Assembly (NCBI GenBank): GCA_963662465.1
Contig: OY759599.1
Coordinates: 1,920,001-1,984,000, forward strand
Reading direction: 5' to 3'
Length of the DNA: 64,000 bases
Source: Desulfatiglandales bacterium
GTDB lineage: Bacteria > Desulfobacterota > DSM-4660 > Desulfatiglandales > Desulfatiglandaceae
Shown here: positions 1 to 64,000 of the stretch, piece after piece
Layout of the letters: every line of letters begins with the position of its first letter
How positions within the stretch are numbered: position 1 is the first letter of the stretch
The notes under the pieces: model-generated
What the model saw: only the letters and a program-made list of their open reading frames with translations
The model's database searches: none
Told to the model about the DNA's origin: nothing
Made by a program: the position numbers and the translations under genes

Positions 1-45
1 AAGGAAGCGGCCCAAAAATTGAGAAACCAATCCTATGGATACTAA
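1..45 (+). CDS. 3' end of upstream gene, possibly porphobilinogen synthase
   Basis: Open frame KEAAQKLRNQSYGY* ends at TAA 43-45 just before ahbD; resembles HemB C-termini and hemB often precedes ahbD; only 14 codons visible. Confidence 0.35.
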   Translation, partial: KEAAQKLRNQSYGY

Positions 46-1132
46 TATGCATCCCGAAAAAATTCAAAAAGCAGGATCTTCGCTTCGTCTCGTGGCCTGG
101 GAGTTAACACGGAAATGCAACCTGAATTGCGTTCACTGCCGCGCCGGCGCGGACCGGGGGCCCTACCCCGGCGAACTGGAAACCGGCAAATGCATTGAAA
201 TACTGGAACAGATCCGGGCCGTGGGGAACCCCATCGTGATCCTCACGGGGGGTGAACCCCTTTTGAGGGAAGACATCTTTGATCTGGCCCGGGCGGGAAC
301 CCAAATGGGCCTCCGCATGGTCATGGCCACCAACGGCACCCTGTTGACGCCTGAAAAAATTGAGCAAATGAAAACAAGCGGCATCAAGCGGGTCAGCATC
401 TCCATCGATGGTGCAACGGCTGCGCAACATGACGCCTTCAGACAAATGCCGGGGGCCTATAACCAGGCACTTAACGGGATTTCACTACTGAACCAAAACG
501 ATTTCGAATTCCAGATCAACACCACCGTTAGCCGCCACAACGTGAAAGACCTTGAAAAAATCCTGAACCTGACCGTTGAACTGGGGGCCGCAGCCCACCA
601 TATTTTCCTGCTGGTACCCACGGGCCGGGCCAAGGAAATGGTCAACCAGGAAATCGATGCGATGGAATATGAAAACCTGCTCCACTGGTTTTACCGCATG
701 CGGGATAAAGTCCCCCTTCACCTGAAGGCCACCTGCGCGCCCCATTACTATCGGATACTGCGCCAGGAAGCGCGAAAAAAAGGTGAAAAAGTCAGTTTTG
801 AGACCTATGGCCTTGACGCCGTCACCCGGGGGTGTCTGGGTGGAACGGCCTTCTGCTTTATTTCCAACACGGGGATTGTGCAGCCCTGCGGTTATCTGGA
901 GTTGGGTTGCGGGGACCTCAAAACGTCCTCTTTTCAATCGGTTTGGGGAAACTCCGAAATTTTCAATGCGTTAAGAGATTTTTCAGGGTATAAGGGGAAA
1001 TGTGGTCGATGCGGTTACATCCGGGTTTGCGGCGGCTGTCGGGCGCGTGCCTATGAGGCTACGGGCGATTATCTGGCTGAGGAACCCCTGTGCGCGTATG
1101 AACCCGGCGGACATAACGGCGGTAGCCATTAG
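35..1132 (+). CDS. ahbD: Radical SAM/SPASM haem b synthase (start may be ATG 47)
   Basis: CNLNCVHC radical SAM motif, LKATCAPHYYR and GCLGG motifs, C-terminal SPASM cysteines CGRC..CGGCRARA; near ahbA. Confidence 0.88.
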   Translation: MDTNMHPEKIQKAGSSLRLVAWELTRKCNLNCVHCRAGADRGPYPGELETGKCIEILEQIRAVGNPIVILTGGEPLLREDIFDLARAGTQMGLRMVMATNGTLLTPEKIEQMKTSGIKRVSISIDGATAAQHDAFRQMPGAYNQALNGISLLNQNDFEFQINTTVSRHNVKDLEKILNLTVELGAAAHHIFLLVPTGRAKEMVNQEIDAMEYENLLHWFYRMRDKVPLHLKATCAPHYYRILRQEARKKGEKVSFETYGLDAVTRGCLGGTAFCFISNTGIVQPCGYLELGCGDLKTSSFQSVWGNSEIFNALRDFSGYKGKCGRCGYIRVCGGCRARAYEATGDYLAEEPLCAYEPGGHNGGSH

Positions 1133-1145
1133 CGTTTAAACGAAA

Positions 1146-1186
1146 ATGAAAGGTGAAGAGCGAAAAGTAACCACTCTTCACTCTTC
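1146..1186. repeat. Degenerate GTGAAGA/TCTTCAC heptamer inverted repeat (family B)
   Basis: gtgaagag (1153-1160) pairs with ctcttcac (1174-1181); related to 22806-22865. Confidence 0.6.
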
Positions 1187-1198
1187 TTGCAGTGAAAA

Positions 1199-2221
1199 AT
1201 GAACTTCATCAATCGAAAAAAAGAAATTAAATACCTTAACGCCCACTTTAAGAGCGAACCCAATTGTTTGCTTTTTGTTTATGGACCGAAAAGCAGTGGT
1301 AAAAGTTCCCTTTTGGATAACATCGTAAAACAATTGGATAAAGACCGATATGCCATCAATTTTTTGGATTTGCGCCGGGTTATTATTTATGATTTCAACT
1401 CATTTTTAGATATTTTTTTCCAGGAAGATATCAAAGAGAAAACAAAGGATATTTTACGAGGCCTTACAATTAACGCGGGCTTTTTTAAGATAAAAGTTGA
1501 TGAAAAGGCAATGCTTAAAAAGAATGCCTTTAAAATAATTTCAGATAAGCTGGAATCCGCAAAAAATTCGGGCATACAGCCTGTCATAATCATTGATGAG
1601 ATACAATTGCTAAAGAATATCTATGTAAACGGCGAGCGTTATTTAATTGACGAACTTTTCAATCTTTTTATCGCATTAACAAAAGTGACCCATTCAACGC
1701 ATGTGGTACTTTGCACATCGGATTCTTACTTCATAGAAGAGATTTATAAAAGCGCAAAGCTTTCAAAAACCAGCGAATTTTTTCTCCTTGACCATTTCGA
1801 AAAAGAGATTGTTTACAGCTGGCTAAAAACGGAAAGTTTCAAAGATGAAGAGATCAACGCAATATGGAACCGCATAGGAGGATGTCCCTGGGAGATTAGC
1901 CGGATCATCGAAAAGCGAAGGCAAGGCGAAGAATCCGTTGAGCAGATATGTCTGCGTTTTATAGAAGATGAATTCGGCAAACTTGATAATTTTCTACTTT
2001 CTTTTTCTGAAGCAAAAGAGGCTGTTTTTTTTGAAGTGATAAACCGAATCGTAAAGGACGGCTTTTGCAACATAAGAGAAATTAAAAATAAAACCGTCGT
2101 TTTAGAATTGCTAAAAGAGATGATCGCCCATGATTTTTGGTTTTATGTGGCCAACAAGAGGGAGATTACAGCAAATTCGAAGAGTATATATCGCGCATTT
2201 GAAAAATTCTTGGATGGATAG
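1199..2221 (+). CDS. P-loop ATPase, archaeal-type AAA family
   Basis: FINRKKEI N-terminus, Walker A GPKSSGKS, Walker B IIIDE; visibly AT-richer than neighbours. Confidence 0.8.
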   Translation: MNFINRKKEIKYLNAHFKSEPNCLLFVYGPKSSGKSSLLDNIVKQLDKDRYAINFLDLRRVIIYDFNSFLDIFFQEDIKEKTKDILRGLTINAGFFKIKVDEKAMLKKNAFKIISDKLESAKNSGIQPVIIIDEIQLLKNIYVNGERYLIDELFNLFIALTKVTHSTHVVLCTSDSYFIEEIYKSAKLSKTSEFFLLDHFEKEIVYSWLKTESFKDEEINAIWNRIGGCPWEISRIIEKRRQGEESVEQICLRFIEDEFGKLDNFLLSFSEAKEAVFFEVINRIVKDGFCNIREIKNKTVVLELLKEMIAHDFWFYVANKREITANSKSIYRAFEKFLDG

Positions 2222-2251
2222 GCTCGCGGCATAGCCGATAAAGGCACTCCG

Positions 2252-2698
2252 ATGGACATGAAGTACCGGAAAATTCTGAACGAAATTCAGTCCGATTTCC
2301 CCATTTCGTCGCGGCCCTATCGCGATCTGGGGGAAAAACTCAATATGACGGAAAGTGAGGTCCTTGACGCCGTAGCTCACCTGAAAGAAAGAGGCATTAT
2401 CCGGCGAATCGGCGGTAATTTTCAGTCCTCTCGACTCGATTTTGTCAGCACCCTCTGTGCCGCACGCGTACCGGAAGAGAAAATTGATCGTTTTGTGGAA
2501 ACGGTAAACGCTTATCCGGGGGTAACCCACAATTACTTGAGAGCCCATTCCTATAACATCTGGTTTACCTTTATTGCGGAAAGGATGGATGTGATCGAAG
2601 CGGCACTTGAAGTCATACGGCGGAAAACCGGCGTGACGGAAATTTTAAATCTCCCCGCCGAAGAAATGTTTAAAATAAAAGTTGACTTTGCGGTGTAA
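2252..2698 (+). CDS. ahbA: Sirohaem decarboxylase alpha subunit (Lrp/AsnC-like)
   Basis: IQSDFPISSRPY, GIIRRIGG, STLCAA, PGVTHNYLR..YNIWFT motifs. Confidence 0.85.
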   Translation: MDMKYRKILNEIQSDFPISSRPYRDLGEKLNMTESEVLDAVAHLKERGIIRRIGGNFQSSRLDFVSTLCAARVPEEKIDRFVETVNAYPGVTHNYLRAHSYNIWFTFIAERMDVIEAALEVIRRKTGVTEILNLPAEEMFKIKVDFAV

Positions 2699-4144
2699 GT
2701 GAATCCCGAAAACGAGGTTTGCCCGGAAATGAAGGCTAACAGCCTGATATTCATTGTGGATGATGAGCCCACGGCCAGAAACCTGATGTCGAAATGGGTT
2801 CAAAAATTCGGCTATGAAGTCAGAACATTCAGCGACGGCGAGCAATGTCTCGAGGCCCTGGATGAAGGGCCGACGGCCATCTGCCTGGATATCATGATGC
2901 CGGGACTGGACGGCATCGAGGTCTTGAAACGCATTCAAAACATCGAAAAAGAACTTCCCGTCATCATGGTCACCGCCAAGGATTCATTGGAACTGGCCGT
3001 CAACGCCATGAAGCTGGGCGCCTATGATTACATCCGGAAGCCCATCGACCGAAGCAGACTGGAGACATCTCTGAATAAGGCTGTTGAAAAATATACCCTA
3101 GCCAAAAGAATCAGCCAACTTCAGAAAGAGTTGGGACATACCTACTCATTTCACAACATCATCGGCAAGACCGCCGTGATGGAAAAGGTCTTCAACCAGA
3201 TTGAAAAGGTGGCCAACAACAATATCAACGTTTTTATTCAGGGAGAGAGCGGTACGGGAAAGGAACTCGTGGCCAGGGCCATTCACTACCAGGGATCCCG
3301 CAAGGAAGGACCCTTTGAAGCCGTCAATTGCGGCGCCATACCGGAAAACCTTCAGGAGAGTGAATTTTTCGGGTATGAAAAGGGAGCGTTTACCGGCGCT
3401 TTTCGGTCCCAGGCGGGCAAAATCGAGGTGGCTCACGGCGGCACCCTGTTTCTGGATGAAGTGGGCGATATGTCGCCGAGTCTTCAAATCAAACTCCTCC
3501 GTTTTCTTGAAACCAGAACCATTGAACGTGTGGGGGGCCGAAAACGCATTTCGGTGGATGTGCGCATTATTTCCGCCACCAACAAAATGCTGAAAGAGGA
3601 AACGGAAACCGGCAATTTCAGGGAAGACCTCTATTACCGCCTGATGGTTTACCCCATCACCATACCGCCCCTCAGAGATCGAAAAGAGGATATTTCGGTC
3701 CTGGTGCAACACTTTCTAAATAAATACATGAAGGAAACCAAAAAGGATATCCGCTCCGTTGATCATAATACCATGGAAGCGATGGTTGCTTACGATTGGC
3801 CGGGAAATGTCAGGGAACTGGAAAATGTCATCCAGCGGGCCATGGTTACCTCGGACAGCGATCGGTTGGAAATCTCGACCCTTCCTTCGGAAATTGCCGA
3901 AGGCTCTCGACCCGTATCCAATGAAGGTCCTCCCAAAGAGGGTAAAAACGAAGTCCCAATGGATTTCACTTCCCGGGAAGTGAAATCCCTTTCAACCATG
4001 GAAAAAATGGCCATGCTCAACGCCCTCGACATCACCCGGGGAAATCTGGCGTTGACGGCCAAGAAGCTTGAAATTTCAAGGGCAACCCTTTACCGAAAAA
4101 TCGACAAATATGATCTTCGCAACCTGAGTCCTTTTTTAAAATAA
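2699..4144 (+). CDS. Sigma54-dependent response regulator (REC-AAA-HTH, NtrC family)
   Basis: REC LDIMMPG, GESGTGKE, GAFTGA, FREDLYYRL, WPGNVRELEN, Fis-type HTH; start may be ATG 2729. Confidence 0.93.
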   Translation: MNPENEVCPEMKANSLIFIVDDEPTARNLMSKWVQKFGYEVRTFSDGEQCLEALDEGPTAICLDIMMPGLDGIEVLKRIQNIEKELPVIMVTAKDSLELAVNAMKLGAYDYIRKPIDRSRLETSLNKAVEKYTLAKRISQLQKELGHTYSFHNIIGKTAVMEKVFNQIEKVANNNINVFIQGESGTGKELVARAIHYQGSRKEGPFEAVNCGAIPENLQESEFFGYEKGAFTGAFRSQAGKIEVAHGGTLFLDEVGDMSPSLQIKLLRFLETRTIERVGGRKRISVDVRIISATNKMLKEETETGNFREDLYYRLMVYPITIPPLRDRKEDISVLVQHFLNKYMKETKKDIRSVDHNTMEAMVAYDWPGNVRELENVIQRAMVTSDSDRLEISTLPSEIAEGSRPVSNEGPPKEGKNEVPMDFTSREVKSLSTMEKMAMLNALDITRGNLALTAKKLEISRATLYRKIDKYDLRNLSPFLK

Positions 4145-4167
4145 AAAATCTATGTCGTTTCTGGGAG

Positions 4168-4222
4168 TTCATTGATAAAAAACTTAAAACGTAAAACTTA
4201 AAACCGCGGCTTGCCGCACTAG
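4168..4222 (+). repeat. Right half of ~125 bp TTAAAAC-heptamer element (family A)
   Basis: ttcattgat..acttaaaacgtaaaacttaaaaccgcggcttgccgcactag matches the right half of the 61951-62075 element read on the minus strand. Confidence 0.8.
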
Positions 4223-4233
4223 AGGTGTATGCT

Positions 4234-4653
4234 ATGTTTAAAAACATTCTGGTTCCAACGGATTTTCTGGATAAAGATCACCATGCCCTGAATATTGCCT
4301 TAAAGCTTTGCTCTATAGACAACGGTAAAATTTCACTGCTGCATGTTATCGAAGTAATCCAAAACACGACTTTTGAAGAATTTGAGGACTTTTACGGCGG
4401 TCTTGAAAAACGTTCCTACAAAGACCTCAATGCCATCATTGACATCCTCGGCACAACGGAAACAACCATAGAGCCACAGGTTGTATATGGCAACAGGACT
4501 CAGGAAATTGTCCGCTATGCGGAACAAAACCAGGTCGATCTGATCATCATGAAATCTCACAGGATCAAACTTGAGGATCGAAGTCAGGGGTGGGGAACCA
4601 TCAGCTACAAGGTGAGCATTCTGGCTCAATGCCCTGTTATGCTGGTCAAATAG
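4234..4653 (+). CDS. Universal stress protein
   Basis: MFKNILVPTDF, LLHVIE, DLIIMKSH, QCPVMLVK. Confidence 0.9.
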   Translation: MFKNILVPTDFLDKDHHALNIALKLCSIDNGKISLLHVIEVIQNTTFEEFEDFYGGLEKRSYKDLNAIIDILGTTETTIEPQVVYGNRTQEIVRYAEQNQVDLIIMKSHRIKLEDRSQGWGTISYKVSILAQCPVMLVK

Positions 4654-4707
4654 CCGGTTCCGCCGGACAGGCATCCACTTAAAACAAAAAATTTCGGAGG
4701 GTACGCG

Positions 4708-5520
4708 GTGACATCAAAAAAAGCCGAAATGGAAGGACAAAACAACCTGACCCTGAATAAAATAGTCGATCATGTGGGTATCGTTACCATGAATAACGGC
4801 AAACACCTGAACGCTCTTGGTGCGAATCTGGTTCAGGGGATACTGGATTCGTTGGACCTGTTTGAAGCCAACGAAGTACGGACCGTCATCCTGCGGGCCG
4901 CTCCCGGTGCAAAAGTGTGGTCGGCGGGACACAATATCAAGGAAATCCCCCTGGATGGTCAGGACCCCATTACCTGGAATGTGCCATTTGAAAAGCTCCT
5001 TCACAGTGTGCGCAACTTTCCCATGCCGGTGATCGGCATGATCGAAGGAAGCGTCTGGGGCGGCGCATGCGACCTCGCCATGACATGCGACATTCTGGTG
5101 GGCACGCCTGGCGCGACCTTCGCCATCACGCCGGTAAAACTGGGCCTTTCCTACAATACCGCGGGCGTAAATCATTTTCTCGGGGTACTGCCCGTTCATA
5201 TTATAAAGGAAATGCTTTTTACAGCCCAACCGCTTTCAGCGGAAGATGCCTTCCGGCTGGGGCTGCTGAACCGTCTGGTGTCGCCTGACGACCTTGAAAA
5301 AGCCACCATGGGGATTGCAAGGGATATTGCGAGCCGGGCGCCCCTGGCGGTCCGTGTCCTAAAAAAGGAAATGCAGCGACTGACGGCAGGGCCGGGAATT
5401 TCCCCGGACGACTTCGAGGAAATTCAGGGGCTCCGGCGGGAAGCCTACCGGAGCGATGACTTTCAAGAAGGCATCCGATCATTTTTTGAAAAACGAAATC
5501 CCGTTTTTACCGGTAAGTAA
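4708..5520 (+). CDS. scpB: Methylmalonyl-CoA decarboxylase, crotonase family (biotin-independent)
   Basis: KVWSAGHNI, IEGSVWGGACDL, FAITPVKLG..Y and DFQEG..FFEKR.P.F.G typical of ScpB. Confidence 0.75.
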   Translation: MTSKKAEMEGQNNLTLNKIVDHVGIVTMNNGKHLNALGANLVQGILDSLDLFEANEVRTVILRAAPGAKVWSAGHNIKEIPLDGQDPITWNVPFEKLLHSVRNFPMPVIGMIEGSVWGGACDLAMTCDILVGTPGATFAITPVKLGLSYNTAGVNHFLGVLPVHIIKEMLFTAQPLSAEDAFRLGLLNRLVSPDDLEKATMGIARDIASRAPLAVRVLKKEMQRLTAGPGISPDDFEEIQGLRREAYRSDDFQEGIRSFFEKRNPVFTGK

Positions 5521-5588
5521 TCCAGATAAACCGCAGTGGTTTGCTATTCCACGTTGACGGAAGACATTGGAATAAGAAAAAAAGTCCT

Positions 5589-8249
5589 TCAACCTAAAAT
5601 TACACTCAGTGCGGCTTTGACCTTGTCAGGCGCCGCGGGCAAATCGGTTATCCACACGCCGCAGGCGTTATGGATGGCGTTAATCACCGCCGGCGCCGTG
5701 GGCACCATGGTCATTTCACCCACTCCTACCGCGCCATTGGGTCCGCGGTTTCGAGGGGTTTGCAAGAGAATCGTTTCCATATCAAAGGCGGTTTTCATGC
5801 TGGGAAACTTGAAGGTCACCCAATCCCTGGTCTGCCCGGCAATGTATTGCTCCCGAAGGGCATACCCCACCCCCATATCCATACCGCCGTGGAGCTGACC
5901 TTCCACGTTTTGAGGGTTGATCAGTACGCCTGCATCGCAGGCGGTGGTCATTTTAAGGATTCGCACTTGACCGTTTTCAGCGTTCACTTCCAACTCGGCC
6001 AGTTGGATGGCGTGGACCTGGGAATCGAAGGAGGGACCTTGCCCGGTCTTCTCGTCCAAAGGACCGCTGGCTGTGGCCTTTTTCCGGCCCATATACCGAA
6101 CCGGCCGATGGGCCTTCTTAAGGTCCGCGCCCGTCTCGGCCCCCACTTGGGCCATGACGGTTTTCAGCTGGTTGACGGCATCTACAAGAGCGCCACCCAC
6201 CATGAACGTCAAGCGGCTCCCGGCGGCCGGTCCCGTGGCGGTGGTCCGATCCGTATCCCGGGTGACCAGACGCACCTTGTCCAGGGGCAGGTTCATGTTC
6301 TTAGCCGCCAACTGCGTCAGCATGGCATCGGTACCTTCCCCCGGGTCAGCCGCGGCGGCAAAAATGGTGACGCCACCGTCATCGTCCAGTTCCAGTGCGA
6401 CAACGGCACTGTCTCCGGGACTGCCGATGCCGAATGCACCCGCGGCCAACCCCACACCGCGACAAATGGGCCCATCCCTGAAACCTGACGCTTCCCTTAA
6501 AGCGCGTTCGTAATGGGGACGAACCGCATCGCATAATTCCGGAAACGGCCATTGGTCCACTCTCTGACCTGTGGATTTGCACTGGCCCGGTTTAAGAGAA
6601 TTGATTTTTCTAAATGCCAATGGGTCAACGCCCAGCTTGTGGGCCAGCATGTCCATGGCGCATTCCAGGGCGAAATGCGCCTGAGGGGGACCGGCGCCCC
6701 GGGCGGCGCTTCCCCATGGATTGTTGGTGTAAACCAGCCGGCTTCGGCAGTGGACATTGGGGATGAGGTAGGAACCGGACAGCATCAGCACGGCCCGATT
6801 GACAACCGCATTTCCATTTGAGTGATAAGCCCCGTTGTCCACCACCATGTCCATATCCAGAGCCGTCAGGCGGTTTTTATCATCTGCGCCCATTTTGACT
6901 TTCATATCAAAAGGATGACGCTTGGAGGACATCTCCATGGATTCCACCAGGCTGGGGATATAGCGCACCGGTTTCCGGAAATGGATTGCCGCAGCAGCCG
7001 CTATGCCTTCGGAAGTGATTTCGAGCTTGATGCCGAATTGCCCGCCTGAAAACGCCTCTTCATACCGCATATTTTCCCAGCCCACCGCTTCCTGGAGCAT
7101 ACTCAGATGATGGTGGATGTTGATGCTTCGGCCGATGACCACCAGTTGTGCTTCATCGCCCTCCCCTTCCAGATACGCCGCGCAGGCTTCGGGCTCCAGC
7201 GGCGCCTGATGATTAATTTGGGTCTTGAAACGCGCTTCGATAATGGCATGGGAATGGGCCAGGGCCGTTTTACTGTCGCCCTTATCATGGAACTGACTGA
7301 AACACAGGTTGGGCCACTGGTCATGGAGTTGAATGGCATCAGGGGCCATGGCCTCCCTGGGATCGGACAAAACCGGCAACAATTCATACGCGACGCTGAT
7401 TTTATCCAGGGCGGCAACCGCCTGTTCCCGGGTTTCGGCCGCGAGTACGGCTACGGGATCACCCACGTAGCGAACCCTGTCCTTGCAGAGTACCGGACGA
7501 TCGGGGATTGCATATTTCAGCCGGTTTGTTCCCTTGATATCATCGGCGGTCATGACGCCCACGACACCCGGTTGTTCCAGGGCGGCGGAAAAGTCCACGG
7601 ATAGAATTCCGGCGTGGGGGTGGGAACTGCGCAGGACCGCCAGTTCCAAAGCGCCGGGAATGCGAATATCCGCAGTAAACTGAGCGGCGCCGCAGGCCTT
7701 CATCATGGCCGATGGGCGCGGATGATTCACGCCGATGGGCGCGGCGTCGGCCTGGGGACGAACTGCGTCCGGCGTCATTTCGCCGCGTTTGAAACGGGCC
7801 GCCAACCGAACGGCATCGATAATACTGGTGTATCCCGTGCAACGGCACAGGTTTCGGCGCAGGGCCTTTTTTATGTCATCCCGGCTGGGATCCGGGTTTT
7901 GATCCAGAAGCACTTTGGCCGCCATAATCATGCCCGGCGTGCAAAAACCGCATTGGACGGCGCCCGCCAACACGAATGCTTCCTGAATCAAGTGGGGATT
8001 GTCAGGCGTTCCCAACCCTTCAATGGTAATGACTTCAGCGCCATGCAAACCAGCCACTTTGGTCAGGCAGGATAAAACCGCCTTTCCATTAACAATAACC
8101 GTGCAGGCGCCGCATTGCCCCTTGCGATCGCAAGACTGTTTGGTTCCGGTTAACCCCAGAATATCGCGGAGGAGATCCAGCAGAACCAGTTTGGCGTCGG
8201 CGATCACCTGAACCGCGCAACCATTGACATTGAGGTTAACTTTTTTCAT
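5589..8249 (-). CDS. Molybdopterin aldehyde oxidoreductase (Mop-like, 2Fe-2S fused)
   Basis: N-terminal CxxxGQCGAC and QCGFC..CRCTGY 2Fe-2S motifs; GGQFG, ARGAGPPQ and GVGE molybdopterin motifs. Confidence 0.9.
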   Translation of the reverse strand: MKKVNLNVNGCAVQVIADAKLVLLDLLRDILGLTGTKQSCDRKGQCGACTVIVNGKAVLSCLTKVAGLHGAEVITIEGLGTPDNPHLIQEAFVLAGAVQCGFCTPGMIMAAKVLLDQNPDPSRDDIKKALRRNLCRCTGYTSIIDAVRLAARFKRGEMTPDAVRPQADAAPIGVNHPRPSAMMKACGAAQFTADIRIPGALELAVLRSSHPHAGILSVDFSAALEQPGVVGVMTADDIKGTNRLKYAIPDRPVLCKDRVRYVGDPVAVLAAETREQAVAALDKISVAYELLPVLSDPREAMAPDAIQLHDQWPNLCFSQFHDKGDSKTALAHSHAIIEARFKTQINHQAPLEPEACAAYLEGEGDEAQLVVIGRSINIHHHLSMLQEAVGWENMRYEEAFSGGQFGIKLEITSEGIAAAAAIHFRKPVRYIPSLVESMEMSSKRHPFDMKVKMGADDKNRLTALDMDMVVDNGAYHSNGNAVVNRAVLMLSGSYLIPNVHCRSRLVYTNNPWGSAARGAGPPQAHFALECAMDMLAHKLGVDPLAFRKINSLKPGQCKSTGQRVDQWPFPELCDAVRPHYERALREASGFRDGPICRGVGLAAGAFGIGSPGDSAVVALELDDDGGVTIFAAAADPGEGTDAMLTQLAAKNMNLPLDKVRLVTRDTDRTTATGPAAGSRLTFMVGGALVDAVNQLKTVMAQVGAETGADLKKAHRPVRYMGRKKATASGPLDEKTGQGPSFDSQVHAIQLAELEVNAENGQVRILKMTTACDAGVLINPQNVEGQLHGGMDMGVGYALREQYIAGQTRDWVTFKFPSMKTAFDMETILLQTPRNRGPNGAVGVGEMTMVPTAPAVINAIHNACGVWITDLPAAPDKVKAALSVILG

Positions 8250-8279
8250 TTCAAATCTCGTTTTACAAAAAAGAAGATT

Positions 8280-9002
8280 TTACCATTTGAGAAAGACGCT
8301 TTCATAATCGGCATCATCAGCGGTCCGTTCCAACTCTTTTCCCAACAGATCAAATTGTTCGAAATCAAATCCACAAAACCGGGATTCCATAAAGTCCCGG
8401 TCGGCGGGACTTGTTTTCCTCAGCCATCTCACAACGGATGACCGGTTTTCGAAGCACTGGCAAGCCAAGTGGGCGGACAGATCCGCCACTCGCTTCTCCC
8501 GGTTTTCAATGGAGGTCAAATACGAATCGCGAAACACCCCGGATTCTTTCATGCGACCCAGGAGATGGGGTAAAAGCGCCTGAGTCCGGGTTTCAACAAT
8601 GGTCTGTCTTTTCAACCACTCGATGACGTCCCCCCGGTCAACGGCCATATGACCAAATTGTTCCGTAAGCGGCGTATGTCGTTTTTTGACAATGGGCTGC
8701 CGACGTCCGCGCACATGGATCAGAATCAGCCTCGGGTTCATGAGCAGATCCCCAACCAGTGCAAATTCACAATTTTCCGCGTAATTCCCCGCACAAATAA
8801 CGGCAAGTTCGTTAATGCGGGCGAGGGAAAGCCAATAAAGACTGCCTTGAACAAAGGAGGATTCATCCAGGAGATTCAACAGATGAACCAACACTTCTTC
8901 GTTCAGTTTGTGTACGGCAGCCTTTTCAGCAATCATTTGGTTAAAAGTAAGAATGAAATCCCGATGTTCAAGCAAATTGTCCGAAGCTATGTTTTGATAC
9001 AT
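8280..9002 (-). CDS. Hypothetical protein (~240 aa)
   Basis: ATG at 9002, 18 nt after the FDH stop; fills the gap up to the oxidoreductase gene; no motif recognised. Confidence 0.7.
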   Translation of the reverse strand: MYQNIASDNLLEHRDFILTFNQMIAEKAAVHKLNEEVLVHLLNLLDESSFVQGSLYWLSLARINELAVICAGNYAENCEFALVGDLLMNPRLILIHVRGRRQPIVKKRHTPLTEQFGHMAVDRGDVIEWLKRQTIVETRTQALLPHLLGRMKESGVFRDSYLTSIENREKRVADLSAHLACQCFENRSSVVRWLRKTSPADRDFMESRFCGFDFEQFDLLGKELERTADDADYESVFLKW

Positions 9003-9019
9003 ACGATCCCTTTCTGATT

Positions 9020-11068
9020 TTAGATCACGGCAACATGTTTTTCCAGTTTCACCGCGCACACCTTGTAATCCGGCGTTTGGGATACGGGATCCAGAAACGA
9101 CCCGAGCAACCAGTTGGGATTGGCTTCTTCAAAATGAAAATCCATAAAAATGGAACCCTCCGGCACAATATCTCCAATTCGTACGGGAGTGACGACCTCT
9201 CCCCTTCGGGAGGTCACCTTAACGGAACCACCGTCCGCTACGCCCATCCGTTCAGCGTCTGAAAAATGCATCTGGGCCATGGGTCCGGAGAATTCACGTT
9301 CCAGAGAGGGGCATCGACCGGTCATGGTACGGGTATGATAGTGTGCATATCGTCTGCCGGTGGTCAGTATAAAGGGGTATTTTTCATCCGGAAGCTCTTC
9401 CGATGGCCGGTACGTTATAGCATGAAACAGGCCCTTTCCCCTGGCAAATCCTTTTTCATGGAGAAACTTGGTTCCGGGATGGTCCGGCGCCGGACAGGGC
9501 CACTGAATGTCCACGGCATCAATGCGATCATAGGTAATGCCCGAAAAGCTGGGGGTAAGGGATGCCATTTCCTCAAACACCTCCCTCGCGGAAGCATAGG
9601 CCATATTTTTTAGCCCCAGCCTGCGTCCGATTTCGGACAGTATCACCCAGTTGGGTCTGGCCTCCCCAGGGGGCTCCACGGCTTTTCGGATTCGCTGAAC
9701 CTTGCGCTCCGTATTGGTAAAAGTCCCTTCCACCTCAGCCCAGGCCGCGCCCGGCAGCACCACATGGGCCAGCTCGGCTGTCCGGGTAAGGAAAATGTCC
9801 TGCACCACCAGAAATTCAGCGGAGGTGAGGGCCTTTTTAACATGATGGATGTTGGGATCGCTCTCCACTGAATTTTCCCCAAAGATGTACATTCCCTTGA
9901 CGGAACCATCGATAAGCCCATCCATCATTTCAGGGATCATTTTTCCCACTTTTGAAGACAACGGCGCCTCCCAGACCCTTTGAAACTTCTCCTGGCTGGC
10001 CAAATCGGTCACCACCTGATACCCAGGGTACACATTGGGCAATGCCCCCATATCACAGGCGCCCTGAACATTGTTCTGCCCTCGAAGGGGATTAACACCG
10101 CTTGCGGGCTTTCCGATATGTCCCGTGAGCATGGCCAGATTGGCCAGGGATTTCACATTGTCAACCCCGGAGGAATGCTCCGTAATGCCAAGGGTATACA
10201 ATATTGTTGAGACATTGGCGGTAGCATAGGAACGGGCCACTTCCTTCATGACATCCATGGGTACGCCGCAGGTACTCGAAGCCTCCTCCAAGGGATATTC
10301 CAAAATGGTTTTCTCAAACGCTTCAAACCCTTCGCATCTTTCTTCGATGAATTTCCTATTGTGCCAATTGTTTTTCACAATCTCGCTCATGACGCCGTTT
10401 AAAAAAGCCACATTCGTTCCGTATTTGATTCGCACATGGATGTCGGCAAACTGGGAAAGCTGTATCTTTCGAGGATCTACAACGATCAGCTTCGCCCCTT
10501 TCAGCTTGGCGCGATAAACGCGATGAGCGATCAGGGGATGGGCCTCCGTGGTATTGGAACCGATCACGAACACGCAATCCGCATCCTGAATCTCGGGGAT
10601 GGAGTTGGTCATGGCGCCACTCCCGAATGCCGCGGCAAGACCTGCCACGGTGGGAGCATGTCAGAGCCTGGCGCAGTGATCGACATTATTGGTCCCAAAT
10701 CCGGCCCGGCAGAGCTTCTGCAGCAGATAGTTCTCCTCATTGCTGCAACGGGCGGAACTCAAAAACGCAAGGGCGTCGCCCCCATGCCTTTCACGAATGC
10801 CCGAAAGGTTGGAAACAACCGTTTCCAAAGCCTCCTCCCATGAAGTCTCCTGCAATTTCCCGTTTTTCCGAACCAGCGGCGCCGTAAGCCGGTCGGGACT
10901 GTGAACGAATTGATGCGCATTCCAGCCTTTGATGCAGAGTTTTCCTTCGTTCATTTGAGCACCTTTGAAGGGGATGGTTCCGATGAGCTTTCCATCCATC
11001 ACTTCCAGAAGCATCTGGCACCCACAACCGCAAAAAGGGCATGTGGTCCTTACAAATTTGTAGTCCAT
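9020..11068 (-). CDS. fdhF: Selenocysteine-containing formate dehydrogenase alpha subunit (FdhF-like, ~682 aa)
   Basis: ORFs 10661-11068 and 9020-10648 join in frame across TGA 10663-10661: DHCARL-U-HAPTVAGL; N-terminal CPFCGCGC 4Fe-4S motif, PLRGQNNVQG; no Tat signal. Confidence 0.93.
10619..10657 (-). promoter_or_regulatory. Bacterial SECIS hairpin
   Basis: CCGUGGCA-GGUCU-UGCCGCGG upper stem 10 nt after UGA plus GCUCCC/GGGAGU lower stem; resembles the fdhF-type SECIS. Confidence 0.85.
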
Positions 11069-11120
11069 AGATAATCCTCTTCCATAAAAAATTGAACAGC
11101 TCTCCAGTTAAAGCAATGCA

Positions 11121-11140
11121 CTATGTCATATAAGACATAT
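11121..11140. promoter_or_regulatory. Putative ModE-family operator (FDH side)
   Basis: Palindrome cTATGTC-atataa-GACATAt. Confidence 0.7.
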
Positions 11141-11298
11141 TATTCCGCAAATGCATTCTATGCCCTTGTTGCTCTCCAAAAATCCATTAAGACCCAGGTT
11201 TTAATTATGTTTTATATATTTTATTTCTTATGGTCTGTTTTTCAGAAATAAAACAATTCAGACGGATTGCTTTCATGGGGCTATATCAAAACCCATTC

Positions 11299-11320
11299 GC
11301 TATGTCAACAGAGACATAGC
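11299..11320. promoter_or_regulatory. Putative ModE-family operator (regulator side)
   Basis: Perfect palindrome GCTATGTC-aacaga-GACATAGC. Confidence 0.72.
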
Positions 11321-11384
11321 AATGGCGATTGAAATTCTCCCTTTTCAGTTGCGGCATTTCAGCGTATGTGCTAAAAGACCTCCC

Positions 11385-11756
11385 ATGCAGCAAACAGAAC
11401 CATTTCATATTCGATCAAAAATCTGGATTGAGGATGAATCAGGAAATGTGGTGTTTGGCCTCGGCAGGCTGAAAATCCTTGATGCCGTGGACCGACTGGG
11501 GTCGATCCAGGGCGCCGCCAAGGAATTGAAGATGAGTTACAGGGCAATCTGGGGCAGGATCAAAGCAACGGAGGAGAGACTCAACCGTCCGCTGCTCATT
11601 CGAAACATCGGGGGACGCACCGGCGGGGGGTCCCAGTTGACCCCTTTTGCATTAGATCTCCTGATACACTTCCGGCATCTTCACCACCGGATCATCACCC
11701 TGTCCGATTCAGAGTTCAAAAAAACCATGGCGTCCTATTTCGGGGAAAACAAATGA
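11385..11756 (+). CDS. ModE-family winged-helix regulator lacking TOBE domains
   Basis: VFGLGRLKILDAV..GSIQGAAKELKMSYRAIW..GGRTGGGSQLT. Confidence 0.85.
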   Translation: MQQTEPFHIRSKIWIEDESGNVVFGLGRLKILDAVDRLGSIQGAAKELKMSYRAIWGRIKATEERLNRPLLIRNIGGRTGGGSQLTPFALDLLIHFRHLHHRIITLSDSEFKKTMASYFGENK

Positions 11757-11944
11757 TCCTTATAGTGAGCATCAGGTGGTAAGACGGCTTTACGTCGAGG
11801 ATACGGCAAACCGAAAATTTTAGAGCTGAACTTCTTGGAAAACGATAATCACCGAAAGCCCCTTGGCAGGGAACACGACTGCCACCGCCATTCAGATACA
11901 GCCTTTGCTCGGTCCTTTTCATACATAACTTTCACCTTGGCAAG

Positions 11945-13012
11945 ATGGTCTTGCAAACTGAGTCACCCATGACCGACATCCAACTTTGTTCCGGAAAGAA
12001 TGAGTGGGATGCCTACGTGTCTCAACATAATCATAGCTCTTTTTCCCATCTTCATGGCTGGGGGGAAACCCTGGCATCCGTCTATGATTTGCAACTATTT
12101 CGCCTGGCTGCCCGGGACCGGGAAAAACAAAATAAAATTGTGGGTGTCCTGCCCCTGATTTTATTTCCCGCACCCGGGCAGGATCCCCGACTTATTTCGC
12201 TGCCCTATAGTGATGCCGCGGGAATTATTGCACAAGATGCCCCAACTCAGGAGAAATTGCTGCTGGCGGGGCTGAAGCTTGCACAAGATCTTGGCGCGAT
12301 TCACCTGGAGCTTCGCCAGTCAGGGGACCTGGCCATTCCCAGGACAAAGCCCCCTGTGGTCCATACTCCGAATACCTTTAAAGTCGGATTAAGCCGCGAT
12401 TTGCCGGATTCCGTGGAAGCACTCTGGCAAAAGATTGGACCAAAAATCAGAAATCAGGTACGCAAAGCAAAAAAAAACGGGGGGAAGGTCATTATTGGCG
12501 GGTCAGAGCTCCTGCCTCAATTTTATGCTGTTTTTTCAGAAAATATGCGGGATCTTGGATCACCGGTCCATGACAGGATGCTTTTTGACCGGATGGCCCG
12601 TCACCTGCCCGAGCAGTTGAAAATTTTACTGGTAACCATCAAGGATCTCCCGGTTGCAACGGCCATGGTTTTTTTCCATAACAAGGCCCTGTTTAACCCC
12701 TGGGCGTCTTCACTGAGACGATTCAGGCCTGACTGCCCCAATATGTTGCTCTACTGGCGTATGCTGTCCTATGCACTTGAGAAAGGATGCCAACGGTTTG
12801 ACTTTGGCCGTTCCTCCCCCCATGCTTCCACCTGCCGGTTTAAATGTCAATGGGGGGCTAAACAGCAACCTTTGACCTGGCACGTTTTTTCACTGGCACA
12901 TCCCCCATGGAAGCCTGAAGGTGAAACCCTTGTGAATGAGAAATGGAAAAGCCTGACGGTTGAGGCATCACAAACCTTTGGTCCATCCATCCGGCGATGG
13001 ATCAGCCTTTAA
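11945..13012 (+). CDS. FemAB-related GNAT-fold protein
   Basis: LISLPYSD, IRNQVRKAKK, ENMRDLGSPVH, PNMLLYW, FDFGRS, FKCQWGA. Confidence 0.82.
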   Translation: MVLQTESPMTDIQLCSGKNEWDAYVSQHNHSSFSHLHGWGETLASVYDLQLFRLAARDREKQNKIVGVLPLILFPAPGQDPRLISLPYSDAAGIIAQDAPTQEKLLLAGLKLAQDLGAIHLELRQSGDLAIPRTKPPVVHTPNTFKVGLSRDLPDSVEALWQKIGPKIRNQVRKAKKNGGKVIIGGSELLPQFYAVFSENMRDLGSPVHDRMLFDRMARHLPEQLKILLVTIKDLPVATAMVFFHNKALFNPWASSLRRFRPDCPNMLLYWRMLSYALEKGCQRFDFGRSSPHASTCRFKCQWGAKQQPLTWHVFSLAHPPWKPEGETLVNEKWKSLTVEASQTFGPSIRRWISL

Positions 13013-14178
13013 GGTTTATGATGACCGATATTCAACATGGGAATATCAAGATTACACTGCCCATGCCGGTTTTCCTGGTCATTGAAGACGTCGGCTGGTG
13101 GCAGGGCGTTGACGGATCATCTTATCAGGAACCCTTTCGTAACAATTTGAAAAGGCGCCATTGCATAGAGGATTATCAGGCACTCGCCCATCTGGCCAAA
13201 CGGCTTTCCATGAAAATTGCCCTTGGCATGGTGATGTGTGAATGGGACCGGACAGACTTCTTAAAAAATATCCCCGGCGCCACCTGGATGGGGAAGGCCT
13301 GGAACAATCAGAAAAACACAGGGCCGCAACTGGATCAGGTTTCTGAGTATTTAAACGCCCATGGCCACCTGTTTGAGATTGCCCTGCATGGGGTTGGGCA
13401 TGAATTCTGGAAGGGTGGGCAGATGGAACGATCAGAGTTCCATGACAGTAACGGAAACATGAGATCGAAAAATTGTATTATCCGTCATCTTGAAGCATTT
13501 GAACGGCTGCTTGAACAAAATCATATTCTATCTTTTCCGCGATTATTTATTCCCCCCGCCTTGAATCACAGCTTTGGCGACGGCTCGATCCAGGCCTTGC
13601 TCAAACGCTTTGGCATCGATTATGTAACAACAAAATTTTGTCGGTCCCGTCAGTTTTCAGCGCCCAAACACCCTAAACTGACCTGGGAATCCGGTGTGAT
13701 GCTTCTGGAGAGGGGAGACGCTTTGGCGGCATGGAACAAGGTGGCAAGTTCACCTGCCTGGAATGGACCCCAGCCGATCCTGCCACTTCATTGGGGCAAC
13801 CTTCTGCATTCTCAGCCGGAACGAAATTTTGAAATTGTCGACCTATGGGCAGATATGCTGCTCTCAAAAACATCCGGCCCGGATTTTATTTTGGCAGAAG
13901 ACGCAGCCGCCTGCTGGCGGCAAGCGGCTGTCCACTATCTGGCAAAAATTAAAACCGGAAACAACCGGATCCTCATCGATCTGAACGCTCTGCCAAAGCT
14001 TTCATCGATCTCTGGTGCTTTTTCCATAACCATACAGGGGAGGCACGATTTGTTCCGGCAGGCCGGCAACGCAAAAATTCTGGAGCAAAAAAAGGCATCA
14101 GAAGACCTGGTCACACTGAAACTGCTTCCCGAAGAAGGGAAAAAAGAAATTGTCATTTTCCCGGCAGATTCCCATTAA
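12997..14178 (+). CDS. Hypothetical protein, possible polysaccharide-deacetylase-like fold
   Basis: VIEDVGW, EIALHGVGH, FIPPA motifs reminiscent of NodB-like barrels; start may be 13018. Confidence 0.55.
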   Translation: MDQPLRFMMTDIQHGNIKITLPMPVFLVIEDVGWWQGVDGSSYQEPFRNNLKRRHCIEDYQALAHLAKRLSMKIALGMVMCEWDRTDFLKNIPGATWMGKAWNNQKNTGPQLDQVSEYLNAHGHLFEIALHGVGHEFWKGGQMERSEFHDSNGNMRSKNCIIRHLEAFERLLEQNHILSFPRLFIPPALNHSFGDGSIQALLKRFGIDYVTTKFCRSRQFSAPKHPKLTWESGVMLLERGDALAAWNKVASSPAWNGPQPILPLHWGNLLHSQPERNFEIVDLWADMLLSKTSGPDFILAEDAAACWRQAAVHYLAKIKTGNNRILIDLNALPKLSSISGAFSITIQGRHDLFRQAGNAKILEQKKASEDLVTLKLLPEEGKKEIVIFPADSH

Positions 14179-14267
14179 TCCAGCCCAACCAACGTCTAAT
14201 GCATCTTTGTCCGGCGCAAGGGTCGAAACGTATTTAATTTTACGGGCGCCTGTGATATCCTTTGGCC

Positions 14268-15500
14268 ATGAGAATTCTTCACATTATCAGTCAGTCACCG
14301 GATTTTACCGGCAGTGGAAAATATATCCGGGAGATTATCCGGCAAAGCACAAAAAATGGTCATGATAATTTTTTATTGGCAGGGGCCCAGGCTGATTTTA
14401 CCATATCTTCCTCATTAATCCCCCGGGACCATACTCTCTTTGTCCGGTTTGACGGCATGGACCTTGATTTTCCCATTCCGGGAATGAGCGATATCATGCC
14501 CTATTCGAGCAGCTTGTTCTCACGGCTTGATGACAACCATCTGTCAGCATACAAACTGGCCTTTGGGAAAAAAATCAAGCAGGCCATAGACCGGTTCAAT
14601 CCTGATTTGATTCACACACATCACCTGTGGATTGTTTCAGCGCTTACAAGACAAATAACCCAAAACATCCCCATGGTGACAACCTGTCATGGGACCTGTC
14701 TACGCCAGCATCACAATTGTCCGGATATCAGCAAAAAGATTCTTTTAGACCTTCAAGGAATTGACAAGGTCATTGCCTTGAGCTGTGATCAAAAACAATT
14801 GATCGTCAGTGCCTTGTCCATTGATCCCCAAAAAATATCGATTATCAGCGGCGGTTATAATAAAGATTGTTTTTACAGTGAACCCAAGCCTTTTGACGGT
14901 ACAGTGGAACTGCTCTACGCAGGAAAAATCAGTGCATCAAAGGGCGTGCCCTGGCTGTTGAAAAGTCTGTATCTGATTCGAGAACTGCCTTTCAGGCTGC
15001 ACCTGGCGGGCAATGCCAATGAGGAGGAAAAACAGATTTGCCTGTCTCTGGCGGATCGTCTGGGTTCAAAAGCCCTCTACCATGGGGCCTTGAGCCATGA
15101 AAAATTAAGTGATTTAATGAGAAAGGCGCATATTTTTATTTTACCCTCTTTTTTTGAGGGACTGCCCCTGGTACTCATGGAGGCCCTGGCATGCGGCTGC
15201 CGAATTATCACCACCGCCCTTCCAGGCGTTCATGAGATCTTTAAAACAGATCATCCGGGAATGGTCCAGCTGGTTAAACTGCCAAGACTTGAAACCATTG
15301 ATAAACCATTTAAACAAGACGAGATGTCCATGGAAACGCTACTTTCAATTACCATGGCGGAATTGATATCCCTGGTTGAAGAACACCCCCAGCCGGATAT
15401 GGCATATGTTCAATCGAATTCATCTAATTTTACATGGGAAAAAATCTTTTTGAAAATTGCGGGTGTCTATGGGGAGTTGTCCGGAAAAACAATGCCATAA
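14268..15500 (+). CDS. Glycosyltransferase family 4
   Basis: PDLIHTHH, YAGKISASKG, FILPSFFEGLPLVLMEALACG. Confidence 0.9.
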   Translation: MRILHIISQSPDFTGSGKYIREIIRQSTKNGHDNFLLAGAQADFTISSSLIPRDHTLFVRFDGMDLDFPIPGMSDIMPYSSSLFSRLDDNHLSAYKLAFGKKIKQAIDRFNPDLIHTHHLWIVSALTRQITQNIPMVTTCHGTCLRQHHNCPDISKKILLDLQGIDKVIALSCDQKQLIVSALSIDPQKISIISGGYNKDCFYSEPKPFDGTVELLYAGKISASKGVPWLLKSLYLIRELPFRLHLAGNANEEEKQICLSLADRLGSKALYHGALSHEKLSDLMRKAHIFILPSFFEGLPLVLMEALACGCRIITTALPGVHEIFKTDHPGMVQLVKLPRLETIDKPFKQDEMSMETLLSITMAELISLVEEHPQPDMAYVQSNSSNFTWEKIFLKIAGVYGELSGKTMP

Positions 15501-15536
15501 ATCGATTCAATCTAAAGGAATGCCCCCCTGCCTATG

Positions 15537-16352
15537 CTAAAGATGGACTGCAATGGCTGCAATATCATCATGACATTTGAACCTGGGGTATCGCCTGATA
15601 TCAGGGTCCTGTGATTCAATTTTCCGGATGCTTTCCTTAACTCCGGTCAACCCCTCCTCTTGGAATTTTTGGGCAAGGAGGTCAAAGGATTTTTTTTGTG
15701 CAGGCGTTGTTGAGGGCAGTTGCAGTCCGTCTGTGAACAATAAGATGCTGGCGACATCTTCAAGGGATTCAAATCCATTTTGTGTAAAATTAAGCGCCTC
15801 TGGTTCTCCGTTGAGAACACCGTAAGACCGATTCATCTGGAACCTGACTTTTTTAATCTGATCTTTCATTGCAGCATTAAATTTAAAGTTTTCTGCTTTG
15901 AGCATTGTCAGGGTTTCATAATCATGATCCTTCCGGTCTGCTAAAACTCTGAAAGATCCATCATTATAAAACAAAAGAATTTGAGCATCTCCAGTTTGAA
16001 ACCATTCAAGCGCTTCTTCAATTCTTATGACCGCGGCACTGGTGCTCCATAAATTGTGGCGGTGTTCCATATCAAGGTTCTGACTGATCATTTTTGTCCG
16101 GATGGCTTGATTTGCCCGGATGCCCAATTGATCCAGTGAAAAATGATTTTTCGAAAACTCATGGCTGGCGGTTTGGGCTGCAATCATTCCACCGGTTTGC
16201 CCTCCCTCAAAGGCATGGGTGTCAAGGCTTGTGGCGCCGTCAAAAACACCGAAAAGGTTGTCAGCGATTACCAGGCTATCTTCATTAAGTTGTCCGGATC
16301 CCTTTTCAAGGATATGCTCTATTTTTATCTTGTAATTTATTTTTATTCCCAT
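15537..16352 (-). CDS. PP2C-like phosphatase domain protein
   Basis: NEDS, GVFDGAT, QTGDA, LLFTDGL, HDDIAAI metal-binding motifs. Confidence 0.75.
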   Translation of the reverse strand: MGIKINYKIKIEHILEKGSGQLNEDSLVIADNLFGVFDGATSLDTHAFEGGQTGGMIAAQTASHEFSKNHFSLDQLGIRANQAIRTKMISQNLDMEHRHNLWSTSAAVIRIEEALEWFQTGDAQILLFYNDGSFRVLADRKDHDYETLTMLKAENFKFNAAMKDQIKKVRFQMNRSYGVLNGEPEALNFTQNGFESLEDVASILLFTDGLQLPSTTPAQKKSFDLLAQKFQEEGLTGVKESIRKIESQDPDIRRYPRFKCHDDIAAIAVHL

Positions 16353-16768
16353 GGTAGATTAAAATAGAGTCGGGCAAGGAGATTGTCAAAATGGTAATTC
16401 CAATGGGTTTTCAACAATTCATAGGAATTTTCAATAGAACGATTTTTTCCCCGCTATGGGGGACACTTGGGTTAAGCTATCAATGATAGAACACGCCTTT
16501 GCACACCCTTGTATCATTGATAAGACTCCCTGCTTTTTTAATCATTTCATTGTCCATGAAGCTGCCCTTTATAGAGCCTGTTTAAAAATTATTTAAAACC
16601 AAAAAATTGGCATCCGGTTATAAACTAGAATCTGTTTAAACGGGCATTCCATGATAGAATTTCCTATGCAAGCTGGAAATTGCTCCTACCCTTAAAACAA
16701 AAGGGTTTCAAGTTGTACCCTGAAAAGGGTTAAAAACGGGGGATTTTTTGTCTCCATCTACTCAAGGC

Positions 16769-16797
16769 TTGACAAACGGAACAGCAGAATTTACCAT
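16769..16797 (+). promoter_or_regulatory. Sigma70 promoter of vapBC-like pair
   Basis: TTGACA-17 nt-TACCAT. Confidence 0.6.
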
Positions 16798-16844
16798 TAA
16801 ACCATATCATACATCTTTTTTAACTGTATTGAATGGAGGCAAAG

Positions 16845-17030
16845 ATGGCACTTGTAAAGAAGACCATTGAATTGGATCAGGACCAGATTAACCGAATCAA
16901 AACAGCCTTGAAGGCCAGGTCGGAAAAAGAGGCAATAAATACAGTTCTTAAGCAATTTGACACAGACGTAGCACTGGCAGAAGTAACACTGAAAGGTGCG
17001 GGTACTTTTGAGTTTGACGAGGTATACTAG
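16845..17030 (+). CDS. VapB-like antitoxin
   Basis: Small protein KKTIELDQ..SEKEAIN immediately upstream of a PIN gene; GGAGG RBS. Confidence 0.7.
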   Translation: MALVKKTIELDQDQINRIKTALKARSEKEAINTVLKQFDTDVALAEVTLKGAGTFEFDEVY

Positions 17031-17031
17031 C

Positions 17032-17454
17032 GTGCAGGAAAAAGTGGTTTTTGACACAAACATTTACATTGGTGTATTCAATGACGGCCTTTTTCAGGAT
17101 GAGATCAATGGATTCAATAAGATCATGTATCTCGTCCATCCTGTACTCCACGAACTGTGGATAGGCGCCAAAGGGAGAAAAGAAATCAATCATTTGATCG
17201 ATTTTGGAGTAAGCTTTGTTAAATCAGAGAGACTTGTTGTCCCTTCTGCTTCTACACAGATACTGATCGGGAAAGTATGCCAAAAGCTCCGACTTTCCGG
17301 TAAGCTTAATCCGATCTATCCCCGTATTTACAATGACGTTTCCATTGCCTTGTTGGCCAGACAGATCGGCGCCACACTTGTAACCATGAATATTTCAGAC
17401 TTTGAAAAAATTCATAAAGTGGTGGATTTCAGATTCCGTGACGTTTCGGTATAG
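17032..17454 (+). CDS. VapC/PIN-domain toxin
   Basis: GTG start; VVFDTNIYI, VLHELWIG, NDVSIALLA, LVTMNISDF acidic PIN motifs. Confidence 0.85.
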   Translation: MQEKVVFDTNIYIGVFNDGLFQDEINGFNKIMYLVHPVLHELWIGAKGRKEINHLIDFGVSFVKSERLVVPSASTQILIGKVCQKLRLSGKLNPIYPRIYNDVSIALLARQIGATLVTMNISDFEKIHKVVDFRFRDVSV

Positions 17455-17831
17455 CCATATTCTCGTGTGATTTTTTTGGCACGGATTACGCAGTTTACAC
17501 GGTTGTTTTTTTTATTGCACTAATTGCTTTCTCCTTTTCACAGACCTCATTGACGTCCCTGATATTTTCCACCGACAGGATCGGCAGGTACATTTCATAG
17601 AGTTGGATTTTAAATTCGCTCTTGCCCAACCTAAAGTTGGGTTTTTGTGGAGATTAGGACTTTTTCAGAAAAGGCACATCCCCCGAAACGGCGGATAAAT
17701 GGGGGATATTTTAGAAGCTTTGATGCGAAATGGGGGAGATGGGGGGATCTTTGAAGAAGGCTGCGTTAAAGATGTAAGGGCATCATTTCAGCTGCTCGTT
17801 TTTCCAGGCGTGGGTTTATGAGAATTATTTC

Positions 17832-17860
17832 TTGATTATGATTCCTTTTGTGCGTATGTT
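17832..17860 (+). promoter_or_regulatory. Possible sigma70 promoter of second TA pair
   Basis: TTGATT-17 nt-TATGTT upstream of GGAGG RBS. Confidence 0.4.
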
Positions 17861-17883
17861 AGGAACAAAAAAATGGAGGGGTT

Positions 17884-18141
17884 ATGGCTAAAACTCGCAT
17901 TAATGTCAGCCTCGATCAGGATCTTGCTGATTTTGCCAAGATATTTGCGGCTGAAAACCGGACGTCCGTGGCAGAGATGGTCACTCAATATCTGTTGGCT
18001 TTGAAAAGACGTGTCGATGGAGAACAGATGGAAAACATTCTCGTCCATCCCGCTTTTGAACAGGCAATGGAAGAGGTTCAGGTTAAGCTGCGCAACGGAA
18101 CCGCACAATGGCATTCCTATGAGGAGATTTTCGAGGACTGA
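17884..18141 (+). CDS. Ribbon-helix-helix antitoxin-like protein
   Basis: KTRINVSLD..AKIFAAENRTSVAEMV; acidic tail; stop overlaps toxin start. Confidence 0.75.
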   Translation: MAKTRINVSLDQDLADFAKIFAAENRTSVAEMVTQYLLALKRRVDGEQMENILVHPAFEQAMEEVQVKLRNGTAQWHSYEEIFED

Positions 18142-18452
18142 TGGACGCCCGATTTGAAATCGCCTTCTTAAAGGCTGTTCGAAAGCACGCCTCAATTAAG
18201 AAATTGGTCAAGAAAAAAGTTGATATGATTATTGAAAATCCCGTCGCTGCGGGCGAACCTTTGAAGGGCAATTGGCAGGGTTTTTATTCCTGTCCCGTGA
18301 AGCGCAATTTTATCATAATATACCTGTACTGTGGTGTGTGCCGTAGGAAAAGAGATGATGTCGTTGTGGCTTGCTTCGATTGCAAAGAGAGACCAGACCA
18401 AACCATCAAATTTGTTCTGCTTGGGCCTCATGATAAGGCCTACGGGATATGA
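18141..18452 (+). CDS. RelE/ParE-superfamily toxin-like protein with two CxxC motifs
   Basis: ENP..GEPLKGNWQGFYS, FIIIY, C-terminal LGPHDKAY; CGVC and CFDC insert. Confidence 0.7.
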   Translation: MDARFEIAFLKAVRKHASIKKLVKKKVDMIIENPVAAGEPLKGNWQGFYSCPVKRNFIIIYLYCGVCRRKRDDVVVACFDCKERPDQTIKFVLLGPHDKAYGI

Positions 18453-18459
18453 TACACTC

Positions 18460-18622
18460 CATGATGGGGCATCATGCTCGGATGCGTCCGGGGCCGGGAT
18501 CTGTAACGTATCCCTGAAAGCGGCCAAGAGTCTTCCGAGATACTCAAGGGAAACATTCAGAAGCTGCTGCTTGTGTAACCGTTTCAGTAAATCCGCCATT
18601 TTGGGACCCAAATCCACAAGGA
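18460..18622 (-). pseudogene. Probable fragment of a MalT/LuxR-type regulator
   Basis: LVDLGPKMADLLKRL..YLGRLLAAF resembles the segment preceding the HTH in MalT-like proteins; no start or HTH. Confidence 0.4.
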
Positions 18623-19113
18623 TCGGTTCACGCCGTCAATACGGACCACGTTGACGATGGTTCCCCGATGGATTTGCCAGAAAAACGCCGGGTCCAACTG
18701 TTCCGCAAGGTCTTTGATGGGCCTTTTAATGAGAAATTCCCCTGTTGCCGTACGGACAAGGGTATATTTGTCGCCGGCCTTAAAATAACAGACATCGTCC
18801 ACTGAAAGGCGGCATTTCCCTGAAACAAGGTCTTCAGGGGAAAGCCCACAAGGGCTGCGCCTAAAAGTGATCCCAAAACAGCGCCGATACTCATGGTTGC
18901 CAGAATCATGAAAAAATGTTTCCATCGACTGCCCGTGTCAATCACGAAATGCCCGGCAAGAATTGCACCACAGATGGACAATCCGATGCATTGGGAAACC
19001 GTAAGGTTGACGGCAAAGCCCTCGCCATATTCCAGGTGGGACAGAAACAGGGCGATAACGGTGTTGAACAGGGCCGTCAGCAAAAGTGATTTGACGACCC
19101 GATTTCGATCCAT
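18620..19113 (-). pseudogene. Fused remnant of LytS-type sensor N-terminus and LytTR regulator C-terminus
   Basis: TM segment LLTALFNTVIALFL..SQCIGLSI joined out of frame near 18800 to LytTR VDDVCYFKAGDKYT..FWQIHRGTIVNV. Confidence 0.75.
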
Positions 19114-19211
19114 CACCACGCCCCGCATGTGGGCACGCATGAACAATGCTGCATCCTCTTTAATCCTTGATGTCTTATAACCGTAACCGCATGCAAGCAT
19201 AACTTGAACAA

Positions 19212-19727
19212 TCAAATAAGGAAAGGAAGATATCCTTTTGTTTTCATTTGATAGCTTCGATAATCATCCCCAAATTTTTTCATATTCTCTCTCTCCTCAA
19301 TCCTGGAAGCCAAAAAGAGGAAAACAAAAGCAACGCCAAATGCAGAAACAGCGCCGAAAGATAGATCGTTCAGCAAAAGACCCAGCGCCAACAGCATCAA
19401 GCTTGTGTAGAGAGGATGTCGAATCCATCGAAAAATCCCCTGCTGAATCAATTGGGTGGTGTTTTCCCTTTCCGGACGTCCATACTTTTTCAGCCCAGAA
19501 AACCCGGAAAAGGCGATCAGCCCCGAGCTGATCAGAAGGATCATCGACAAAATCCGCGGCCCGTTAAATGTGCCGCTCAATTGTAGGTTGAGATATCCTA
19601 AAACCAGGAGTGCTTCAAAAGCAAAAAACATGTAAAACCCGTGGCTTTCAGGTTGACGCAGCTCAGACCTGAATTTCATAAAAACCAGAACCCCAAAACA
19701 CGCGAAAATAATAAATCTGAACATCAT
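19212..19727 (-). CDS. Isoprenylcysteine carboxyl methyltransferase family membrane protein
   Basis: TTQLIQQGIFRWIRHPLY, EERENMKKFGDDYRSY. Confidence 0.85.
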   Translation of the reverse strand: MMFRFIIFACFGVLVFMKFRSELRQPESHGFYMFFAFEALLVLGYLNLQLSGTFNGPRILSMILLISSGLIAFSGFSGLKKYGRPERENTTQLIQQGIFRWIRHPLYTSLMLLALGLLLNDLSFGAVSAFGVAFVFLFLASRIEERENMKKFGDDYRSYQMKTKGYLPFLI

Positions 19728-19790
19728 GCTCCCCCTTCTTTTTTTCAGCCCTGATCCTTTACCAAATATCTACTATTTTCGAATTTTATA

Positions 19791-19832
19791 CTGCCCCCTG
19801 ACAATTGTCCCCTGCCCCCTGTGAACGATTAC
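19791..19832 (-). repeat. GTAAnCGTTCACAGG element (family C)
   Basis: Minus strand gtaatcgttcacagggggcaggggacaattgtcaggggg aligns with 39403-39442; starts at the TAA of the upstream gene. Confidence 0.7.
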
Positions 19833-20400
19833 CCCAAATCCTTCATAATTTCCACGAAAGCGGACTGTCCACTCCGAAAAACCCCGGCAAATCCTCCCCC
19901 GGGATTCCCCCAGGCCCCGGCCAGATAGAGTCCTTTGACCGGGGTTTTGTTGTTGATGCGATCCATGAACGCATTGTCCATGGATTGCTCAAACCCATAG
20001 ATGGCGCCCTCCGGATTGCGGGTATATCGCCGGTTGGTGAGCGGTGTGGCCGCTTCGCTCACGTCAATCATTGACGAAAGATCGGGAACAACCTCCTTTT
20101 CAGCCTTTTGAATGAGAATCGTTTTCCATCGCTCTTTTTCCAATTTATAGGCGGTCTTTCTCCCGGCCCGATAATCGGCCTCAAATTTCCGCCAGGGTTC
20201 GTAGCCCGAAAGGAAAAGCAGCATCAGGGTGGATGTTCCGGGCGCTGAATAACCTTTAAAAATATTATCATAAATGCTGACGCTGAAGCTACCTCGATCC
20301 ACTTCTCCCCTGATGCACGACTGATAATCCACCCCGGGTCCGCCCCGATAACCACAACGGGATATTCCGATTTGGGTCCTTTGTTATAAGGATAAGATAC
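19829..20400 (-). pseudogene. Internally deleted phytoene-dehydrogenase-like FAD oxidoreductase
   Basis: Rossmann start YPVVVIGA joined out of frame near 20338 to C-terminal ATPLTNRRYTRNPEGAIYG..TPVKGLYLAGAW. Confidence 0.75.
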
Positions 20401-20572
20401 TTCAACAATGGTTTGCAAATGGGGTGCGATGAAATCCCCGAATCGAGGGATAAAAGGCGCCATGGGGAGATGAACTGAAAAAAACTTGCAACATTGGAAT
20501 CATCAAGCCATAATGAGGAACTTAAAGATTTTGTAAAAAAAACAAACAGACCGTTTAATAAGGAGAAATCAG

Positions 20573-21082
20573 ATGGGACAAAATCAGGAAATTCTGGATG
20601 GCCTCAAAACCGCCATGGAGGCGGAATTAACCGGGTTCAATTTCTACAAGATGGCTGCTGAAAATGTGACGGATACCAAGGCAAAAGAGACCTTTGCTGA
20701 AATGGCCGAGGAAGAAATGGGCCATTTTAAATATTTGCGGCATCAGTACCAGTCGGTATTGGAAAAGGGAAATTATGATTTTGCCAAAGCCTTCATCAAA
20801 AAAACCGGAGATCAAAGTGAAAGTCCCATCTTCAGTGCCGCCATCAAAGAACGTATCAAAGAGAGTCATTATGAAGTCAGTATCCTGACCATCGGCATGA
20901 AACTTGAGTTGGAGGCCATGACCTTCTACCGTTCCCGGGCGGGCAAAGCGGAATCAGCGGAAGCCAAACAATTTTACAATGAGCTTGCGGATTGGGAACA
21001 GGGGCATTACAAAGCGTTTGAAAACGAATTGAACAGCCTGAAGGAAGATTACTGGGCTGCCAACGATTTTGTACCCATGTAG
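20573..21082 (+). CDS. Rubrerythrin/ferritin-like protein
   Basis: Paired E..FY..EE.GH and E..FY..WEQGH motifs; AAGGAG RBS; TTGCAA-17-CATAAT upstream at 20486-20514. Confidence 0.85.
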   Translation: MGQNQEILDGLKTAMEAELTGFNFYKMAAENVTDTKAKETFAEMAEEEMGHFKYLRHQYQSVLEKGNYDFAKAFIKKTGDQSESPIFSAAIKERIKESHYEVSILTIGMKLELEAMTFYRSRAGKAESAEAKQFYNELADWEQGHYKAFENELNSLKEDYWAANDFVPM

Positions 21083-21083
21083 T

Positions 21084-21145
21084 TAGTGTCTGAACGAAAA
21101 CCTCGTTCAGACACGGTTTTAAGTTTTAAGTTTTAGGTAAAAACA
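21084..21145 (+). repeat. Left half of family A element (hairpin plus GTTTTAA repeats)
   Basis: tagtgtctgaacgaaaacctcgttcagacacggttttaagttttaagttttagg, near-identical to the minus strand of about 62014-62075. Confidence 0.85.
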
Positions 21146-21177
21146 CGTAGTGCTATCATATATTGGGGGGCAGCTTA

Positions 21178-22806
21178 ATGGACCTTTTTTCCGGAAATAT
21201 TGTGGATGTGGTGAACTGTGAAATTTTCCCGGGAACCATTGAGGTGAAAAATGGAAAAATCCATGATATCCACCGTGACAACCAGACTTATGAAAACTTC
21301 ATCACGCCGGGGTTTATTGACGCTCATGTACACATTGAAAGTTCCATGATGCCGCCTTCTGAGTTTGCCCGCATTGCATTGGCCCACGGTACGGTTGCGG
21401 CCGTATCGGATGCCCATGAAATCGCCAATGTGCTGGGGATTCAGGGCGTACGATACATGATGAAAAATGCAAAAGAAGTTCCCCTGAAATTCTACTTTTC
21501 AGCCCCTTCCTGTGTGCCGGCCACCCCATTTGAAACCAGCGGCGCACGGTTAACGCCGGAAGATACGGGAACCCTGCTGAAAATGCCGGAAATCAAATTC
21601 CTGGGGGAAATGATGAACTTCCCCGGGGTCATTCATGATGATCCGGAGGTCTTAAAAAAGCTGGAGATGGCAAAAACCCACCATAAAGCCATTGATGGAC
21701 ATTCTCCGGGGCTTGGGGGGGAAGACCTCAAAAAATATATTTCCGCCGGGATCACCACGGATCATGAATGTTTTTCAAGGGATGAGGCCCTGGAAAAACT
21801 CTCTCTGGGCATGAAAATTCAGATCCGTGAAGGATCGGCGGTCAAAAACTTCGACGACCTGATCCCCATCGCGGACGAACACTACCGGAACTGTATGTTC
21901 TGCTCCGACGACAAGCACCCGGATGACCTTCTGAAGGGGCACATCAACGACCTGGTAAGGCGTGCCCTTGCCACCGGCCTGGACAAAATGAAAGTGCTTC
22001 AAATGGCCTGCGTCAATTCTGTAGTCCATTATGGTCTGGATGTGGGACAACTGCAAAAGGGAGATCCCGCGGATTTTCTGGTGATTGATGATTTTGATCA
22101 ACTGCACATTCACAGGACCGTGATCAACGGCAAAATCGTTGCTGAAAACGGCCAAAGCCTTCTTTCACAAACCCATGCCCACATCGTAAACCGATTTGCC
22201 GCCACCCCCAAAAAACCACTGGAATTTTCCGTTGCCGATAAAGGCCGAGCCGTCAATATCATCGACGTCATTGACGGCCAGCTCATCACCCGAAAAAGCA
22301 GGGACACTCTGGGCGCCGTCGATGGCCGCCTGATCCCCAATATTGACAAGGATATCCTTAAAATTGCCGTGGTCAATCGATATGAAGACCGGAAACCGGC
22401 GCTCGGATTTGTCCGAAATTTCGGGTTGAAAAAAGGCGCCATTGCCGGTTCCATTGCCCACGACTCCCATAACATCATCGCCGTGGGCACAACCGACGAG
22501 GAGATCTGCGCCGCCGTCAACCTCATTATCAAACATCAGGGGGGAATCTGTGCGGTCTGTCAAGATGACGACATCAGGGAAATCCTCCCCCTGCCCATCG
22601 CGGGACTCATGAGCGATGCGGATTTTGAGACGGTTGCCGGCAAATATACACGGCTTGGCGCCCTAGCAAAACACATGGGGTCAAAGTTAAAGGCCCCCTT
22701 CATGACCCTTTCCTTCATGGCGCTCCTGGTGATTCCCGAGATAAAACTGAGCGATAAGGGATTGTTTGATGGAACCCGTTTTGAATTTATGGATTTATAT
22801 CTATGA
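21178..22806 (+). CDS. ade: Adenine deaminase
   Basis: IDAHVHIESS, HEIANV, GEMMNFPGV, DGHSPG, TDHEC, CSDDKHP, AHDSHN. Confidence 0.95.
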   Translation: MDLFSGNIVDVVNCEIFPGTIEVKNGKIHDIHRDNQTYENFITPGFIDAHVHIESSMMPPSEFARIALAHGTVAAVSDAHEIANVLGIQGVRYMMKNAKEVPLKFYFSAPSCVPATPFETSGARLTPEDTGTLLKMPEIKFLGEMMNFPGVIHDDPEVLKKLEMAKTHHKAIDGHSPGLGGEDLKKYISAGITTDHECFSRDEALEKLSLGMKIQIREGSAVKNFDDLIPIADEHYRNCMFCSDDKHPDDLLKGHINDLVRRALATGLDKMKVLQMACVNSVVHYGLDVGQLQKGDPADFLVIDDFDQLHIHRTVINGKIVAENGQSLLSQTHAHIVNRFAATPKKPLEFSVADKGRAVNIIDVIDGQLITRKSRDTLGAVDGRLIPNIDKDILKIAVVNRYEDRKPALGFVRNFGLKKGAIAGSIAHDSHNIIAVGTTDEEICAAVNLIIKHQGGICAVCQDDDIREILPLPIAGLMSDADFETVAGKYTRLGALAKHMGSKLKAPFMTLSFMALLVIPEIKLSDKGLFDGTRFEFMDLYL

Positions 22807-22865
22807 GTGAAGAGTGAAAAGTGAAGAGTTGACCGCCCTTTAATTACTACTTTTCACTCTTCACT
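22806..22865. repeat. 17-bp perfect inverted repeat of GTGAA(G/A)A heptamers (family B)
   Basis: agtgaagagtgaaaagt (22806-22822) vs acttttcactcttcact (22849-22865). Confidence 0.85.
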
Positions 22866-22887
22866 AAAAAAAGGAGACTCAACAACA

Positions 22888-23325
22888 ATGGCTTTTCGTG
22901 CGCATCTCAAAGTCTGCTTCGGCGATATCGACAACGCGGGCATCGTTTATTACCCGCGATTTCTGCACTATTTTCATGTGGCGCTCGAAGATTTTTTCAG
23001 CGATGAACTGGGCATTCCCTACGCATCGGTCATGCGGAAATTCAACCTGGCTTTTCCTACGGTGCATTTGGAGGGGGATTTCCGCCGACCCCTCCGATTC
23101 GGCGATCACATTGAAGTGGAAGTGCGGGTCCTGGATATCGGCAAAAGTTCCATTACCTGGGGGTATACCACCTACCGCACGGGGGGGCAGGAAGTGGTCG
23201 TGGAAGGACACAATGTCACCGTCAGCATGAACATGGCCACTTTCACGAAGATGGAGGTCCCTGAATGGTTGAGAAAAAAACTCACCGCTTACCAGGCCAA
23301 GTGCGATGCGGATCTTGAGGTTTAG
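22888..23325 (+). CDS. Acyl-CoA thioesterase (4HBT/hotdog family)
   Basis: FGDIDNAGIVYYPRF, FRRPLRFGD, IGKSSI. Confidence 0.88.
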   Translation: MAFRAHLKVCFGDIDNAGIVYYPRFLHYFHVALEDFFSDELGIPYASVMRKFNLAFPTVHLEGDFRRPLRFGDHIEVEVRVLDIGKSSITWGYTTYRTGGQEVVVEGHNVTVSMNMATFTKMEVPEWLRKKLTAYQAKCDADLEV

Positions 23326-23342
23326 AAATTTTAAAAGAGGTT

Positions 23343-23549
23343 GTGTTGAAATTTAAAAATGTCATTCAACTCTTGATTGATTCTTTTCAAACCCACCAAA
23401 TGGACCATGCCCTCATCGGCGGTTTTGCGCTGAAAGCATATGGGTATATGCGGACCACGCAGGATGCGGATTTTATTGTCAGACGGAAAAATCAATGGGA
23501 AGATTTTCATACCATCGTCAAAGGAAAACAACCCCATGAAAATGATTGA
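23343..23549 (+). pseudogene. Truncated nucleotidyltransferase-like gene
   Basis: ALIGGFAL.AYG..RTTQDADF motif but only 68 aa. Confidence 0.65.
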
Positions 23550-23721
23550 AATTGAAACGATTTGCGTCCCAATCCGAAATGATATGATGGATCATGCGAC
23601 ACCGGCGTCTTTATCAAAACCTTCCGATCTGGAACCCTACTTTGATTTTCTGGATGAAATCGAAGCGTTTGATATTCCCAAAAAGAAACCCATCGATTAC
23701 CCCACCGAGTTTGAATTATAA
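23536..23721 (+). CDS. Small acidic hypothetical protein
   Basis: Overlaps the NTase remnant stop; DLEPYFDFLDEI..EFEL. Confidence 0.45.
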   Translation: MKMIEIETICVPIRNDMMDHATPASLSKPSDLEPYFDFLDEIEAFDIPKKKPIDYPTEFEL

Positions 23722-24848
23722 AAAGGCCTAAAGTTGCTAAAATAGCTTATGGGGTCGCAGACTCTTATTTTACCCTTGTCATAGGGTCTTTTGATCTCCG
23801 CCACAATCTGTGTGACTTTTTTGGGGTTAAGGCGGTTGGCATAATAGGAGAGTGACCGCGCTATTGAATCATCCGAGTATTTAACCTCTATCAACTCTTC
23901 CAACTCCCCGTCTTTAACAATTGCAAAATCAACTTCGCGGCCTTCTTTGTCGCGGATATATCGCAATTCATATTGATAGCCCTGGCTGTCTTCCAGATAA
24001 TGCAATCGTTTTAGGAGCGATGTGGCAACAAGGTTCTCAAAACGGGCGCCTTCATCCCCCAGCACGTCGCCATTATCAAAAAAGTAGACCTTGGGAGGTT
24101 TTCGCACCGCTCGCGGCAATGATCGGGTATAAGGCTTCACGGTGAATACCAGATACATCCTCTCCAAGGTTTCCAGCCATGCCTTTGCCGTCTTTGGAGA
24201 AATTTCCAGGTCCGCGGCAAGATTCGATACAACGATCAGCCCCCCCACCCGGTGCCTCAACAGGTCCAGGAATATAGCTAATAACTGAATGTCCCTTACC
24301 GGCTCCAGGTCCCGAACGTCCTCTCTCAAAACCCTGTCAAAGCGCTCCCGCCGCCACCGCCTCGCCAACCGTTCATCACCCGCCAGAAACGGCTCGGGAA
24401 ATCCCCCGAGCGTCATCAGGCGTTGGAAAGCATCTTTTGGAGAAATCCCCTTCGGAATCTCATCGAGGGTAAAAGGGTGCAGGCGCCAGTAGTGGTATCG
24501 CCCCAATAGGGAGTCGCCACCTCGGCGGTAGATATCAAGACGGGCTGATCCCGTAATGAGAAAGGAATGGAGATGGTGAGACACATCATAAATCCCCTTG
24601 ATCCAGCTCTTCCACTTGGGGAATTTGTGCAATTCGTCAAATATGAGCAGAGAATTATCCGTACTCCACCGCTTCCGGAGAATGTCCTGACGGTCTTCAT
24701 CAAAATCCCAATTCAGATAACGGCCATCAGGGTAATCACTGGAGAGAATCTCCTTTGCGAGGGTTGTTTTACCCACCTGCCGGGGGCCACCTACGAAAAC
24801 CATCTTTCTCTTCAAGTCATCAAGAATATGGGACGAAATATAGCGCAT
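23697..24848 (-). CDS. AAA+ ATPase with DUF4143-type C-terminal domain
   Basis: GPRQVGKTT, IFDELHK, TGSARL, GGFPEP, KVYFFD, FENLV, EVDF, IEVK. Confidence 0.88.
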   Translation of the reverse strand: MRYISSHILDDLKRKMVFVGGPRQVGKTTLAKEILSSDYPDGRYLNWDFDEDRQDILRKRWSTDNSLLIFDELHKFPKWKSWIKGIYDVSHHLHSFLITGSARLDIYRRGGDSLLGRYHYWRLHPFTLDEIPKGISPKDAFQRLMTLGGFPEPFLAGDERLARRWRRERFDRVLREDVRDLEPVRDIQLLAIFLDLLRHRVGGLIVVSNLAADLEISPKTAKAWLETLERMYLVFTVKPYTRSLPRAVRKPPKVYFFDNGDVLGDEGARFENLVATSLLKRLHYLEDSQGYQYELRYIRDKEGREVDFAIVKDGELEELIEVKYSDDSIARSLSYYANRLNPKKVTQIVAEIKRPYDKGKIRVCDPISYFSNFRPFYNSNSVG

Positions 24849-24921
24849 ATGTCTATTTTGCATTAAATTCCAAAACAGTCAAGGCTATTTTGGATTTACG
24901 GTCAATATAGCCGCATTGTTT

Positions 24922-27762
24922 TCAAATTCCGGACAGTGCCTTCTGAATATCCTCCGGTCTCACGGGAATCTCCTCAATATCCACTCCCACGGCATCCCGG
25001 ATGGCGTTCAAAACCGCCGGGGCCACCGGCAATATGGGCAACTCGCCGATGCCTTTGGCGCCCATGGGCCCCAGGGGATCCGGCACTTCCACGATGAGGG
25101 TGGAAATGGGCGGTATGTCCGTGATCCTGGGAATATGATACCGGTCAAAGTTATCATTTTGGATGCGACCCTCCCGCAAATTCAATCGCTCTTTGAAGCA
25201 CCACCCCAGGCCCATGGCCACTCCGCCCTGCACCTGTCCCACGATCCCCAATGGGTTGATGGCCTTGCCCACATCCTGGGCCGCCGCAACCTTCAGCACC
25301 CGGACGCGCCCGGTTTTCTCATTGACGCCCACGGTTACCGCCGCCGCCACATAACCCAGTGACGGCAGAATGCGCTGATCCGGTCCGATCTCAGTGACCC
25401 TTTCAGGGGGAAACATGTTTTTCACCGGGGGCGTGTAGATCTCATGCACCATGGGCAGCCGACCCGACCCCTCGCATTTCCGGGCCAGGTCCTCAAAAGA
25501 GATGAGGACCCGGTCGCCCTTCCCCTCCCCTACCCCGCCCGGTTTCAACGCCAGATCGGCAGCGTTTCTTTTCAACACCCTGGCCGCCCATTGGCATAGC
25601 TGCTCCTTGAACTTCAAGGCAGCCTGACATATGGCGCCGCCGGTGAGAAACACCTGCTGGCTGGCGCTGGTCAGCATGAGGGAAATGGTGTGATCCGTGG
25701 AACCGGGAATGATGCGCACACGGGAGACGGGCAGATCCAGAGCATTGGCCGTGATGCGGCCCAGGGCATCCACCAGGCCCTGGCCCAACTCGCAGCCCCC
25801 GGTAAACACCTCGATGATCCCGTCTTCCGCCAATCGAAGGGTCACGTCCGTGCGCCCCTCAGGAATCATGGTGGGGGTGCTGCTGTTTTTGTACCCGGCG
25901 GCAATGCCGATGCCCAGCTTTTCCGGATGATCGACCCGCAGTCCGGTGCGCATGGCGATCATTTCAGCCTTAAGGGCCTGCAAACAGGCCTTTATCCCCA
26001 CATCAGGCCCCATGACCTGTCCCCATTGGGACACCTTTCCCTGTTCCAGGGCATTCATCATGCGCATATCCATGGGATCCAAGTTCAGTCGGCGGGCCAG
26101 CCGGTCCATCTGGCATTCCATGGCCAGACACACCTGAGGCGCCCCGAAACCGCGCATGGCCCCGCAGGTGGGGTTGTTGGTATAGGCGGCGGTAATGTTG
26201 ACATCCACGTGGCCGATTTCATAGGGCCCGGTGGCAAAAACCGTTGCATTTTCCACCACCGCCAGGGTGGCGGAATGATAAGCCCCCGCATCGGCGATAC
26301 CTTTCACCACGCAATGGGTGAGCCTGCCCTTCCTGTCGGCGCCGGTTTCATAATGCAGGACAAAGGGATGCCGATGGCTGTGAACCCGCATGGACTCTTC
26401 CCGCGTCAGGGCCAGGCGAACCGGCCGCCGGGTCAAATGGGTCCCCAGGGCGCAAAGGTGCTGGATACTTAAATCCCCGCGGCCCCCGAAGGCCCCGCCG
26501 GCCAACAGGGTATTGAGCCGGACGCGATCCTCGGACAGATTGCAGATGGCGGCGATCTGGTTGCGATAGCTGATGGGGGCCTGGCTGGCAGTAGCCACCA
26601 CCAGGGTGTCATCCATATCCAGGTAGGTCAGACAGGCTTCCGGCTCCATAAACGCGGGATCCACCATGGGGGTTCGGTACTCACCCTTAATGATGACGTT
26701 TGCCATTTCCCGACCCTTTTCAATATCTCCCTTACGACAGGTCAGTCTGTGGGCAATATTTCCCTTGGGCGTCAATTGGGGAGCGTCCGGCGCCAGGGAT
26801 GTCATGGGGTCAAAAACACCTTCAAGGGGTTCATAGTCCACCCTCACCCGATCCGCCGCCGCTTCGGCCGCCCGGGGGGTTTCAGCCAGCACCAGGGCCA
26901 CGGCATCGGCCATGGATCGCACTTCCCTTTCAACCAGCACGGGTTGATCGGGAAATATGACGCCGAAGGTCTTTTTTCCCGGCACGTCCCCATGGGTAAT
27001 GATCCGGCGCACCCCATCCATTTTTTCAGCCGCACCGGTGTCGATGGATCGAATTTTCGCTCGCGAAAAAGGACTCCAGACCACCTTTGCCCAGAGTTGG
27101 CCCGGCATATGCAGATCCTGTGCGTAAATCTGTTCTCCTTTGACTTTTTTTTCAGCCTTCGGGTCCCCGGCGGCAAAGCTGTAGCTGGGGTGTTTCAACA
27201 GATGCCGTTTGAAGTCGGAATCCGCCGCGGCCCGAACCGCTTCAATGATTTTCCGATACCCGGTGCATCGGCAGAGATTCCCATGAAGCGCCCGGCGAAT
27301 CTGTTCTTCCGAAGGATTCGGGTTATCGCGCAACAGGCAACCGGCACTCAATACAAACCCGGGCGCACAGTAACCACACTGAAACACCCCCAGTTCGGCG
27401 AAGGTTCGCTGCACCCTCGGCAACGCTTCCGGATTTTTCCCAGGCCCCGCAATCCCCTCGATGGTGGTGACCGCCATCCCCTCCAGGTGCAGGGGGTTCA
27501 CCATGCAACTCCGCATGGGACGACCATCGATGAGGACCGTACAGGCCCCGCAAACCCCCACGCCGCAACCGTACTTGCTGCCCCGAAGGCCCAGGTCCCA
27601 ACGGATAAAGTCCAACAGGCTGACGTCATGGGCATCCGTGAAAACCGCATCCCGCCCATTCACCGTAAAGAGAATTGTGGCCGGCGGCAAACAATGAATC
27701 GGCATTTGAGCTGTTGTTAGCCCCATGTGCTTTAAAAACTGCTGTTGTGTGAACAAAGGCAT
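24922..27762 (-). CDS. Xanthine-dehydrogenase-family molybdoprotein with fused 2Fe-2S domain
   Basis: GCGVGVCGAC, QCGYC..CRCTGY, GGAFGG, MRGFGAPQ, KGIGE; exact start uncertain. Confidence 0.88.
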   Translation of the reverse strand: MPLFTQQQFLKHMGLTTAQMPIHCLPPATILFTVNGRDAVFTDAHDVSLLDFIRWDLGLRGSKYGCGVGVCGACTVLIDGRPMRSCMVNPLHLEGMAVTTIEGIAGPGKNPEALPRVQRTFAELGVFQCGYCAPGFVLSAGCLLRDNPNPSEEQIRRALHGNLCRCTGYRKIIEAVRAAADSDFKRHLLKHPSYSFAAGDPKAEKKVKGEQIYAQDLHMPGQLWAKVVWSPFSRAKIRSIDTGAAEKMDGVRRIITHGDVPGKKTFGVIFPDQPVLVEREVRSMADAVALVLAETPRAAEAAADRVRVDYEPLEGVFDPMTSLAPDAPQLTPKGNIAHRLTCRKGDIEKGREMANVIIKGEYRTPMVDPAFMEPEACLTYLDMDDTLVVATASQAPISYRNQIAAICNLSEDRVRLNTLLAGGAFGGRGDLSIQHLCALGTHLTRRPVRLALTREESMRVHSHRHPFVLHYETGADRKGRLTHCVVKGIADAGAYHSATLAVVENATVFATGPYEIGHVDVNITAAYTNNPTCGAMRGFGAPQVCLAMECQMDRLARRLNLDPMDMRMMNALEQGKVSQWGQVMGPDVGIKACLQALKAEMIAMRTGLRVDHPEKLGIGIAAGYKNSSTPTMIPEGRTDVTLRLAEDGIIEVFTGGCELGQGLVDALGRITANALDLPVSRVRIIPGSTDHTISLMLTSASQQVFLTGGAICQAALKFKEQLCQWAARVLKRNAADLALKPGGVGEGKGDRVLISFEDLARKCEGSGRLPMVHEIYTPPVKNMFPPERVTEIGPDQRILPSLGYVAAAVTVGVNEKTGRVRVLKVAAAQDVGKAINPLGIVGQVQGGVAMGLGWCFKERLNLREGRIQNDNFDRYHIPRITDIPPISTLIVEVPDPLGPMGAKGIGELPILPVAPAVLNAIRDAVGVDIEEIPVRPEDIQKALSGI

Positions 27763-27885
27763 TATTTCTTCTCGCGAATAATTGATAATAGATCATTCCA
27801 TGCAGTGTAATGAAATATCCCTTGAGGGTCAAGGCCGGGATGTTCTAAAATATACGCACAGTAGACAACCCCGGAGGCAACACCA

Positions 27886-28485
27886 TTGGATTATTACCAC
27901 AGTTTCAGCGAGCTCAAAAAACATGAAAGAGAAGGCGCGGATTATCGGATTGAGACGCGAAAAGGTTCCTCTTCCATTGCCATCATGGCGCCTCACGGAG
28001 GCTACATAGAACCCGGCACCGCCGATATTGCCGACGCCATTGCCGGCAACCAGCATACTTTCTGGGCGTTTAAAGGGCTTAAAAATAGCGGAAATGGGAT
28101 TTTGCACATTACCAGCAGTCACTTTGATGAACCGGGCGGCATCAGGATTGCGCGGGGTGCGCAAACGGTCATCACCATCCATGGCTGTCATGGGAAAAAG
28201 TCGATGGTTTATGTGGGCGGAAGGCACGAGGAACTCAAGAATCGAATATGCCGGGCCCTTTGCCGGGCTGGTTTTAAAGCCGAGATCAGTACGACGCCGG
28301 GTTTAAGAGGAGAAGCCCCCGCCAATTTATGCAACAGAGGCACAACGGGGAAAGGGGTACAACTGGAAATTACGGAAGCGTTGCGAAAAAGGATGTTTAC
28401 CCCGTGGGATGACCGGGGTATAAGAAAAAAAACAGAAGCGTTTTTCCGTTTGATAACCGCACTCAAAACCGCTCTTATGCGTTGA
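27886..28485 (+). CDS. Poly-gamma-glutamate hydrolase family protein (DUF867-like)
   Basis: APHGGYIEPGT, LHITSSHFDEP, TIHG, NLCNRG, GVQLEI; TTG start with GGAGG RBS. Confidence 0.85.
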   Translation: MDYYHSFSELKKHEREGADYRIETRKGSSSIAIMAPHGGYIEPGTADIADAIAGNQHTFWAFKGLKNSGNGILHITSSHFDEPGGIRIARGAQTVITIHGCHGKKSMVYVGGRHEELKNRICRALCRAGFKAEISTTPGLRGEAPANLCNRGTTGKGVQLEITEALRKRMFTPWDDRGIRKKTEAFFRLITALKTALMR

Positions 28486-28531
28486 ACAAAAACATGCATT
28501 GTAATTCGAACCAGGAGATTAAAAATTAATA

Positions 28532-31516
28532 ATGAAAAGACGGCTCCTGTTTGACCTTTTTCTCCTCAGCTTGTTTGTGTCGGCGCTGCTGGCCGGGGCT
28601 ATGCTGTACTTTTCCATGAAAGACTATGCTCTCACAACAGCTCATGCCGATGCTCAGAGAACCACCAATCTGCTGGCTGAAAATATTTCGGCCGGCATCA
28701 CCGAATATCAGCGGGCGGTTCAGCTTCTGGCGGGGACCGAAGCCATTCTAAAGGCGATCCGCACGCCAACCCCGGAATTCCTGGACCCAGCCAACCGGGC
28801 GCTTGAACGGTTAAGAAAAATCTTTGATGCGGAAGTGTGTTACCTCATGAACAAAAAGGGGATCACCCTTGCCTCATCCAATTGGAACGATGCAAACAGT
28901 TTCGTCGGCAAGAATTATGGATTCCGTCCCTATTTTAAACATGCCATTCAGGGCCGGCCCTTCACCTATATGGCCGTGGGCGTCACCACCCACATCCCGG
29001 GAATTTTCTACAGCTGCCCCGTAACGGGTACTCAAAATACAACCCCTGACGGCGTTGTGGTCATCAAGGCTTCCATTAACAATCTGAGGCAAATTATTTC
29101 CCGGTGCGAAAAAGGGTACATGATGCTCACAGGCCCCCATGGGGTTATTTTTATCTCCAACCAGGAAAAATGGCTGTTTCATGTATTATGGCAGCTCCAG
29201 CCCGGGGCGCTTTCCACCATCGCACAAACCGGACAATTCGGGAAAGGCCCCTGGAACTGGACGGGCATGCACAACAAGGGAGAAAATGAAGCGATCGATG
29301 AATCCGGAATCACGTACTTCGTCCATAGTGCGCCCATCGCCCGGATGCCCCACTGGCGGCTCTATTTTCTCCATGACATTCAGGACATTCTGAGCACCAT
29401 CGCCCTGCCGCTCTTAAAAAATGCGAGCTACGGAACAGCCTTGTTTTTTCTGCTGATCGGAATTTCCAGTCTTTTGATGTTCCGGTTGAGAAGAGAAGAG
29501 CTGACCCACCTCCAGGCGGCGCACCAGGCCACGCGACTGCAAAAAACCTATCTGGAAAGCTCTGAAGAGCGGCTCAAGACCATATTTGAAACCGTCCAGG
29601 CGGGCATTATTGTCATTGACGCACAAACCCATATCATCACCGGCGCCAACCGGGCGGCGGTGGAGATGATCGGCCGGTCTGTTGAAGACATTGTGGATAA
29701 AGTGTGCCACCAGCACATTTGCCCTTTCGAAAAGGGGCATTGCCCCATCACCGATCTGGGCCAATCCGTGGATAATTCGGAGCGGACCCTGCTAAATGCC
29801 GCGGGAGAAGAAATCCCCATCCTCAAAACCGTGAAACCCTTCATCGCCAATGGCAAACCATACCTTCTTGAAAGCTTTGTGGATATTTCCGGCCTGGTGC
29901 GGGCCCGCAAGGAGGCCCAGGCCGCCAGCCGGACCAAGAGCGAATTTCTGGCCAACATGAGCCATGAAATCCGAACCCCCATGAACGGCATCATCGGCAT
30001 GACGGATCTGGCGCTTCAAACCGAGCTTACCGACGAACAGAATGAATTTATGACGGCGGTCAAAACCTCCGCCGACGCACTGCTCACCATTATCAACGAT
30101 ATTCTGGATTTTTCCAAGGTGGAAGCCGGCAAAATGGAGCTGGATTCCATTGATTTCGATTTGCGCACCACACTGGAAAACGCCATGGATCCCCTGGCGG
30201 TCAAGGCCCACGAAAAGGGCCTTGAACTGGTCTGCCGAATCGAATCCCAGGTTCCCACCGCCCTTTGCGGCGATCCGGTGCGGCTTCGCCAGATCGTGGT
30301 CAACCTGGCCGGTAACGCCATCAAATTCACCCCAACCGGCGAAGTGGTCATCGGCGTGGCTCTTGAAGCGGAAACGGACGAATCAGTCCAACTGCATTTT
30401 TCCGTTTCCGACACGGGAATCGGAATTCCCAGTGAAAAATCCGTCACTATTTTTGAGAGCTTCAGCCAGGCGGACGGTTCCATCACACGCCATTACGGGG
30501 GGACCGGGCTGGGTTTGGCCATCAGCAGACAACTGGTGGCGTTAATGAACGGTCTAATCTGGGTGGACAGCGAACAAGGAAAAGGGAGTACCTTCCATTT
30601 TACAGCCCAGTTCAGACATGGCCGGGTGGAACCGGCGCTGCCGGCAACGGTGGATGTTTCCAGCCTTGCGGGAATTCCCCTGCTCATTGTGGACGACAAT
30701 CAAACGAACCGTACGGTCTTCAGGGAAATGACCGCTGCCTGGGGAATGAAGCCCACCACTGTGGCAAACGGCAGTGAGGCTCTGGCGGAAGTGGAAAGGG
30801 CCAAGTCCGTCGGAACCCCCTATCGCTTCCTCTTGCTGGATTTCCAGATGCCGGGCCTTGATGGATACGAAACCGCCAAACAGATACAAGCCGGTGGAAA
30901 AGCCGAAACCCTCACCATTATCCTCCTGACTTCAGCCGGTCATCGGGGAGACGCGGCCAAATGCAGCGCCGTCGGCATTTCCGCCTATCTCCTCAAGCCC
31001 GTTAAACAGGCCGATCTCCTGGATGCCTTTCGTCTGGCCCTTGGGCAGCGACGTCACAAAGGGTCGGTCATCACCCGTTATACGGTTGAGGAAGCCCGAC
31101 GCAAACTGCGCATTCTGTTGGTTGAAGATAATCTGGTCAACCAGAAACTCGCCGCCAAGATCCTGGAAAAACGCGGACATCATGTTGTGGTGGCGGGAAA
31201 CGGAAAGGTGGCGCTCACAGAGATTCAAAAGATGGATTTTCATGTGGTCCTGATGGATGTGCAGATGCCTGTAATGGACGGTTTTGCCGCCACCCATGCC
31301 ATTCGGAACCTGACAACCGAGTTCCATGATGAAGCGGGAAACCACTTTCACCGGAAACATCCCGCTGCCGGCATTCCCATCATCGCCATGACGGCCCACG
31401 CCATGAAAGGCGATCGGGAAAAATGCCTGGCCGCGGGCATGGATGATTATGTGAGCAAACCCATCAAGGCAGAGACATTGTTTCCCATCATTGAAAAGTG
31501 GACGGTGGGAAAATAA
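28532..31516 (+). CDS. Hybrid sensor kinase (Cache-PAS-HisKA-HATPase-REC-REC)
   Basis: Two TM segments, NYGFRPYF Cache motif, FLANMSHEIRTPM, GTGLGL, two receiver domains. Confidence 0.93.
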   Translation: MKRRLLFDLFLLSLFVSALLAGAMLYFSMKDYALTTAHADAQRTTNLLAENISAGITEYQRAVQLLAGTEAILKAIRTPTPEFLDPANRALERLRKIFDAEVCYLMNKKGITLASSNWNDANSFVGKNYGFRPYFKHAIQGRPFTYMAVGVTTHIPGIFYSCPVTGTQNTTPDGVVVIKASINNLRQIISRCEKGYMMLTGPHGVIFISNQEKWLFHVLWQLQPGALSTIAQTGQFGKGPWNWTGMHNKGENEAIDESGITYFVHSAPIARMPHWRLYFLHDIQDILSTIALPLLKNASYGTALFFLLIGISSLLMFRLRREELTHLQAAHQATRLQKTYLESSEERLKTIFETVQAGIIVIDAQTHIITGANRAAVEMIGRSVEDIVDKVCHQHICPFEKGHCPITDLGQSVDNSERTLLNAAGEEIPILKTVKPFIANGKPYLLESFVDISGLVRARKEAQAASRTKSEFLANMSHEIRTPMNGIIGMTDLALQTELTDEQNEFMTAVKTSADALLTIINDILDFSKVEAGKMELDSIDFDLRTTLENAMDPLAVKAHEKGLELVCRIESQVPTALCGDPVRLRQIVVNLAGNAIKFTPTGEVVIGVALEAETDESVQLHFSVSDTGIGIPSEKSVTIFESFSQADGSITRHYGGTGLGLAISRQLVALMNGLIWVDSEQGKGSTFHFTAQFRHGRVEPALPATVDVSSLAGIPLLIVDDNQTNRTVFREMTAAWGMKPTTVANGSEALAEVERAKSVGTPYRFLLLDFQMPGLDGYETAKQIQAGGKAETLTIILLTSAGHRGDAAKCSAVGISAYLLKPVKQADLLDAFRLALGQRRHKGSVITRYTVEEARRKLRILLVEDNLVNQKLAAKILEKRGHHVVVAGNGKVALTEIQKMDFHVVLMDVQMPVMDGFAATHAIRNLTTEFHDEAGNHFHRKHPAAGIPIIAMTAHAMKGDREKCLAAGMDDYVSKPIKAETLFPIIEKWTVGK

Positions 31517-31552
31517 GAAATGAAACATTAGGATTAAAGAGGCATCCATCAT

Positions 31553-32362
31553 TTGACGAAAGATCGGGAGGCGCTTCAAAACCTGCTGGAAACCATTTAC
31601 CGGAAAAGGGGCTTTGATTTCAGAGAGTATAGAGAGAGCACCCTGATCCGGCGAATCGGGAGGCGTCTGCGCGCCACGGGTTCGGCAGACTATGAACAAT
31701 ACGCCGGTCTTCTGGACGAAAAGCCCCACGAATATACAAAGCTTTTTGACGATCTGACCATCAATGTGACCCAATTTTTCAGGGATACGCAGGCCTTCAC
31801 CGCCCTTGAAACGGTGGTGTTTCCCGAGTTGATCCACGGCAAAGACAAGGAAAGGGATATCCGCATCTGGAGCGCCGGATGTTCAACGGGAGAGGAGGCC
31901 TATTCCGTGGCCGTCCTTTTGCTGGAATTCCTCGGCGCCGAGGCAAAAATGTGGAGAATCCGAATCCTGGGAAGTGATCTTGATCCAAAGGCGGTCCATA
32001 AGGCAAAAGATGGGTTCTTTACCAGGGCCGCGGTAGAGGGTCTCCACTCAAAACGGCTCGAAGAATATTTCGCTCCGGAGAAAGAGGGTTTCAGAGTAAA
32101 AGAGGTGCTAAAGCGCATGGTAAGCTTTGAGGAACACAGCCTCATCGCCGCCCCCCCCTGTACCGGGCAGAATCTTGTGCTGTGTCGGAATGTCCTCATC
32201 TATTTCTCTCCCATCCTGCAGGCGCAGGTTTTGAAACACCTTCACCGGGGGCTACGCCACGGAGGTTTTTTGCTCTTAGGCAAGGCTGAGGCCCCGGGGA
32301 AGGAAACAAAAGGATTGTTTCAATGTGTAAACAACAAAGCAAAACTGTATCGGAAAGCGTGA
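31553..32362 (+). CDS. cheR: Protein-glutamate methyltransferase
   Basis: INVTQFFRD, IWSAGCSTGEEAYS, CRNVLIYF. Confidence 0.92.
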   Translation: MTKDREALQNLLETIYRKRGFDFREYRESTLIRRIGRRLRATGSADYEQYAGLLDEKPHEYTKLFDDLTINVTQFFRDTQAFTALETVVFPELIHGKDKERDIRIWSAGCSTGEEAYSVAVLLLEFLGAEAKMWRIRILGSDLDPKAVHKAKDGFFTRAAVEGLHSKRLEEYFAPEKEGFRVKEVLKRMVSFEEHSLIAAPPCTGQNLVLCRNVLIYFSPILQAQVLKHLHRGLRHGGFLLLGKAEAPGKETKGLFQCVNNKAKLYRKA

Positions 32363-32949
32363 TCCGTAATCCGCAATCCGCAATCCGCAATCTGGTTGTC
32401 ATTGCCGCGTCGGCCGGAGGGATTTCCCCGTTGACCCAGGTGATCTCTCAACTGCCCAAAGGGCTGGCGGCCGCGGTGATTGTGGTGCAGCACCTCTCGG
32501 CGAAAAGGGAAACCACTCTTCCCGAAATGCTGAATCGTCAGTCAAAATTACAGGTATCCCTGGCCGAGGACGGGATGCCCCTTGAAGCCGGAAAAGTCTA
32601 TATTGCGGAGCCGGGGAAACACCTCCTGGTGGAGGACGATTTCCTGTCCGTGGTTTTTTCCGAGCGGGTCCACTATGTGCGCCCTTCCGCGGACCTGCTC
32701 TTTGTCTCCGCGGCCACATCCTTCGGTCGACGTGTGATCGGGGTTGTTCTCTCCGGGACGGGCAAGGACGGGGCCCTCGGTTGCGTCTCCATCAAGGCAA
32801 AGGGAGGGGTCACCATGGCCCAGGATGAAGCAACCGCCGGTTACTATGGTATGCCGCAGAGCGCCATTGACGCCGATGCAATCGATTACGTTTTACCACC
32901 AAACCGTATCGTTGACAAGATTGTGGAACTGGTCAATACTACCCGATGA
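32359..32949 (+). CDS. cheB: Methylesterase, catalytic domain only (no REC)
   Basis: ASAGG, VQH, RPSADLLF, LSGTGKDG, GMPQSA; GTG overlaps cheR TGA. Confidence 0.88.
   Translation: MIRNPQSAIRNLVVIAASAGGISPLTQVISQLPKGLAAAVIVVQHLSAKRETTLPEMLNRQSKLQVSLAEDGMPLEAGKVYIAEPGKHLLVEDDFLSVVFSERVHYVRPSADLLFVSAATSFGRRVIGVVLSGTGKDGALGCVSIKAKGGVTMAQDEATAGYYGMPQSAIDADAIDYVLPPNRIVDKIVELVNTTR
32362..32391 (+). repeat. ATCCGCA heptamer tandem repeat inside the cheB 5' end
   Basis: atccgta-atccgca-atccgca-atccgca-at; degenerate copies at about 32982-33000. Confidence 0.85.
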
Positions 32950-33032
32950 CCGTTGAACCCATAACCGATTCGTTATTTGTCAATCCGCATTCCGCAATCC
33001 AAATAAAAAAAAGGGGGAAAAGGTAAACAGCC

Positions 33033-34547
33033 ATGAAAAAAGTAAAGGTATTACGCCATTCACGGTCGGCGGGAGATCTCCGGACCCGGCCCACGACCAC
33101 CACCGACAGGTTTAAAGAAACGGTGCCGGCCAAGGTGAGCCGGAATATCCGCCAGGGGCACCTGGTGAAGGCCATGAGGGGCATCAACCACCTTGAATGG
33201 GAGCCCTGGGAACAGACGGTTACAGAGATGCAGCGGGCCATGGACCGGCAACGTCTGAACCAGAACAATCGTTTTTATAACGCCCTGGACACGGCCCATC
33301 AGATGGTACAGGAGATACGGCGAAGGGAAGAGGAACTTCAGGCCATCAACGAGGAAATGGAGGCTTCAAACGAAGAGCTTCAGGCCACCAATGAGGAGAT
33401 GGAGGCTACCAATGAAGAGTTGCAGGCGACTTCGGAAGAGCTGCGCCAGGCGGGGGCCTATGCCGGCAGCCTGATCGAGGCGAGCCTGGATACCCTGGTG
33501 ACCATCGGTTCGGATGGAAAAATCACCGATATCAATTCCGAAACGGAAAGAATCACCGGTCGCACCAGAGAAGAACTCGTGGGCACGGACTTTTCGAATT
33601 ATTTCACGGATCCCGAGAATGCAAGGACAGGGTATCTGAAAGCCTTAAAGGAGGGGGCGGTGCGAGACTATCCTCTGGAACTCCGGCACGCCGATGAGCA
33701 TGTGACGCCTGTCCTGTACAACGCCTCGGTGTATCGGGACGAGGCCGGGAAGGTCTTAGGGGTTTTCGCGGCAGCCCGGGACGTCACGGAGCAGAAAAAA
33801 ACAGAGGAAAAGCTGAAAAACCTGCTGGATCAACTCAAAGGATCCCAGGCCCAACTCATACAGGCCGGAAAAATGGGCGCCATGGGCACCATGACCGCCG
33901 GCATAGCGCACGAACTTAACAACCCCATGATGGGGATACTCAATTTTGTTCAGTATTGTCTCAAACACACCTCACCGGACGACAGGCGATACACGGTCCT
34001 TCAAGACGCTGAGAATGAAACGAAACGCTGTGCTGAGATTGTTCAGAATCTCTTAACCTTTTCCCGCATGGAGCAGGAAGGTGAGGAAGAGTATACTAAA
34101 GTGAGCTGCAAGATGATACTGGATCGCGTTCTCAAGTTACTATCCTACCGGGTCGAGAGAGAAAAGGTATTGCTCACTGAACATACGGCTGAAGAAATCC
34201 CCCCCATCTGGGTGAAAGAAAACAATATTCAACAGGTGATCTTCAATTTGATCGGCAATGCCCTGGACAGTTTAAGAACCAGCGATAAAAAAAAGATCCA
34301 TGCGGACATACGCCCTGAAGGTAAATTTGTCCAAATAACCATTGGGGATACCGGGTGTGGTATTTCCCCTGAAAACCTCCAAAAAATCTTCGATCCCTTT
34401 TTTACCACAAAACCTGTCGGGAAAGGAACGGGGCTTGGACTTTCCATATGCCACAGCATTGTCGAGTCCCACGGCGGAAATATCAAAGGAACAAAGATAA
34501 GGGTTCTATTACCCATTGAGAAAAGTGACGGGGATAAGGGAAATTAA
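33033..34547 (+). CDS. Coiled-coil-PAS histidine kinase
   Basis: NEELQATNEE heptads, PAS, AHELNNP H-box, FDPFFTTK, GKGTGLGL. Confidence 0.9.
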   Translation: MKKVKVLRHSRSAGDLRTRPTTTTDRFKETVPAKVSRNIRQGHLVKAMRGINHLEWEPWEQTVTEMQRAMDRQRLNQNNRFYNALDTAHQMVQEIRRREEELQAINEEMEASNEELQATNEEMEATNEELQATSEELRQAGAYAGSLIEASLDTLVTIGSDGKITDINSETERITGRTREELVGTDFSNYFTDPENARTGYLKALKEGAVRDYPLELRHADEHVTPVLYNASVYRDEAGKVLGVFAAARDVTEQKKTEEKLKNLLDQLKGSQAQLIQAGKMGAMGTMTAGIAHELNNPMMGILNFVQYCLKHTSPDDRRYTVLQDAENETKRCAEIVQNLLTFSRMEQEGEEEYTKVSCKMILDRVLKLLSYRVEREKVLLTEHTAEEIPPIWVKENNIQQVIFNLIGNALDSLRTSDKKKIHADIRPEGKFVQITIGDTGCGISPENLQKIFDPFFTTKPVGKGTGLGLSICHSIVESHGGNIKGTKIRVLLPIEKSDGDKGN

Positions 34548-34548
34548 A

Positions 34549-34932
34549 ATGAGCAAGCGTATTTTGGTCATTGACGATGAATTGTCCATCAGGAAATCGT
34601 TTCTCCTGGCCCTTGAAGATACGGGGTACCTGGTGGATACCGTTGAATCGGGGGAGAAAGGGATCGAAATGGAACAAAACAACAAATATGATCTGATCTT
34701 TCTTGACCTCAAGATGCCGGGGTTAAACGGCGTGGAAACCTTGCGGGCACTGCGAAAAATAGATATGGATGTACCGATTTACATTGTAACGGCTTTTCAT
34801 AAAGAGTTTTTTGAAGGACTCAAAAAGGCGGGAGAAGACGGAATAGACTTTGAGATGGTCAAGAAACCCATCGGTGGCGCCGATATTGTTTTGGTCGCCA
34901 AAAGTGTCTTGGAAGGGGCAACAGGATATTAG
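34549..34932 (+). CDS. Single-domain response regulator
   Basis: ILVIDDE, FLDLKMPG, VTAF, KKP. Confidence 0.9.
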   Translation: MSKRILVIDDELSIRKSFLLALEDTGYLVDTVESGEKGIEMEQNNKYDLIFLDLKMPGLNGVETLRALRKIDMDVPIYIVTAFHKEFFEGLKKAGEDGIDFEMVKKPIGGADIVLVAKSVLEGATGY

Positions 34933-34976
34933 ATTGCGGACTATCGCCAATCTTCAATATTATAAAGGGAAGCGCC

Positions 34977-35273
34977 ATGAAACGAATACTACTCCGTTTA
35001 TACGTTACCGGTTCAACACCACGATCCATGAAGGCCATCGCAAACCTGAAAGCTATTTGTGAAGGGGAATTGAAGGGCAAAGTCGATCTTCAGGTGATAG
35101 ATGTTTTGGAACATCCCCAATTGGCTGAAAATGAGAAGGTCATTGCAACCCCCACCCTGATCAAGGAGATTCCCCCGCCCTTAAGGCGTATCATCGGGGA
35201 CCTGTCGGACAAGGACAGGGTCCTGCTTGGGCTTGAGATTGTTGAGGCAATCGCACTCAAGAAAACAGAATGA
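34977..35273 (+). CDS. kaiB: KaiB family protein
   Basis: LRLYVTGSTPRS, IDVLEHPQLAE, ATPTLIK..PPPLRRIIGDLSD. Confidence 0.93.
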   Translation: MKRILLRLYVTGSTPRSMKAIANLKAICEGELKGKVDLQVIDVLEHPQLAENEKVIATPTLIKEIPPPLRRIIGDLSDKDRVLLGLEIVEAIALKKTE

Positions 35274-35356
35274 AAAAGATCCTTGTCGCGCCGGCGCTGA
35301 TCAAAGACCTGCCGGCGGCCTCTCAGACAGGTCATCAATCCTTTCCGCCACCCTGA
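35270..35356 (+). pseudogene. Degenerate kaiB fragment
   Basis: KKILVAPALIKDLPA then, after a 1-nt shift, PLRQVI aligns with KaiB KVIATPTLIKEIPPPLRRII. Confidence 0.55.
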
Positions 35357-35372
35357 ATGAGCCGGAGGTTTT

Positions 35373-36866
35373 ATGAAAACAAAGGCTTTTCGCATTCTTG
35401 CCCTGGACGATGAACCGTCGATCCTCCAGTTGTACAAGCGGATACTCCCCGCGGGACAAGGCGGGAAACCGATCCCCGCCGGGGTCGCCTTTGATCTGAC
35501 CTGTTGCGCCCGCGCTGAAGAAGCCGTGGAAGTCTTTCGGGAGGCCGTGGCGGAGAACCGACCCTTTTCGGTGGTTTTTCTGGATATCCGCATGCCTGAA
35601 GGACGGGACGGGGTGTGGGCGGCCGAGGAAATCCGGAAACTGGATACTACCATGGGGATCGTCATGGTCACCGGAGATATTGACGCCGATTTTGATGATG
35701 TGGAACGTCGGGTCCCACCGCCGGACAAGCTCTTCTATTTGGCAAAGCCGTTCAATGCCAAGGAAATCCGCCGGTTTTCCCTGGCCCTCTGTGCCCGATG
35801 GGAGGCGGAAAGGGAACTGCTCCGGATCCATGACCATCTGGAAACCATGGTGGCGGAGAGAACCGCTGCCCTGACGGACGCCAACGAACATCTCAAGGCC
35901 GAAGCGGTAAACCGCCTGGCGGCGGAAAAGACCCTTCGGCTCAGCCAGGAAAACTTCCGTAACATGATTTTGGAAAACGCGGACGGCATCATCATCTTTG
36001 ACCCGGAACAGATGGTTCGGTTCGTCAACCCAGCGGCGGAAGGGATCTTCCGGAAAAAGGCGGAAAAATTCATCGGGACCTCCCTGGGGTTCCCCCTGGT
36101 GGACGGAGACAAAACGGAACTGGATATCGTCCAACCTGGAGGCACTTTGATGGTGGTGGAAATGCGGGTGACGGAAACCCGCTGGGAGGGGGAAAAGGCC
36201 TATCTCGCTTCCCTCCGGGACATCTCGGAGCACAGTCGCACCAAGGAAGACCTGAGAGAAAGCGTCGAAAGTCTTGAAAACACCATGACTCGTACGGTGG
36301 AGGCCATGGCCAGGACCGTTGAAAGAAGAGACCCCTACACGGCGGGCCATCAGTACAGGGTGGCGACACTGTCGCGGGCCATCGGCCGGGAGATGGGATT
36401 TTCCGACCAGGAGATCCTGGGCCTCTACATGGCGGCTCTGGTTCACGACATCGGCAAAATATGTATTCCCGCGGAGATCCTTTGCAGACCCGGACGCTTG
36501 AGCAAACCGGAAATGAACATGATCCAATACCATTCCCAAGACGGATACGACATTCTGAAAGACATCCCCTTTCCCTGGCCCATCGCCCGCATTGTCCTGC
36601 AGCATCATGAACGCATGGACGGCTCCGGCTACCCAAAGGGTCTTTCCGGAGATGAAATTATGATGGAGGCTCGGATCCTGGCCGTGGCGGATGTGGTGGA
36701 AGCCATGGCCTCCCACCGCCCCTACCGGGAGGCCCGGGGGCTCCCGCTCGCCCTGGAGGAAATCTCAAAGAACAGCGGAAAATTCTATGACCGGCAGGTG
36801 GTGAACACCTGCGTAAGATTGTTCGAGGAACAGCAATTCACCCTGCCCAACGGGCTGGATTCATAA
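35373..36866 (+). CDS. REC-PAS-HD-GYP cyclic-dinucleotide phosphodiesterase
   Basis: REC FLDIRMP, PAS, RDPYTAGH, HDIGK, HHERMDGSGYP, ADVVEAM.SHRPYR. Confidence 0.92.
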   Translation: MKTKAFRILALDDEPSILQLYKRILPAGQGGKPIPAGVAFDLTCCARAEEAVEVFREAVAENRPFSVVFLDIRMPEGRDGVWAAEEIRKLDTTMGIVMVTGDIDADFDDVERRVPPPDKLFYLAKPFNAKEIRRFSLALCARWEAERELLRIHDHLETMVAERTAALTDANEHLKAEAVNRLAAEKTLRLSQENFRNMILENADGIIIFDPEQMVRFVNPAAEGIFRKKAEKFIGTSLGFPLVDGDKTELDIVQPGGTLMVVEMRVTETRWEGEKAYLASLRDISEHSRTKEDLRESVESLENTMTRTVEAMARTVERRDPYTAGHQYRVATLSRAIGREMGFSDQEILGLYMAALVHDIGKICIPAEILCRPGRLSKPEMNMIQYHSQDGYDILKDIPFPWPIARIVLQHHERMDGSGYPKGLSGDEIMMEARILAVADVVEAMASHRPYREARGLPLALEEISKNSGKFYDRQVVNTCVRLFEEQQFTLPNGLDS

Positions 36867-36875
36867 AGAGTCTCC

Positions 36876-37555
36876 ATGACCCCGCTCCATCTTCGTCACC
36901 CGATTCATACATTAAGCGGCCGGCAGTTGCTTTCCTCGGGCGCTGCACTCACAAAAGAGACCTTAGATCAGCTCATTTTGTCAAATAAAACAATGCCCGA
37001 ACCATCCTTTTCAGTGATGGATCATGGCTCGACCAAAAGGGACCTCCTTGATTTTATTCATCAGCCGCCCTATAACGCCATATTCTCCGACCCGGAACGA
37101 ATCCGGGATTGATGACCCGCATGGCATCTGTTTGTGAGGAACGGGATATGCTTGAGCATCATGCCGCAGCCGGGTATATTCTGCTTTGTTATCACCTAAA
37201 GGACAAAAACAACCTGGTGGCCCGAGTGGCGCTGAACCATCATGAACGAAGAAACGGCGCCGGATACCCAGAAGGGATAAAGCAAACAGACCGACTGATT
37301 GAAATTGTGGCCGTCTGTGACATCTATGACGCCCTCGTTTCCCGAAGACCCTATCGGGCCGCACCTTATGACAACCGCACAGCACTGGAGGAAATTACCC
37401 TGTTGGCGGAAAAAGGTGAAATATCCTGGGAGGCACTCAACGCATTGATCTCCCATAACCGCAGAAAAAAACCCCACTACAGCCGAGTTATCGCGTTCAT
37501 GGAAAAAAGGGGGGTTCCACCACCAAAGAATGTTTATGGTGTCACGGTAGAATAA
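36876..37555 (+). pseudogene. Frameshifted, internally deleted HD-GYP-type gene
   Basis: Frames join near 37110 if one T is added; HHERRNGAGYP and DIYDAL..RPYR present, HDIGK segment absent. Confidence 0.7.
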
Positions 37556-37831
37556 GGTATCTATTATTTCCTCGCCTCCCGTGGCCCCCAGTCACCTCAC
37601 CAGGTGACAACTATACTGATACAGGAGGCCAAGCAATAAACTTAAAAAGCTTTATGGGAAAATAATGGGCAATGCCGACATGTATGACGAGATGCTACTG
37701 TCTGCGATTTCGCCCTGGGAGTGTTGAGGAAGGATAGGTTGCAAAACTTTAAAAGAACGTCCCGGTTCCCATGGGGGGGGTTGCCATTCAAAATGAGTTA
37801 TCGTCCAGATTGTATGGTAACGGGGAGTGGT

Positions 37832-38014
37832 ATGGCGATAAAGGGGGTGTTAAGAGAGGAATTGGATAATTCCGTCAGAATGCAGAAAAGATATGAGGAA
37901 GAACTCGAAAGGCTTCCTGTTGGCAGTCTTGTAAGAAAGAAAATCAAGGGGCATTACGTGGACAGGAGTCAAGATGACCCTTTCCATTTCTGCCCCCAGA
38001 CCCCTGACTCCTGA
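37832..38014 (+). pseudogene. Truncated small gene
   Basis: MAIKGVLREELDNS..LPVGSLVRKKIKGHY with GGAG RBS, broken at a caggagtca/tgactcctg inverted repeat. Confidence 0.45.
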
Positions 38015-38057
38015 TCCCCAACCCCCACCTTCTGTCCCCAAACGGGGAACAAATTCC

Positions 38058-38085
38058 TTGACAACCGTACCATAAACAGTACAAT
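38058..38085 (+). promoter_or_regulatory. Sigma70 promoter with GTAC-N8-GTAC operator for the TA pair; transcript probably leaderless
   Basis: TTGACA-16 nt-TACAAT, GTG start 7 nt after the -10 box. Confidence 0.6.
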
Positions 38086-38091
38086 CCCTCT

Positions 38092-38439
38092 GTGGATAAG
38101 AGAAAGATCATAAGCGCCCATTTTTATAAATCCTCTTCGGGAAGAATGCCAGTACGGGAATGGCTCCTGTCATTATCAAAAGAGGACAGAATCGAGATCG
38201 GCGGAGATATCGCCAATGTAGAATACCATTGGCCCGTAGGCCCGCCAAAATGTAAACCCATCGGCGATGGGATGTTCGAAATTCGCTCCAGAATTTCGAA
38301 CGACCGAATCGCCCGGGTGCTTTTCTTTACAGAATCCGATCAGTTATATCTACTTCATGGATTCATCAAGAAAACCACCAAAATCCCCAAACGGGACGTC
38401 GATCTGGCGCGGAACCGAAAGAAGGTAATGGAGGGATAA
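38092..38439 (+). CDS. RelE/HigB-like toxin (Gp49-like)
   Basis: FY....GRMPVREWL, WPVGPP, MFEIRS, ARVLF, LLHGFIKKT. Confidence 0.88.
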   Translation: MDKRKIISAHFYKSSSGRMPVREWLLSLSKEDRIEIGGDIANVEYHWPVGPPKCKPIGDGMFEIRSRISNDRIARVLFFTESDQLYLLHGFIKKTTKIPKRDVDLARNRKKVMEG

Positions 38440-38441
38440 AA

Positions 38442-38735
38442 ATGATCAACAAAAAGCATATCGGACAAGGTTTTGAGGATTTTCTCCAGGAAGAAGGGAT
38501 CTACGAACAAGTCCAGTTGAATGCCTTGAAAAAGACCCTTGCGCATCAGATCAAGGCCATGATGGAGGAACGAGGCATACCCAAAACAGAGATGGCAAGT
38601 CGTATGCACACGAGCCGATCCTCTCTGGACCGTCTTCTAAATGAGAATTTCTGCAACGTGACCATCGGCACGATCAGTAAGGCAGCAACTGTTCTGGGAA
38701 AACGAATCGAACTCTCCCTCGTGGACAACGGATAA
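38442..38735 (+). CDS. XRE/HigA-like antitoxin
   Basis: HIGQGFEDFL, KTEMASRMHTSRSSLDRLL HTH. Confidence 0.88.
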   Translation: MINKKHIGQGFEDFLQEEGIYEQVQLNALKKTLAHQIKAMMEERGIPKTEMASRMHTSRSSLDRLLNENFCNVTIGTISKAATVLGKRIELSLVDNG

Positions 38736-39108
38736 GCATGATACGAAGGATGCGGCCAATGTAGCGGATTTGGTTTCCCAAGGCAAATATCTGTTTTACG
38801 AATATCCGATCATGCCGCTTCGCGAACTGCGAAATCTGCTGTCTTTTAAACGTCGGCTGAAAAAACAGGAACATGGGACCAGAGTACGAATTCGGAATCA
38901 TTTGCTTGCTCAGTATTTTCCTGAATTGGATACTTATTTTTCCCGGATATCAGGCTGTAGCCTTAGCGTTGTGAAATGGTGTCTGGAACCTTCTTTGATT
39001 GCAGGACTGGAGTACGAAGAGTTCCTTAGGTTGGTCGCACCCGGTAAACGTACGGTAAGACAACTGGAGTACGTGAAGCAGATTTGGGAAAAGGCATTTG
39101 AATCCATC
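38731..39108 (+). mobile_element. Internal fragment of an IS110-family transposase
   Basis: DKHDTKDAANVADLV (KxDxxDA), LRELRNLL, LAQYFPEL; no start, ends or C-terminal domain. Confidence 0.7.
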
Positions 39109-39377
39109 CTGAGAAGGCATTGTCCCTGTGCGAAGAACGCACCGACCACATCCACCTGCTCATCACGGATGTGGTGATGCCGGAGATGGATGGCGGTCAG
39201 TTAACGGAACGGGTTAAGAAACGGATGCCGGGGGTCAAAGTTCTCTATATGTCGGGATATACAGAGGACGTCATCGCGCAAAAGGGTGTGCTTTATAAAG
39301 GGGTCCGGTTCCTTCAAAAACCCTTCTCCCGGGAAGCATTGCTCAGGAAGGTTCGTGAGGTATTGGATGAGAAATGA
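39106..39377 (+). pseudogene. C-terminal receiver-domain fragment of a hybrid kinase
   Basis: HLLITDVVMPEMDG, VLYMSGYT, FLQKPF, KVREVLD; N-terminal DD strand missing. Confidence 0.75.
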
Positions 39378-39402
39378 ACCGCCGTTCCGGGATAATGTAT
39401 TC

Positions 39403-39606
39403 GTAACCGTTCACAGGGTGCAGGGTGTAGTTGTCAGGGGGCCGAATGAGATTGGAAGATTTTATATGTATGGAAAAGAGGCCCACGATTGAGTCCAATA
39501 TCCACAAACAATCAGATCAAACATGCCGATTGTCTCAATTTGATAGATGTCAAGTGCTTGAGAAAGAATTAGCGCTGATTTTTCTGCACCCTGACAACTG
39601 CACCCT
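39403..39606. repeat. Family C element with inverted AGGGTGC/GTTGTCA arms
   Basis: gtaaccgttcacagggtgcagggtgtagttgtcagggg (39403-39440) vs ctgcaccctgacaactgcaccct (39584-39606). Confidence 0.7.
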
Positions 39607-39679
39607 CTTAATCCCGGAAGACCTCTACCCGGTCCCTTTTGATGTATATTTTAGACATACATTAACCAGTGATGCAAAT

Positions 39680-42118
39680 TCAAGGGGTTTTTCCATTGCA
39701 CGGTAGAACAGGGCATGGCGCCGATTGAACGTTGGATTTTAAAGATTGAAAAACCACCACCCGGTTGCGCCCCGCTTCCTTGGCCCGGTACAGGGCTTCA
39801 TCAGCCTGGTCGATGATCTTTCGAGCGGAACCTTTTTCGCCCGGCACGTCCTGACTGACCCCCAGACTGATGGTGAACCGAATGGGGCCGGTCCTCCATG
39901 GGACCCGGGCCCCTTCCACCATCCGACGCAACCGTTCGCAGGCGGCGCGTCCCCCCTCCAGCGACGTCTCCGGCAGAATCACCGCAAACTCCTCCCCCCC
40001 GTATCGGCAGGCCACATCGGTCTGCCGGGACCATTGTCTGATAATCCTTCCCATATCCGCCAGAACCGCATCGCCGGCCGAGTGTCCCAGCGTATCATTG
40101 ATCCGCTTAAAAAAATCCAGGTCGATCATGGATAACGCCAGATCCGTACCATGCCGCTCGGCCCGCGCCCTTTCACTCTCAAGGGCTTCCATGAAATACC
40201 GGCGATTGAACAGACCGGTCAGTTCATCTCGAGTGGCCATTTCCGAGATCTTTCTTCGGGCCATGTGGATTTCTCTTTTGAGGCTCGCCTTTTCCATCAC
40301 ATTTCGAATGCAGCAGGAAACGGTTTCCGAATCAAAACGCGTTTTGGTCAGGTAATCATCAGCCCCTTCCTGAATCAGACGGGCGGCGATCATTTCATCT
40401 CCCTGCCCGGTTAACAGCACCACCGGAATTTCATAACCGGCTTCTTTCATGGCCCGCAAAAAATCAAAGCCATTCCCGTCCGGCAACTGATAATCCAGTA
40501 GCACCAGCGACGGCGATTTCTCCTGAAGACAGCGAAGCCCTTGTTCAATATTTCCGGCATGACGCAATTCAATGCCACCCACACGCTTTAAAACCGATTG
40601 AATGGTCTCAAAATCCTCAAGGGAATCCTCAATGGAAAGAACATGAATTTTCTGATCAATATTCACGATCCTGCCGCTGGACCCGTAGGGCTTGGTTTCA
40701 TACTGTCGAATGTTTTGAATTTTTTTGATGGTATCGGCAATTCTTCTGCCGGCCTCTTCAATTTCTTTCATGCAAAGGGCCAGTTCTTTCGGATCATCCT
40801 CTGCGTCCTTCATCAAATCAATATTTCCCAACAGTATGGACAGGGGCTGGTTCAGTTCGTGGGCCGTGGCCCCCGACATTTGAAGCAGAACCTTGAGACG
40901 TTCCTCTTCAATCAGTGCTTCCTGTTGTTCCAGAATTTTCCGGTTGGCGCTTTTGAGCTTCTCTTCCATCCGCTTTCGTGCCGTAATATCCCGAATGGAG
41001 GCCAGACAGACCTTCTTTCCCTCCCACTCAATTTCAACGCTTCGCATCTCCCCAACCTTCAGGGTTCCATCCCGACTCAGAATATCCAGCTCCGAGGTTT
41101 CCCCGGCAAGCAGTGGAAAGCCAAAGGATGAACCGATGAATGATCCCGAATCCCGACCGAACATTTTTTCAGCCGCCGGATTGATGATCCGCACAATCCC
41201 TTCATCATCCGCAAGAATCAAAGCGTCACTAAACTGATTAATGATTCCCCAAAGCCTTTCTTCACCGGCCTTGAGGTTTTCGGATTCACTTTTACGCCGG
41301 GTAACATCGGTTACGATAAAAGTGACATTGCCCTTGTCGGCGGCATGTGGAAGGGTTTCCATGGCAAGGAAACGATCGTTCAGGATAATGGGATCATCAT
41401 AGGGGATAGCAACGGAGGCCTGCGCGTTCATTTCCATCATGAGTCGCATAATGCGCAACCGATCTTTTTCGTTAAAAAGAGCCGGAAACGGGGCGCCCAG
41501 CAATTCCGAATCGTTCTTCCTGAAGAACGAGCAGGCCGCGTCATTCACGTAAAGGATTCGACCCTCCGGGCTCAGTTCCACAATGCCCTGGCTCATGTTA
41601 TCCAGGATCAAGCGGGTCTGTTTTTTTGAACAGAGCAACTCAGCCGTCATTTTCCGCGGGAAAACATGCGCCGTCCCGATAATCTCCCCTGAACGACATC
41701 GGTCGCTGACACCTTCAGGATCACGCAAAACTTCCTGAATGTAATCGACCATTTTCGAAACCGGGCCTTTGGCAATCAATGCATCGGCGCCCAATTCGTC
41801 CATGTCGGGTCGTTCCTCCACGAGCATTCCTGAAAAAACGGCGATATAAACGGACTGCAGTTCTTTTTTCCCTCGGATGGCCCGGCAAAGGTTTTTACCG
41901 TCCATATCGGGAAGAACCATGTCCAAAAATATAATATGGGGACGGTGAAAATGCAGCACATCCAAAGCCGAGAGACCATCCTGAACCGTCAGGACTTCAT
42001 ACCCGGCATCGGAAAGGGTCCGCTCCATGAACTCACGAATGACGGGATCATCATCCACCACCAGGACCTTTCTGAGGGCATGGCTCATTTCCCACGCTTT
42101 CTCTTTCACGGCGTTCAT
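39680..42118 (-). CDS. Diguanylate cyclase (REC-PAS-PAS-HisKA-like-REC-GGDEF)
   Basis: DELTGLFNRR, DLDFFKRIND, RQTD I-site, RYGGEEF; internal AHELNQP. Confidence 0.92.
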   Translation of the reverse strand: MNAVKEKAWEMSHALRKVLVVDDDPVIREFMERTLSDAGYEVLTVQDGLSALDVLHFHRPHIIFLDMVLPDMDGKNLCRAIRGKKELQSVYIAVFSGMLVEERPDMDELGADALIAKGPVSKMVDYIQEVLRDPEGVSDRCRSGEIIGTAHVFPRKMTAELLCSKKQTRLILDNMSQGIVELSPEGRILYVNDAACSFFRKNDSELLGAPFPALFNEKDRLRIMRLMMEMNAQASVAIPYDDPIILNDRFLAMETLPHAADKGNVTFIVTDVTRRKSESENLKAGEERLWGIINQFSDALILADDEGIVRIINPAAEKMFGRDSGSFIGSSFGFPLLAGETSELDILSRDGTLKVGEMRSVEIEWEGKKVCLASIRDITARKRMEEKLKSANRKILEQQEALIEEERLKVLLQMSGATAHELNQPLSILLGNIDLMKDAEDDPKELALCMKEIEEAGRRIADTIKKIQNIRQYETKPYGSSGRIVNIDQKIHVLSIEDSLEDFETIQSVLKRVGGIELRHAGNIEQGLRCLQEKSPSLVLLDYQLPDGNGFDFLRAMKEAGYEIPVVLLTGQGDEMIAARLIQEGADDYLTKTRFDSETVSCCIRNVMEKASLKREIHMARRKISEMATRDELTGLFNRRYFMEALESERARAERHGTDLALSMIDLDFFKRINDTLGHSAGDAVLADMGRIIRQWSRQTDVACRYGGEEFAVILPETSLEGGRAACERLRRMVEGARVPWRTGPIRFTISLGVSQDVPGEKGSARKIIDQADEALYRAKEAGRNRVVVFQSLKSNVQSAPCPVLPCNGKTP

Positions 42119-42399
42119 GAATTTTTACCCCTCAAGTTCAGCAAATCAAATACCCTTTTGCCATCGGAAAGATCGCCGATAAGGCGCCGCATGGGTGGGG
42201 GGGTCAGCAAAATCAGGGTAGGCGTCGCCATGACGTTGGCCTCCTCAGCCGATTGGGGATCTTTGAGTACATCAATAATCTCCAGAGTCCCCTGCCCCTT
42301 CAAACGCTCGTCAAAAATCGTCGTCACCCCATCGATGGCCTTTTTGGATCTCAGCGTATCCCCAGCCACGTATAATTTCATGAATACGTTGTTTTCCAT
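42115..42399 (-). CDS. kaiB: KaiB family protein (divergent)
   Basis: KLYVAG, IDVLKDPQSAE, ATPTL..PPPMRRLIGDLSD; ATGA overlap with the DGC gene. Confidence 0.9.
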   Translation of the reverse strand: MENNVFMKLYVAGDTLRSKKAIDGVTTIFDERLKGQGTLEIIDVLKDPQSAEEANVMATPTLILLTPPPMRRLIGDLSDGKRVFDLLNLRGKNS

Positions 42400-42517
42400 G
42401 AATCCTCATCTTTCATCTTTGGAAACAATCTTTTGCCTCGAAAAACAGCCCTTTCCGGAACCCCATTAAAGCATAAGGCGCATACGGTGTAAACATATCA
42501 CTTCATAAAAATATCTT

Positions 42518-44812
42518 CTACGTGAGTTTATACTGAGCAACAATCTCCTTGATTTCTTCCGCCAGCTCGTTGAGGCCGGCAGCGGCTTTTTCGGACTGCT
42601 GGGTGCCGGCCTCAGTCTGGGCGGCGGCCTGGTCGATGCTTTCCATGGCGGAAGCCACCTGGTCCATACCTGCCAGTTGCTGGCGCGTACTGGCGGAAAT
42701 TTGCTGGGCCGCCGCCGCTACCTTCTCAATACGGGTCGTGATGGTTTCAATGGCTTCCCCGGTGGTGCGGGCCAATTGCTGCCCCGCCTCAGCTCGCCGG
42801 GTCCCCTCTTCGGTCACCATCACAGCCGTGTTGGCAGCTTTCTGAATCTCGCCTAAAATCTCTCTCACCTTGGCCGTGGCCTGACGGGACTTCTCCGCCA
42901 AACCGCGGACCTCGCCCGCCACCACGGCAAACCCTTTGCCTGCTTCACCGGCCCGGGCCGCTTCGATGGCCGCATTCAAGGCCAGCAAGTTTGATTGATC
43001 GGCAATGTCATTGACCGTGGCGTTAATATCTCCGATCTGCAGGGTCTGCTCGCTCAGGGTCAGAATGGTTTCGGCAATATGAGCTACCTGCGCTTTAATA
43101 TTGTCCATGCTCACCACGGTTTCCGCCACGGCCTGAAGCCCTTGTTTCGAAGCGGCAGTGGATTCCTGGGCCATTTGCGACACCATTTGCACTCGCTCAT
43201 GGGATTGTTCCGCTGTCTGTCGCACTTCCTGCACCGTGGTGGAGGTCTCATTGACAGCTGCGGCCTGCTGGCTGGTGGTGGCGGCCTGTTGGCTGGTGGT
43301 GGCCAGGATCTCAGTGGCGGCCGACGAGATATTGGCGGTGGCTTCCCACATTCGGGTGGCCAGACTGCGAAGACCGCCGGTCATGACGTTCAGATTCTTT
43401 GCCAGAATGCTTAAATCCCCGTCGCCGACCACGGCAACCTGGCCGGTCAAATCGCCCTGACCCACTTTTTCCACAAAAGCCACATAGGCACTGACTGTAT
43501 CCTCCAGATCGGCTTTCACCTGTTGCTCCTGATCGGCTTTCCGCGCCAGATCTTCCATGGATATTTTCAAGTTTTGAACCATGCCGTTAAAGGCGTCCGC
43601 CAGAATACCCACTTCATCCCGGGTTTTTACACGGGCCTCCACATCCAGATTTCCGGCTTTCACGGCCCGGGCCGTTTCGGTGATTTGGCGAATCGGTCGT
43701 GAAAGGGTGGCGGCAATCCAAAAAACGCACAGGGCTACGATCAGGGCTACGCCGCCTCCGATCATCCAGGTCATGTTCCGCAAATTTCGAGCAAGGGCAA
43801 AGGCCTTGGCTTCAGCTACCTCCGCAATAACAGCCCATTGGATGCCCTCTATGTTCACGGGCGCATAGGAAGAAAGCACCTTTACACCGCGATAATCCGT
43901 AATGAGACGGGTTCCGGTTTCCCCTGCAAGGGCTTTTCGGGAAGCAACCGTGTCCACGCCGTTTTTTGATACAGCGCTGGACAGAGATGCCTTAACCGAG
44001 TGGGTTTCAGGGCTCAAACGCGAATCCGACCGCATTCGCTTGTCCGATCCCACCAGATAAATTTCCAGACCTTCTTTGGCTTGGTCTCCATCGCTTACAA
44101 TGCTGTTCAGGAGAGCGAAAGGAAGCTGATAGACCAGAGCGCCGGTGCGGACCGGGCCGTTAAAAACAGGGGCGCCGGCGAACATGACCGGCTCGCCGTC
44201 CATCAAACCCACATCCACGAAACAGACATCCCCCTCCTTGGCGGATTTCAACCGGCGGCAGAGCGCTCCCAAATTGGTTTCCTTTAAAGGCCCGGATAGG
44301 AGGTTAACGCCGAAAAGCCTGCCCTTGTTACTGCTGTAAATCACATCACCCTCATTGTTCAACATGAGGATGTCGGCAATGCCCAGGAGTTGCTTATGTT
44401 CGGGGAGGGATGCATGCTGCTCCTGGTGAACCGTGCTGTAAGCACTGCCGTCCATGGCGTCCAGAAGCTTCGGCTTATCCAGGTAGAGGGAACGAATATT
44501 TTCAGACCCCAGAAATCGAAATCCATTGGCCAAGTCTCCCATATCATAAACGATGGCGGGTTTCTTGGCCATTTCCAGGAGATCGATTTTCCAACGGTTC
44601 CAAACCCGCAAAATTCGGTTTTTTTTAAGGGCCGTATCATCAGCCAATTGAATAAAGGCTTCCTGGCGCAGCGCTTTTTGCGCTTCCCCATAAAGCATCA
44701 CCCCCAGGGCCGCCAGCGGCGTCAGCGCAAACAGTAAAAACCAGAAGAGCAATTTACCTTGAATGCTTCGAAAAAAGCGCAGAGATGCGGCAGGTTTTTC
44801 CTGTTTTATCAT
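42518..44812 (-). CDS. Methyl-accepting chemotaxis protein (Cache-HAMP-MCP)
   Basis: Two TM segments, [34 protein letters not shown]. Confidence 0.95.
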
Positions 44813-44841
44813 AGTCCTTCCTCCCAAACGATGAGATGCTT

Positions 44842-46037
44842 TTAATAGGAGGGGCGCCATCTGCCATCCTTGACCTGCATAACGTGAATGGTCTGAATGC
44901 CGTCCCCTTTTTTGTCAAAGGCCATCATGCCGGCCGTGCCCCGCCACATTTTCATCTGGGCCAGGCCGTCTCGAATTTTTTGCGGTTTTCCTGCAACTGT
45001 TCAGGATCATTGTTGATGCCTTTGCGCTTCATGATATTCACCAAAAATAGAAGGATATCATGCACCACCACGCTATACTGTTCCGGTCGGCATCCCATAT
45101 CCGGATACTTTGCCTCGCATCGTTTTGTAAATTCCTTTTTGAATGCAACCACCTTCGGCCTTGGATCATCCGGATTAAAAACGCTGCCGGTCCAGAATCC
45201 CTCCGCATCTTCACCGGCGATTTCAATAATCGCTTGCGACGACATGGCATTGGCGCCTAGAATGGGCTGTTTTATTCCCTGTTTTCGAATCGCCTTGAGA
45301 ATCAGCCCCCCTTCTTTGGGGAGGGCCGCAATGCAGATGCCGTCCGGATTGTATTGTTTGAGCTGAAGTGCCTGTTGCGTAAAATCCGTGTCTCCGGTTG
45401 AAAAACAGGTGGGGTTGTTCCGGTTGAGAATTTGAACATTTAATTCCCTGAAAATTTCAGGCCAGACTGTTTTACCCACAACGGCGGTGTAGACGTTTTC
45501 CGAATCATAGATCAGGGCCACACTTTTAATTTGATGCGCCTTAACCCAGGCCTTCGCCATAACATTTTCAATATTTTCGGCGCTGACAGTCATTCGAAAG
45601 GCATAGGGGAATTTTTTGAGGTCGCTCAGTCCAGGCTTGGCCGATGCAGTGGCAATGATAACCACCTTTTCCCGGTTGGTTGCCGGTCGAAGGGGTTCAA
45701 AGCAATGGCTGAACAATGGGCCGATGACCGCCAGCACGTGATCATCTTCCGCCAGTTTACGGTAGTTTTCCAGGGTCTGGGCGGCATCGCTTCCCGTATC
45801 ATAGAGAATTATCTCCACCGGCGTTCCATTGATCCCGCCCCGGCGGTTGATTTTTTCCACGGCCATTTCTATCCCCACAGCCTCTTTCTTTCCCCATCCC
45901 GGATTGAGACCGGTCATGGGGGCCAGCAATCCAACCTTCAAGGAACCCGAATCCGCCCATAAGAGAGGCAATCCCGCTCCAAAGATGCAAATTGCCAGAA
46001 GGCCTTCAAAAATTATTTTTTTCCATACCCATTTCAT
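44842..46037 (-). CDS. Branched-chain-amino-acid-type periplasmic binding protein with a 1-nt frameshift near the 3' end
   Basis: Signal peptide, [19 protein letters not shown]; adding one A to the A6 run (44976-44981) gives [28 protein letters not shown] to TAA 44842. Confidence 0.8.
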
Positions 46038-46434
46038 TTTCCCGCCCCCCCTCAATCATCATGGGGCCTTCCAAAGCCCCTTTACACACCATGAGAATCG
46101 TATCCCCGTCCACCGGCTTGTTGAGCAGCTCGAATTCCGTTCCTTTTTGTGCCATAATTGACAGTTCCTCGAAAAATTCACCATAAAACGCCGTCACAAT
46201 GTATACCAGCATCTCTTGATCCAGTTTCCGGATTTCACTTAAAGTTTCCACCCCCGACATACCGGGCATTTTCAAATCCAGAAAGACCAGATCGTATGAT
46301 TCCGACGCGATCATTTCAAGGCCTTTTTTGCCGGACGAAGCCGTATCCACAAGGTAGCCGCTGTCCTCCAGCGCCAACTCAAAAGATCTGCGTATTGCAG
46401 CCTCATCGTCGATCACAATGATTCGTTTTGCCAT
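46006..46434 (-). CDS. Single-domain response regulator
   Basis: IIVIDDE, FLDLKMPG, VTAF; paralog of 34549-34932. Confidence 0.9.
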   Translation of the reverse strand: MAKRIIVIDDEAAIRRSFELALEDSGYLVDTASSGKKGLEMIASESYDLVFLDLKMPGMSGVETLSEIRKLDQEMLVYIVTAFYGEFFEELSIMAQKGTEFELLNKPVDGDTILMVCKGALEGPMMIEGGRENEMGMEKNNF

Positions 46435-46476
46435 TATTGCCTCCACCCTCTTGAAAAACCAAATCCGACAAACTTA

Positions 46477-48309
46477 TTATACGGGCAGCCGCACTGTAAA
46501 AACGCTGCCCTTTCCCGGTTCACTGCGACATTCAATGTGCCCCCCGCGCTTTTCCACAATACCGCGGCTCACGGACAATCCCAGGCCGGTTCCTTTTCCA
46601 ACGGGCTTGGTCGTGTAAAAAGGGTCAAATATCTTCTCTTTAATGTCTTTGGGGATGCCGCATCCCGTGTCTGCCACGCGAACCTTGACATAGCCGTTCG
46701 GGTCGTGCGCAATGTAAATATCGATTTTTCTGGTATCCTTTTCTCTCACCGCATCCAGCGCATTACTGATGAGATTCAGAAAAATCTGTTGAATATTGCT
46801 CGCATTCACTGAAATTTCAGGGCAATTTTCCGCCGTTTTCATGCTAAACGAAACGCCTTCCTTTACAAGACGGTAGGAAAGCAATTTGTGCACCCGTTCA
46901 ATGATATTTTCACAGGAAATTACCTCACGGCTTTCCTCGCTTTGCGCTTCTATGCGGGAGAAGGTTTGGAGATTTTTGACAATCTCAATGCACCGGCGAG
47001 TCTCCCGTTCCATATCGTCCAGAACCGAATACACTTTGTTTTTCCCGTCCACATGTTTTTTGCAGTATTGGGCAAAATTGAGCATGCCCATCATGGGATT
47101 GTTGAGTTCATGGGCAATGCCGGCGGTCAGCGTTCCCAGGGCGCCCAGTTTTTCCGCTTGAATCAACTGGGCCTGGGACTCCCGTAAAGCCGTGGTGCGC
47201 TCCTCCACCCGCTTTTCCAGATTGTCGTGAGCGGCTTTCAGGTCCCTTTCCATCTGTTTACGCACGGAAATATCCCGAATCACTCCCACGGTTCCCATGA
47301 ATTCCTTCTGCTTCGCCTCCGGATTGACCTCCCACATGCCGGAGCTGTTCACCTCCATAATCACATATTCCCGGGTCAGGGGTTCGATGAAGCCCGGCTC
47401 AACGCTTGCCGCATTCAGCGGCACCAGACGAATCTCCAGTCCTTCGGTTTTCCGCGCCCCGGTCCGCTGTTCGTTAAACAGTTTCGGGGCCCCTTTATCG
47501 CTGGTTTTCCTGCCCTTCATTTTTTCCAGAACCGTTTCCCGGTCCACCTGGGCCGCATCCGACGGTAAAATGATTTGGCTGAAATGCCGACCGATCAAGT
47601 CCTCGGGCTTATAGCCCAACCGCTTGATGGCTTCGTTGACAAACGTAAATTTACCTTGAGAATCGATGCGATATACAATATCCGGAATGGTTTTCACGAG
47701 GCTTCGAAATCGATTTTCCGAAAGCCGTAATTCATAGACTCTCTCCGCTAATTTTTCATTGAGATCCCGGAGTTCTTCCTGAGCCTTCAACAGCTCCGTA
47801 TTGCGTAAAACCGCGTTTTCATAGGTGGAAAGGAGCAGATTCATGATCCGTGTGCTGGTGGAGAGTACTTTTCGTCGTTTGCCCCCTAAAACAATTTCCA
47901 GTTCCTCCCACTTCTCATTCCGGTTCAGCGCAGGGGGGTGATTGAGGATGTCTTCCACACGGGACAACAGGGAGGTTTCATCAAAGGGCTTCGTCAAATA
48001 GTAATCCGCTTTGGCTTCCAGTCCCTTAAGAATGTCCTTCGAGTCCGAAAGGGTGGTCAGCAGAATGATGGGAATATTTGCCAGTTCAGGATGATCCTTG
48101 ATTTCCCGACACATTTCGTAACCCGTCATTTTCGGCATGACCACATCGCTGATAATCAAATGGGGGTGCGTTTTCGTCGCCGCTTCCAGGCCCTGCCGTC
48201 CATCCCGGGCCACATGCACCTCATAGCCAACCTGTTCCAGCAAAAGCTTGAGATACATGGCCTGCGTGGGACTGTCCTCCACCACCAGGATACGATGATT
48301 ATTCGCCAT
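46477..48309 (-). CDS. REC-PAS histidine kinase
   Basis: REC ISDVVMP, PAS, AHELNNP, FDPFYTTK, GKGTGLGL. Confidence 0.92.
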   Translation of the reverse strand: MANNHRILVVEDSPTQAMYLKLLLEQVGYEVHVARDGRQGLEAATKTHPHLIISDVVMPKMTGYEMCREIKDHPELANIPIILLTTLSDSKDILKGLEAKADYYLTKPFDETSLLSRVEDILNHPPALNRNEKWEELEIVLGGKRRKVLSTSTRIMNLLLSTYENAVLRNTELLKAQEELRDLNEKLAERVYELRLSENRFRSLVKTIPDIVYRIDSQGKFTFVNEAIKRLGYKPEDLIGRHFSQIILPSDAAQVDRETVLEKMKGRKTSDKGAPKLFNEQRTGARKTEGLEIRLVPLNAASVEPGFIEPLTREYVIMEVNSSGMWEVNPEAKQKEFMGTVGVIRDISVRKQMERDLKAAHDNLEKRVEERTTALRESQAQLIQAEKLGALGTLTAGIAHELNNPMMGMLNFAQYCKKHVDGKNKVYSVLDDMERETRRCIEIVKNLQTFSRIEAQSEESREVISCENIIERVHKLLSYRLVKEGVSFSMKTAENCPEISVNASNIQQIFLNLISNALDAVREKDTRKIDIYIAHDPNGYVKVRVADTGCGIPKDIKEKIFDPFYTTKPVGKGTGLGLSVSRGIVEKRGGHIECRSEPGKGSVFTVRLPV

Positions 48310-48733
48310 GGCGTTCCCCCCGCAAGGTCGCCCTGGGCTGCACGTTAACCAGCATCTTGACCTTCGCCAGGAACTCGGTCTCCCATTTGGGCGGTTCAAA
48401 ACCAAAACCCTTCGGCTTGGCCATCACATCCAGCGCACCGGCCCGCATAGCCTCAAAGGCTATATTCATTTCCTGAAAGTTGCTTTTGGCGGTTATCACA
48501 ATAATGGGGATGGGATTTTCGGCCATGATCCGTCGTGTGGCCTCCAGGCCGTCCATAACCGGCATGGTCACATCCATGGTAATCAGGTCAGGTTTTAAGC
48601 CACGGGCCATGGCAACTGCCTCCCCGCCATTTTCCGCTTCACCCACCACCTCAATTTCCGGATCAGCGTTCAGAAGTTCCTTGAGTATCATTCGAATGGT
48701 GGCAGAATCATCCACAATCAATATGCGTATCAT
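48299..48733 (-). CDS. Stand-alone receiver of CheB-REC type
   Basis: IVDDSATIR, PDLITMDVTMPVMDGLEATRRIMAENPIPI. Confidence 0.85.
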   Translation of the reverse strand: MIRILIVDDSATIRMILKELLNADPEIEVVGEAENGGEAVAMARGLKPDLITMDVTMPVMDGLEATRRIMAENPIPIIVITAKSNFQEMNIAFEAMRAGALDVMAKPKGFGFEPPKWETEFLAKVKMLVNVQPRATLRGERHGE

Positions 48734-49785
48734 AATAGGATCAACTCCCTGATATTTCTACCAATGGCGTCAAGCGCCAGTACTTTTAACGCCGCATCCA
48801 TGGCAATGGCTTCCTTGGGCATTCCGAAAACGATGGAACTGGCCTCATCCTGAGCAATGGTATAGCCCCCTTCCTGTTTTATGGCATATAAACCGTCGGC
48901 CCCATCCCGACCCATTCCGGTCAGAAGGACGCCTAAGGCGCCGGCGCCGTAGTGTTTTGCCACTGAATTGAACAGGGCTGTTACCGATGGTCGGTGACCA
49001 TCCAGCGGATTCTGTTTAAGAAGCGCTGCCCGTCGTTCCCTTGTCACCTGAAGGTGAACATCGTCGGGGGCAACGTAAACAGTGCCCGGCAGAAGTAATT
49101 CACCGTTTTTCGCTAGTACGACGCGAATGGGGACCGTCTCGTTGAGCCATCGGGCCAGACCGGCGGTAAATCCTTTGCTGATATGCTGTACCAGCACAAC
49201 AGGCGCGGGAAATGTCGTCGGAAAATCCCCCAGAATGGTTTGAAGAGCCGGCGGCCCGCCCGTGGAGGCGCCCACGGCAACGATCCGGTATGAATGTGAA
49301 GGGCGTATGCTTGGGGAGGGCGCCTTTTTGGCGACCGGTTTTGAATTTTTCGCCGGCCATCGGCGCCGAACCACTTTCACATCGGACATGGCCTTAACCA
49401 CTTTGATGAGTTCATGAGCGCCCGGATCATCTTCAGGCAAACCGTGAGGCTTTCCAAACACCATCAATGCACCTGAGTCCACCCCCTTGTAGGTCACGCC
49501 CAAACGGATATCCGATTCGGTGCTGGTCAGTATGACGATGGGGACCGGTGATTCCGCCATAATGCGGCGAATGGCCTCATAACCATCCATTTCCGGCATA
49601 TGGATGTCCATGGTGACCACATCCGGATGAAGCCGGGCCACCATATCGATGGCCTCTTCACCGTTTTGCGCTTCCCCCACCACATGAAGCTCCGGATCCG
49701 TGCTGAAAATGGCCCGAATCAATTGTCGAATGGTTGGCGAATCATCGACAATCAGTGCTTTGATCATTTTTAAATCCCTATCCAA
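48730..49785 (-). CDS. cheB: Chemotaxis methylesterase (REC-CheB)
   Basis: GASTGGP, VQHI, HRPSV, LTGMGRDG. Confidence 0.95.
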   Translation of the reverse strand: MDRDLKMIKALIVDDSPTIRQLIRAIFSTDPELHVVGEAQNGEEAIDMVARLHPDVVTMDIHMPEMDGYEAIRRIMAESPVPIVILTSTESDIRLGVTYKGVDSGALMVFGKPHGLPEDDPGAHELIKVVKAMSDVKVVRRRWPAKNSKPVAKKAPSPSIRPSHSYRIVAVGASTGGPPALQTILGDFPTTFPAPVVLVQHISKGFTAGLARWLNETVPIRVVLAKNGELLLPGTVYVAPDDVHLQVTRERRAALLKQNPLDGHRPSVTALFNSVAKHYGAGALGVLLTGMGRDGADGLYAIKQEGGYTIAQDEASSIVFGMPKEAIAMDAALKVLALDAIGRNIRELILL

Positions 49786-52123
49786 TCAAACGCTCAATGG
49801 TTTCCAGTAACGCCTGCTGGTCAAAGGTCCCCTTGGTAATATACACATCCGCACCGACCTCCATGCCTCGAATTTTGTCCTCGGTCGATTCCAGGGAGGT
49901 GACCAGCACAATGGGCAAATCCTCAAACCGGGTGTCGTGCCGAACCTTCTCGGTCAACTGGAAACCGTCCATACGCGGCATTTCAATATCAAACACCACC
50001 GCATCGAAAGATTCGTCCTGCATCCGTTCCCACCCTTCAACGCCGTCCGCAGCCTGAGCCACATGGTATCCGGCATTTTCCAGGATATTTTTTTCAAGGG
50101 TTCTCGTGGTAATGGAATCATCCACCACCAGGATTTTCTTGGCCACAGCCGGTTTCCCTCGGATTTTCCGCATCAGGTTGACGCCCTTAAACCCCTGGGC
50201 CGAATAGATCATGCTGCCGGCATTCAGGATCATTACCACCTGCCCCGTGCCCAGGATCGTGGCCCCTGAAATATTCCGTACCCGCTGCAACTGCGGGCCC
50301 AGGTTCTTTATGACAACCTCCTGTACCCCCAGGAACTCCTCCACTTGAAATGCCAGTCTCTTTTCTACCGCCCCCAGAATCACCACCTTGATTTTCTGTC
50401 CCGCGTTTTCGGCCTTTTCAAAACCCGGCAACTCCAGAATCCGGTCCATGGGAAACAACGGCAATGCCCGGCCATCTACGTTAATGGCCGATTTTCCTTC
50501 CATACGCTTAATTTGTTCCGGCTTGAGCTGTAGAATCCGTTCAACACTCGTATTGGGAACCGCCACGGTCTGATTGGCCACCTTCAACATCAATACGTGG
50601 ATGGTGGCCAGGGTCAGGGGCAGAATCAAGGTAAAGGTGGTTCCCTTGTTCATTTCGGTGTACGTTTTAACCTGGCCGTGAAGGTTTTCAAGCTGCTCCC
50701 GCACCACATCCATCCCCACGCCCCGACCGGAGAGCTCCGTAACCGCGGCATGAGTGGATAGACCGGATTGGAAAAGCAGGTCAATGGTCTCATCGAGACC
50801 CATTTTTTCGGCATCCACCGGCGAAATCAGATTGTTTTTCACAGCCGCCCCACGAACCGCGGGCAAGTTGATGCCGGCCCCATCATCGCTCACCTCCAGA
50901 ACGATGTGGTTGCCCCGCTGAAGGGCTTTCAAATAAATGGTTCCTTCGCGGGACTTCCCTTTTTCCAGGCGTTGATCCGGCAGCTCAATGCCATGATCAA
51001 TGGCATTTCGCAACAGGTGTGTCAGCGGATCCTTCAGGCCTTCCAGAACCTGACGATCAATTTCGGTCTCAACCCCTTCCAGAATCAGTTGAACCTCTTT
51101 TCCTTTTTCACGGGCAATATTGCGGATCATTCGAGGGAAAAGATCAAAGAGGGTGGACACCGGCACCATACGCACACGGCGCACACCGTCCTGTATGTCG
51201 TCGGTCAACAATGCCAGGTGCCGGTAGTCCCCTTCCAGCAATTCGCAAAGGCGGTTTATTTTTTGACCCACATCGTTGAGATGAATTTCATTGCGCGTAA
51301 AAAACGCCGTAAGGGTTTCCAAATCCGGATCTCCTTTAACGCGGCGTTCCACATCCCTTTTTTTTGCCCGAATTTTTCGCCAGTGTTTCTCCCATCCACC
51401 CAACACGGTTTGAACGGATTTCAATTCACCCAGTCTTTGTTCCATACGCATTCGCGCACCCAGCAATTCTCCCATTCCAACCATGAGACCATCCAGTTTC
51501 TCCGTACTGACGCGAATGGTGTCGCCGCCCCTGTTGCCAAGGGAAACAGGCTTGGATTCGGCGGTTTTTCCAGCGGAAACCGTCTCTGTTTTTTTCTTCG
51601 GTTTCGCTTCCCCTTGTTCTGTGCGGAGGTTGTCATCGGTTTCGGTTCCAACGCGATCCGCTTCCCCATTTTCCAACGAAACCGCAGGTTCATGGATCTT
51701 ATTCCCGACATCCGATAATTCTCCTCGAAGCACCGAATCCATATCCGACATGACCGCTCTTCTGGCTTCGAATGGCAGAACCAGGCCATCAAGATGCAAT
51801 CGCATGGCATCATTGAGTAGATCGGTGGCGCGAAGCAGAGAATCCACCAGCTGGTAAGAGGATGTCAGCTCTCCTGTCTTAAGGGCGCCCAAAACATCCT
51901 CCATTTTGTGCGCCACCGTATGGATGTCCTTCAAATCAACGGCGCGGGCCGAGCCCTTGATACTGTGTGCCGACCGAAAAAGGGCTTTCAGCAGTTCATC
52001 CCGCTCATCCGGCGGCAGATCCTTTTCGATCTCCAGCAATCCCTTGTTCAGCGCGGCAGAATGGTCTTCCAACTCCGCCCTAAAGGTCGCCAGCAGTTGA
52101 CGCTGAAGTTCTTCGCGATCCAT
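49778..52123 (-). CDS. cheA: Hybrid CheA (Hpt-dimerisation-HATPase-CheW-REC; WspE/FrzE-like)
   Basis: FRSAHSIKG, LLRNAIDHG, SGRGVGMD, C-terminal REC. Confidence 0.95.
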   Translation of the reverse strand: MDREELQRQLLATFRAELEDHSAALNKGLLEIEKDLPPDERDELLKALFRSAHSIKGSARAVDLKDIHTVAHKMEDVLGALKTGELTSSYQLVDSLLRATDLLNDAMRLHLDGLVLPFEARRAVMSDMDSVLRGELSDVGNKIHEPAVSLENGEADRVGTETDDNLRTEQGEAKPKKKTETVSAGKTAESKPVSLGNRGGDTIRVSTEKLDGLMVGMGELLGARMRMEQRLGELKSVQTVLGGWEKHWRKIRAKKRDVERRVKGDPDLETLTAFFTRNEIHLNDVGQKINRLCELLEGDYRHLALLTDDIQDGVRRVRMVPVSTLFDLFPRMIRNIAREKGKEVQLILEGVETEIDRQVLEGLKDPLTHLLRNAIDHGIELPDQRLEKGKSREGTIYLKALQRGNHIVLEVSDDGAGINLPAVRGAAVKNNLISPVDAEKMGLDETIDLLFQSGLSTHAAVTELSGRGVGMDVVREQLENLHGQVKTYTEMNKGTTFTLILPLTLATIHVLMLKVANQTVAVPNTSVERILQLKPEQIKRMEGKSAINVDGRALPLFPMDRILELPGFEKAENAGQKIKVVILGAVEKRLAFQVEEFLGVQEVVIKNLGPQLQRVRNISGATILGTGQVVMILNAGSMIYSAQGFKGVNLMRKIRGKPAVAKKILVVDDSITTRTLEKNILENAGYHVAQAADGVEGWERMQDESFDAVVFDIEMPRMDGFQLTEKVRHDTRFEDLPIVLVTSLESTEDKIRGMEVGADVYITKGTFDQQALLETIERLIG

Positions 52124-52148
52124 ATCTTTCCCCAGTGCAATTGAAATC

Positions 52149-54413
52149 TCAATTCAAACGATAACGTCCCACAATCCCTTTCAGTTGTTCGGCCAAGGCA
52201 TTCAGATTTCTGACGGATTCCTCCACCTCCCGCGTCCCTTCTTCGGTCTGGGAGGTCGTCCGATTGATGTTTTGCATGGCCTCGGAAATCTGATCCATGC
52301 CGGCCAGCTGATCCTGGATGCTCACGGAGATCTGCTGAAGGGTATGGGCGCCCTTTTGCATGTCTTCATTGATGGCACAAATAACTGCCCCCGCTTTCTC
52401 GGCCTGATGCACGCCGGCGTCCGCCCGCCGGGTTCCCTCTTCAGTCACCATCACCGCCCTGTTGGCGGCTTTCTGGATATCTCCCAGAATCTCCTGCACC
52501 CTGGCGGTGGCCTGACGCGACTCATCGGCCAGGTTTCTCACTTCTCCCGCCACCACCGCAAATCCCTTTCCCGCTTCACCGGCGCGGGCCGCTTCAATGG
52601 CGGCATTCAGGGCCAACAGGTTGGACTGGTCGGCGATATCATTGACGGTCTCGATAATGTCTCCGATTTGCTGGGTTTGCTCGCTGAGCGTCAGGATGTT
52701 TTCAGCAATGCTGGACATCTGTTCTTTAATGCGGTTAACCCCTGCAACAGCCTCCTGGACTGCCGCAAAGCCCGCATCTGTTTCTTTCATGGTTTCTTTT
52801 GCCAACCGAGCCATTTTGCTGGATCGTCCGGCACTTTGCTGCGCGGTCCGGCGGGCCTGATCCATTGTGATGGAAGTTTGAGCAACGCTTGCCGCCTGTT
52901 CAGCGCTCATAGCCGCCTGTTCCTGGGTAGCGGCCAGGATCTGAGAAGTAGCCGACGTCATGTTCTGAACCCCTTCAGAAACCAGGGTTGCCAGTTCTTT
53001 CAGATTCCGCGTCATTTGGTTCAGGTAATTACCCAAAATCGCCAATTCGTCTTCATTGTTTGGCGGAATCACTTCGGCGGTCAAATCGCCCCGGCCCACA
53101 ACTTCCAAAAATTTCACGTAATCTCTCACTGTGGATTCCAGGGATTGTTTGGTTTCCCGGTCTGCCCGGGCACGGTATTCCAGTTCTTCGGTCATCTGTC
53201 TGAGATTGGCCACCATCCGGTTAAAAGACTTGGCCAGCATGCCGGCTTCGCCCTTTGCGCGAACCTCCGCAATCACATTCAGGTCCCCTGCGCTGATTTT
53301 TTCCGCCGCATCCGTCACACGTCCGATGGGCCTGGAAATCCTGGCCGCCACGAACCAGACCAGCGCCAGCGCAAGGGCCGTCAAAATCAAGCCGATAAAG
53401 ATCATGCGCCACATCATGCGCGAGGTTTCATGGGTAACCACATCCCAGGGCAGACTGATATTGACAAACCAGGGCGTTTGCGTATGGCCGATGCGCACCG
53501 GTACAAACGCCGTTATAAACCCTTCGTCCATTTCAACAACGGCTTTTCCCGATTGAACATACGCCAGGTCCGATCGCAGGTCCCGATGCGGTTTTTGCGT
53601 GAGGCCACCCAGGTCTTTATGGTTTCCTTCGGAAGCAACGATCATACCCCCATGGGTGATAAGGCTGACCACGGCTTGTCCGGGATAGGGATTGTGCTTT
53701 TCCAGATAGGTCTGTAGCGCCTTCATGCCCACATCCACGCCTGCAATGCCCCGGAAAACACCGTCCACTACGATGGGCGCTACCAGCGACGTCATCAACA
53801 CCTCCCGGCCCTGCACCGGATAGAGATAGGGCTCGATGATGCACTCTCTCTTTCGCTTTCTGGGCAACTGATAATAGTCGCCTTTACCCTCAATTTCGTA
53901 ATATTCAGGGGTCTCCACCTCGATTTCTCCGGACCCCCCCCGATTCCAGTAGGCGATAAATCGGCCCGTTTCGTCATAGGGAAAGCGGCCCTTGAATTGG
54001 TCATCTTTCCCATCAAAGGCATCGGGCTCCCAGAGGGTATAGGTTCCGACAAAATCCGGATTGCTTGCCGTCACTTTTTTGAGCATTCGGTTGATCTGAT
54101 CCCGAGATAACGCCACGCCGTTTTCAACCATCCCCGAGACGGCCTTTTCCTTTATTCCCACAGAACCAAACGCCTGCGCCAGGGTCCGCGCCGCATCCAG
54201 CGGGACCTCTATACGGGCCTGGATAAAATTTCCGATGGCCTCTCCATCAGCAAGGATGCCCTTTTTCGCCGTCTCAAGGGCAATGCTTCGCTGGGTAACG
54301 ACCGCATAGGCGAGCATCAGGCCAAACATCAATAACATGCACGCCCCCACCCACAAAAGGATTTTGACCTTGATGGTTTGGACGCTGAATCGAACCATTT
54401 CTACTTTCCTCAC
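52149..54413 (-). CDS. Methyl-accepting chemotaxis protein (dCache-HAMP-MCP)
   Basis: [18 protein letters not shown] dCache motifs; MCP hairpin signature. Confidence 0.95.
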
Positions 54414-54417
54414 CTTG

Positions 54418-55005
54418 CTAAGCCGTCTCTTCCCGAACGATGATTCCCGGATCGGAAATAAGCTTTTGCATATCCAGAATCATGAGCATGTCGGCGGTCA
54501 CGCCTTTGATATACCCCTGGGCGCCGGCTGAAACAGCCCCGGTCGGAGGCTGAACATCACTCAGGGAAATTTTTTCAAGTTTCGGACGACCATCCGCCAC
54601 AATGCAGAATTCCATCAACTTTCGATCCGGTGCGGTTTCACCTACAATTAAAAGCACATGGGCCTTTTCCATGTCAATATCAACGGCAATTCCCAGATAG
54701 GCGGCAATATTCATCATGGAATAGATTCTGCCTCGAAGATTGACCGCCCCGACAATAAAATCAGGCGTACAGGGGACCAGGGACCACATCCCCCGCTTCA
54801 GGGGTTGAATCTCCTGAATGTGTTCGATGTTCAGACCGAAGCGCTCCTCGCCCAATGAAAAGCTCAGAAGCCGCGGAACGTCCTGAGCCTCTGACTCTCC
54901 AGGCCCTGTTTTGGCCAATTCACACGCCCGCTGCTTCAGGATTTTTTGTAACGCTTCATCCAGGGATGTTTCCGTCATCATCTGCAAACCCTTTCTTGTA
55001 AACAT
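54418..55005 (-). CDS. cheW: CheW
   Basis: [18 protein letters not shown]. Confidence 0.9.
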
Positions 55006-55049
55006 TTACGATTCAGCGCTTTTTCAACCGTAAGCAGTTGCCCATTTTT

Positions 55050-56582
55050 TTACTTCAAGGTCTTCGCCATTGTCAACAGCGTCCCGGCCGTCAGCGCTTC
55101 CGCGTCTGACAGGGGCGTCTCCGGCGCCATACGGGAAAGCAGTTTTACGGCCTGGTCTCGGTGGCGATCCGATTGATCGTTCTTATCCAGCCGGCGAAAC
55201 AAAACCGCCATGGAAAAATGGGCCAATGCAAAATCGGGTTTAAGAAAAAGCGCCCGCTTGAGTTTGTCGAGCGCATCTTTCATATTGCCGCTTTCCTGAT
55301 GGATCAGCGCCAGGGTATAGTAAGCATCCGAAATCAAGGGGTTGATCTCAATGGCTTGCTCACAAAATAATTTGGCCGATTCCATCCTGCCGAGATTGGC
55401 ATGGGCCAAACCCATCTGATAAAGGCTTTCGGCATCTTTGGGGTTTTGGGCAATACACGTCAAAAATGCATCCATGGCTTCTTCATAGCGCTTCTGACGA
55501 ACCAGATGGATGCCTTTCTGAAAAAAATCCAGTGCAGGAGCCGTTTCCCCCGAAAATACGGGATTCGTTGTTTTCTGAATGAAACCGTTTTCCGTAAGCT
55601 GTGAATCCTCTTTGGCCGTTTCTTCAAAAACCGTCGGTTTCACGGGAGTGATGGGTACAGGCGTACGGCAGATGCTTTCATTTGCGGACTTTCCATGAAA
55701 CCGAAACGGCTTGGTGAAAGGTTTTCGCAACTTTTGAAAGACCGTACCACCTGAAAAAATACGGGCCGCATAGGCATCAAAAACCGGAATGCCGGTTTCA
55801 GCCGCACCCATCATAAGCCATCCACCCCATATCAAACACCTGTGAAAACGTTCGGCCACCTGTCGGATCACCGCCTCGGAATAATAGATGGCCACATTGC
55901 GGCACAGAATCAGGTCCATGGCGTTGGTATTGGTGAAAAGGGACGGATAAACCGGCTCGTTCAAATTGAGGTAGGCAAAGTGTACGTTTTCCCGAATTCG
56001 CGGAATCACTTCGTACGCTTCACCCTTTTGTCTGAAATAACGGGATTGAAAGCTCGGATCGGTTTGCCGAAAGGACCAGGGCCGATAGTGAGCTGCCCTG
56101 CCCTTTTTGAGTACCGTTTTATTGATATCCGTTGCCAGGATGGTAATGTTCCAGAGATGGATATCTAAAAGCAGCTCTGCCAGCAACATGGACAGGGTGT
56201 AGGCTTCTTCGCCGGTGGCACACGCCGCACTCCATATTCGAATTCGGCGATCATGTTGATGTTCGGCAATGATCCGGGGGAGAACATACTGCCGAAGGGC
56301 CTCAATCTGTTTTTCATCCCTGAAAAAATAAGTTTCCCCGACCGTCAGTTCCTTAACCAGTGCATCCCACAGGGGGCTGTTCGTTTCAGCGACCTGAAGC
56401 ATTTGAAAATATCGGTCCAAGTCGTTTTCAGCAGCCTCTTTACACAATAAGGTAATGCCCCGTCCCAAGGCGGATCGCCTTTTAGGCCCGAAGAGGATGC
56501 CGGTCCGTTCCAGAACCAGTGTCTTGAATCGTTCATGCTGATCGTTGTTCAGGAAATATCGGGATTTCAGCGCCGTATTCAT
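55050..56582 (-). CDS. cheR: CheR-TPR methyltransferase (WspC/FrzF-like)
   Basis: VGETYFFRD, IWSAACATGEEAY, CRNVAIY, C-terminal TPR repeats. Confidence 0.93.
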   Translation of the reverse strand: MNTALKSRYFLNNDQHERFKTLVLERTGILFGPKRRSALGRGITLLCKEAAENDLDRYFQMLQVAETNSPLWDALVKELTVGETYFFRDEKQIEALRQYVLPRIIAEHQHDRRIRIWSAACATGEEAYTLSMLLAELLLDIHLWNITILATDINKTVLKKGRAAHYRPWSFRQTDPSFQSRYFRQKGEAYEVIPRIRENVHFAYLNLNEPVYPSLFTNTNAMDLILCRNVAIYYSEAVIRQVAERFHRCLIWGGWLMMGAAETGIPVFDAYAARIFSGGTVFQKLRKPFTKPFRFHGKSANESICRTPVPITPVKPTVFEETAKEDSQLTENGFIQKTTNPVFSGETAPALDFFQKGIHLVRQKRYEEAMDAFLTCIAQNPKDAESLYQMGLAHANLGRMESAKLFCEQAIEINPLISDAYYTLALIHQESGNMKDALDKLKRALFLKPDFALAHFSMAVLFRRLDKNDQSDRHRDQAVKLLSRMAPETPLSDAEALTAGTLLTMAKTLK

Positions 56583-56589
56583 AACTTTG

Positions 56590-57126
56590 TTAATCTACCA
56601 AATGTTCTTCAAATTCAATGAGCGCCCCGGTATCGATCTGATCAACCTCCAGCACCAGATAAACAACATTGTTTTTCCGAACCACCGCGTTAAGCAACGG
56701 GGATTTCTTCAAAGCACCCTCCGGTTTTGCCAGATGACGCCGGGATACGGCCATCACTTCCTCGACGTCTTCGGCAATGACCCCCAGCCTTCGGTTCCGC
56801 GTATGCATAATCAGGATGCGATGATCCAGTTCCGCCGTTTTAAGCGGCAAACCCAATCGTTTTCTCAAGGTAATGACCGGCATTACCTTTCCCTGCAAGT
56901 TGATGAGCCCGGAAATCCAATCCGGCGCCTCAGGGACCGGAACCAGTGCCACCATGCGAATAACGCGCTCGACCTTGTCCAGGGGAAAAGCCAGTTGACG
57001 GTCGCCAATGCGAAAAGCGAGAAAATACCCCTCAATCCCCCCCGAATCAGAAGTTTTGGGTTCCTGTAACGCATGCGGTTCGCCAAGAGGCATCTCTGAC
57101 GGCTCTATGGTTGATTTATCCTGCAC
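56590..57126 (-). CDS. cheW: CheW
   Basis: VPEAPDWISGLINLQG. Confidence 0.9.
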   Translation of the reverse strand: MQDKSTIEPSEMPLGEPHALQEPKTSDSGGIEGYFLAFRIGDRQLAFPLDKVERVIRMVALVPVPEAPDWISGLINLQGKVMPVITLRKRLGLPLKTAELDHRILIMHTRNRRLGVIAEDVEEVMAVSRRHLAKPEGALKKSPLLNAVVRKNNVVYLVLEVDQIDTGALIEFEEHLVD

Positions 57127-57325
57127 TTTTTCTTCCTCGCATCTCCATATTTTGACACATAGAGGATGTATTACTATCTTGAACCCCTTGTCAACAGCAA
57201 TCCATCACCCCTTACCATTGCATCAGGGCGGTACGGGTTAAATGCCAAGGGATTGACAAAATGGGCGGAATATGAGAATCAAGTGACGAATCATTGAACA
57301 GATCGTTCCCGAGAAATGGCTGGAA

Positions 57326-58282
57326 ATGCTCCCTGTACCGGAAAGGCAACCTCAAAAAATGAACACGAAAATGACCCACACACCCTTTGAAAAGGGAACG
57401 TTATGGACCCGAATTCTGGAAACGACCCAAACCGCATTGAAAAATGGCACGCTGAGACCCATTCACACGGAAGGCAGGGTCATGAGAGACGGAGGGGTAG
57501 ACTTCCTGGTCAGAGTGGTGGAAAGCCTGGCCCGAAAGGCAGCGGATAAGATTCTAATGGCGGAAAAGAGCAGGGGAAAAAAAGAAAAGCCCAATCCTTT
57601 TCTCCCCTATGAAGAAGACATGTTTGTCTCCGATATTTCCGATACCCACCGCTGCCTCCTTAACAAGTTCAACGTGATCGCGTACCACCTGCTGATCGTT
57701 ACAAGGGTATTTGAACACCAGGAAACCCTTCTTACGCTTCGTGATTTTGAAGCTGCGTGCCGGTGCATGGTTGAATTCGAGGGCCTCGCCTTTTATAACG
57801 GCGGCAAAATTGCCGGGGCCAGCCAGGACCATAAACACCTGCAACTGATTCCGCTCCCCATGGCGTCCACCGGAAAGGCAGTCCCCATGGAAAGTCTCTT
57901 TGAGCAACCGCAAAAAATCCCGGGCGTGGTCCCCGGCCTTCCGTTTATCCATGCCTTCAAGCGGTTTTCGTCCATTACCGATATCCCTCTTGATATGGGG
58001 GCCCTGGCCCTTCACAAGATGTATCGACTCATGCTCCATCAGGTGGGGCTCAACACCTTCAGCGAGCGGGACAAAAACCTCCAGTCCGGTCCCTACAACC
58101 TGCTCTTCACCCGGGAATGGATGCTCCTGGTTCCCCGATCAAGGGAATATTTTGAATCGATTTCCGTGAATGCCCTTGGCTTTGCCGGCGCGCTGCTGGC
58201 TCGCAACCCGGAAGAAATGGATCTCATTGAAAAAGAGGGGGGCATGGGGGTGCTGAAACATACTGCGGTGGCACAACCGTAG
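57326..58282 (+). CDS. ATP adenylyltransferase / Ap4A phosphorylase
   Basis: NPFLPYE, LLNKFNV, FYNGG..AGASQDHKHLQ (HxHxQ), VNALGFAG; start may be 57359 or 57371. Confidence 0.88.
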   Translation: MLPVPERQPQKMNTKMTHTPFEKGTLWTRILETTQTALKNGTLRPIHTEGRVMRDGGVDFLVRVVESLARKAADKILMAEKSRGKKEKPNPFLPYEEDMFVSDISDTHRCLLNKFNVIAYHLLIVTRVFEHQETLLTLRDFEAACRCMVEFEGLAFYNGGKIAGASQDHKHLQLIPLPMASTGKAVPMESLFEQPQKIPGVVPGLPFIHAFKRFSSITDIPLDMGALALHKMYRLMLHQVGLNTFSERDKNLQSGPYNLLFTREWMLLVPRSREYFESISVNALGFAGALLARNPEEMDLIEKEGGMGVLKHTAVAQP

Positions 58283-58340
58283 GGGGCGCCCTCCCCGTGG
58301 GCGCCCGAAAACGGGGCAACCACGGGGGGATTGCCCCTAC
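58279..58340. repeat. GTAG-type REP doublet between convergent genes
   Basis: GTAGGGGGCGCCCTCCCCGTGGGCGCCC ... GGGCAACCACGGGGGGATTGCCCCTAC. Confidence 0.8.
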
Positions 58341-58873
58341 TTCTTTTCTTTTTGTTCGCTGGCCAGATGGGTTGCGGATTCAACGGGATTGGTGGCATGC
58401 AGTCTTTCCCGTACCTCTTTCACCTCTTCCTCCGTGCCATGAAAGATGACCAGGAATTTATCGGCTTTGACCGCCGTCTCATACTTGACCACGCTGTCCT
58501 TGGGGATGCCGATGCTGAAAAGGCCCGCTCCCAGGGCACTTAAACCACCCACAACGATGGCGTTTTCAAGTGCCCCCAGAATCAACCCGCCCGCCGGTCC
58601 CAGAGCCACGATATGCCCTACCCCCGGAACAAAAAAGAGGGCAGACCCGAACAGCAGCCCCATAATCCCACCCCAGAAAGCGCCCAGTTTACCCCAGAAC
58701 TTCATGCGATCCCCGGCATTGTAGTATCCCACCACATTTTCTTCCGCATGATAATCCTTGCCCAATATGGACAGTTTTTTCATGTTGACACCGGCCTTTT
58801 CCAGGGCCCTGATGGCGACTTCAGCCTCGGTGTGGGTGTTGTAAATGGCAACCGCTGAACTATCTTTTGACAT
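58337..58873 (-). CDS. General-stress/DUF1269-like membrane protein
   Basis: KLSILGKDYH, WGKLGAFWGG..GLLFG, IGIPKDSVVKYE. Confidence 0.8.
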   Translation of the reverse strand: MSKDSSAVAIYNTHTEAEVAIRALEKAGVNMKKLSILGKDYHAEENVVGYYNAGDRMKFWGKLGAFWGGIMGLLFGSALFFVPGVGHIVALGPAGGLILGALENAIVVGGLSALGAGLFSIGIPKDSVVKYETAVKADKFLVIFHGTEEEVKEVRERLHATNPVESATHLASEQKEKK

Positions 58874-58919
58874 GCAAATCCTCCCTCTCAAAAAAGTTTT
58901 TCAAATCGCATCGAAAAAA

Positions 58920-60062
58920 TTACTTTCCGATGACGTGTTTGGCAATGACGGTCCTCTGGATTTCAGAGGTTCCCTCATAAAGGGTAAATACCCGAGCATC
59001 CCGGTAATACCGCTCCACGGGATAGTCCTGCATGTAACCATATCCCCCGTGGATTTGCAAGGCCTGGTAAGCCGCCCTGTTGGCCATTTCGGAGGCGAAC
59101 ACCTTGGCCATGGAGGCTGCCGCGCTATAGTTTTCACCTCTGTCCCGCATGGCGGCGGCATTGAAGGTCAGAAGCCTTGCCGCCTCAATTTCCGTGGCCA
59201 TATCGGCGATCATCCACCTGAGTCCTTGAAACTGGGAAATGGTTTTCCCGAACTGCACCCGCTCATTGGCGTAAGCCACCGCCGCATCCAGACAGGCATG
59301 GGCGACTCCCAGGGACTGGGATGAAATACCGATTCGCCCTCCGTCAAGAGATGTCATGGCAATGAGAAATCCGTCCCCTTCCGCTCCCAGAAGATTCTCC
59401 GCCGGAACGCGGCAATCTTCGAAAATCAACTCCACCGTGTCGGATGCGCGAAGCCCCATTTTTTTCTCTTCCTTGCCCACGGAAAACCCGGGCGTCCCCT
59501 TCTCCACCACAAAAGCGCTGATGCCGCGATGTTTTTTGTCCGGGTCCGTATAGGCGGTGACCACGGTCAAATGGGAATTCTTGCCCGTGGTAATGAACAT
59601 CTTGTTGCCGTTTAGGACATAACTGTTCCCCTCTTTTACCGCTCTGGTTTTCTGGCTCACGGGGTCGCTTCCCGCCCCCGGTTCCGTTAGGGCGAAGGAT
59701 CCCAGCATTTCCCCCATAGCCAGCTTTTTCAGGTATTTTTCTTTCAGGTAATCGGATCCGAAAAGGGTAATGGGGCCGCACGCCACGGAATTGTGTACCG
59801 ACATGATCACCGCCGTAGATGCGCAGGCATAAGCGATTTCCTGGAGGGCCAGGCAATAACTGACCGTGTCCACCCCCGCGCCATTATAGGCCACAGGCGC
59901 ATTCATGCCCAACAGGCCCAGTTTGCCCATTTTTTTGAGATTTTCAGCGGGGAATTCGCCGGTCAAGTCCCTTTCCGCGGCCGTCGGTAAAACGGTCTCC
60001 CTGGCAAATTCCCTGACCATGGCACGGATCATCCGTTGTTCTTCATTGAGTTGGTAGGCCAT
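58920..60062 (-). CDS. Short-chain acyl-CoA dehydrogenase
   Basis: FALTEPGAGSD, KMFIT, GRIGI, RVQFG, QIHGGYGY, LYEGTSEIQR. Confidence 0.95.
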   Translation of the reverse strand: MAYQLNEEQRMIRAMVREFARETVLPTAAERDLTGEFPAENLKKMGKLGLLGMNAPVAYNGAGVDTVSYCLALQEIAYACASTAVIMSVHNSVACGPITLFGSDYLKEKYLKKLAMGEMLGSFALTEPGAGSDPVSQKTRAVKEGNSYVLNGNKMFITTGKNSHLTVVTAYTDPDKKHRGISAFVVEKGTPGFSVGKEEKKMGLRASDTVELIFEDCRVPAENLLGAEGDGFLIAMTSLDGGRIGISSQSLGVAHACLDAAVAYANERVQFGKTISQFQGLRWMIADMATEIEAARLLTFNAAAMRDRGENYSAAASMAKVFASEMANRAAYQALQIHGGYGYMQDYPVERYYRDARVFTLYEGTSEIQRTVIAKHVIGK

Positions 60063-60124
60063 TTTCCTCCCTCAAAAATTCGCACAATGGATTCTTGACA
60101 ACCGGTTCCGTTAACACACCCGGA

Positions 60125-60673
60125 TCAGGGCGTATAGAGTACCACCAGAAGTTCCGCCGTTTCCGAGCTGATATTCTTCAGTTTGTGAACAATGGAAGAA
60201 TCAAAATGAAGGCTATCCCCGGGACCCAGAATATTCTGATTCTCTCCCACCATCACCTCGATCTTACCCTTGAGTACATACTGGAATTCCTCTCCCACAT
60301 GCTGGTATCCCACGGGCTTGTGCTCGGATTTGGGATCAATCAATACCTTGAAGGCTTTCAAGCGCTTGTGCCTCGCTTCAGGGGTCAGGGTTTCGTAGCT
60401 GTACTCCTCGGTGCGCTTCTGATATCCTTCCGCTGATTTTTCGCCGGCCCTCTTTTTTTCCTCCCGGAGCAGAATACTCGAATCCACTTCGAGGGCTTTC
60501 GATAGTTGAAGGATTACCGAAACCGGCGGCATCACCTCTCCCTTTTCCACCTGGGAGATAAACCCAGGCTTCAGCCCCGTTTCATTGGCCAGGTGCTTGA
60601 GGGTGAGCTTTTTATCTTTCCTCAACTTCATGAGGCGTTTTCCGATGGACTGGTCTTTTTTTCCACTCGGCAT
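60125..60673 (-). CDS. XRE-HTH/cupin transcriptional regulator
   Basis: LTLKHLANETGL..ISQVEKG; H.GEEFQYVLKG..GDSLHFDS..H. Confidence 0.9.
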   Translation of the reverse strand: MPSGKKDQSIGKRLMKLRKDKKLTLKHLANETGLKPGFISQVEKGEVMPPVSVILQLSKALEVDSSILLREEKKRAGEKSAEGYQKRTEEYSYETLTPEARHKRLKAFKVLIDPKSEHKPVGYQHVGEEFQYVLKGKIEVMVGENQNILGPGDSLHFDSSIVHKLKNISSETAELLVVLYTP

Positions 60674-60692
60674 GGATACCCTCCTTTCGTCT

Positions 60693-60929
60693 TCATTCAT
60701 CAACGTTGTTTTTGGAAAGTCTGAAAGCTTTTACCATTCGCAAAACAAAACCCAGCACCAGGGTGGCGCTGATGAGAATCATGAGATTGGAAGCAAAAAA
60801 AGCCATGATAAAAGAATAGGGATTCCCAAGTTTATAGGCGGATATGAGCATCAGAATCCCGAAAACCAGAAAAAAACAACCCACAAGGATCAAAAGAAGC
60901 TGACGCACCCACCAGAAAATACCGAACAT
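60693..60929 (-). CDS. Small two-TM membrane protein
   Basis: Two hydrophobic helices; fits the operon spacing. Confidence 0.65.
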   Translation of the reverse strand: MFGIFWWVRQLLLILVGCFFLVFGILMLISAYKLGNPYSFIMAFFASNLMILISATLVLGFVLRMVKAFRLSKNNVDE

Positions 60930-60957
60930 GAAGTTATCTTTTCCCTTAATAGACTGA

Positions 60958-61932
60958 CTATCCGTCGGCAGGAAGCCCGCCCAATGCGGGAAACACCAGG
61001 TTTTCACAGGCGGTATAGGGATCCAGGCGACCCTTCACAATCGCATCCACAGCACTATCAAAATCCCCACTTTCCGTCAGTTTATCCAGCACTTCCTCAA
61101 ACAACCGGGCCTTGATCATATCCACCAGCTCCTGGCGTACCCTGTCCGGGCTTCGCCTGGATTTAAGCCCCCCCGCTGATTGTTCCAGGTATTGGGCATG
61201 TTGATCGACCGCTTCCAGAAAATCGTCCACGCCCTTATCAAACACAGCTTCCACCTTGATGATGGGCGGTTTCCACAGACCTCTGTCAAATTTTCGCTGG
61301 TCCATCTCGATCATCAACCGCAGTTCATTGAGGGTTTTATCGCTCCCTTCGCGGTCGCTTTTGTTGATCAGAAAGATATCGCCCACTTCCAGAATTCCCG
61401 CCTTGATGGCTTGAATATCGTCTCCCATGCCGGGAACCACCACAATCACCGTGGTATGGGCGCTCCGCACCACATCCACTTCATCCTGACCTACCCCCAC
61501 GGTTTCCACCAGGATCACGTCCTTGCCCATGGCATCCAGAATGTCAATGGCGCTTCGGGTGGACTGGGTCAATCCGCCGAAATGACCCCGGGTGGCAAGG
61601 GATCGGATAAAGACCCCCGAATCCATACTGTGTCGCTGCATGCGAACCCGGTCCCCCAAAATCGCCCCCCCGCTGAAAGGACTGGTGGGATCCACCGCCA
61701 GAACCCCCACGGTTTTCCCCCGCTTTCTCAGATGGGCCAGCATCTGATCCACCAGGGTACTCTTTCCCACGCCCGGCGCGCCGGTGATGCCGATAACGTA
61801 AGCCCGCCCCGTATGGGGATAAAGCGCTTTTAAAACATCCCGCACCTCGGGCATGCCATCGTCCACATCGCGAATAAGACGGGCCACGGCCCGCACATCG
61901 CCGCTGGTTACTTTTTCAACCAAATCTTTCAT
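60958..61932 (-). CDS. meaB: Acyl-CoA mutase-associated GTPase
   Basis: GITGAPGVGKST, VDPTSPFSGGAILGDRVRM, ETVGVGQ, NKSD. Confidence 0.95.
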   Translation of the reverse strand: MKDLVEKVTSGDVRAVARLIRDVDDGMPEVRDVLKALYPHTGRAYVIGITGAPGVGKSTLVDQMLAHLRKRGKTVGVLAVDPTSPFSGGAILGDRVRMQRHSMDSGVFIRSLATRGHFGGLTQSTRSAIDILDAMGKDVILVETVGVGQDEVDVVRSAHTTVIVVVPGMGDDIQAIKAGILEVGDIFLINKSDREGSDKTLNELRLMIEMDQRKFDRGLWKPPIIKVEAVFDKGVDDFLEAVDQHAQYLEQSAGGLKSRRSPDRVRQELVDMIKARLFEEVLDKLTESGDFDSAVDAIVKGRLDPYTACENLVFPALGGLPADG

Positions 61933-61950
61933 GGTATATGCCTTTTTTAT

Positions 61951-62075
61951 CTAAGGCGGAAAACCGCAGTTTTAAGTTTTAGGTTTTAAGTTATCCTAAT
62001 CAATGAATTGCTTGTTTTTAACTTAAAACTTAAAACTTAAAACCGTGTCTGAACGGGCTTTTCGTTCAGACACTA
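61951..62075 (-). repeat. Complete ~125 bp family A element
   Basis: TAG-hairpin-(GTTTTAA)3-core-(TTAAAAC)3-small hairpin-TAG; the first TAG is the stop of the upstream gene. Confidence 0.85.
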
Positions 62076-62477
62076 TCTAGGCGTCACGTTTTCCCGCACC
62101 CATTTGACAATTTCATCCATGGTGGTTCCCGGCGTAAAGATCTCCTTGACCCCGGCCGCTTTAAGCCTTGCGATATCATCATCGGGAATAATGCCGCCGC
62201 CGCACACCACAATATCATCGGCGCCCTTTTCCCGCAGAAGATCCAAAACCGCCTGGAACAGATACTTGTGGGCCCCGGCCAGACTGGACAGACCGATCAT
62301 GTCCACGTCTTCCTGGATAGCCGCCTCCACGATCTCCTCGGGCGTCTGGTGAAGCCCCGTATAGACCACCTCAAACCCCGCATCGCGGTAGGCCCGCGCA
62401 ATGATTCTCGCTCCCCGGTCATGCCCATCCAATCCGGGCTTGGCAACCATTACCCTGACTCTTCGTTCGCGTTTCAT
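62073..62477 (-). CDS. Cobalamin-binding small subunit of acyl-CoA mutase
   Basis: [10 protein letters not shown] (DxHxxG), GLSSL, GGIIP. Confidence 0.93.
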
Positions 62478-62489
62478 AGTTTCCTCTCT

Positions 62490-64000
62490 CTAGTAAATCC
62501 CCGGATCGCGGTAAGAACCATACACATCCCTGAAAACGTCGCAAACTTCCTGAAGCGTAGCGCCGGATTTAACCGCATCGATGAGCGGTTCCATCACATT
62601 TTCACTCCCCGAGCAGGCCTCCCCCACCCTTTCAAGACAACGGGCCACCTCCGGGGCCTTGCGATTCTCCTTGACCCGGTTGGTTTTTTCAATCTGCTGC
62701 GCTTCCAGTTCCTCGTCGATTTCCAGCACCTCCACGGGGATGTCTTCTTCCTCGATAGCGTACTTGTTCACTCCCACCACAGTCTTTTCGCCATTATCGA
62801 TCTGCTTCTGATAGTGATAGGCCGCATCGGCAATTTCCAACTGGGGGTAATTACGTTCGATGGCAGCCAGCATGCCCCCCATATCATCAATTTTCTGAAT
62901 AATTTCAAAAGCCGCCTCTTCCATCTCGTTGGTCAGCTTTTCCACGAAATAGCTTCCCCCCAGGGGGTCGATGGTATTGGCAACGCCCGATTCTTCCGCA
63001 ATGATCTGCTGGGTCCGGAGCGCGATGGTGGCGGCCTCCTCCGTGGGAATGGCCAGCACCTCGTCCAAAGAATTGGTATGGAGCGACTGGGTGCCCCCCA
63101 TGACGGCAGCCAGACCCTGGAGTGCAGTTCTCACCACATTGTTATAGGGCTGCTGCGCCGTGAGGGAACAGCCCGCCGTCTGGGTGTGAAACCGCATCCA
63201 CAAGGACCGCGGGTCTTTTGCCTTGAAGCGATCTTTCATGATCCGGGCCCACATGCGCCGGGCCGCGCGAAATTTGGCTACCTCTTCGAAGAAATCCAGG
63301 TGGGAGTTGAAGAAGAAGGAAAATCGCGGTGCAAACTGGTCCACATGCAGCCCCCGTTCCAGAGCCTTTTCCGTGTAGGCGATGCCGTCGGCCAGGGTAA
63401 AAGCCAATTCCTGCACCGCCGTTGAGCCCGCCTCCCGAATATGGTAGCCGCTGATGCTGATGGTATTCCATCTCGGCACCTGGCGGGTGCCGAATTCCAC
63501 AGTGTCCGTCACGATGCGAACGGACGGTTCAGGCGGACACATAAAGGTTTTCTGGGCCACGAACTCCTTCAGCATATCGTTCTGGATGGTGCCGCCCAGG
63601 ATTTTTCGGTCGATCCCGCGGTTTTCCGCCATGGCGATATACATGGCCCAGACAACAGCAGCGGGCGGATTGATGGTCATGGAGGTGGTGATCTGGTCGA
63701 TGGGAAGCCCCGCAAACAGGTCCTCCATGTCTTTCAGGGTATCAATGGCCACGCCGCACTTGCCGCACTCGCCCCTGGCCTTTGGGGAATCCGAGTCGTA
63801 TCCCATCAGGGTGGGCATGTCAAAGGCCGTGGAAAGACCGGTCTGGCCTTCACGAACCAGGAGATGAAAGCGTTTGTTGGTGTCCGCGGCACTGCCCAGG
63901 CCCGCGAACATGCGCATGGTCCAGAGACGGCCCCGATACATGGAGGGCTGTACCCCCCGGGTATAGGGATAGTCGCCGGGGAACCCGATATCCGCGGCAA
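62490..64000 (-). CDS. Acyl-CoA mutase large subunit, isobutyryl-CoA-mutase-like (5' end outside window)
   Basis: Frame open to the window edge ([11 protein letters not shown]), [36 protein letters not shown]. Confidence 0.9.

Follow-up and report, generated by a model that had tools for sequence, protein, structure and literature searches.

KaiB genes paired with receivers and PAS-bearing c-di-GMP enzymes in a Desulfatiglandales genome: a cassette that may work without KaiC

Introduction

All KaiB functions that we found described in the literature depend on KaiC. The stretch of 64,000 nucleotides analysed here (the window; contig OY759599.1 of a Desulfatiglandales bacterium) raises the question of what KaiB does where kaiC is not at hand. 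It carries two kaiB genes, each followed by a c-di-GMP enzyme, and kaiC is absent from it, as the preliminary description had stated; the only matches of KaiC strength in a genome-wide search lie at 4.60 and 4.62 Mb. The term cassette is used here for kinase / REC* receiver / KaiB / PAS*-enzyme, where REC* is a KaiB-linked receiver subfamily and PAS* is the short-PAS subfamily of the cassette enzymes. No description of this cassette was found in the literature.

Results

Two KaiB-linked clusters

Cluster 1 and its input side are listed here together with a hybrid kinase gene that precedes them.

28532..31516, + strand: dCache-PAS-HisKA-HATPase-REC-REC hybrid kinase, located before cluster 1 and possibly separate from the cassette (Pfam)
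31553..32362, + strand: CheR methyltransferase, input side (PF01739, PF03705)
32323..32949, + strand: CheB methylesterase without a receiver (PF01339)
33033..34547, + strand: HK1, coiled coil-PAS-HisKA-HATPase, a MAC2-like kinase (Pfam; EELQA.NEE repeats)
34549..34932, + strand: REC1, 127-aa single-domain REC* receiver with intact phosphorylation residues
34977..35273, + strand: kaiB1, with kaiC-operon-type residues and a ground-state fold in its model (PF07689)
35373..36866, + strand: REC-PAS*-HD-GYP phosphodiesterase-type protein, PAS* at 35949-36242

Cluster 2 lies on the opposite strand.

39680..42118, - strand: REC-PAS-PAS*-HisKA-REC-GGDEF diguanylate cyclase, PAS* at 40970-41260
42115..42399, - strand: kaiB2, of the cyclase-paired KaiB clade, fold-switched (thioredoxin-like) in its model (PF07689)
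42518..44860, - strand: dCache-HAMP-MCP chemoreceptor, between REC2 and kaiB2 (Pfam)
44952..46055, - strand: periplasmic binding protein (Peripla_BP_6), between REC2 and kaiB2 (Pfam)
46006..46446, - strand: REC2, the second REC* receiver
46477..48309, - strand: HK2, REC-PAS-HisKA-HATPase, HK1 paralogue in its kinase core (open frame reaches 48405)
48299..57126, - strand: Wsp-like Che operon with CheW, CheR-TPR, CheW, MCP, Hpt-CheA-CheW-REC, REC-CheB and REC (Pfam)

It had been claimed that the two clusters carry paralogous parts in the same gene order. The parts are indeed paralogous, but the order differs, because the Peripla_BP_6 gene and the chemoreceptor intervene between REC2 and kaiB2; the resulting distance of 3.6 kb counts against the cassette reading. 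The kinase motif GT(M/L)TAGIAHELNNPMMG.LNF.QYC.KH was found again in both kinases, whose cores are 56% identical and each of which has a HisKA His box and HATPase_c (Pfam). Likewise, the motif proposed for the single receivers is present in REC1 and REC2, which are 58% identical. Both KaiB assignments were borne out (PF07689, 98 and 78.5 bits, both above the cut-off, with matches to KaiB in the PDB), and so was a c-di-GMP enzyme with a shared PAS domain after each kaiB (PAS pair 47% identical). These enzymes are of opposite types, as described: the HD-GYP motifs HDIGK and HHERMDGSGYP are intact in one, GGEEF and the RxxD I-site in the other, a cyclase which also has a His-bearing DHp without an ATPase domain. 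The gap between kaiB1 and the HD-GYP gene is 99 nt, and kaiB2 ends in an overlap with the start codon of the cyclase (ATGA), in agreement with the suggested translational coupling.

HK1 shows a 9-residue gap against its orthologues and a contig of run X1 carries 21 extra bases behind 34483; a consensus error probably accounts for the HK1 3' end of the window sequence. A one-base difference at 44975 in a run contig suggests that the shortened end of the Peripla_BP_6 gene is an error.

The input sets were also described correctly, CheR and CheB lying before cluster 1 and cluster 2 following a Wsp-like Che operon. This operon has CheA with a receiver, CheR-TPR, two CheW, REC-CheB and an MCP (Pfam), a set which we take to define the ACF, or Wsp-like, class; CheA-REC and CheR-TPR are the points of likeness. 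Separate CheR and CheB beside the coiled-coil kinase HK1 give cluster 1 the arrangement described for MAC2 (10.1101/2022.05.07.491037). The window clusters differ from both classes in placing a REC*/KaiB stage ahead of the enzyme, one that neither class is described as having.

Linkage of REC*, KaiB and PAS* across genomes

The REC* profile sets four of the 248 receiver-bearing ORFs of the genome apart (178-211 bits, the next 82), each less than 9 kb from a kaiB. PAS* is found in five copies among 43 PAS-bearing ORFs (88-146 bits, the next 26), four of them within 1.6 kb of a kaiB. The proximity of both to kaiB exceeds chance. Outside this genome, 80 metagenome loci were picked by REC* alone. 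No more than 600 bp separate REC* from kaiB in 63 of them, 64 have a kaiB somewhere in the locus, and 4 have kaiC; in half of the 16 loci without kaiB the sequence ends within 500 bp. Clustering at 90% left 54 clusters, with kaiB adjacent in 46 and kaiC in 4. An HK-type gene is present in 55 of the 80 loci, and L194, L230, L245 and L248 each carry a duplication of the whole REC*-kaiB unit. One REC* clade (7 loci and a cut one) is without kaiB, which counts against the linkage.

Fusions of REC* to KaiB make up 105 of the best 120 longer homologues and place KaiB in the effector position behind REC*; their source names include Methylomonas, Methylobacter, Comamonadaceae, Planctomycetes, Dehalococcoidia and Deltaproteobacteria. 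The receiver residues D-D, D, T and K are invariant in 48/48 unfused and at least 104/105 fused REC*. The fusion survey covered 131 genomes from the family of G598 (a methanotroph family), of which 26 have the fusion. kaiC was not found in 17 of these 26 and lies at least 36 kb away or on another contig in 9, and PAS* is in the next gene in 23 and absent in 3. The kaiC-less G615, G679, G631, G713 and G695, with main contigs of 4.4-5.5 Mb, gave one KaiC-family match each, which in G615 is RadA. Among genomes with unfused REC*, kaiC was not found in 6 of 10 (G016, G024, G498, G501, G594, G595), which are drafts, 83-96% complete where given. It counts against this that 4 of 47 kaiB-positive genomes in the phylum sample also lack a kaiC match, two of them having kaiB at a contig end. 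The survey of gene neighbourhoods proposed earlier found the order kinase-REC-kaiB-PAS-enzyme conserved from the window's family to methanotrophs, and its carriers include kaiC-less genomes almost wholly on one contig.

The evidence from PAS* is more divided. In 77 loci picked by PAS* alone, kaiB lies within 7 kb in 40, and a full kaiC is also present in 34 of these 40, which counts against a KaiC-free role; PAS* genes follow operons with a receiver-helical gene, kaiB and kaiC in many phyla. Since PAS* usually follows kaiC, its partner could be KaiC. Of the 40 cassette loci long enough to judge, only 15 have PAS* directly after kaiB, and PAS* is not confined to kai, as kaiB was not detected in 20 of the 29 PAS* genomes of the phylum sample (400 genomes searched for PAS*, kaiB and kaiC); both results count against the cassette. 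Compared with the FixL PAS, the domain lacks about 22 residues in the helical region.

As the cassette occurs in many bacteria without detectable KaiC, KaiB is likely a phosphorylation-controlled adaptor here and not a clock part. The idea of KaiB as an adaptor outside a KaiC operon thus gains support from the conservation of the cassette without kaiC. On the sequence evidence we slightly favour, at a probability of about 0.55, the reading that the receiver, phosphorylated by the kinase, controls KaiB, which docks on the PAS* of the enzyme and sets its activity.

KaiB residues and predicted folds

Positions conserved in kaiC-operon KaiBs relax in cassette KaiBs: Asn27 is found in 41/47 of the former versus 9/47 unfused and 3/46 fused cassette KaiBs, and Arg74 in 38/47 versus 19/47 and 11/46. 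KaiB1 keeps the kaiC-operon residues N27, C32, K58, R74, R75 and G89, which counts against a KaiC-free reading, and in a quick tree it falls outside the main cassette group (35/47 rows), its nearest non-cassette rows being kaiC-operon KaiBs. K58 and G89 are among the residues linked to KaiB fold switching (PMC5520375). At the positions K58/G89/D91, KaiB1 has K/G/E and KaiB2 has N/L/N, plus an Asp at the I88 position. In AlphaFold models of moderate confidence (pLDDT 74 and 69, from 7-sequence alignments) KaiB1 takes the ground-state fold and KaiB2 the switched one. The prediction for KaiB1 is thus a resting ground state from which switching would still be possible, and for KaiB2 a stabilised switched fold.

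Kai genes elsewhere in the genome

A distant KaiC had been offered as an alternative, and the genome search did find two double-domain kaiC genes, the nearest 2.6 Mb off, together with seven kaiB matches (one broken). The cluster at 4.62 Mb has a receiver + helical domain gene, kaiB and kaiC in that order. The label kaiA3-like for the first of these rests on synteny: a PDB search with its C-terminal domain gave no match, and the Pfam matches are weak (KaiA in 1/18 members, E 0.028; RsbU_N in 2/18, E 0.052). Cluster 2 DNA is 68-76% identical to the cluster that ends in these genes, and cluster 2 is an old duplicate of this chemosensory kai cluster. It is possible, though doubtful, that the cassettes of the window are satellites of the distant KaiC, KaiB1 (perhaps KaiB2) loading onto KaiC in trans and so linking extra kinase inputs and c-di-GMP outputs to the 4.62-Mb module. 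The two kaiC genes, the resemblance of cluster 2 to the kai cluster and the kaiC-operon residues of KaiB1 favour this, as does the presence of the kaiB2-cyclase pair inside that kai cluster in G010 and of cassettes adjoining kaiA3-like/kaiB/kaiC in L170, L174 and L216. In addition, truncation to 124 aa of the PAS* gene behind kaiC at 4.62 Mb means that the intact outputs lie elsewhere. On the other hand, the cassette persists in the 17 fusion and 6 unfused-REC* genomes in which kaiC was not found, and both G007 and G016 retain an intact kaiB2-cyclase pair, with kaiC found in neither. Such satellites could exist in the window even if the cassette is KaiC-free elsewhere. It also counts against the cassette reading that G007 keeps the pair and REC* was not found there.

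The duplication history also bears on whether the kaiB genes could be idle remains of duplicated kai clusters after kaiC loss, the other parts being ordinary two-component proteins. Cluster 2 as a duplicate without kaiA3-like/kaiB/kaiC would fit this, as would the loss of whole blocks between closely related genomes (this genome's own kai cluster lacks a 2.7-kb kaiB2-cyclase block), the broken kaiB and an internally deleted version of cluster 1 in G004. This explanation is nevertheless very unlikely: cassette KaiBs are as diverse across phyla as kaiC-operon KaiBs (mean identity 43% vs 44%) and keep the TP motif, fusions and tandem REC*-kaiB duplications recur, and in four relatives members of the kaiB2 clade remain intact, with their coupling to the cyclase preserved.

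DNA between the clusters

36876..37555, + strand: HD-domain gene in two pieces, with a stop/restart TGATG near 37109; debris
38092..38735, + strand: toxin-antitoxin-like pair, a Gp49 gene and an HTH gene, outside the cassette (PF05973, PF13744)
38741..39377, + strand: repeat-derived fragment, then an orphan receiver C-terminus

The Gp49 gene is presumably of the RelE/HigB type, and a promoter-like match (11/12) lies at 38058, before the pair. A 98% copy of the repeat-derived fragment lies at position 5,363,336 of the genome; a family search with the fragment gave no match.

The preliminary description had joined the neighbouring clusters into a push-pull switch, a claim that found no support, the layout being rearranged or split in relatives and gene debris lying between. 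It is improbable that both clusters act as one circuit, switched by a common or cross-talking kinase/receiver signal so that the cyclase is active when the phosphodiesterase is inactive, or vice versa, and timed by KaiB. Cross-talk is possible since kinase cores and receivers are 56-58% identical, and G010 and G016 each have an operon that contains an HD-GYP gene together with kaiB2 and the cyclase; in G597 this cyclase gene and two REC-PAS*-HD-GYP genes follow kaiC, and KaiB1 and KaiB2 are modelled in opposite folds. However, the closest relative, G010, is rearranged at this region, without HD-GYP there (its kaiB1 directly follows the dCache-PAS-HisKA-HATPase-REC-REC hybrid kinase gene), and G004 carries the two cassettes on different contigs; the twin layout is unconserved in the two relatives with both kaiB types. 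The split gene, toxin-antitoxin-like pair and repeat fragment also separate the clusters, and two more REC* copies in the genome sit in clusters with other outputs. The two cassettes are separately evolved copies.

Discussion

In the favoured reading of KaiB as a phosphorylation-controlled adaptor, the adjacent kinase likely phosphorylates REC*, as gene adjacency suggests, and phosphorylated REC* likely controls KaiB by a putative contact. KaiB would then bind the short PAS* of the downstream enzyme and could either raise or lower its activity. The two-component switch would replace the role of KaiC, that is, deciding when switched KaiB is available. In cluster 1 CheR and CheB would modify the coiled-coil kinase, whose signal would go to a c-di-GMP phosphodiesterase; in cluster 2 the Wsp-like pathway would feed the cyclase, of which the translationally coupled KaiB2 would be a standing subunit or adaptor.

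Known systems offer partial parallels. The KaiABC clock and KaiBC timers (Synechococcus, Thermosynechococcus, Rhodobacter; PDB 2QKE, 5JWO, 8FWJ) have true KaiB domains in common with the cassette, K58 and G89 of KaiB1 included, whereas the cassette has no kaiC in its operon and a phosphorylatable receiver as constant partner. The paralogous cluster at 4.62 Mb, with its receiver-helical gene, kaiB and kaiC, resembles KaiA3-KaiB3-KaiC3 (PMC11372060); the window copies differ in having neither a KaiA3-like gene nor kaiC, and REC* is without a C-terminal KaiA-like domain. PAS domains of the cyclase KidA of S. elongatus bind fold-switched KaiB, and PAS genes occur beside kai homologues in other bacteria (PMC9478674). 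KidA and the cassette enzymes, likened by domain content, both combine PAS with c-di-GMP enzyme domains, KaiB being bound in the one and adjoining in the other, but KidA contains four PAS and GGDEF-EAL and its role is to tune a KaiC clock. The pseudo-receiver of CikA binds fold-switched KaiB (PMC6378743; PDB 5JYV), so a receiver fold is able to dock on KaiB. That domain is unphosphorylatable, lies within a kinase and needs the KaiB-KaiC complex, whereas REC* is free or KaiB-fused with phosphorylation residues intact.

A more speculative extension, unlikely in this detailed form, is that the slow, ATPase-free fold switch of KaiB serves as a delay or memory element, phospho-REC* trapping or releasing switched KaiB that gates the PAS*-enzyme; with a slow, switchable KaiB1 acting on the phosphodiesterase and the cyclase served by a fast, fold-locked KaiB2, the cell could then produce a timed c-di-GMP pulse.

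If the adaptor reading is true, KaiB gains a second job as a response-regulator effector, which would show a use of its fold switch outside clocks. PAS* is a candidate output socket of Kai modules both with and without KaiC across many phyla, and this is relevant to how Kai systems outside the cyanobacteria pass on their signals. As the fused form is present, by source names, in cultured methanotrophs, the proposed role of KaiB can be tested with three small proteins.

Results

The genes and motifs of the preliminary description were located in both clusters of the window, which have the following content.

31553-36866, + strand: cluster 1, in the order CheR, CheB, coiled-coil-PAS kinase HK1, receiver REC1, kaiB1, REC-PAS*-HD-GYP
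39680-57126, - strand: cluster 2, with a Wsp-like Che operon, kinase HK2, receiver REC2, periplasmic binding protein, MCP, kaiB2, REC-PAS-PAS*-HisKA-REC-GGDEF

REC* and PAS* are our labels for a KaiB-linked receiver subfamily and a short PAS subfamily. The gene order is not the same in both clusters as had been claimed, since the periplasmic binding protein and MCP genes between REC2 and kaiB2 had been omitted. The input of cluster 1 looks like a MAC2 kinase in the sense of 10.1101/2022.05.07.491037. Debris fills the ~2.8 kb between the clusters: first a split HD gene, then a toxin-antitoxin-like pair, and last a repeat fragment followed by the end of an orphan receiver. The Gp49-type and HTH genes at 38058-38735, with a strong sigma-70-like site upstream, form an ordinary toxin-antitoxin-like pair. 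Promoter and terminator scans were near background except for one 11/12 site. An apparent 9-residue deletion in HK1 was considered as decay and set aside, as a contig of sequencing run X1 differs by indels at the 3' end of HK1 (34483-34544). These are probably consensus errors, as is the single base that differs at 44975 in the binding-protein gene. Run X1 may be the source sample, and its contig is a different assembly rather than independent support for the HK1 correction. From the RNA runs, X5 and X6, nothing beyond short contigs of 90-99% identity was obtained, and these do not demonstrate expression.

The absence of kaiC holds for the window and not for the genome (G000), where a whole-genome search placed one double-domain kaiC gene at 4.60 Mb and another at 4.62 Mb. 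There are also seven kaiB matches (one interrupted by a stop), five copies of PAS* and four of REC*, each REC* beside a close paralogue of the kinase. It was found that kaiB lies within 9 kb of all four REC* copies, as compared to within 10 kb for 23 of the 248 receiver-bearing ORFs, and within 1.6 kb of four of the five PAS* copies. Cluster 2 shares 68-76% DNA identity with a cluster at 4.63 Mb. The last genes of the latter are, in order, one for a receiver plus helical domain, kaiB, kaiC and a PAS* gene that is truncated. The published kaiA3-kaiB3-kaiC3 operon has the same order (PMC11372060); the KaiA3 label rests on this synteny because sequence support is weak. In the relative G010 the kaiB2-cyclase pair is present also inside the kaiA3-like/kaiB/kaiC cluster, and from the kai cluster of G000 it has been lost as a clean 2.7-kb block. 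Taken together with the DNA identity, this makes cluster 2 an old, kaiC-less duplicate. The PAS* gene after kaiC (C1:4,623,274-4,623,648; L018:11274-11648) encodes only 124 aa, the start of PAS* being joined to a receiver-like tail, and G010 has a similar short form; thus the output gene of the 4.62-Mb Kai operon has decayed. A fourth kaiC-less cluster (L019, C1:3,057,850-3,068,500) contains an HTH-receiver, which we take to be excisionase-like, a divergent kaiB, a PAS*-GAF hybrid kinase, a large kinase, CheR, CheB, a kinase and REC*; similar clusters occur in G004 and G010. A broken kaiB (C1:3,111,280-3,111,510; L020:9238-9500) comes just after the gene of a REC-multi-PAS hybrid kinase and has no kaiC in its vicinity.

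Among 41 relatives, G000 counted, 10 carry kaiB. G004, G007, G010 (two copies) and G016 have an intact kaiB2-cyclase pair, whereas that of G006 is interrupted. kaiC was not found in G007 (95% complete) or G016 (93%), both of which are in hundreds of contigs. The preliminary description had read the two clusters as a twin push-pull switch. The paired layout is not maintained: in G010 kaiB1 has moved upstream of CheR and the locus has no HD-GYP, and in G004 the cassettes are on different contigs. We therefore consider a push-pull switch improbable. In a 400-genome sample of the phylum 47 genomes have kaiB and 43 of these a kaiC match, so that kaiB without kaiC is an exception in the phylum; the remaining 4/47 set a bound on the rate at which kaiC is missed in drafts. 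REC* is patchy here: a single-protein query, with 10 candidates scored per genome, did not detect it in the 400 phylum genomes, and among 208 further genomes from the order it was detected in seven. In G024 a CheR-CheB-kinase-REC*-kaiB cassette adjoins a gas vesicle cluster with ArsA-type ATPase, GvpA-type and GvpL/F genes (L054:6427-14403).

An alignment scan of metagenomes gave at least 460 confirmed REC* stretches. In the best 80 of these, kaiB was within 600 bp of REC* in 63 loci and anywhere in the locus in 64, a related kinase was present in 55 and kaiC in only four. After clustering of these 80 loci at 90%, kaiB was adjacent in 46 of 54 clusters and kaiC present in four; 14 clusters have kaiB and no kaiC with at least 3 kb on each side. 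REC*-kaiB tandem duplicates occur in four of the 80 loci. Sixteen loci lack kaiB, of which eight end within 500 bp and eight have sequence yet no kaiB; seven of the latter form one clade. In this clade (L203, L213, L214, L218, L220, L236, L243) REC* has dnaJ on one side and a type II/IV secretion-type ATPase gene on the other, and is fused to this ATPase in P0282, P0285, P0287 and P0289. At L170, L174 and L216 REC*-kaiB directly adjoins kaiA3-like/kaiB/kaiC, and at the first two a KaiA3-like domain is fused to PAS*, not to a receiver. At L222:5881-8163 the gene that follows the REC*-kaiB cassette is cellulose-synthase-like; it has a PilZ domain and could be a target of c-di-GMP.

Longer homologues numbered 259. 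Their best 120 include 105 REC*-KaiB fusions, almost always of ~220-250 aa and with KaiB at the C-terminal side. A putative fusion at L050 of G004 was excluded from this count as an internal deletion product. The receiver phosphorylation residues are invariant in 48/48 unfused and at least 104/105 fused REC*. A plasmid search with a fusion protein returned generic receivers only. REC* and KaiB columns were compared for covariation (153 rows, ~75 effective). The top z was 6.2, where five shuffles gave 3.9-4.7, but the signal was discarded: the top pairs were scattered and apparently reflected the division of the rows into methanotroph fusions and all others.

The fusion was surveyed in 131 genomes of the family of G598 (L103, labelled Methylococcaceae) and found in 26. 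Nine of these have kaiC, at least 36 kb off or on another contig; in the other 17 kaiC was not found, with a weak match only. Five of the 17 have main contigs of 4.4-5.5 Mb and a single KaiC-family match even with a single-domain profile. In G615 the sole match was identified as RadA, as were the matches in G024 and G016. The gene order for which the preliminary description had suggested a survey recurs in the fusion genomes, kaiC-less ones among them: they run kinase, REC*-KaiB, PAS*-enzyme, as cluster 1 does apart from the fusion of two genes. PAS* is in the gene next to the fusion in 23/26 genomes, and the enzyme is a GGDEF-EAL protein or a hybrid kinase. At L295:10106-15226 and the related loci L294-L301 most of the upstream kinases have 1,700 aa and the architecture Ser/Thr kinase-AAA-GAF-histidine kinase. 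Ten genomes have unfused REC*, with kaiC present in four and not found in the other six, which are drafts.

For PAS*, a GTDB scan gave 197 confirmed stretches, of which 77 loci were kept, four from close relatives. kaiB lies within 7 kb in 40 loci and is absent from 37. In 34 of the 40 a full kaiC is also present, mostly directly upstream of the PAS* gene, and six have kaiB alone; the loci with both span Chloroflexota, Gemmatimonadota, Bacteroidota, Planctomycetota, Pseudomonadota and others. In the phylum sample kaiB was not detected in 20 of 29 PAS* genomes (12-13 candidates scored per genome). The association of PAS* with kaiB is thus strong yet not exclusive. Among 40 metagenome cassette loci with 1.2 kb past kaiB, PAS* was next in 15 and anywhere in the locus in 23. 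A wider search (452 proteins, E up to 1e-30) mixed in multi-PAS proteins without gene context and was kept outside these counts. PAS* has no close solved structure, the best being FixL (E 4e-4), and PF24820 was rejected as its family, with no match over cut-off in the genome. Relative to the FixL PAS, the helical region of PAS* is ~22 residues shorter, suggestive of a domain that binds protein and not a cofactor. The retention of PAS* with kaiB after loss of kaiC points to KaiB as its likely partner, in agreement with the binding of fold-switched KaiB by the PAS domains of KidA (PMC9478674).

The two KaiBs of the window differ (numbering of T. elongatus). KaiB1 retains N27, C32, K58, R74, R75 and G89, like the KaiBs of kaiC operons. 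KaiB2 and six members of its clade (SH-aLRT 99) have Asp/Asn at 88 and Leu/Ile at 89; engineered switched KaiBs carry changes at the same positions (I88A; G89A with D91R). In Synechococcus KaiB K57, G88 and D90 are tied to switching (PMC5520375). In models of Rhodobacter KaiB, V83D converts the last strand to a helix (PMC10808063), and alignment offsets would place V83 at position 88. AlphaFold2, with 7-sequence alignments, predicted opposite folds in models of moderate quality: switched for KaiB2 (pLDDT 74; TM 0.81 to 5JYT vs 0.43-0.47 to ground-state chains) and ground-state for KaiB1 (pLDDT 69; TM 0.78-0.84 to ground-state chains vs ~0.5 to switched). Of the 47 cassette KaiBs in a quick tree with 102 rows, 35 form one group (SH-aLRT 91) and KaiB1 falls outside it. 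Cassette KaiBs are relaxed at N27 and R74. The cassette rows came from 53 pairs, reduced to 47 by length and 88% dereplication, minus two with duplicate names, plus KaiB1 and its G010 orthologue.

Discussion

The KaiB-linked cassette of kinase, REC*, KaiB and PAS*-enzyme is best read as a relay that runs through KaiB. The kinase would pass phosphate to REC*, REC* would act on KaiB, and KaiB in turn on the PAS* of the enzyme. Gene order, fusion, the absence of kaiC and the intact motifs are observed and the fold states predicted, whereas phosphotransfer, the two contacts and the direction of the effect are putative. We give this reading a probability of roughly 0.55. The fusions place KaiB at the effector position of a response regulator, and CikA offers a precedent for a receiver fold that docks on switched KaiB (PMC6378743). 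It could also be that in G000 the KaiBs, chiefly KaiB1, are satellites of the KaiCs encoded elsewhere. The two kaiC genes and the residues retained in KaiB1 are compatible with this, the order shared with kaiC-less genomes speaks for the relay, and we hold the satellite role to be possible, if doubtful. That the cassettes are decaying remnants of kai operons appears very unlikely. Cluster 2 is a duplicate that lacks kaiC, but the diversity of cassette KaiBs (43%) matches that of kaiC-operon KaiBs (44%).

No description of the cassette was found in the literature searched, mostly papers outside subscription; the one paper with the term 'KaiC-independent' uses it in an unrelated sense. The window presents the unfused form of the cassette, which exists in four paralogous clusters of one closed genome. 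It also provides a link of descent to a kaiA3-like/kaiB/kaiC cluster, the link to PAS*, and two KaiBs predicted in opposite folds. In our judgement the cassette is a variant of two-component signalling made from clock parts.
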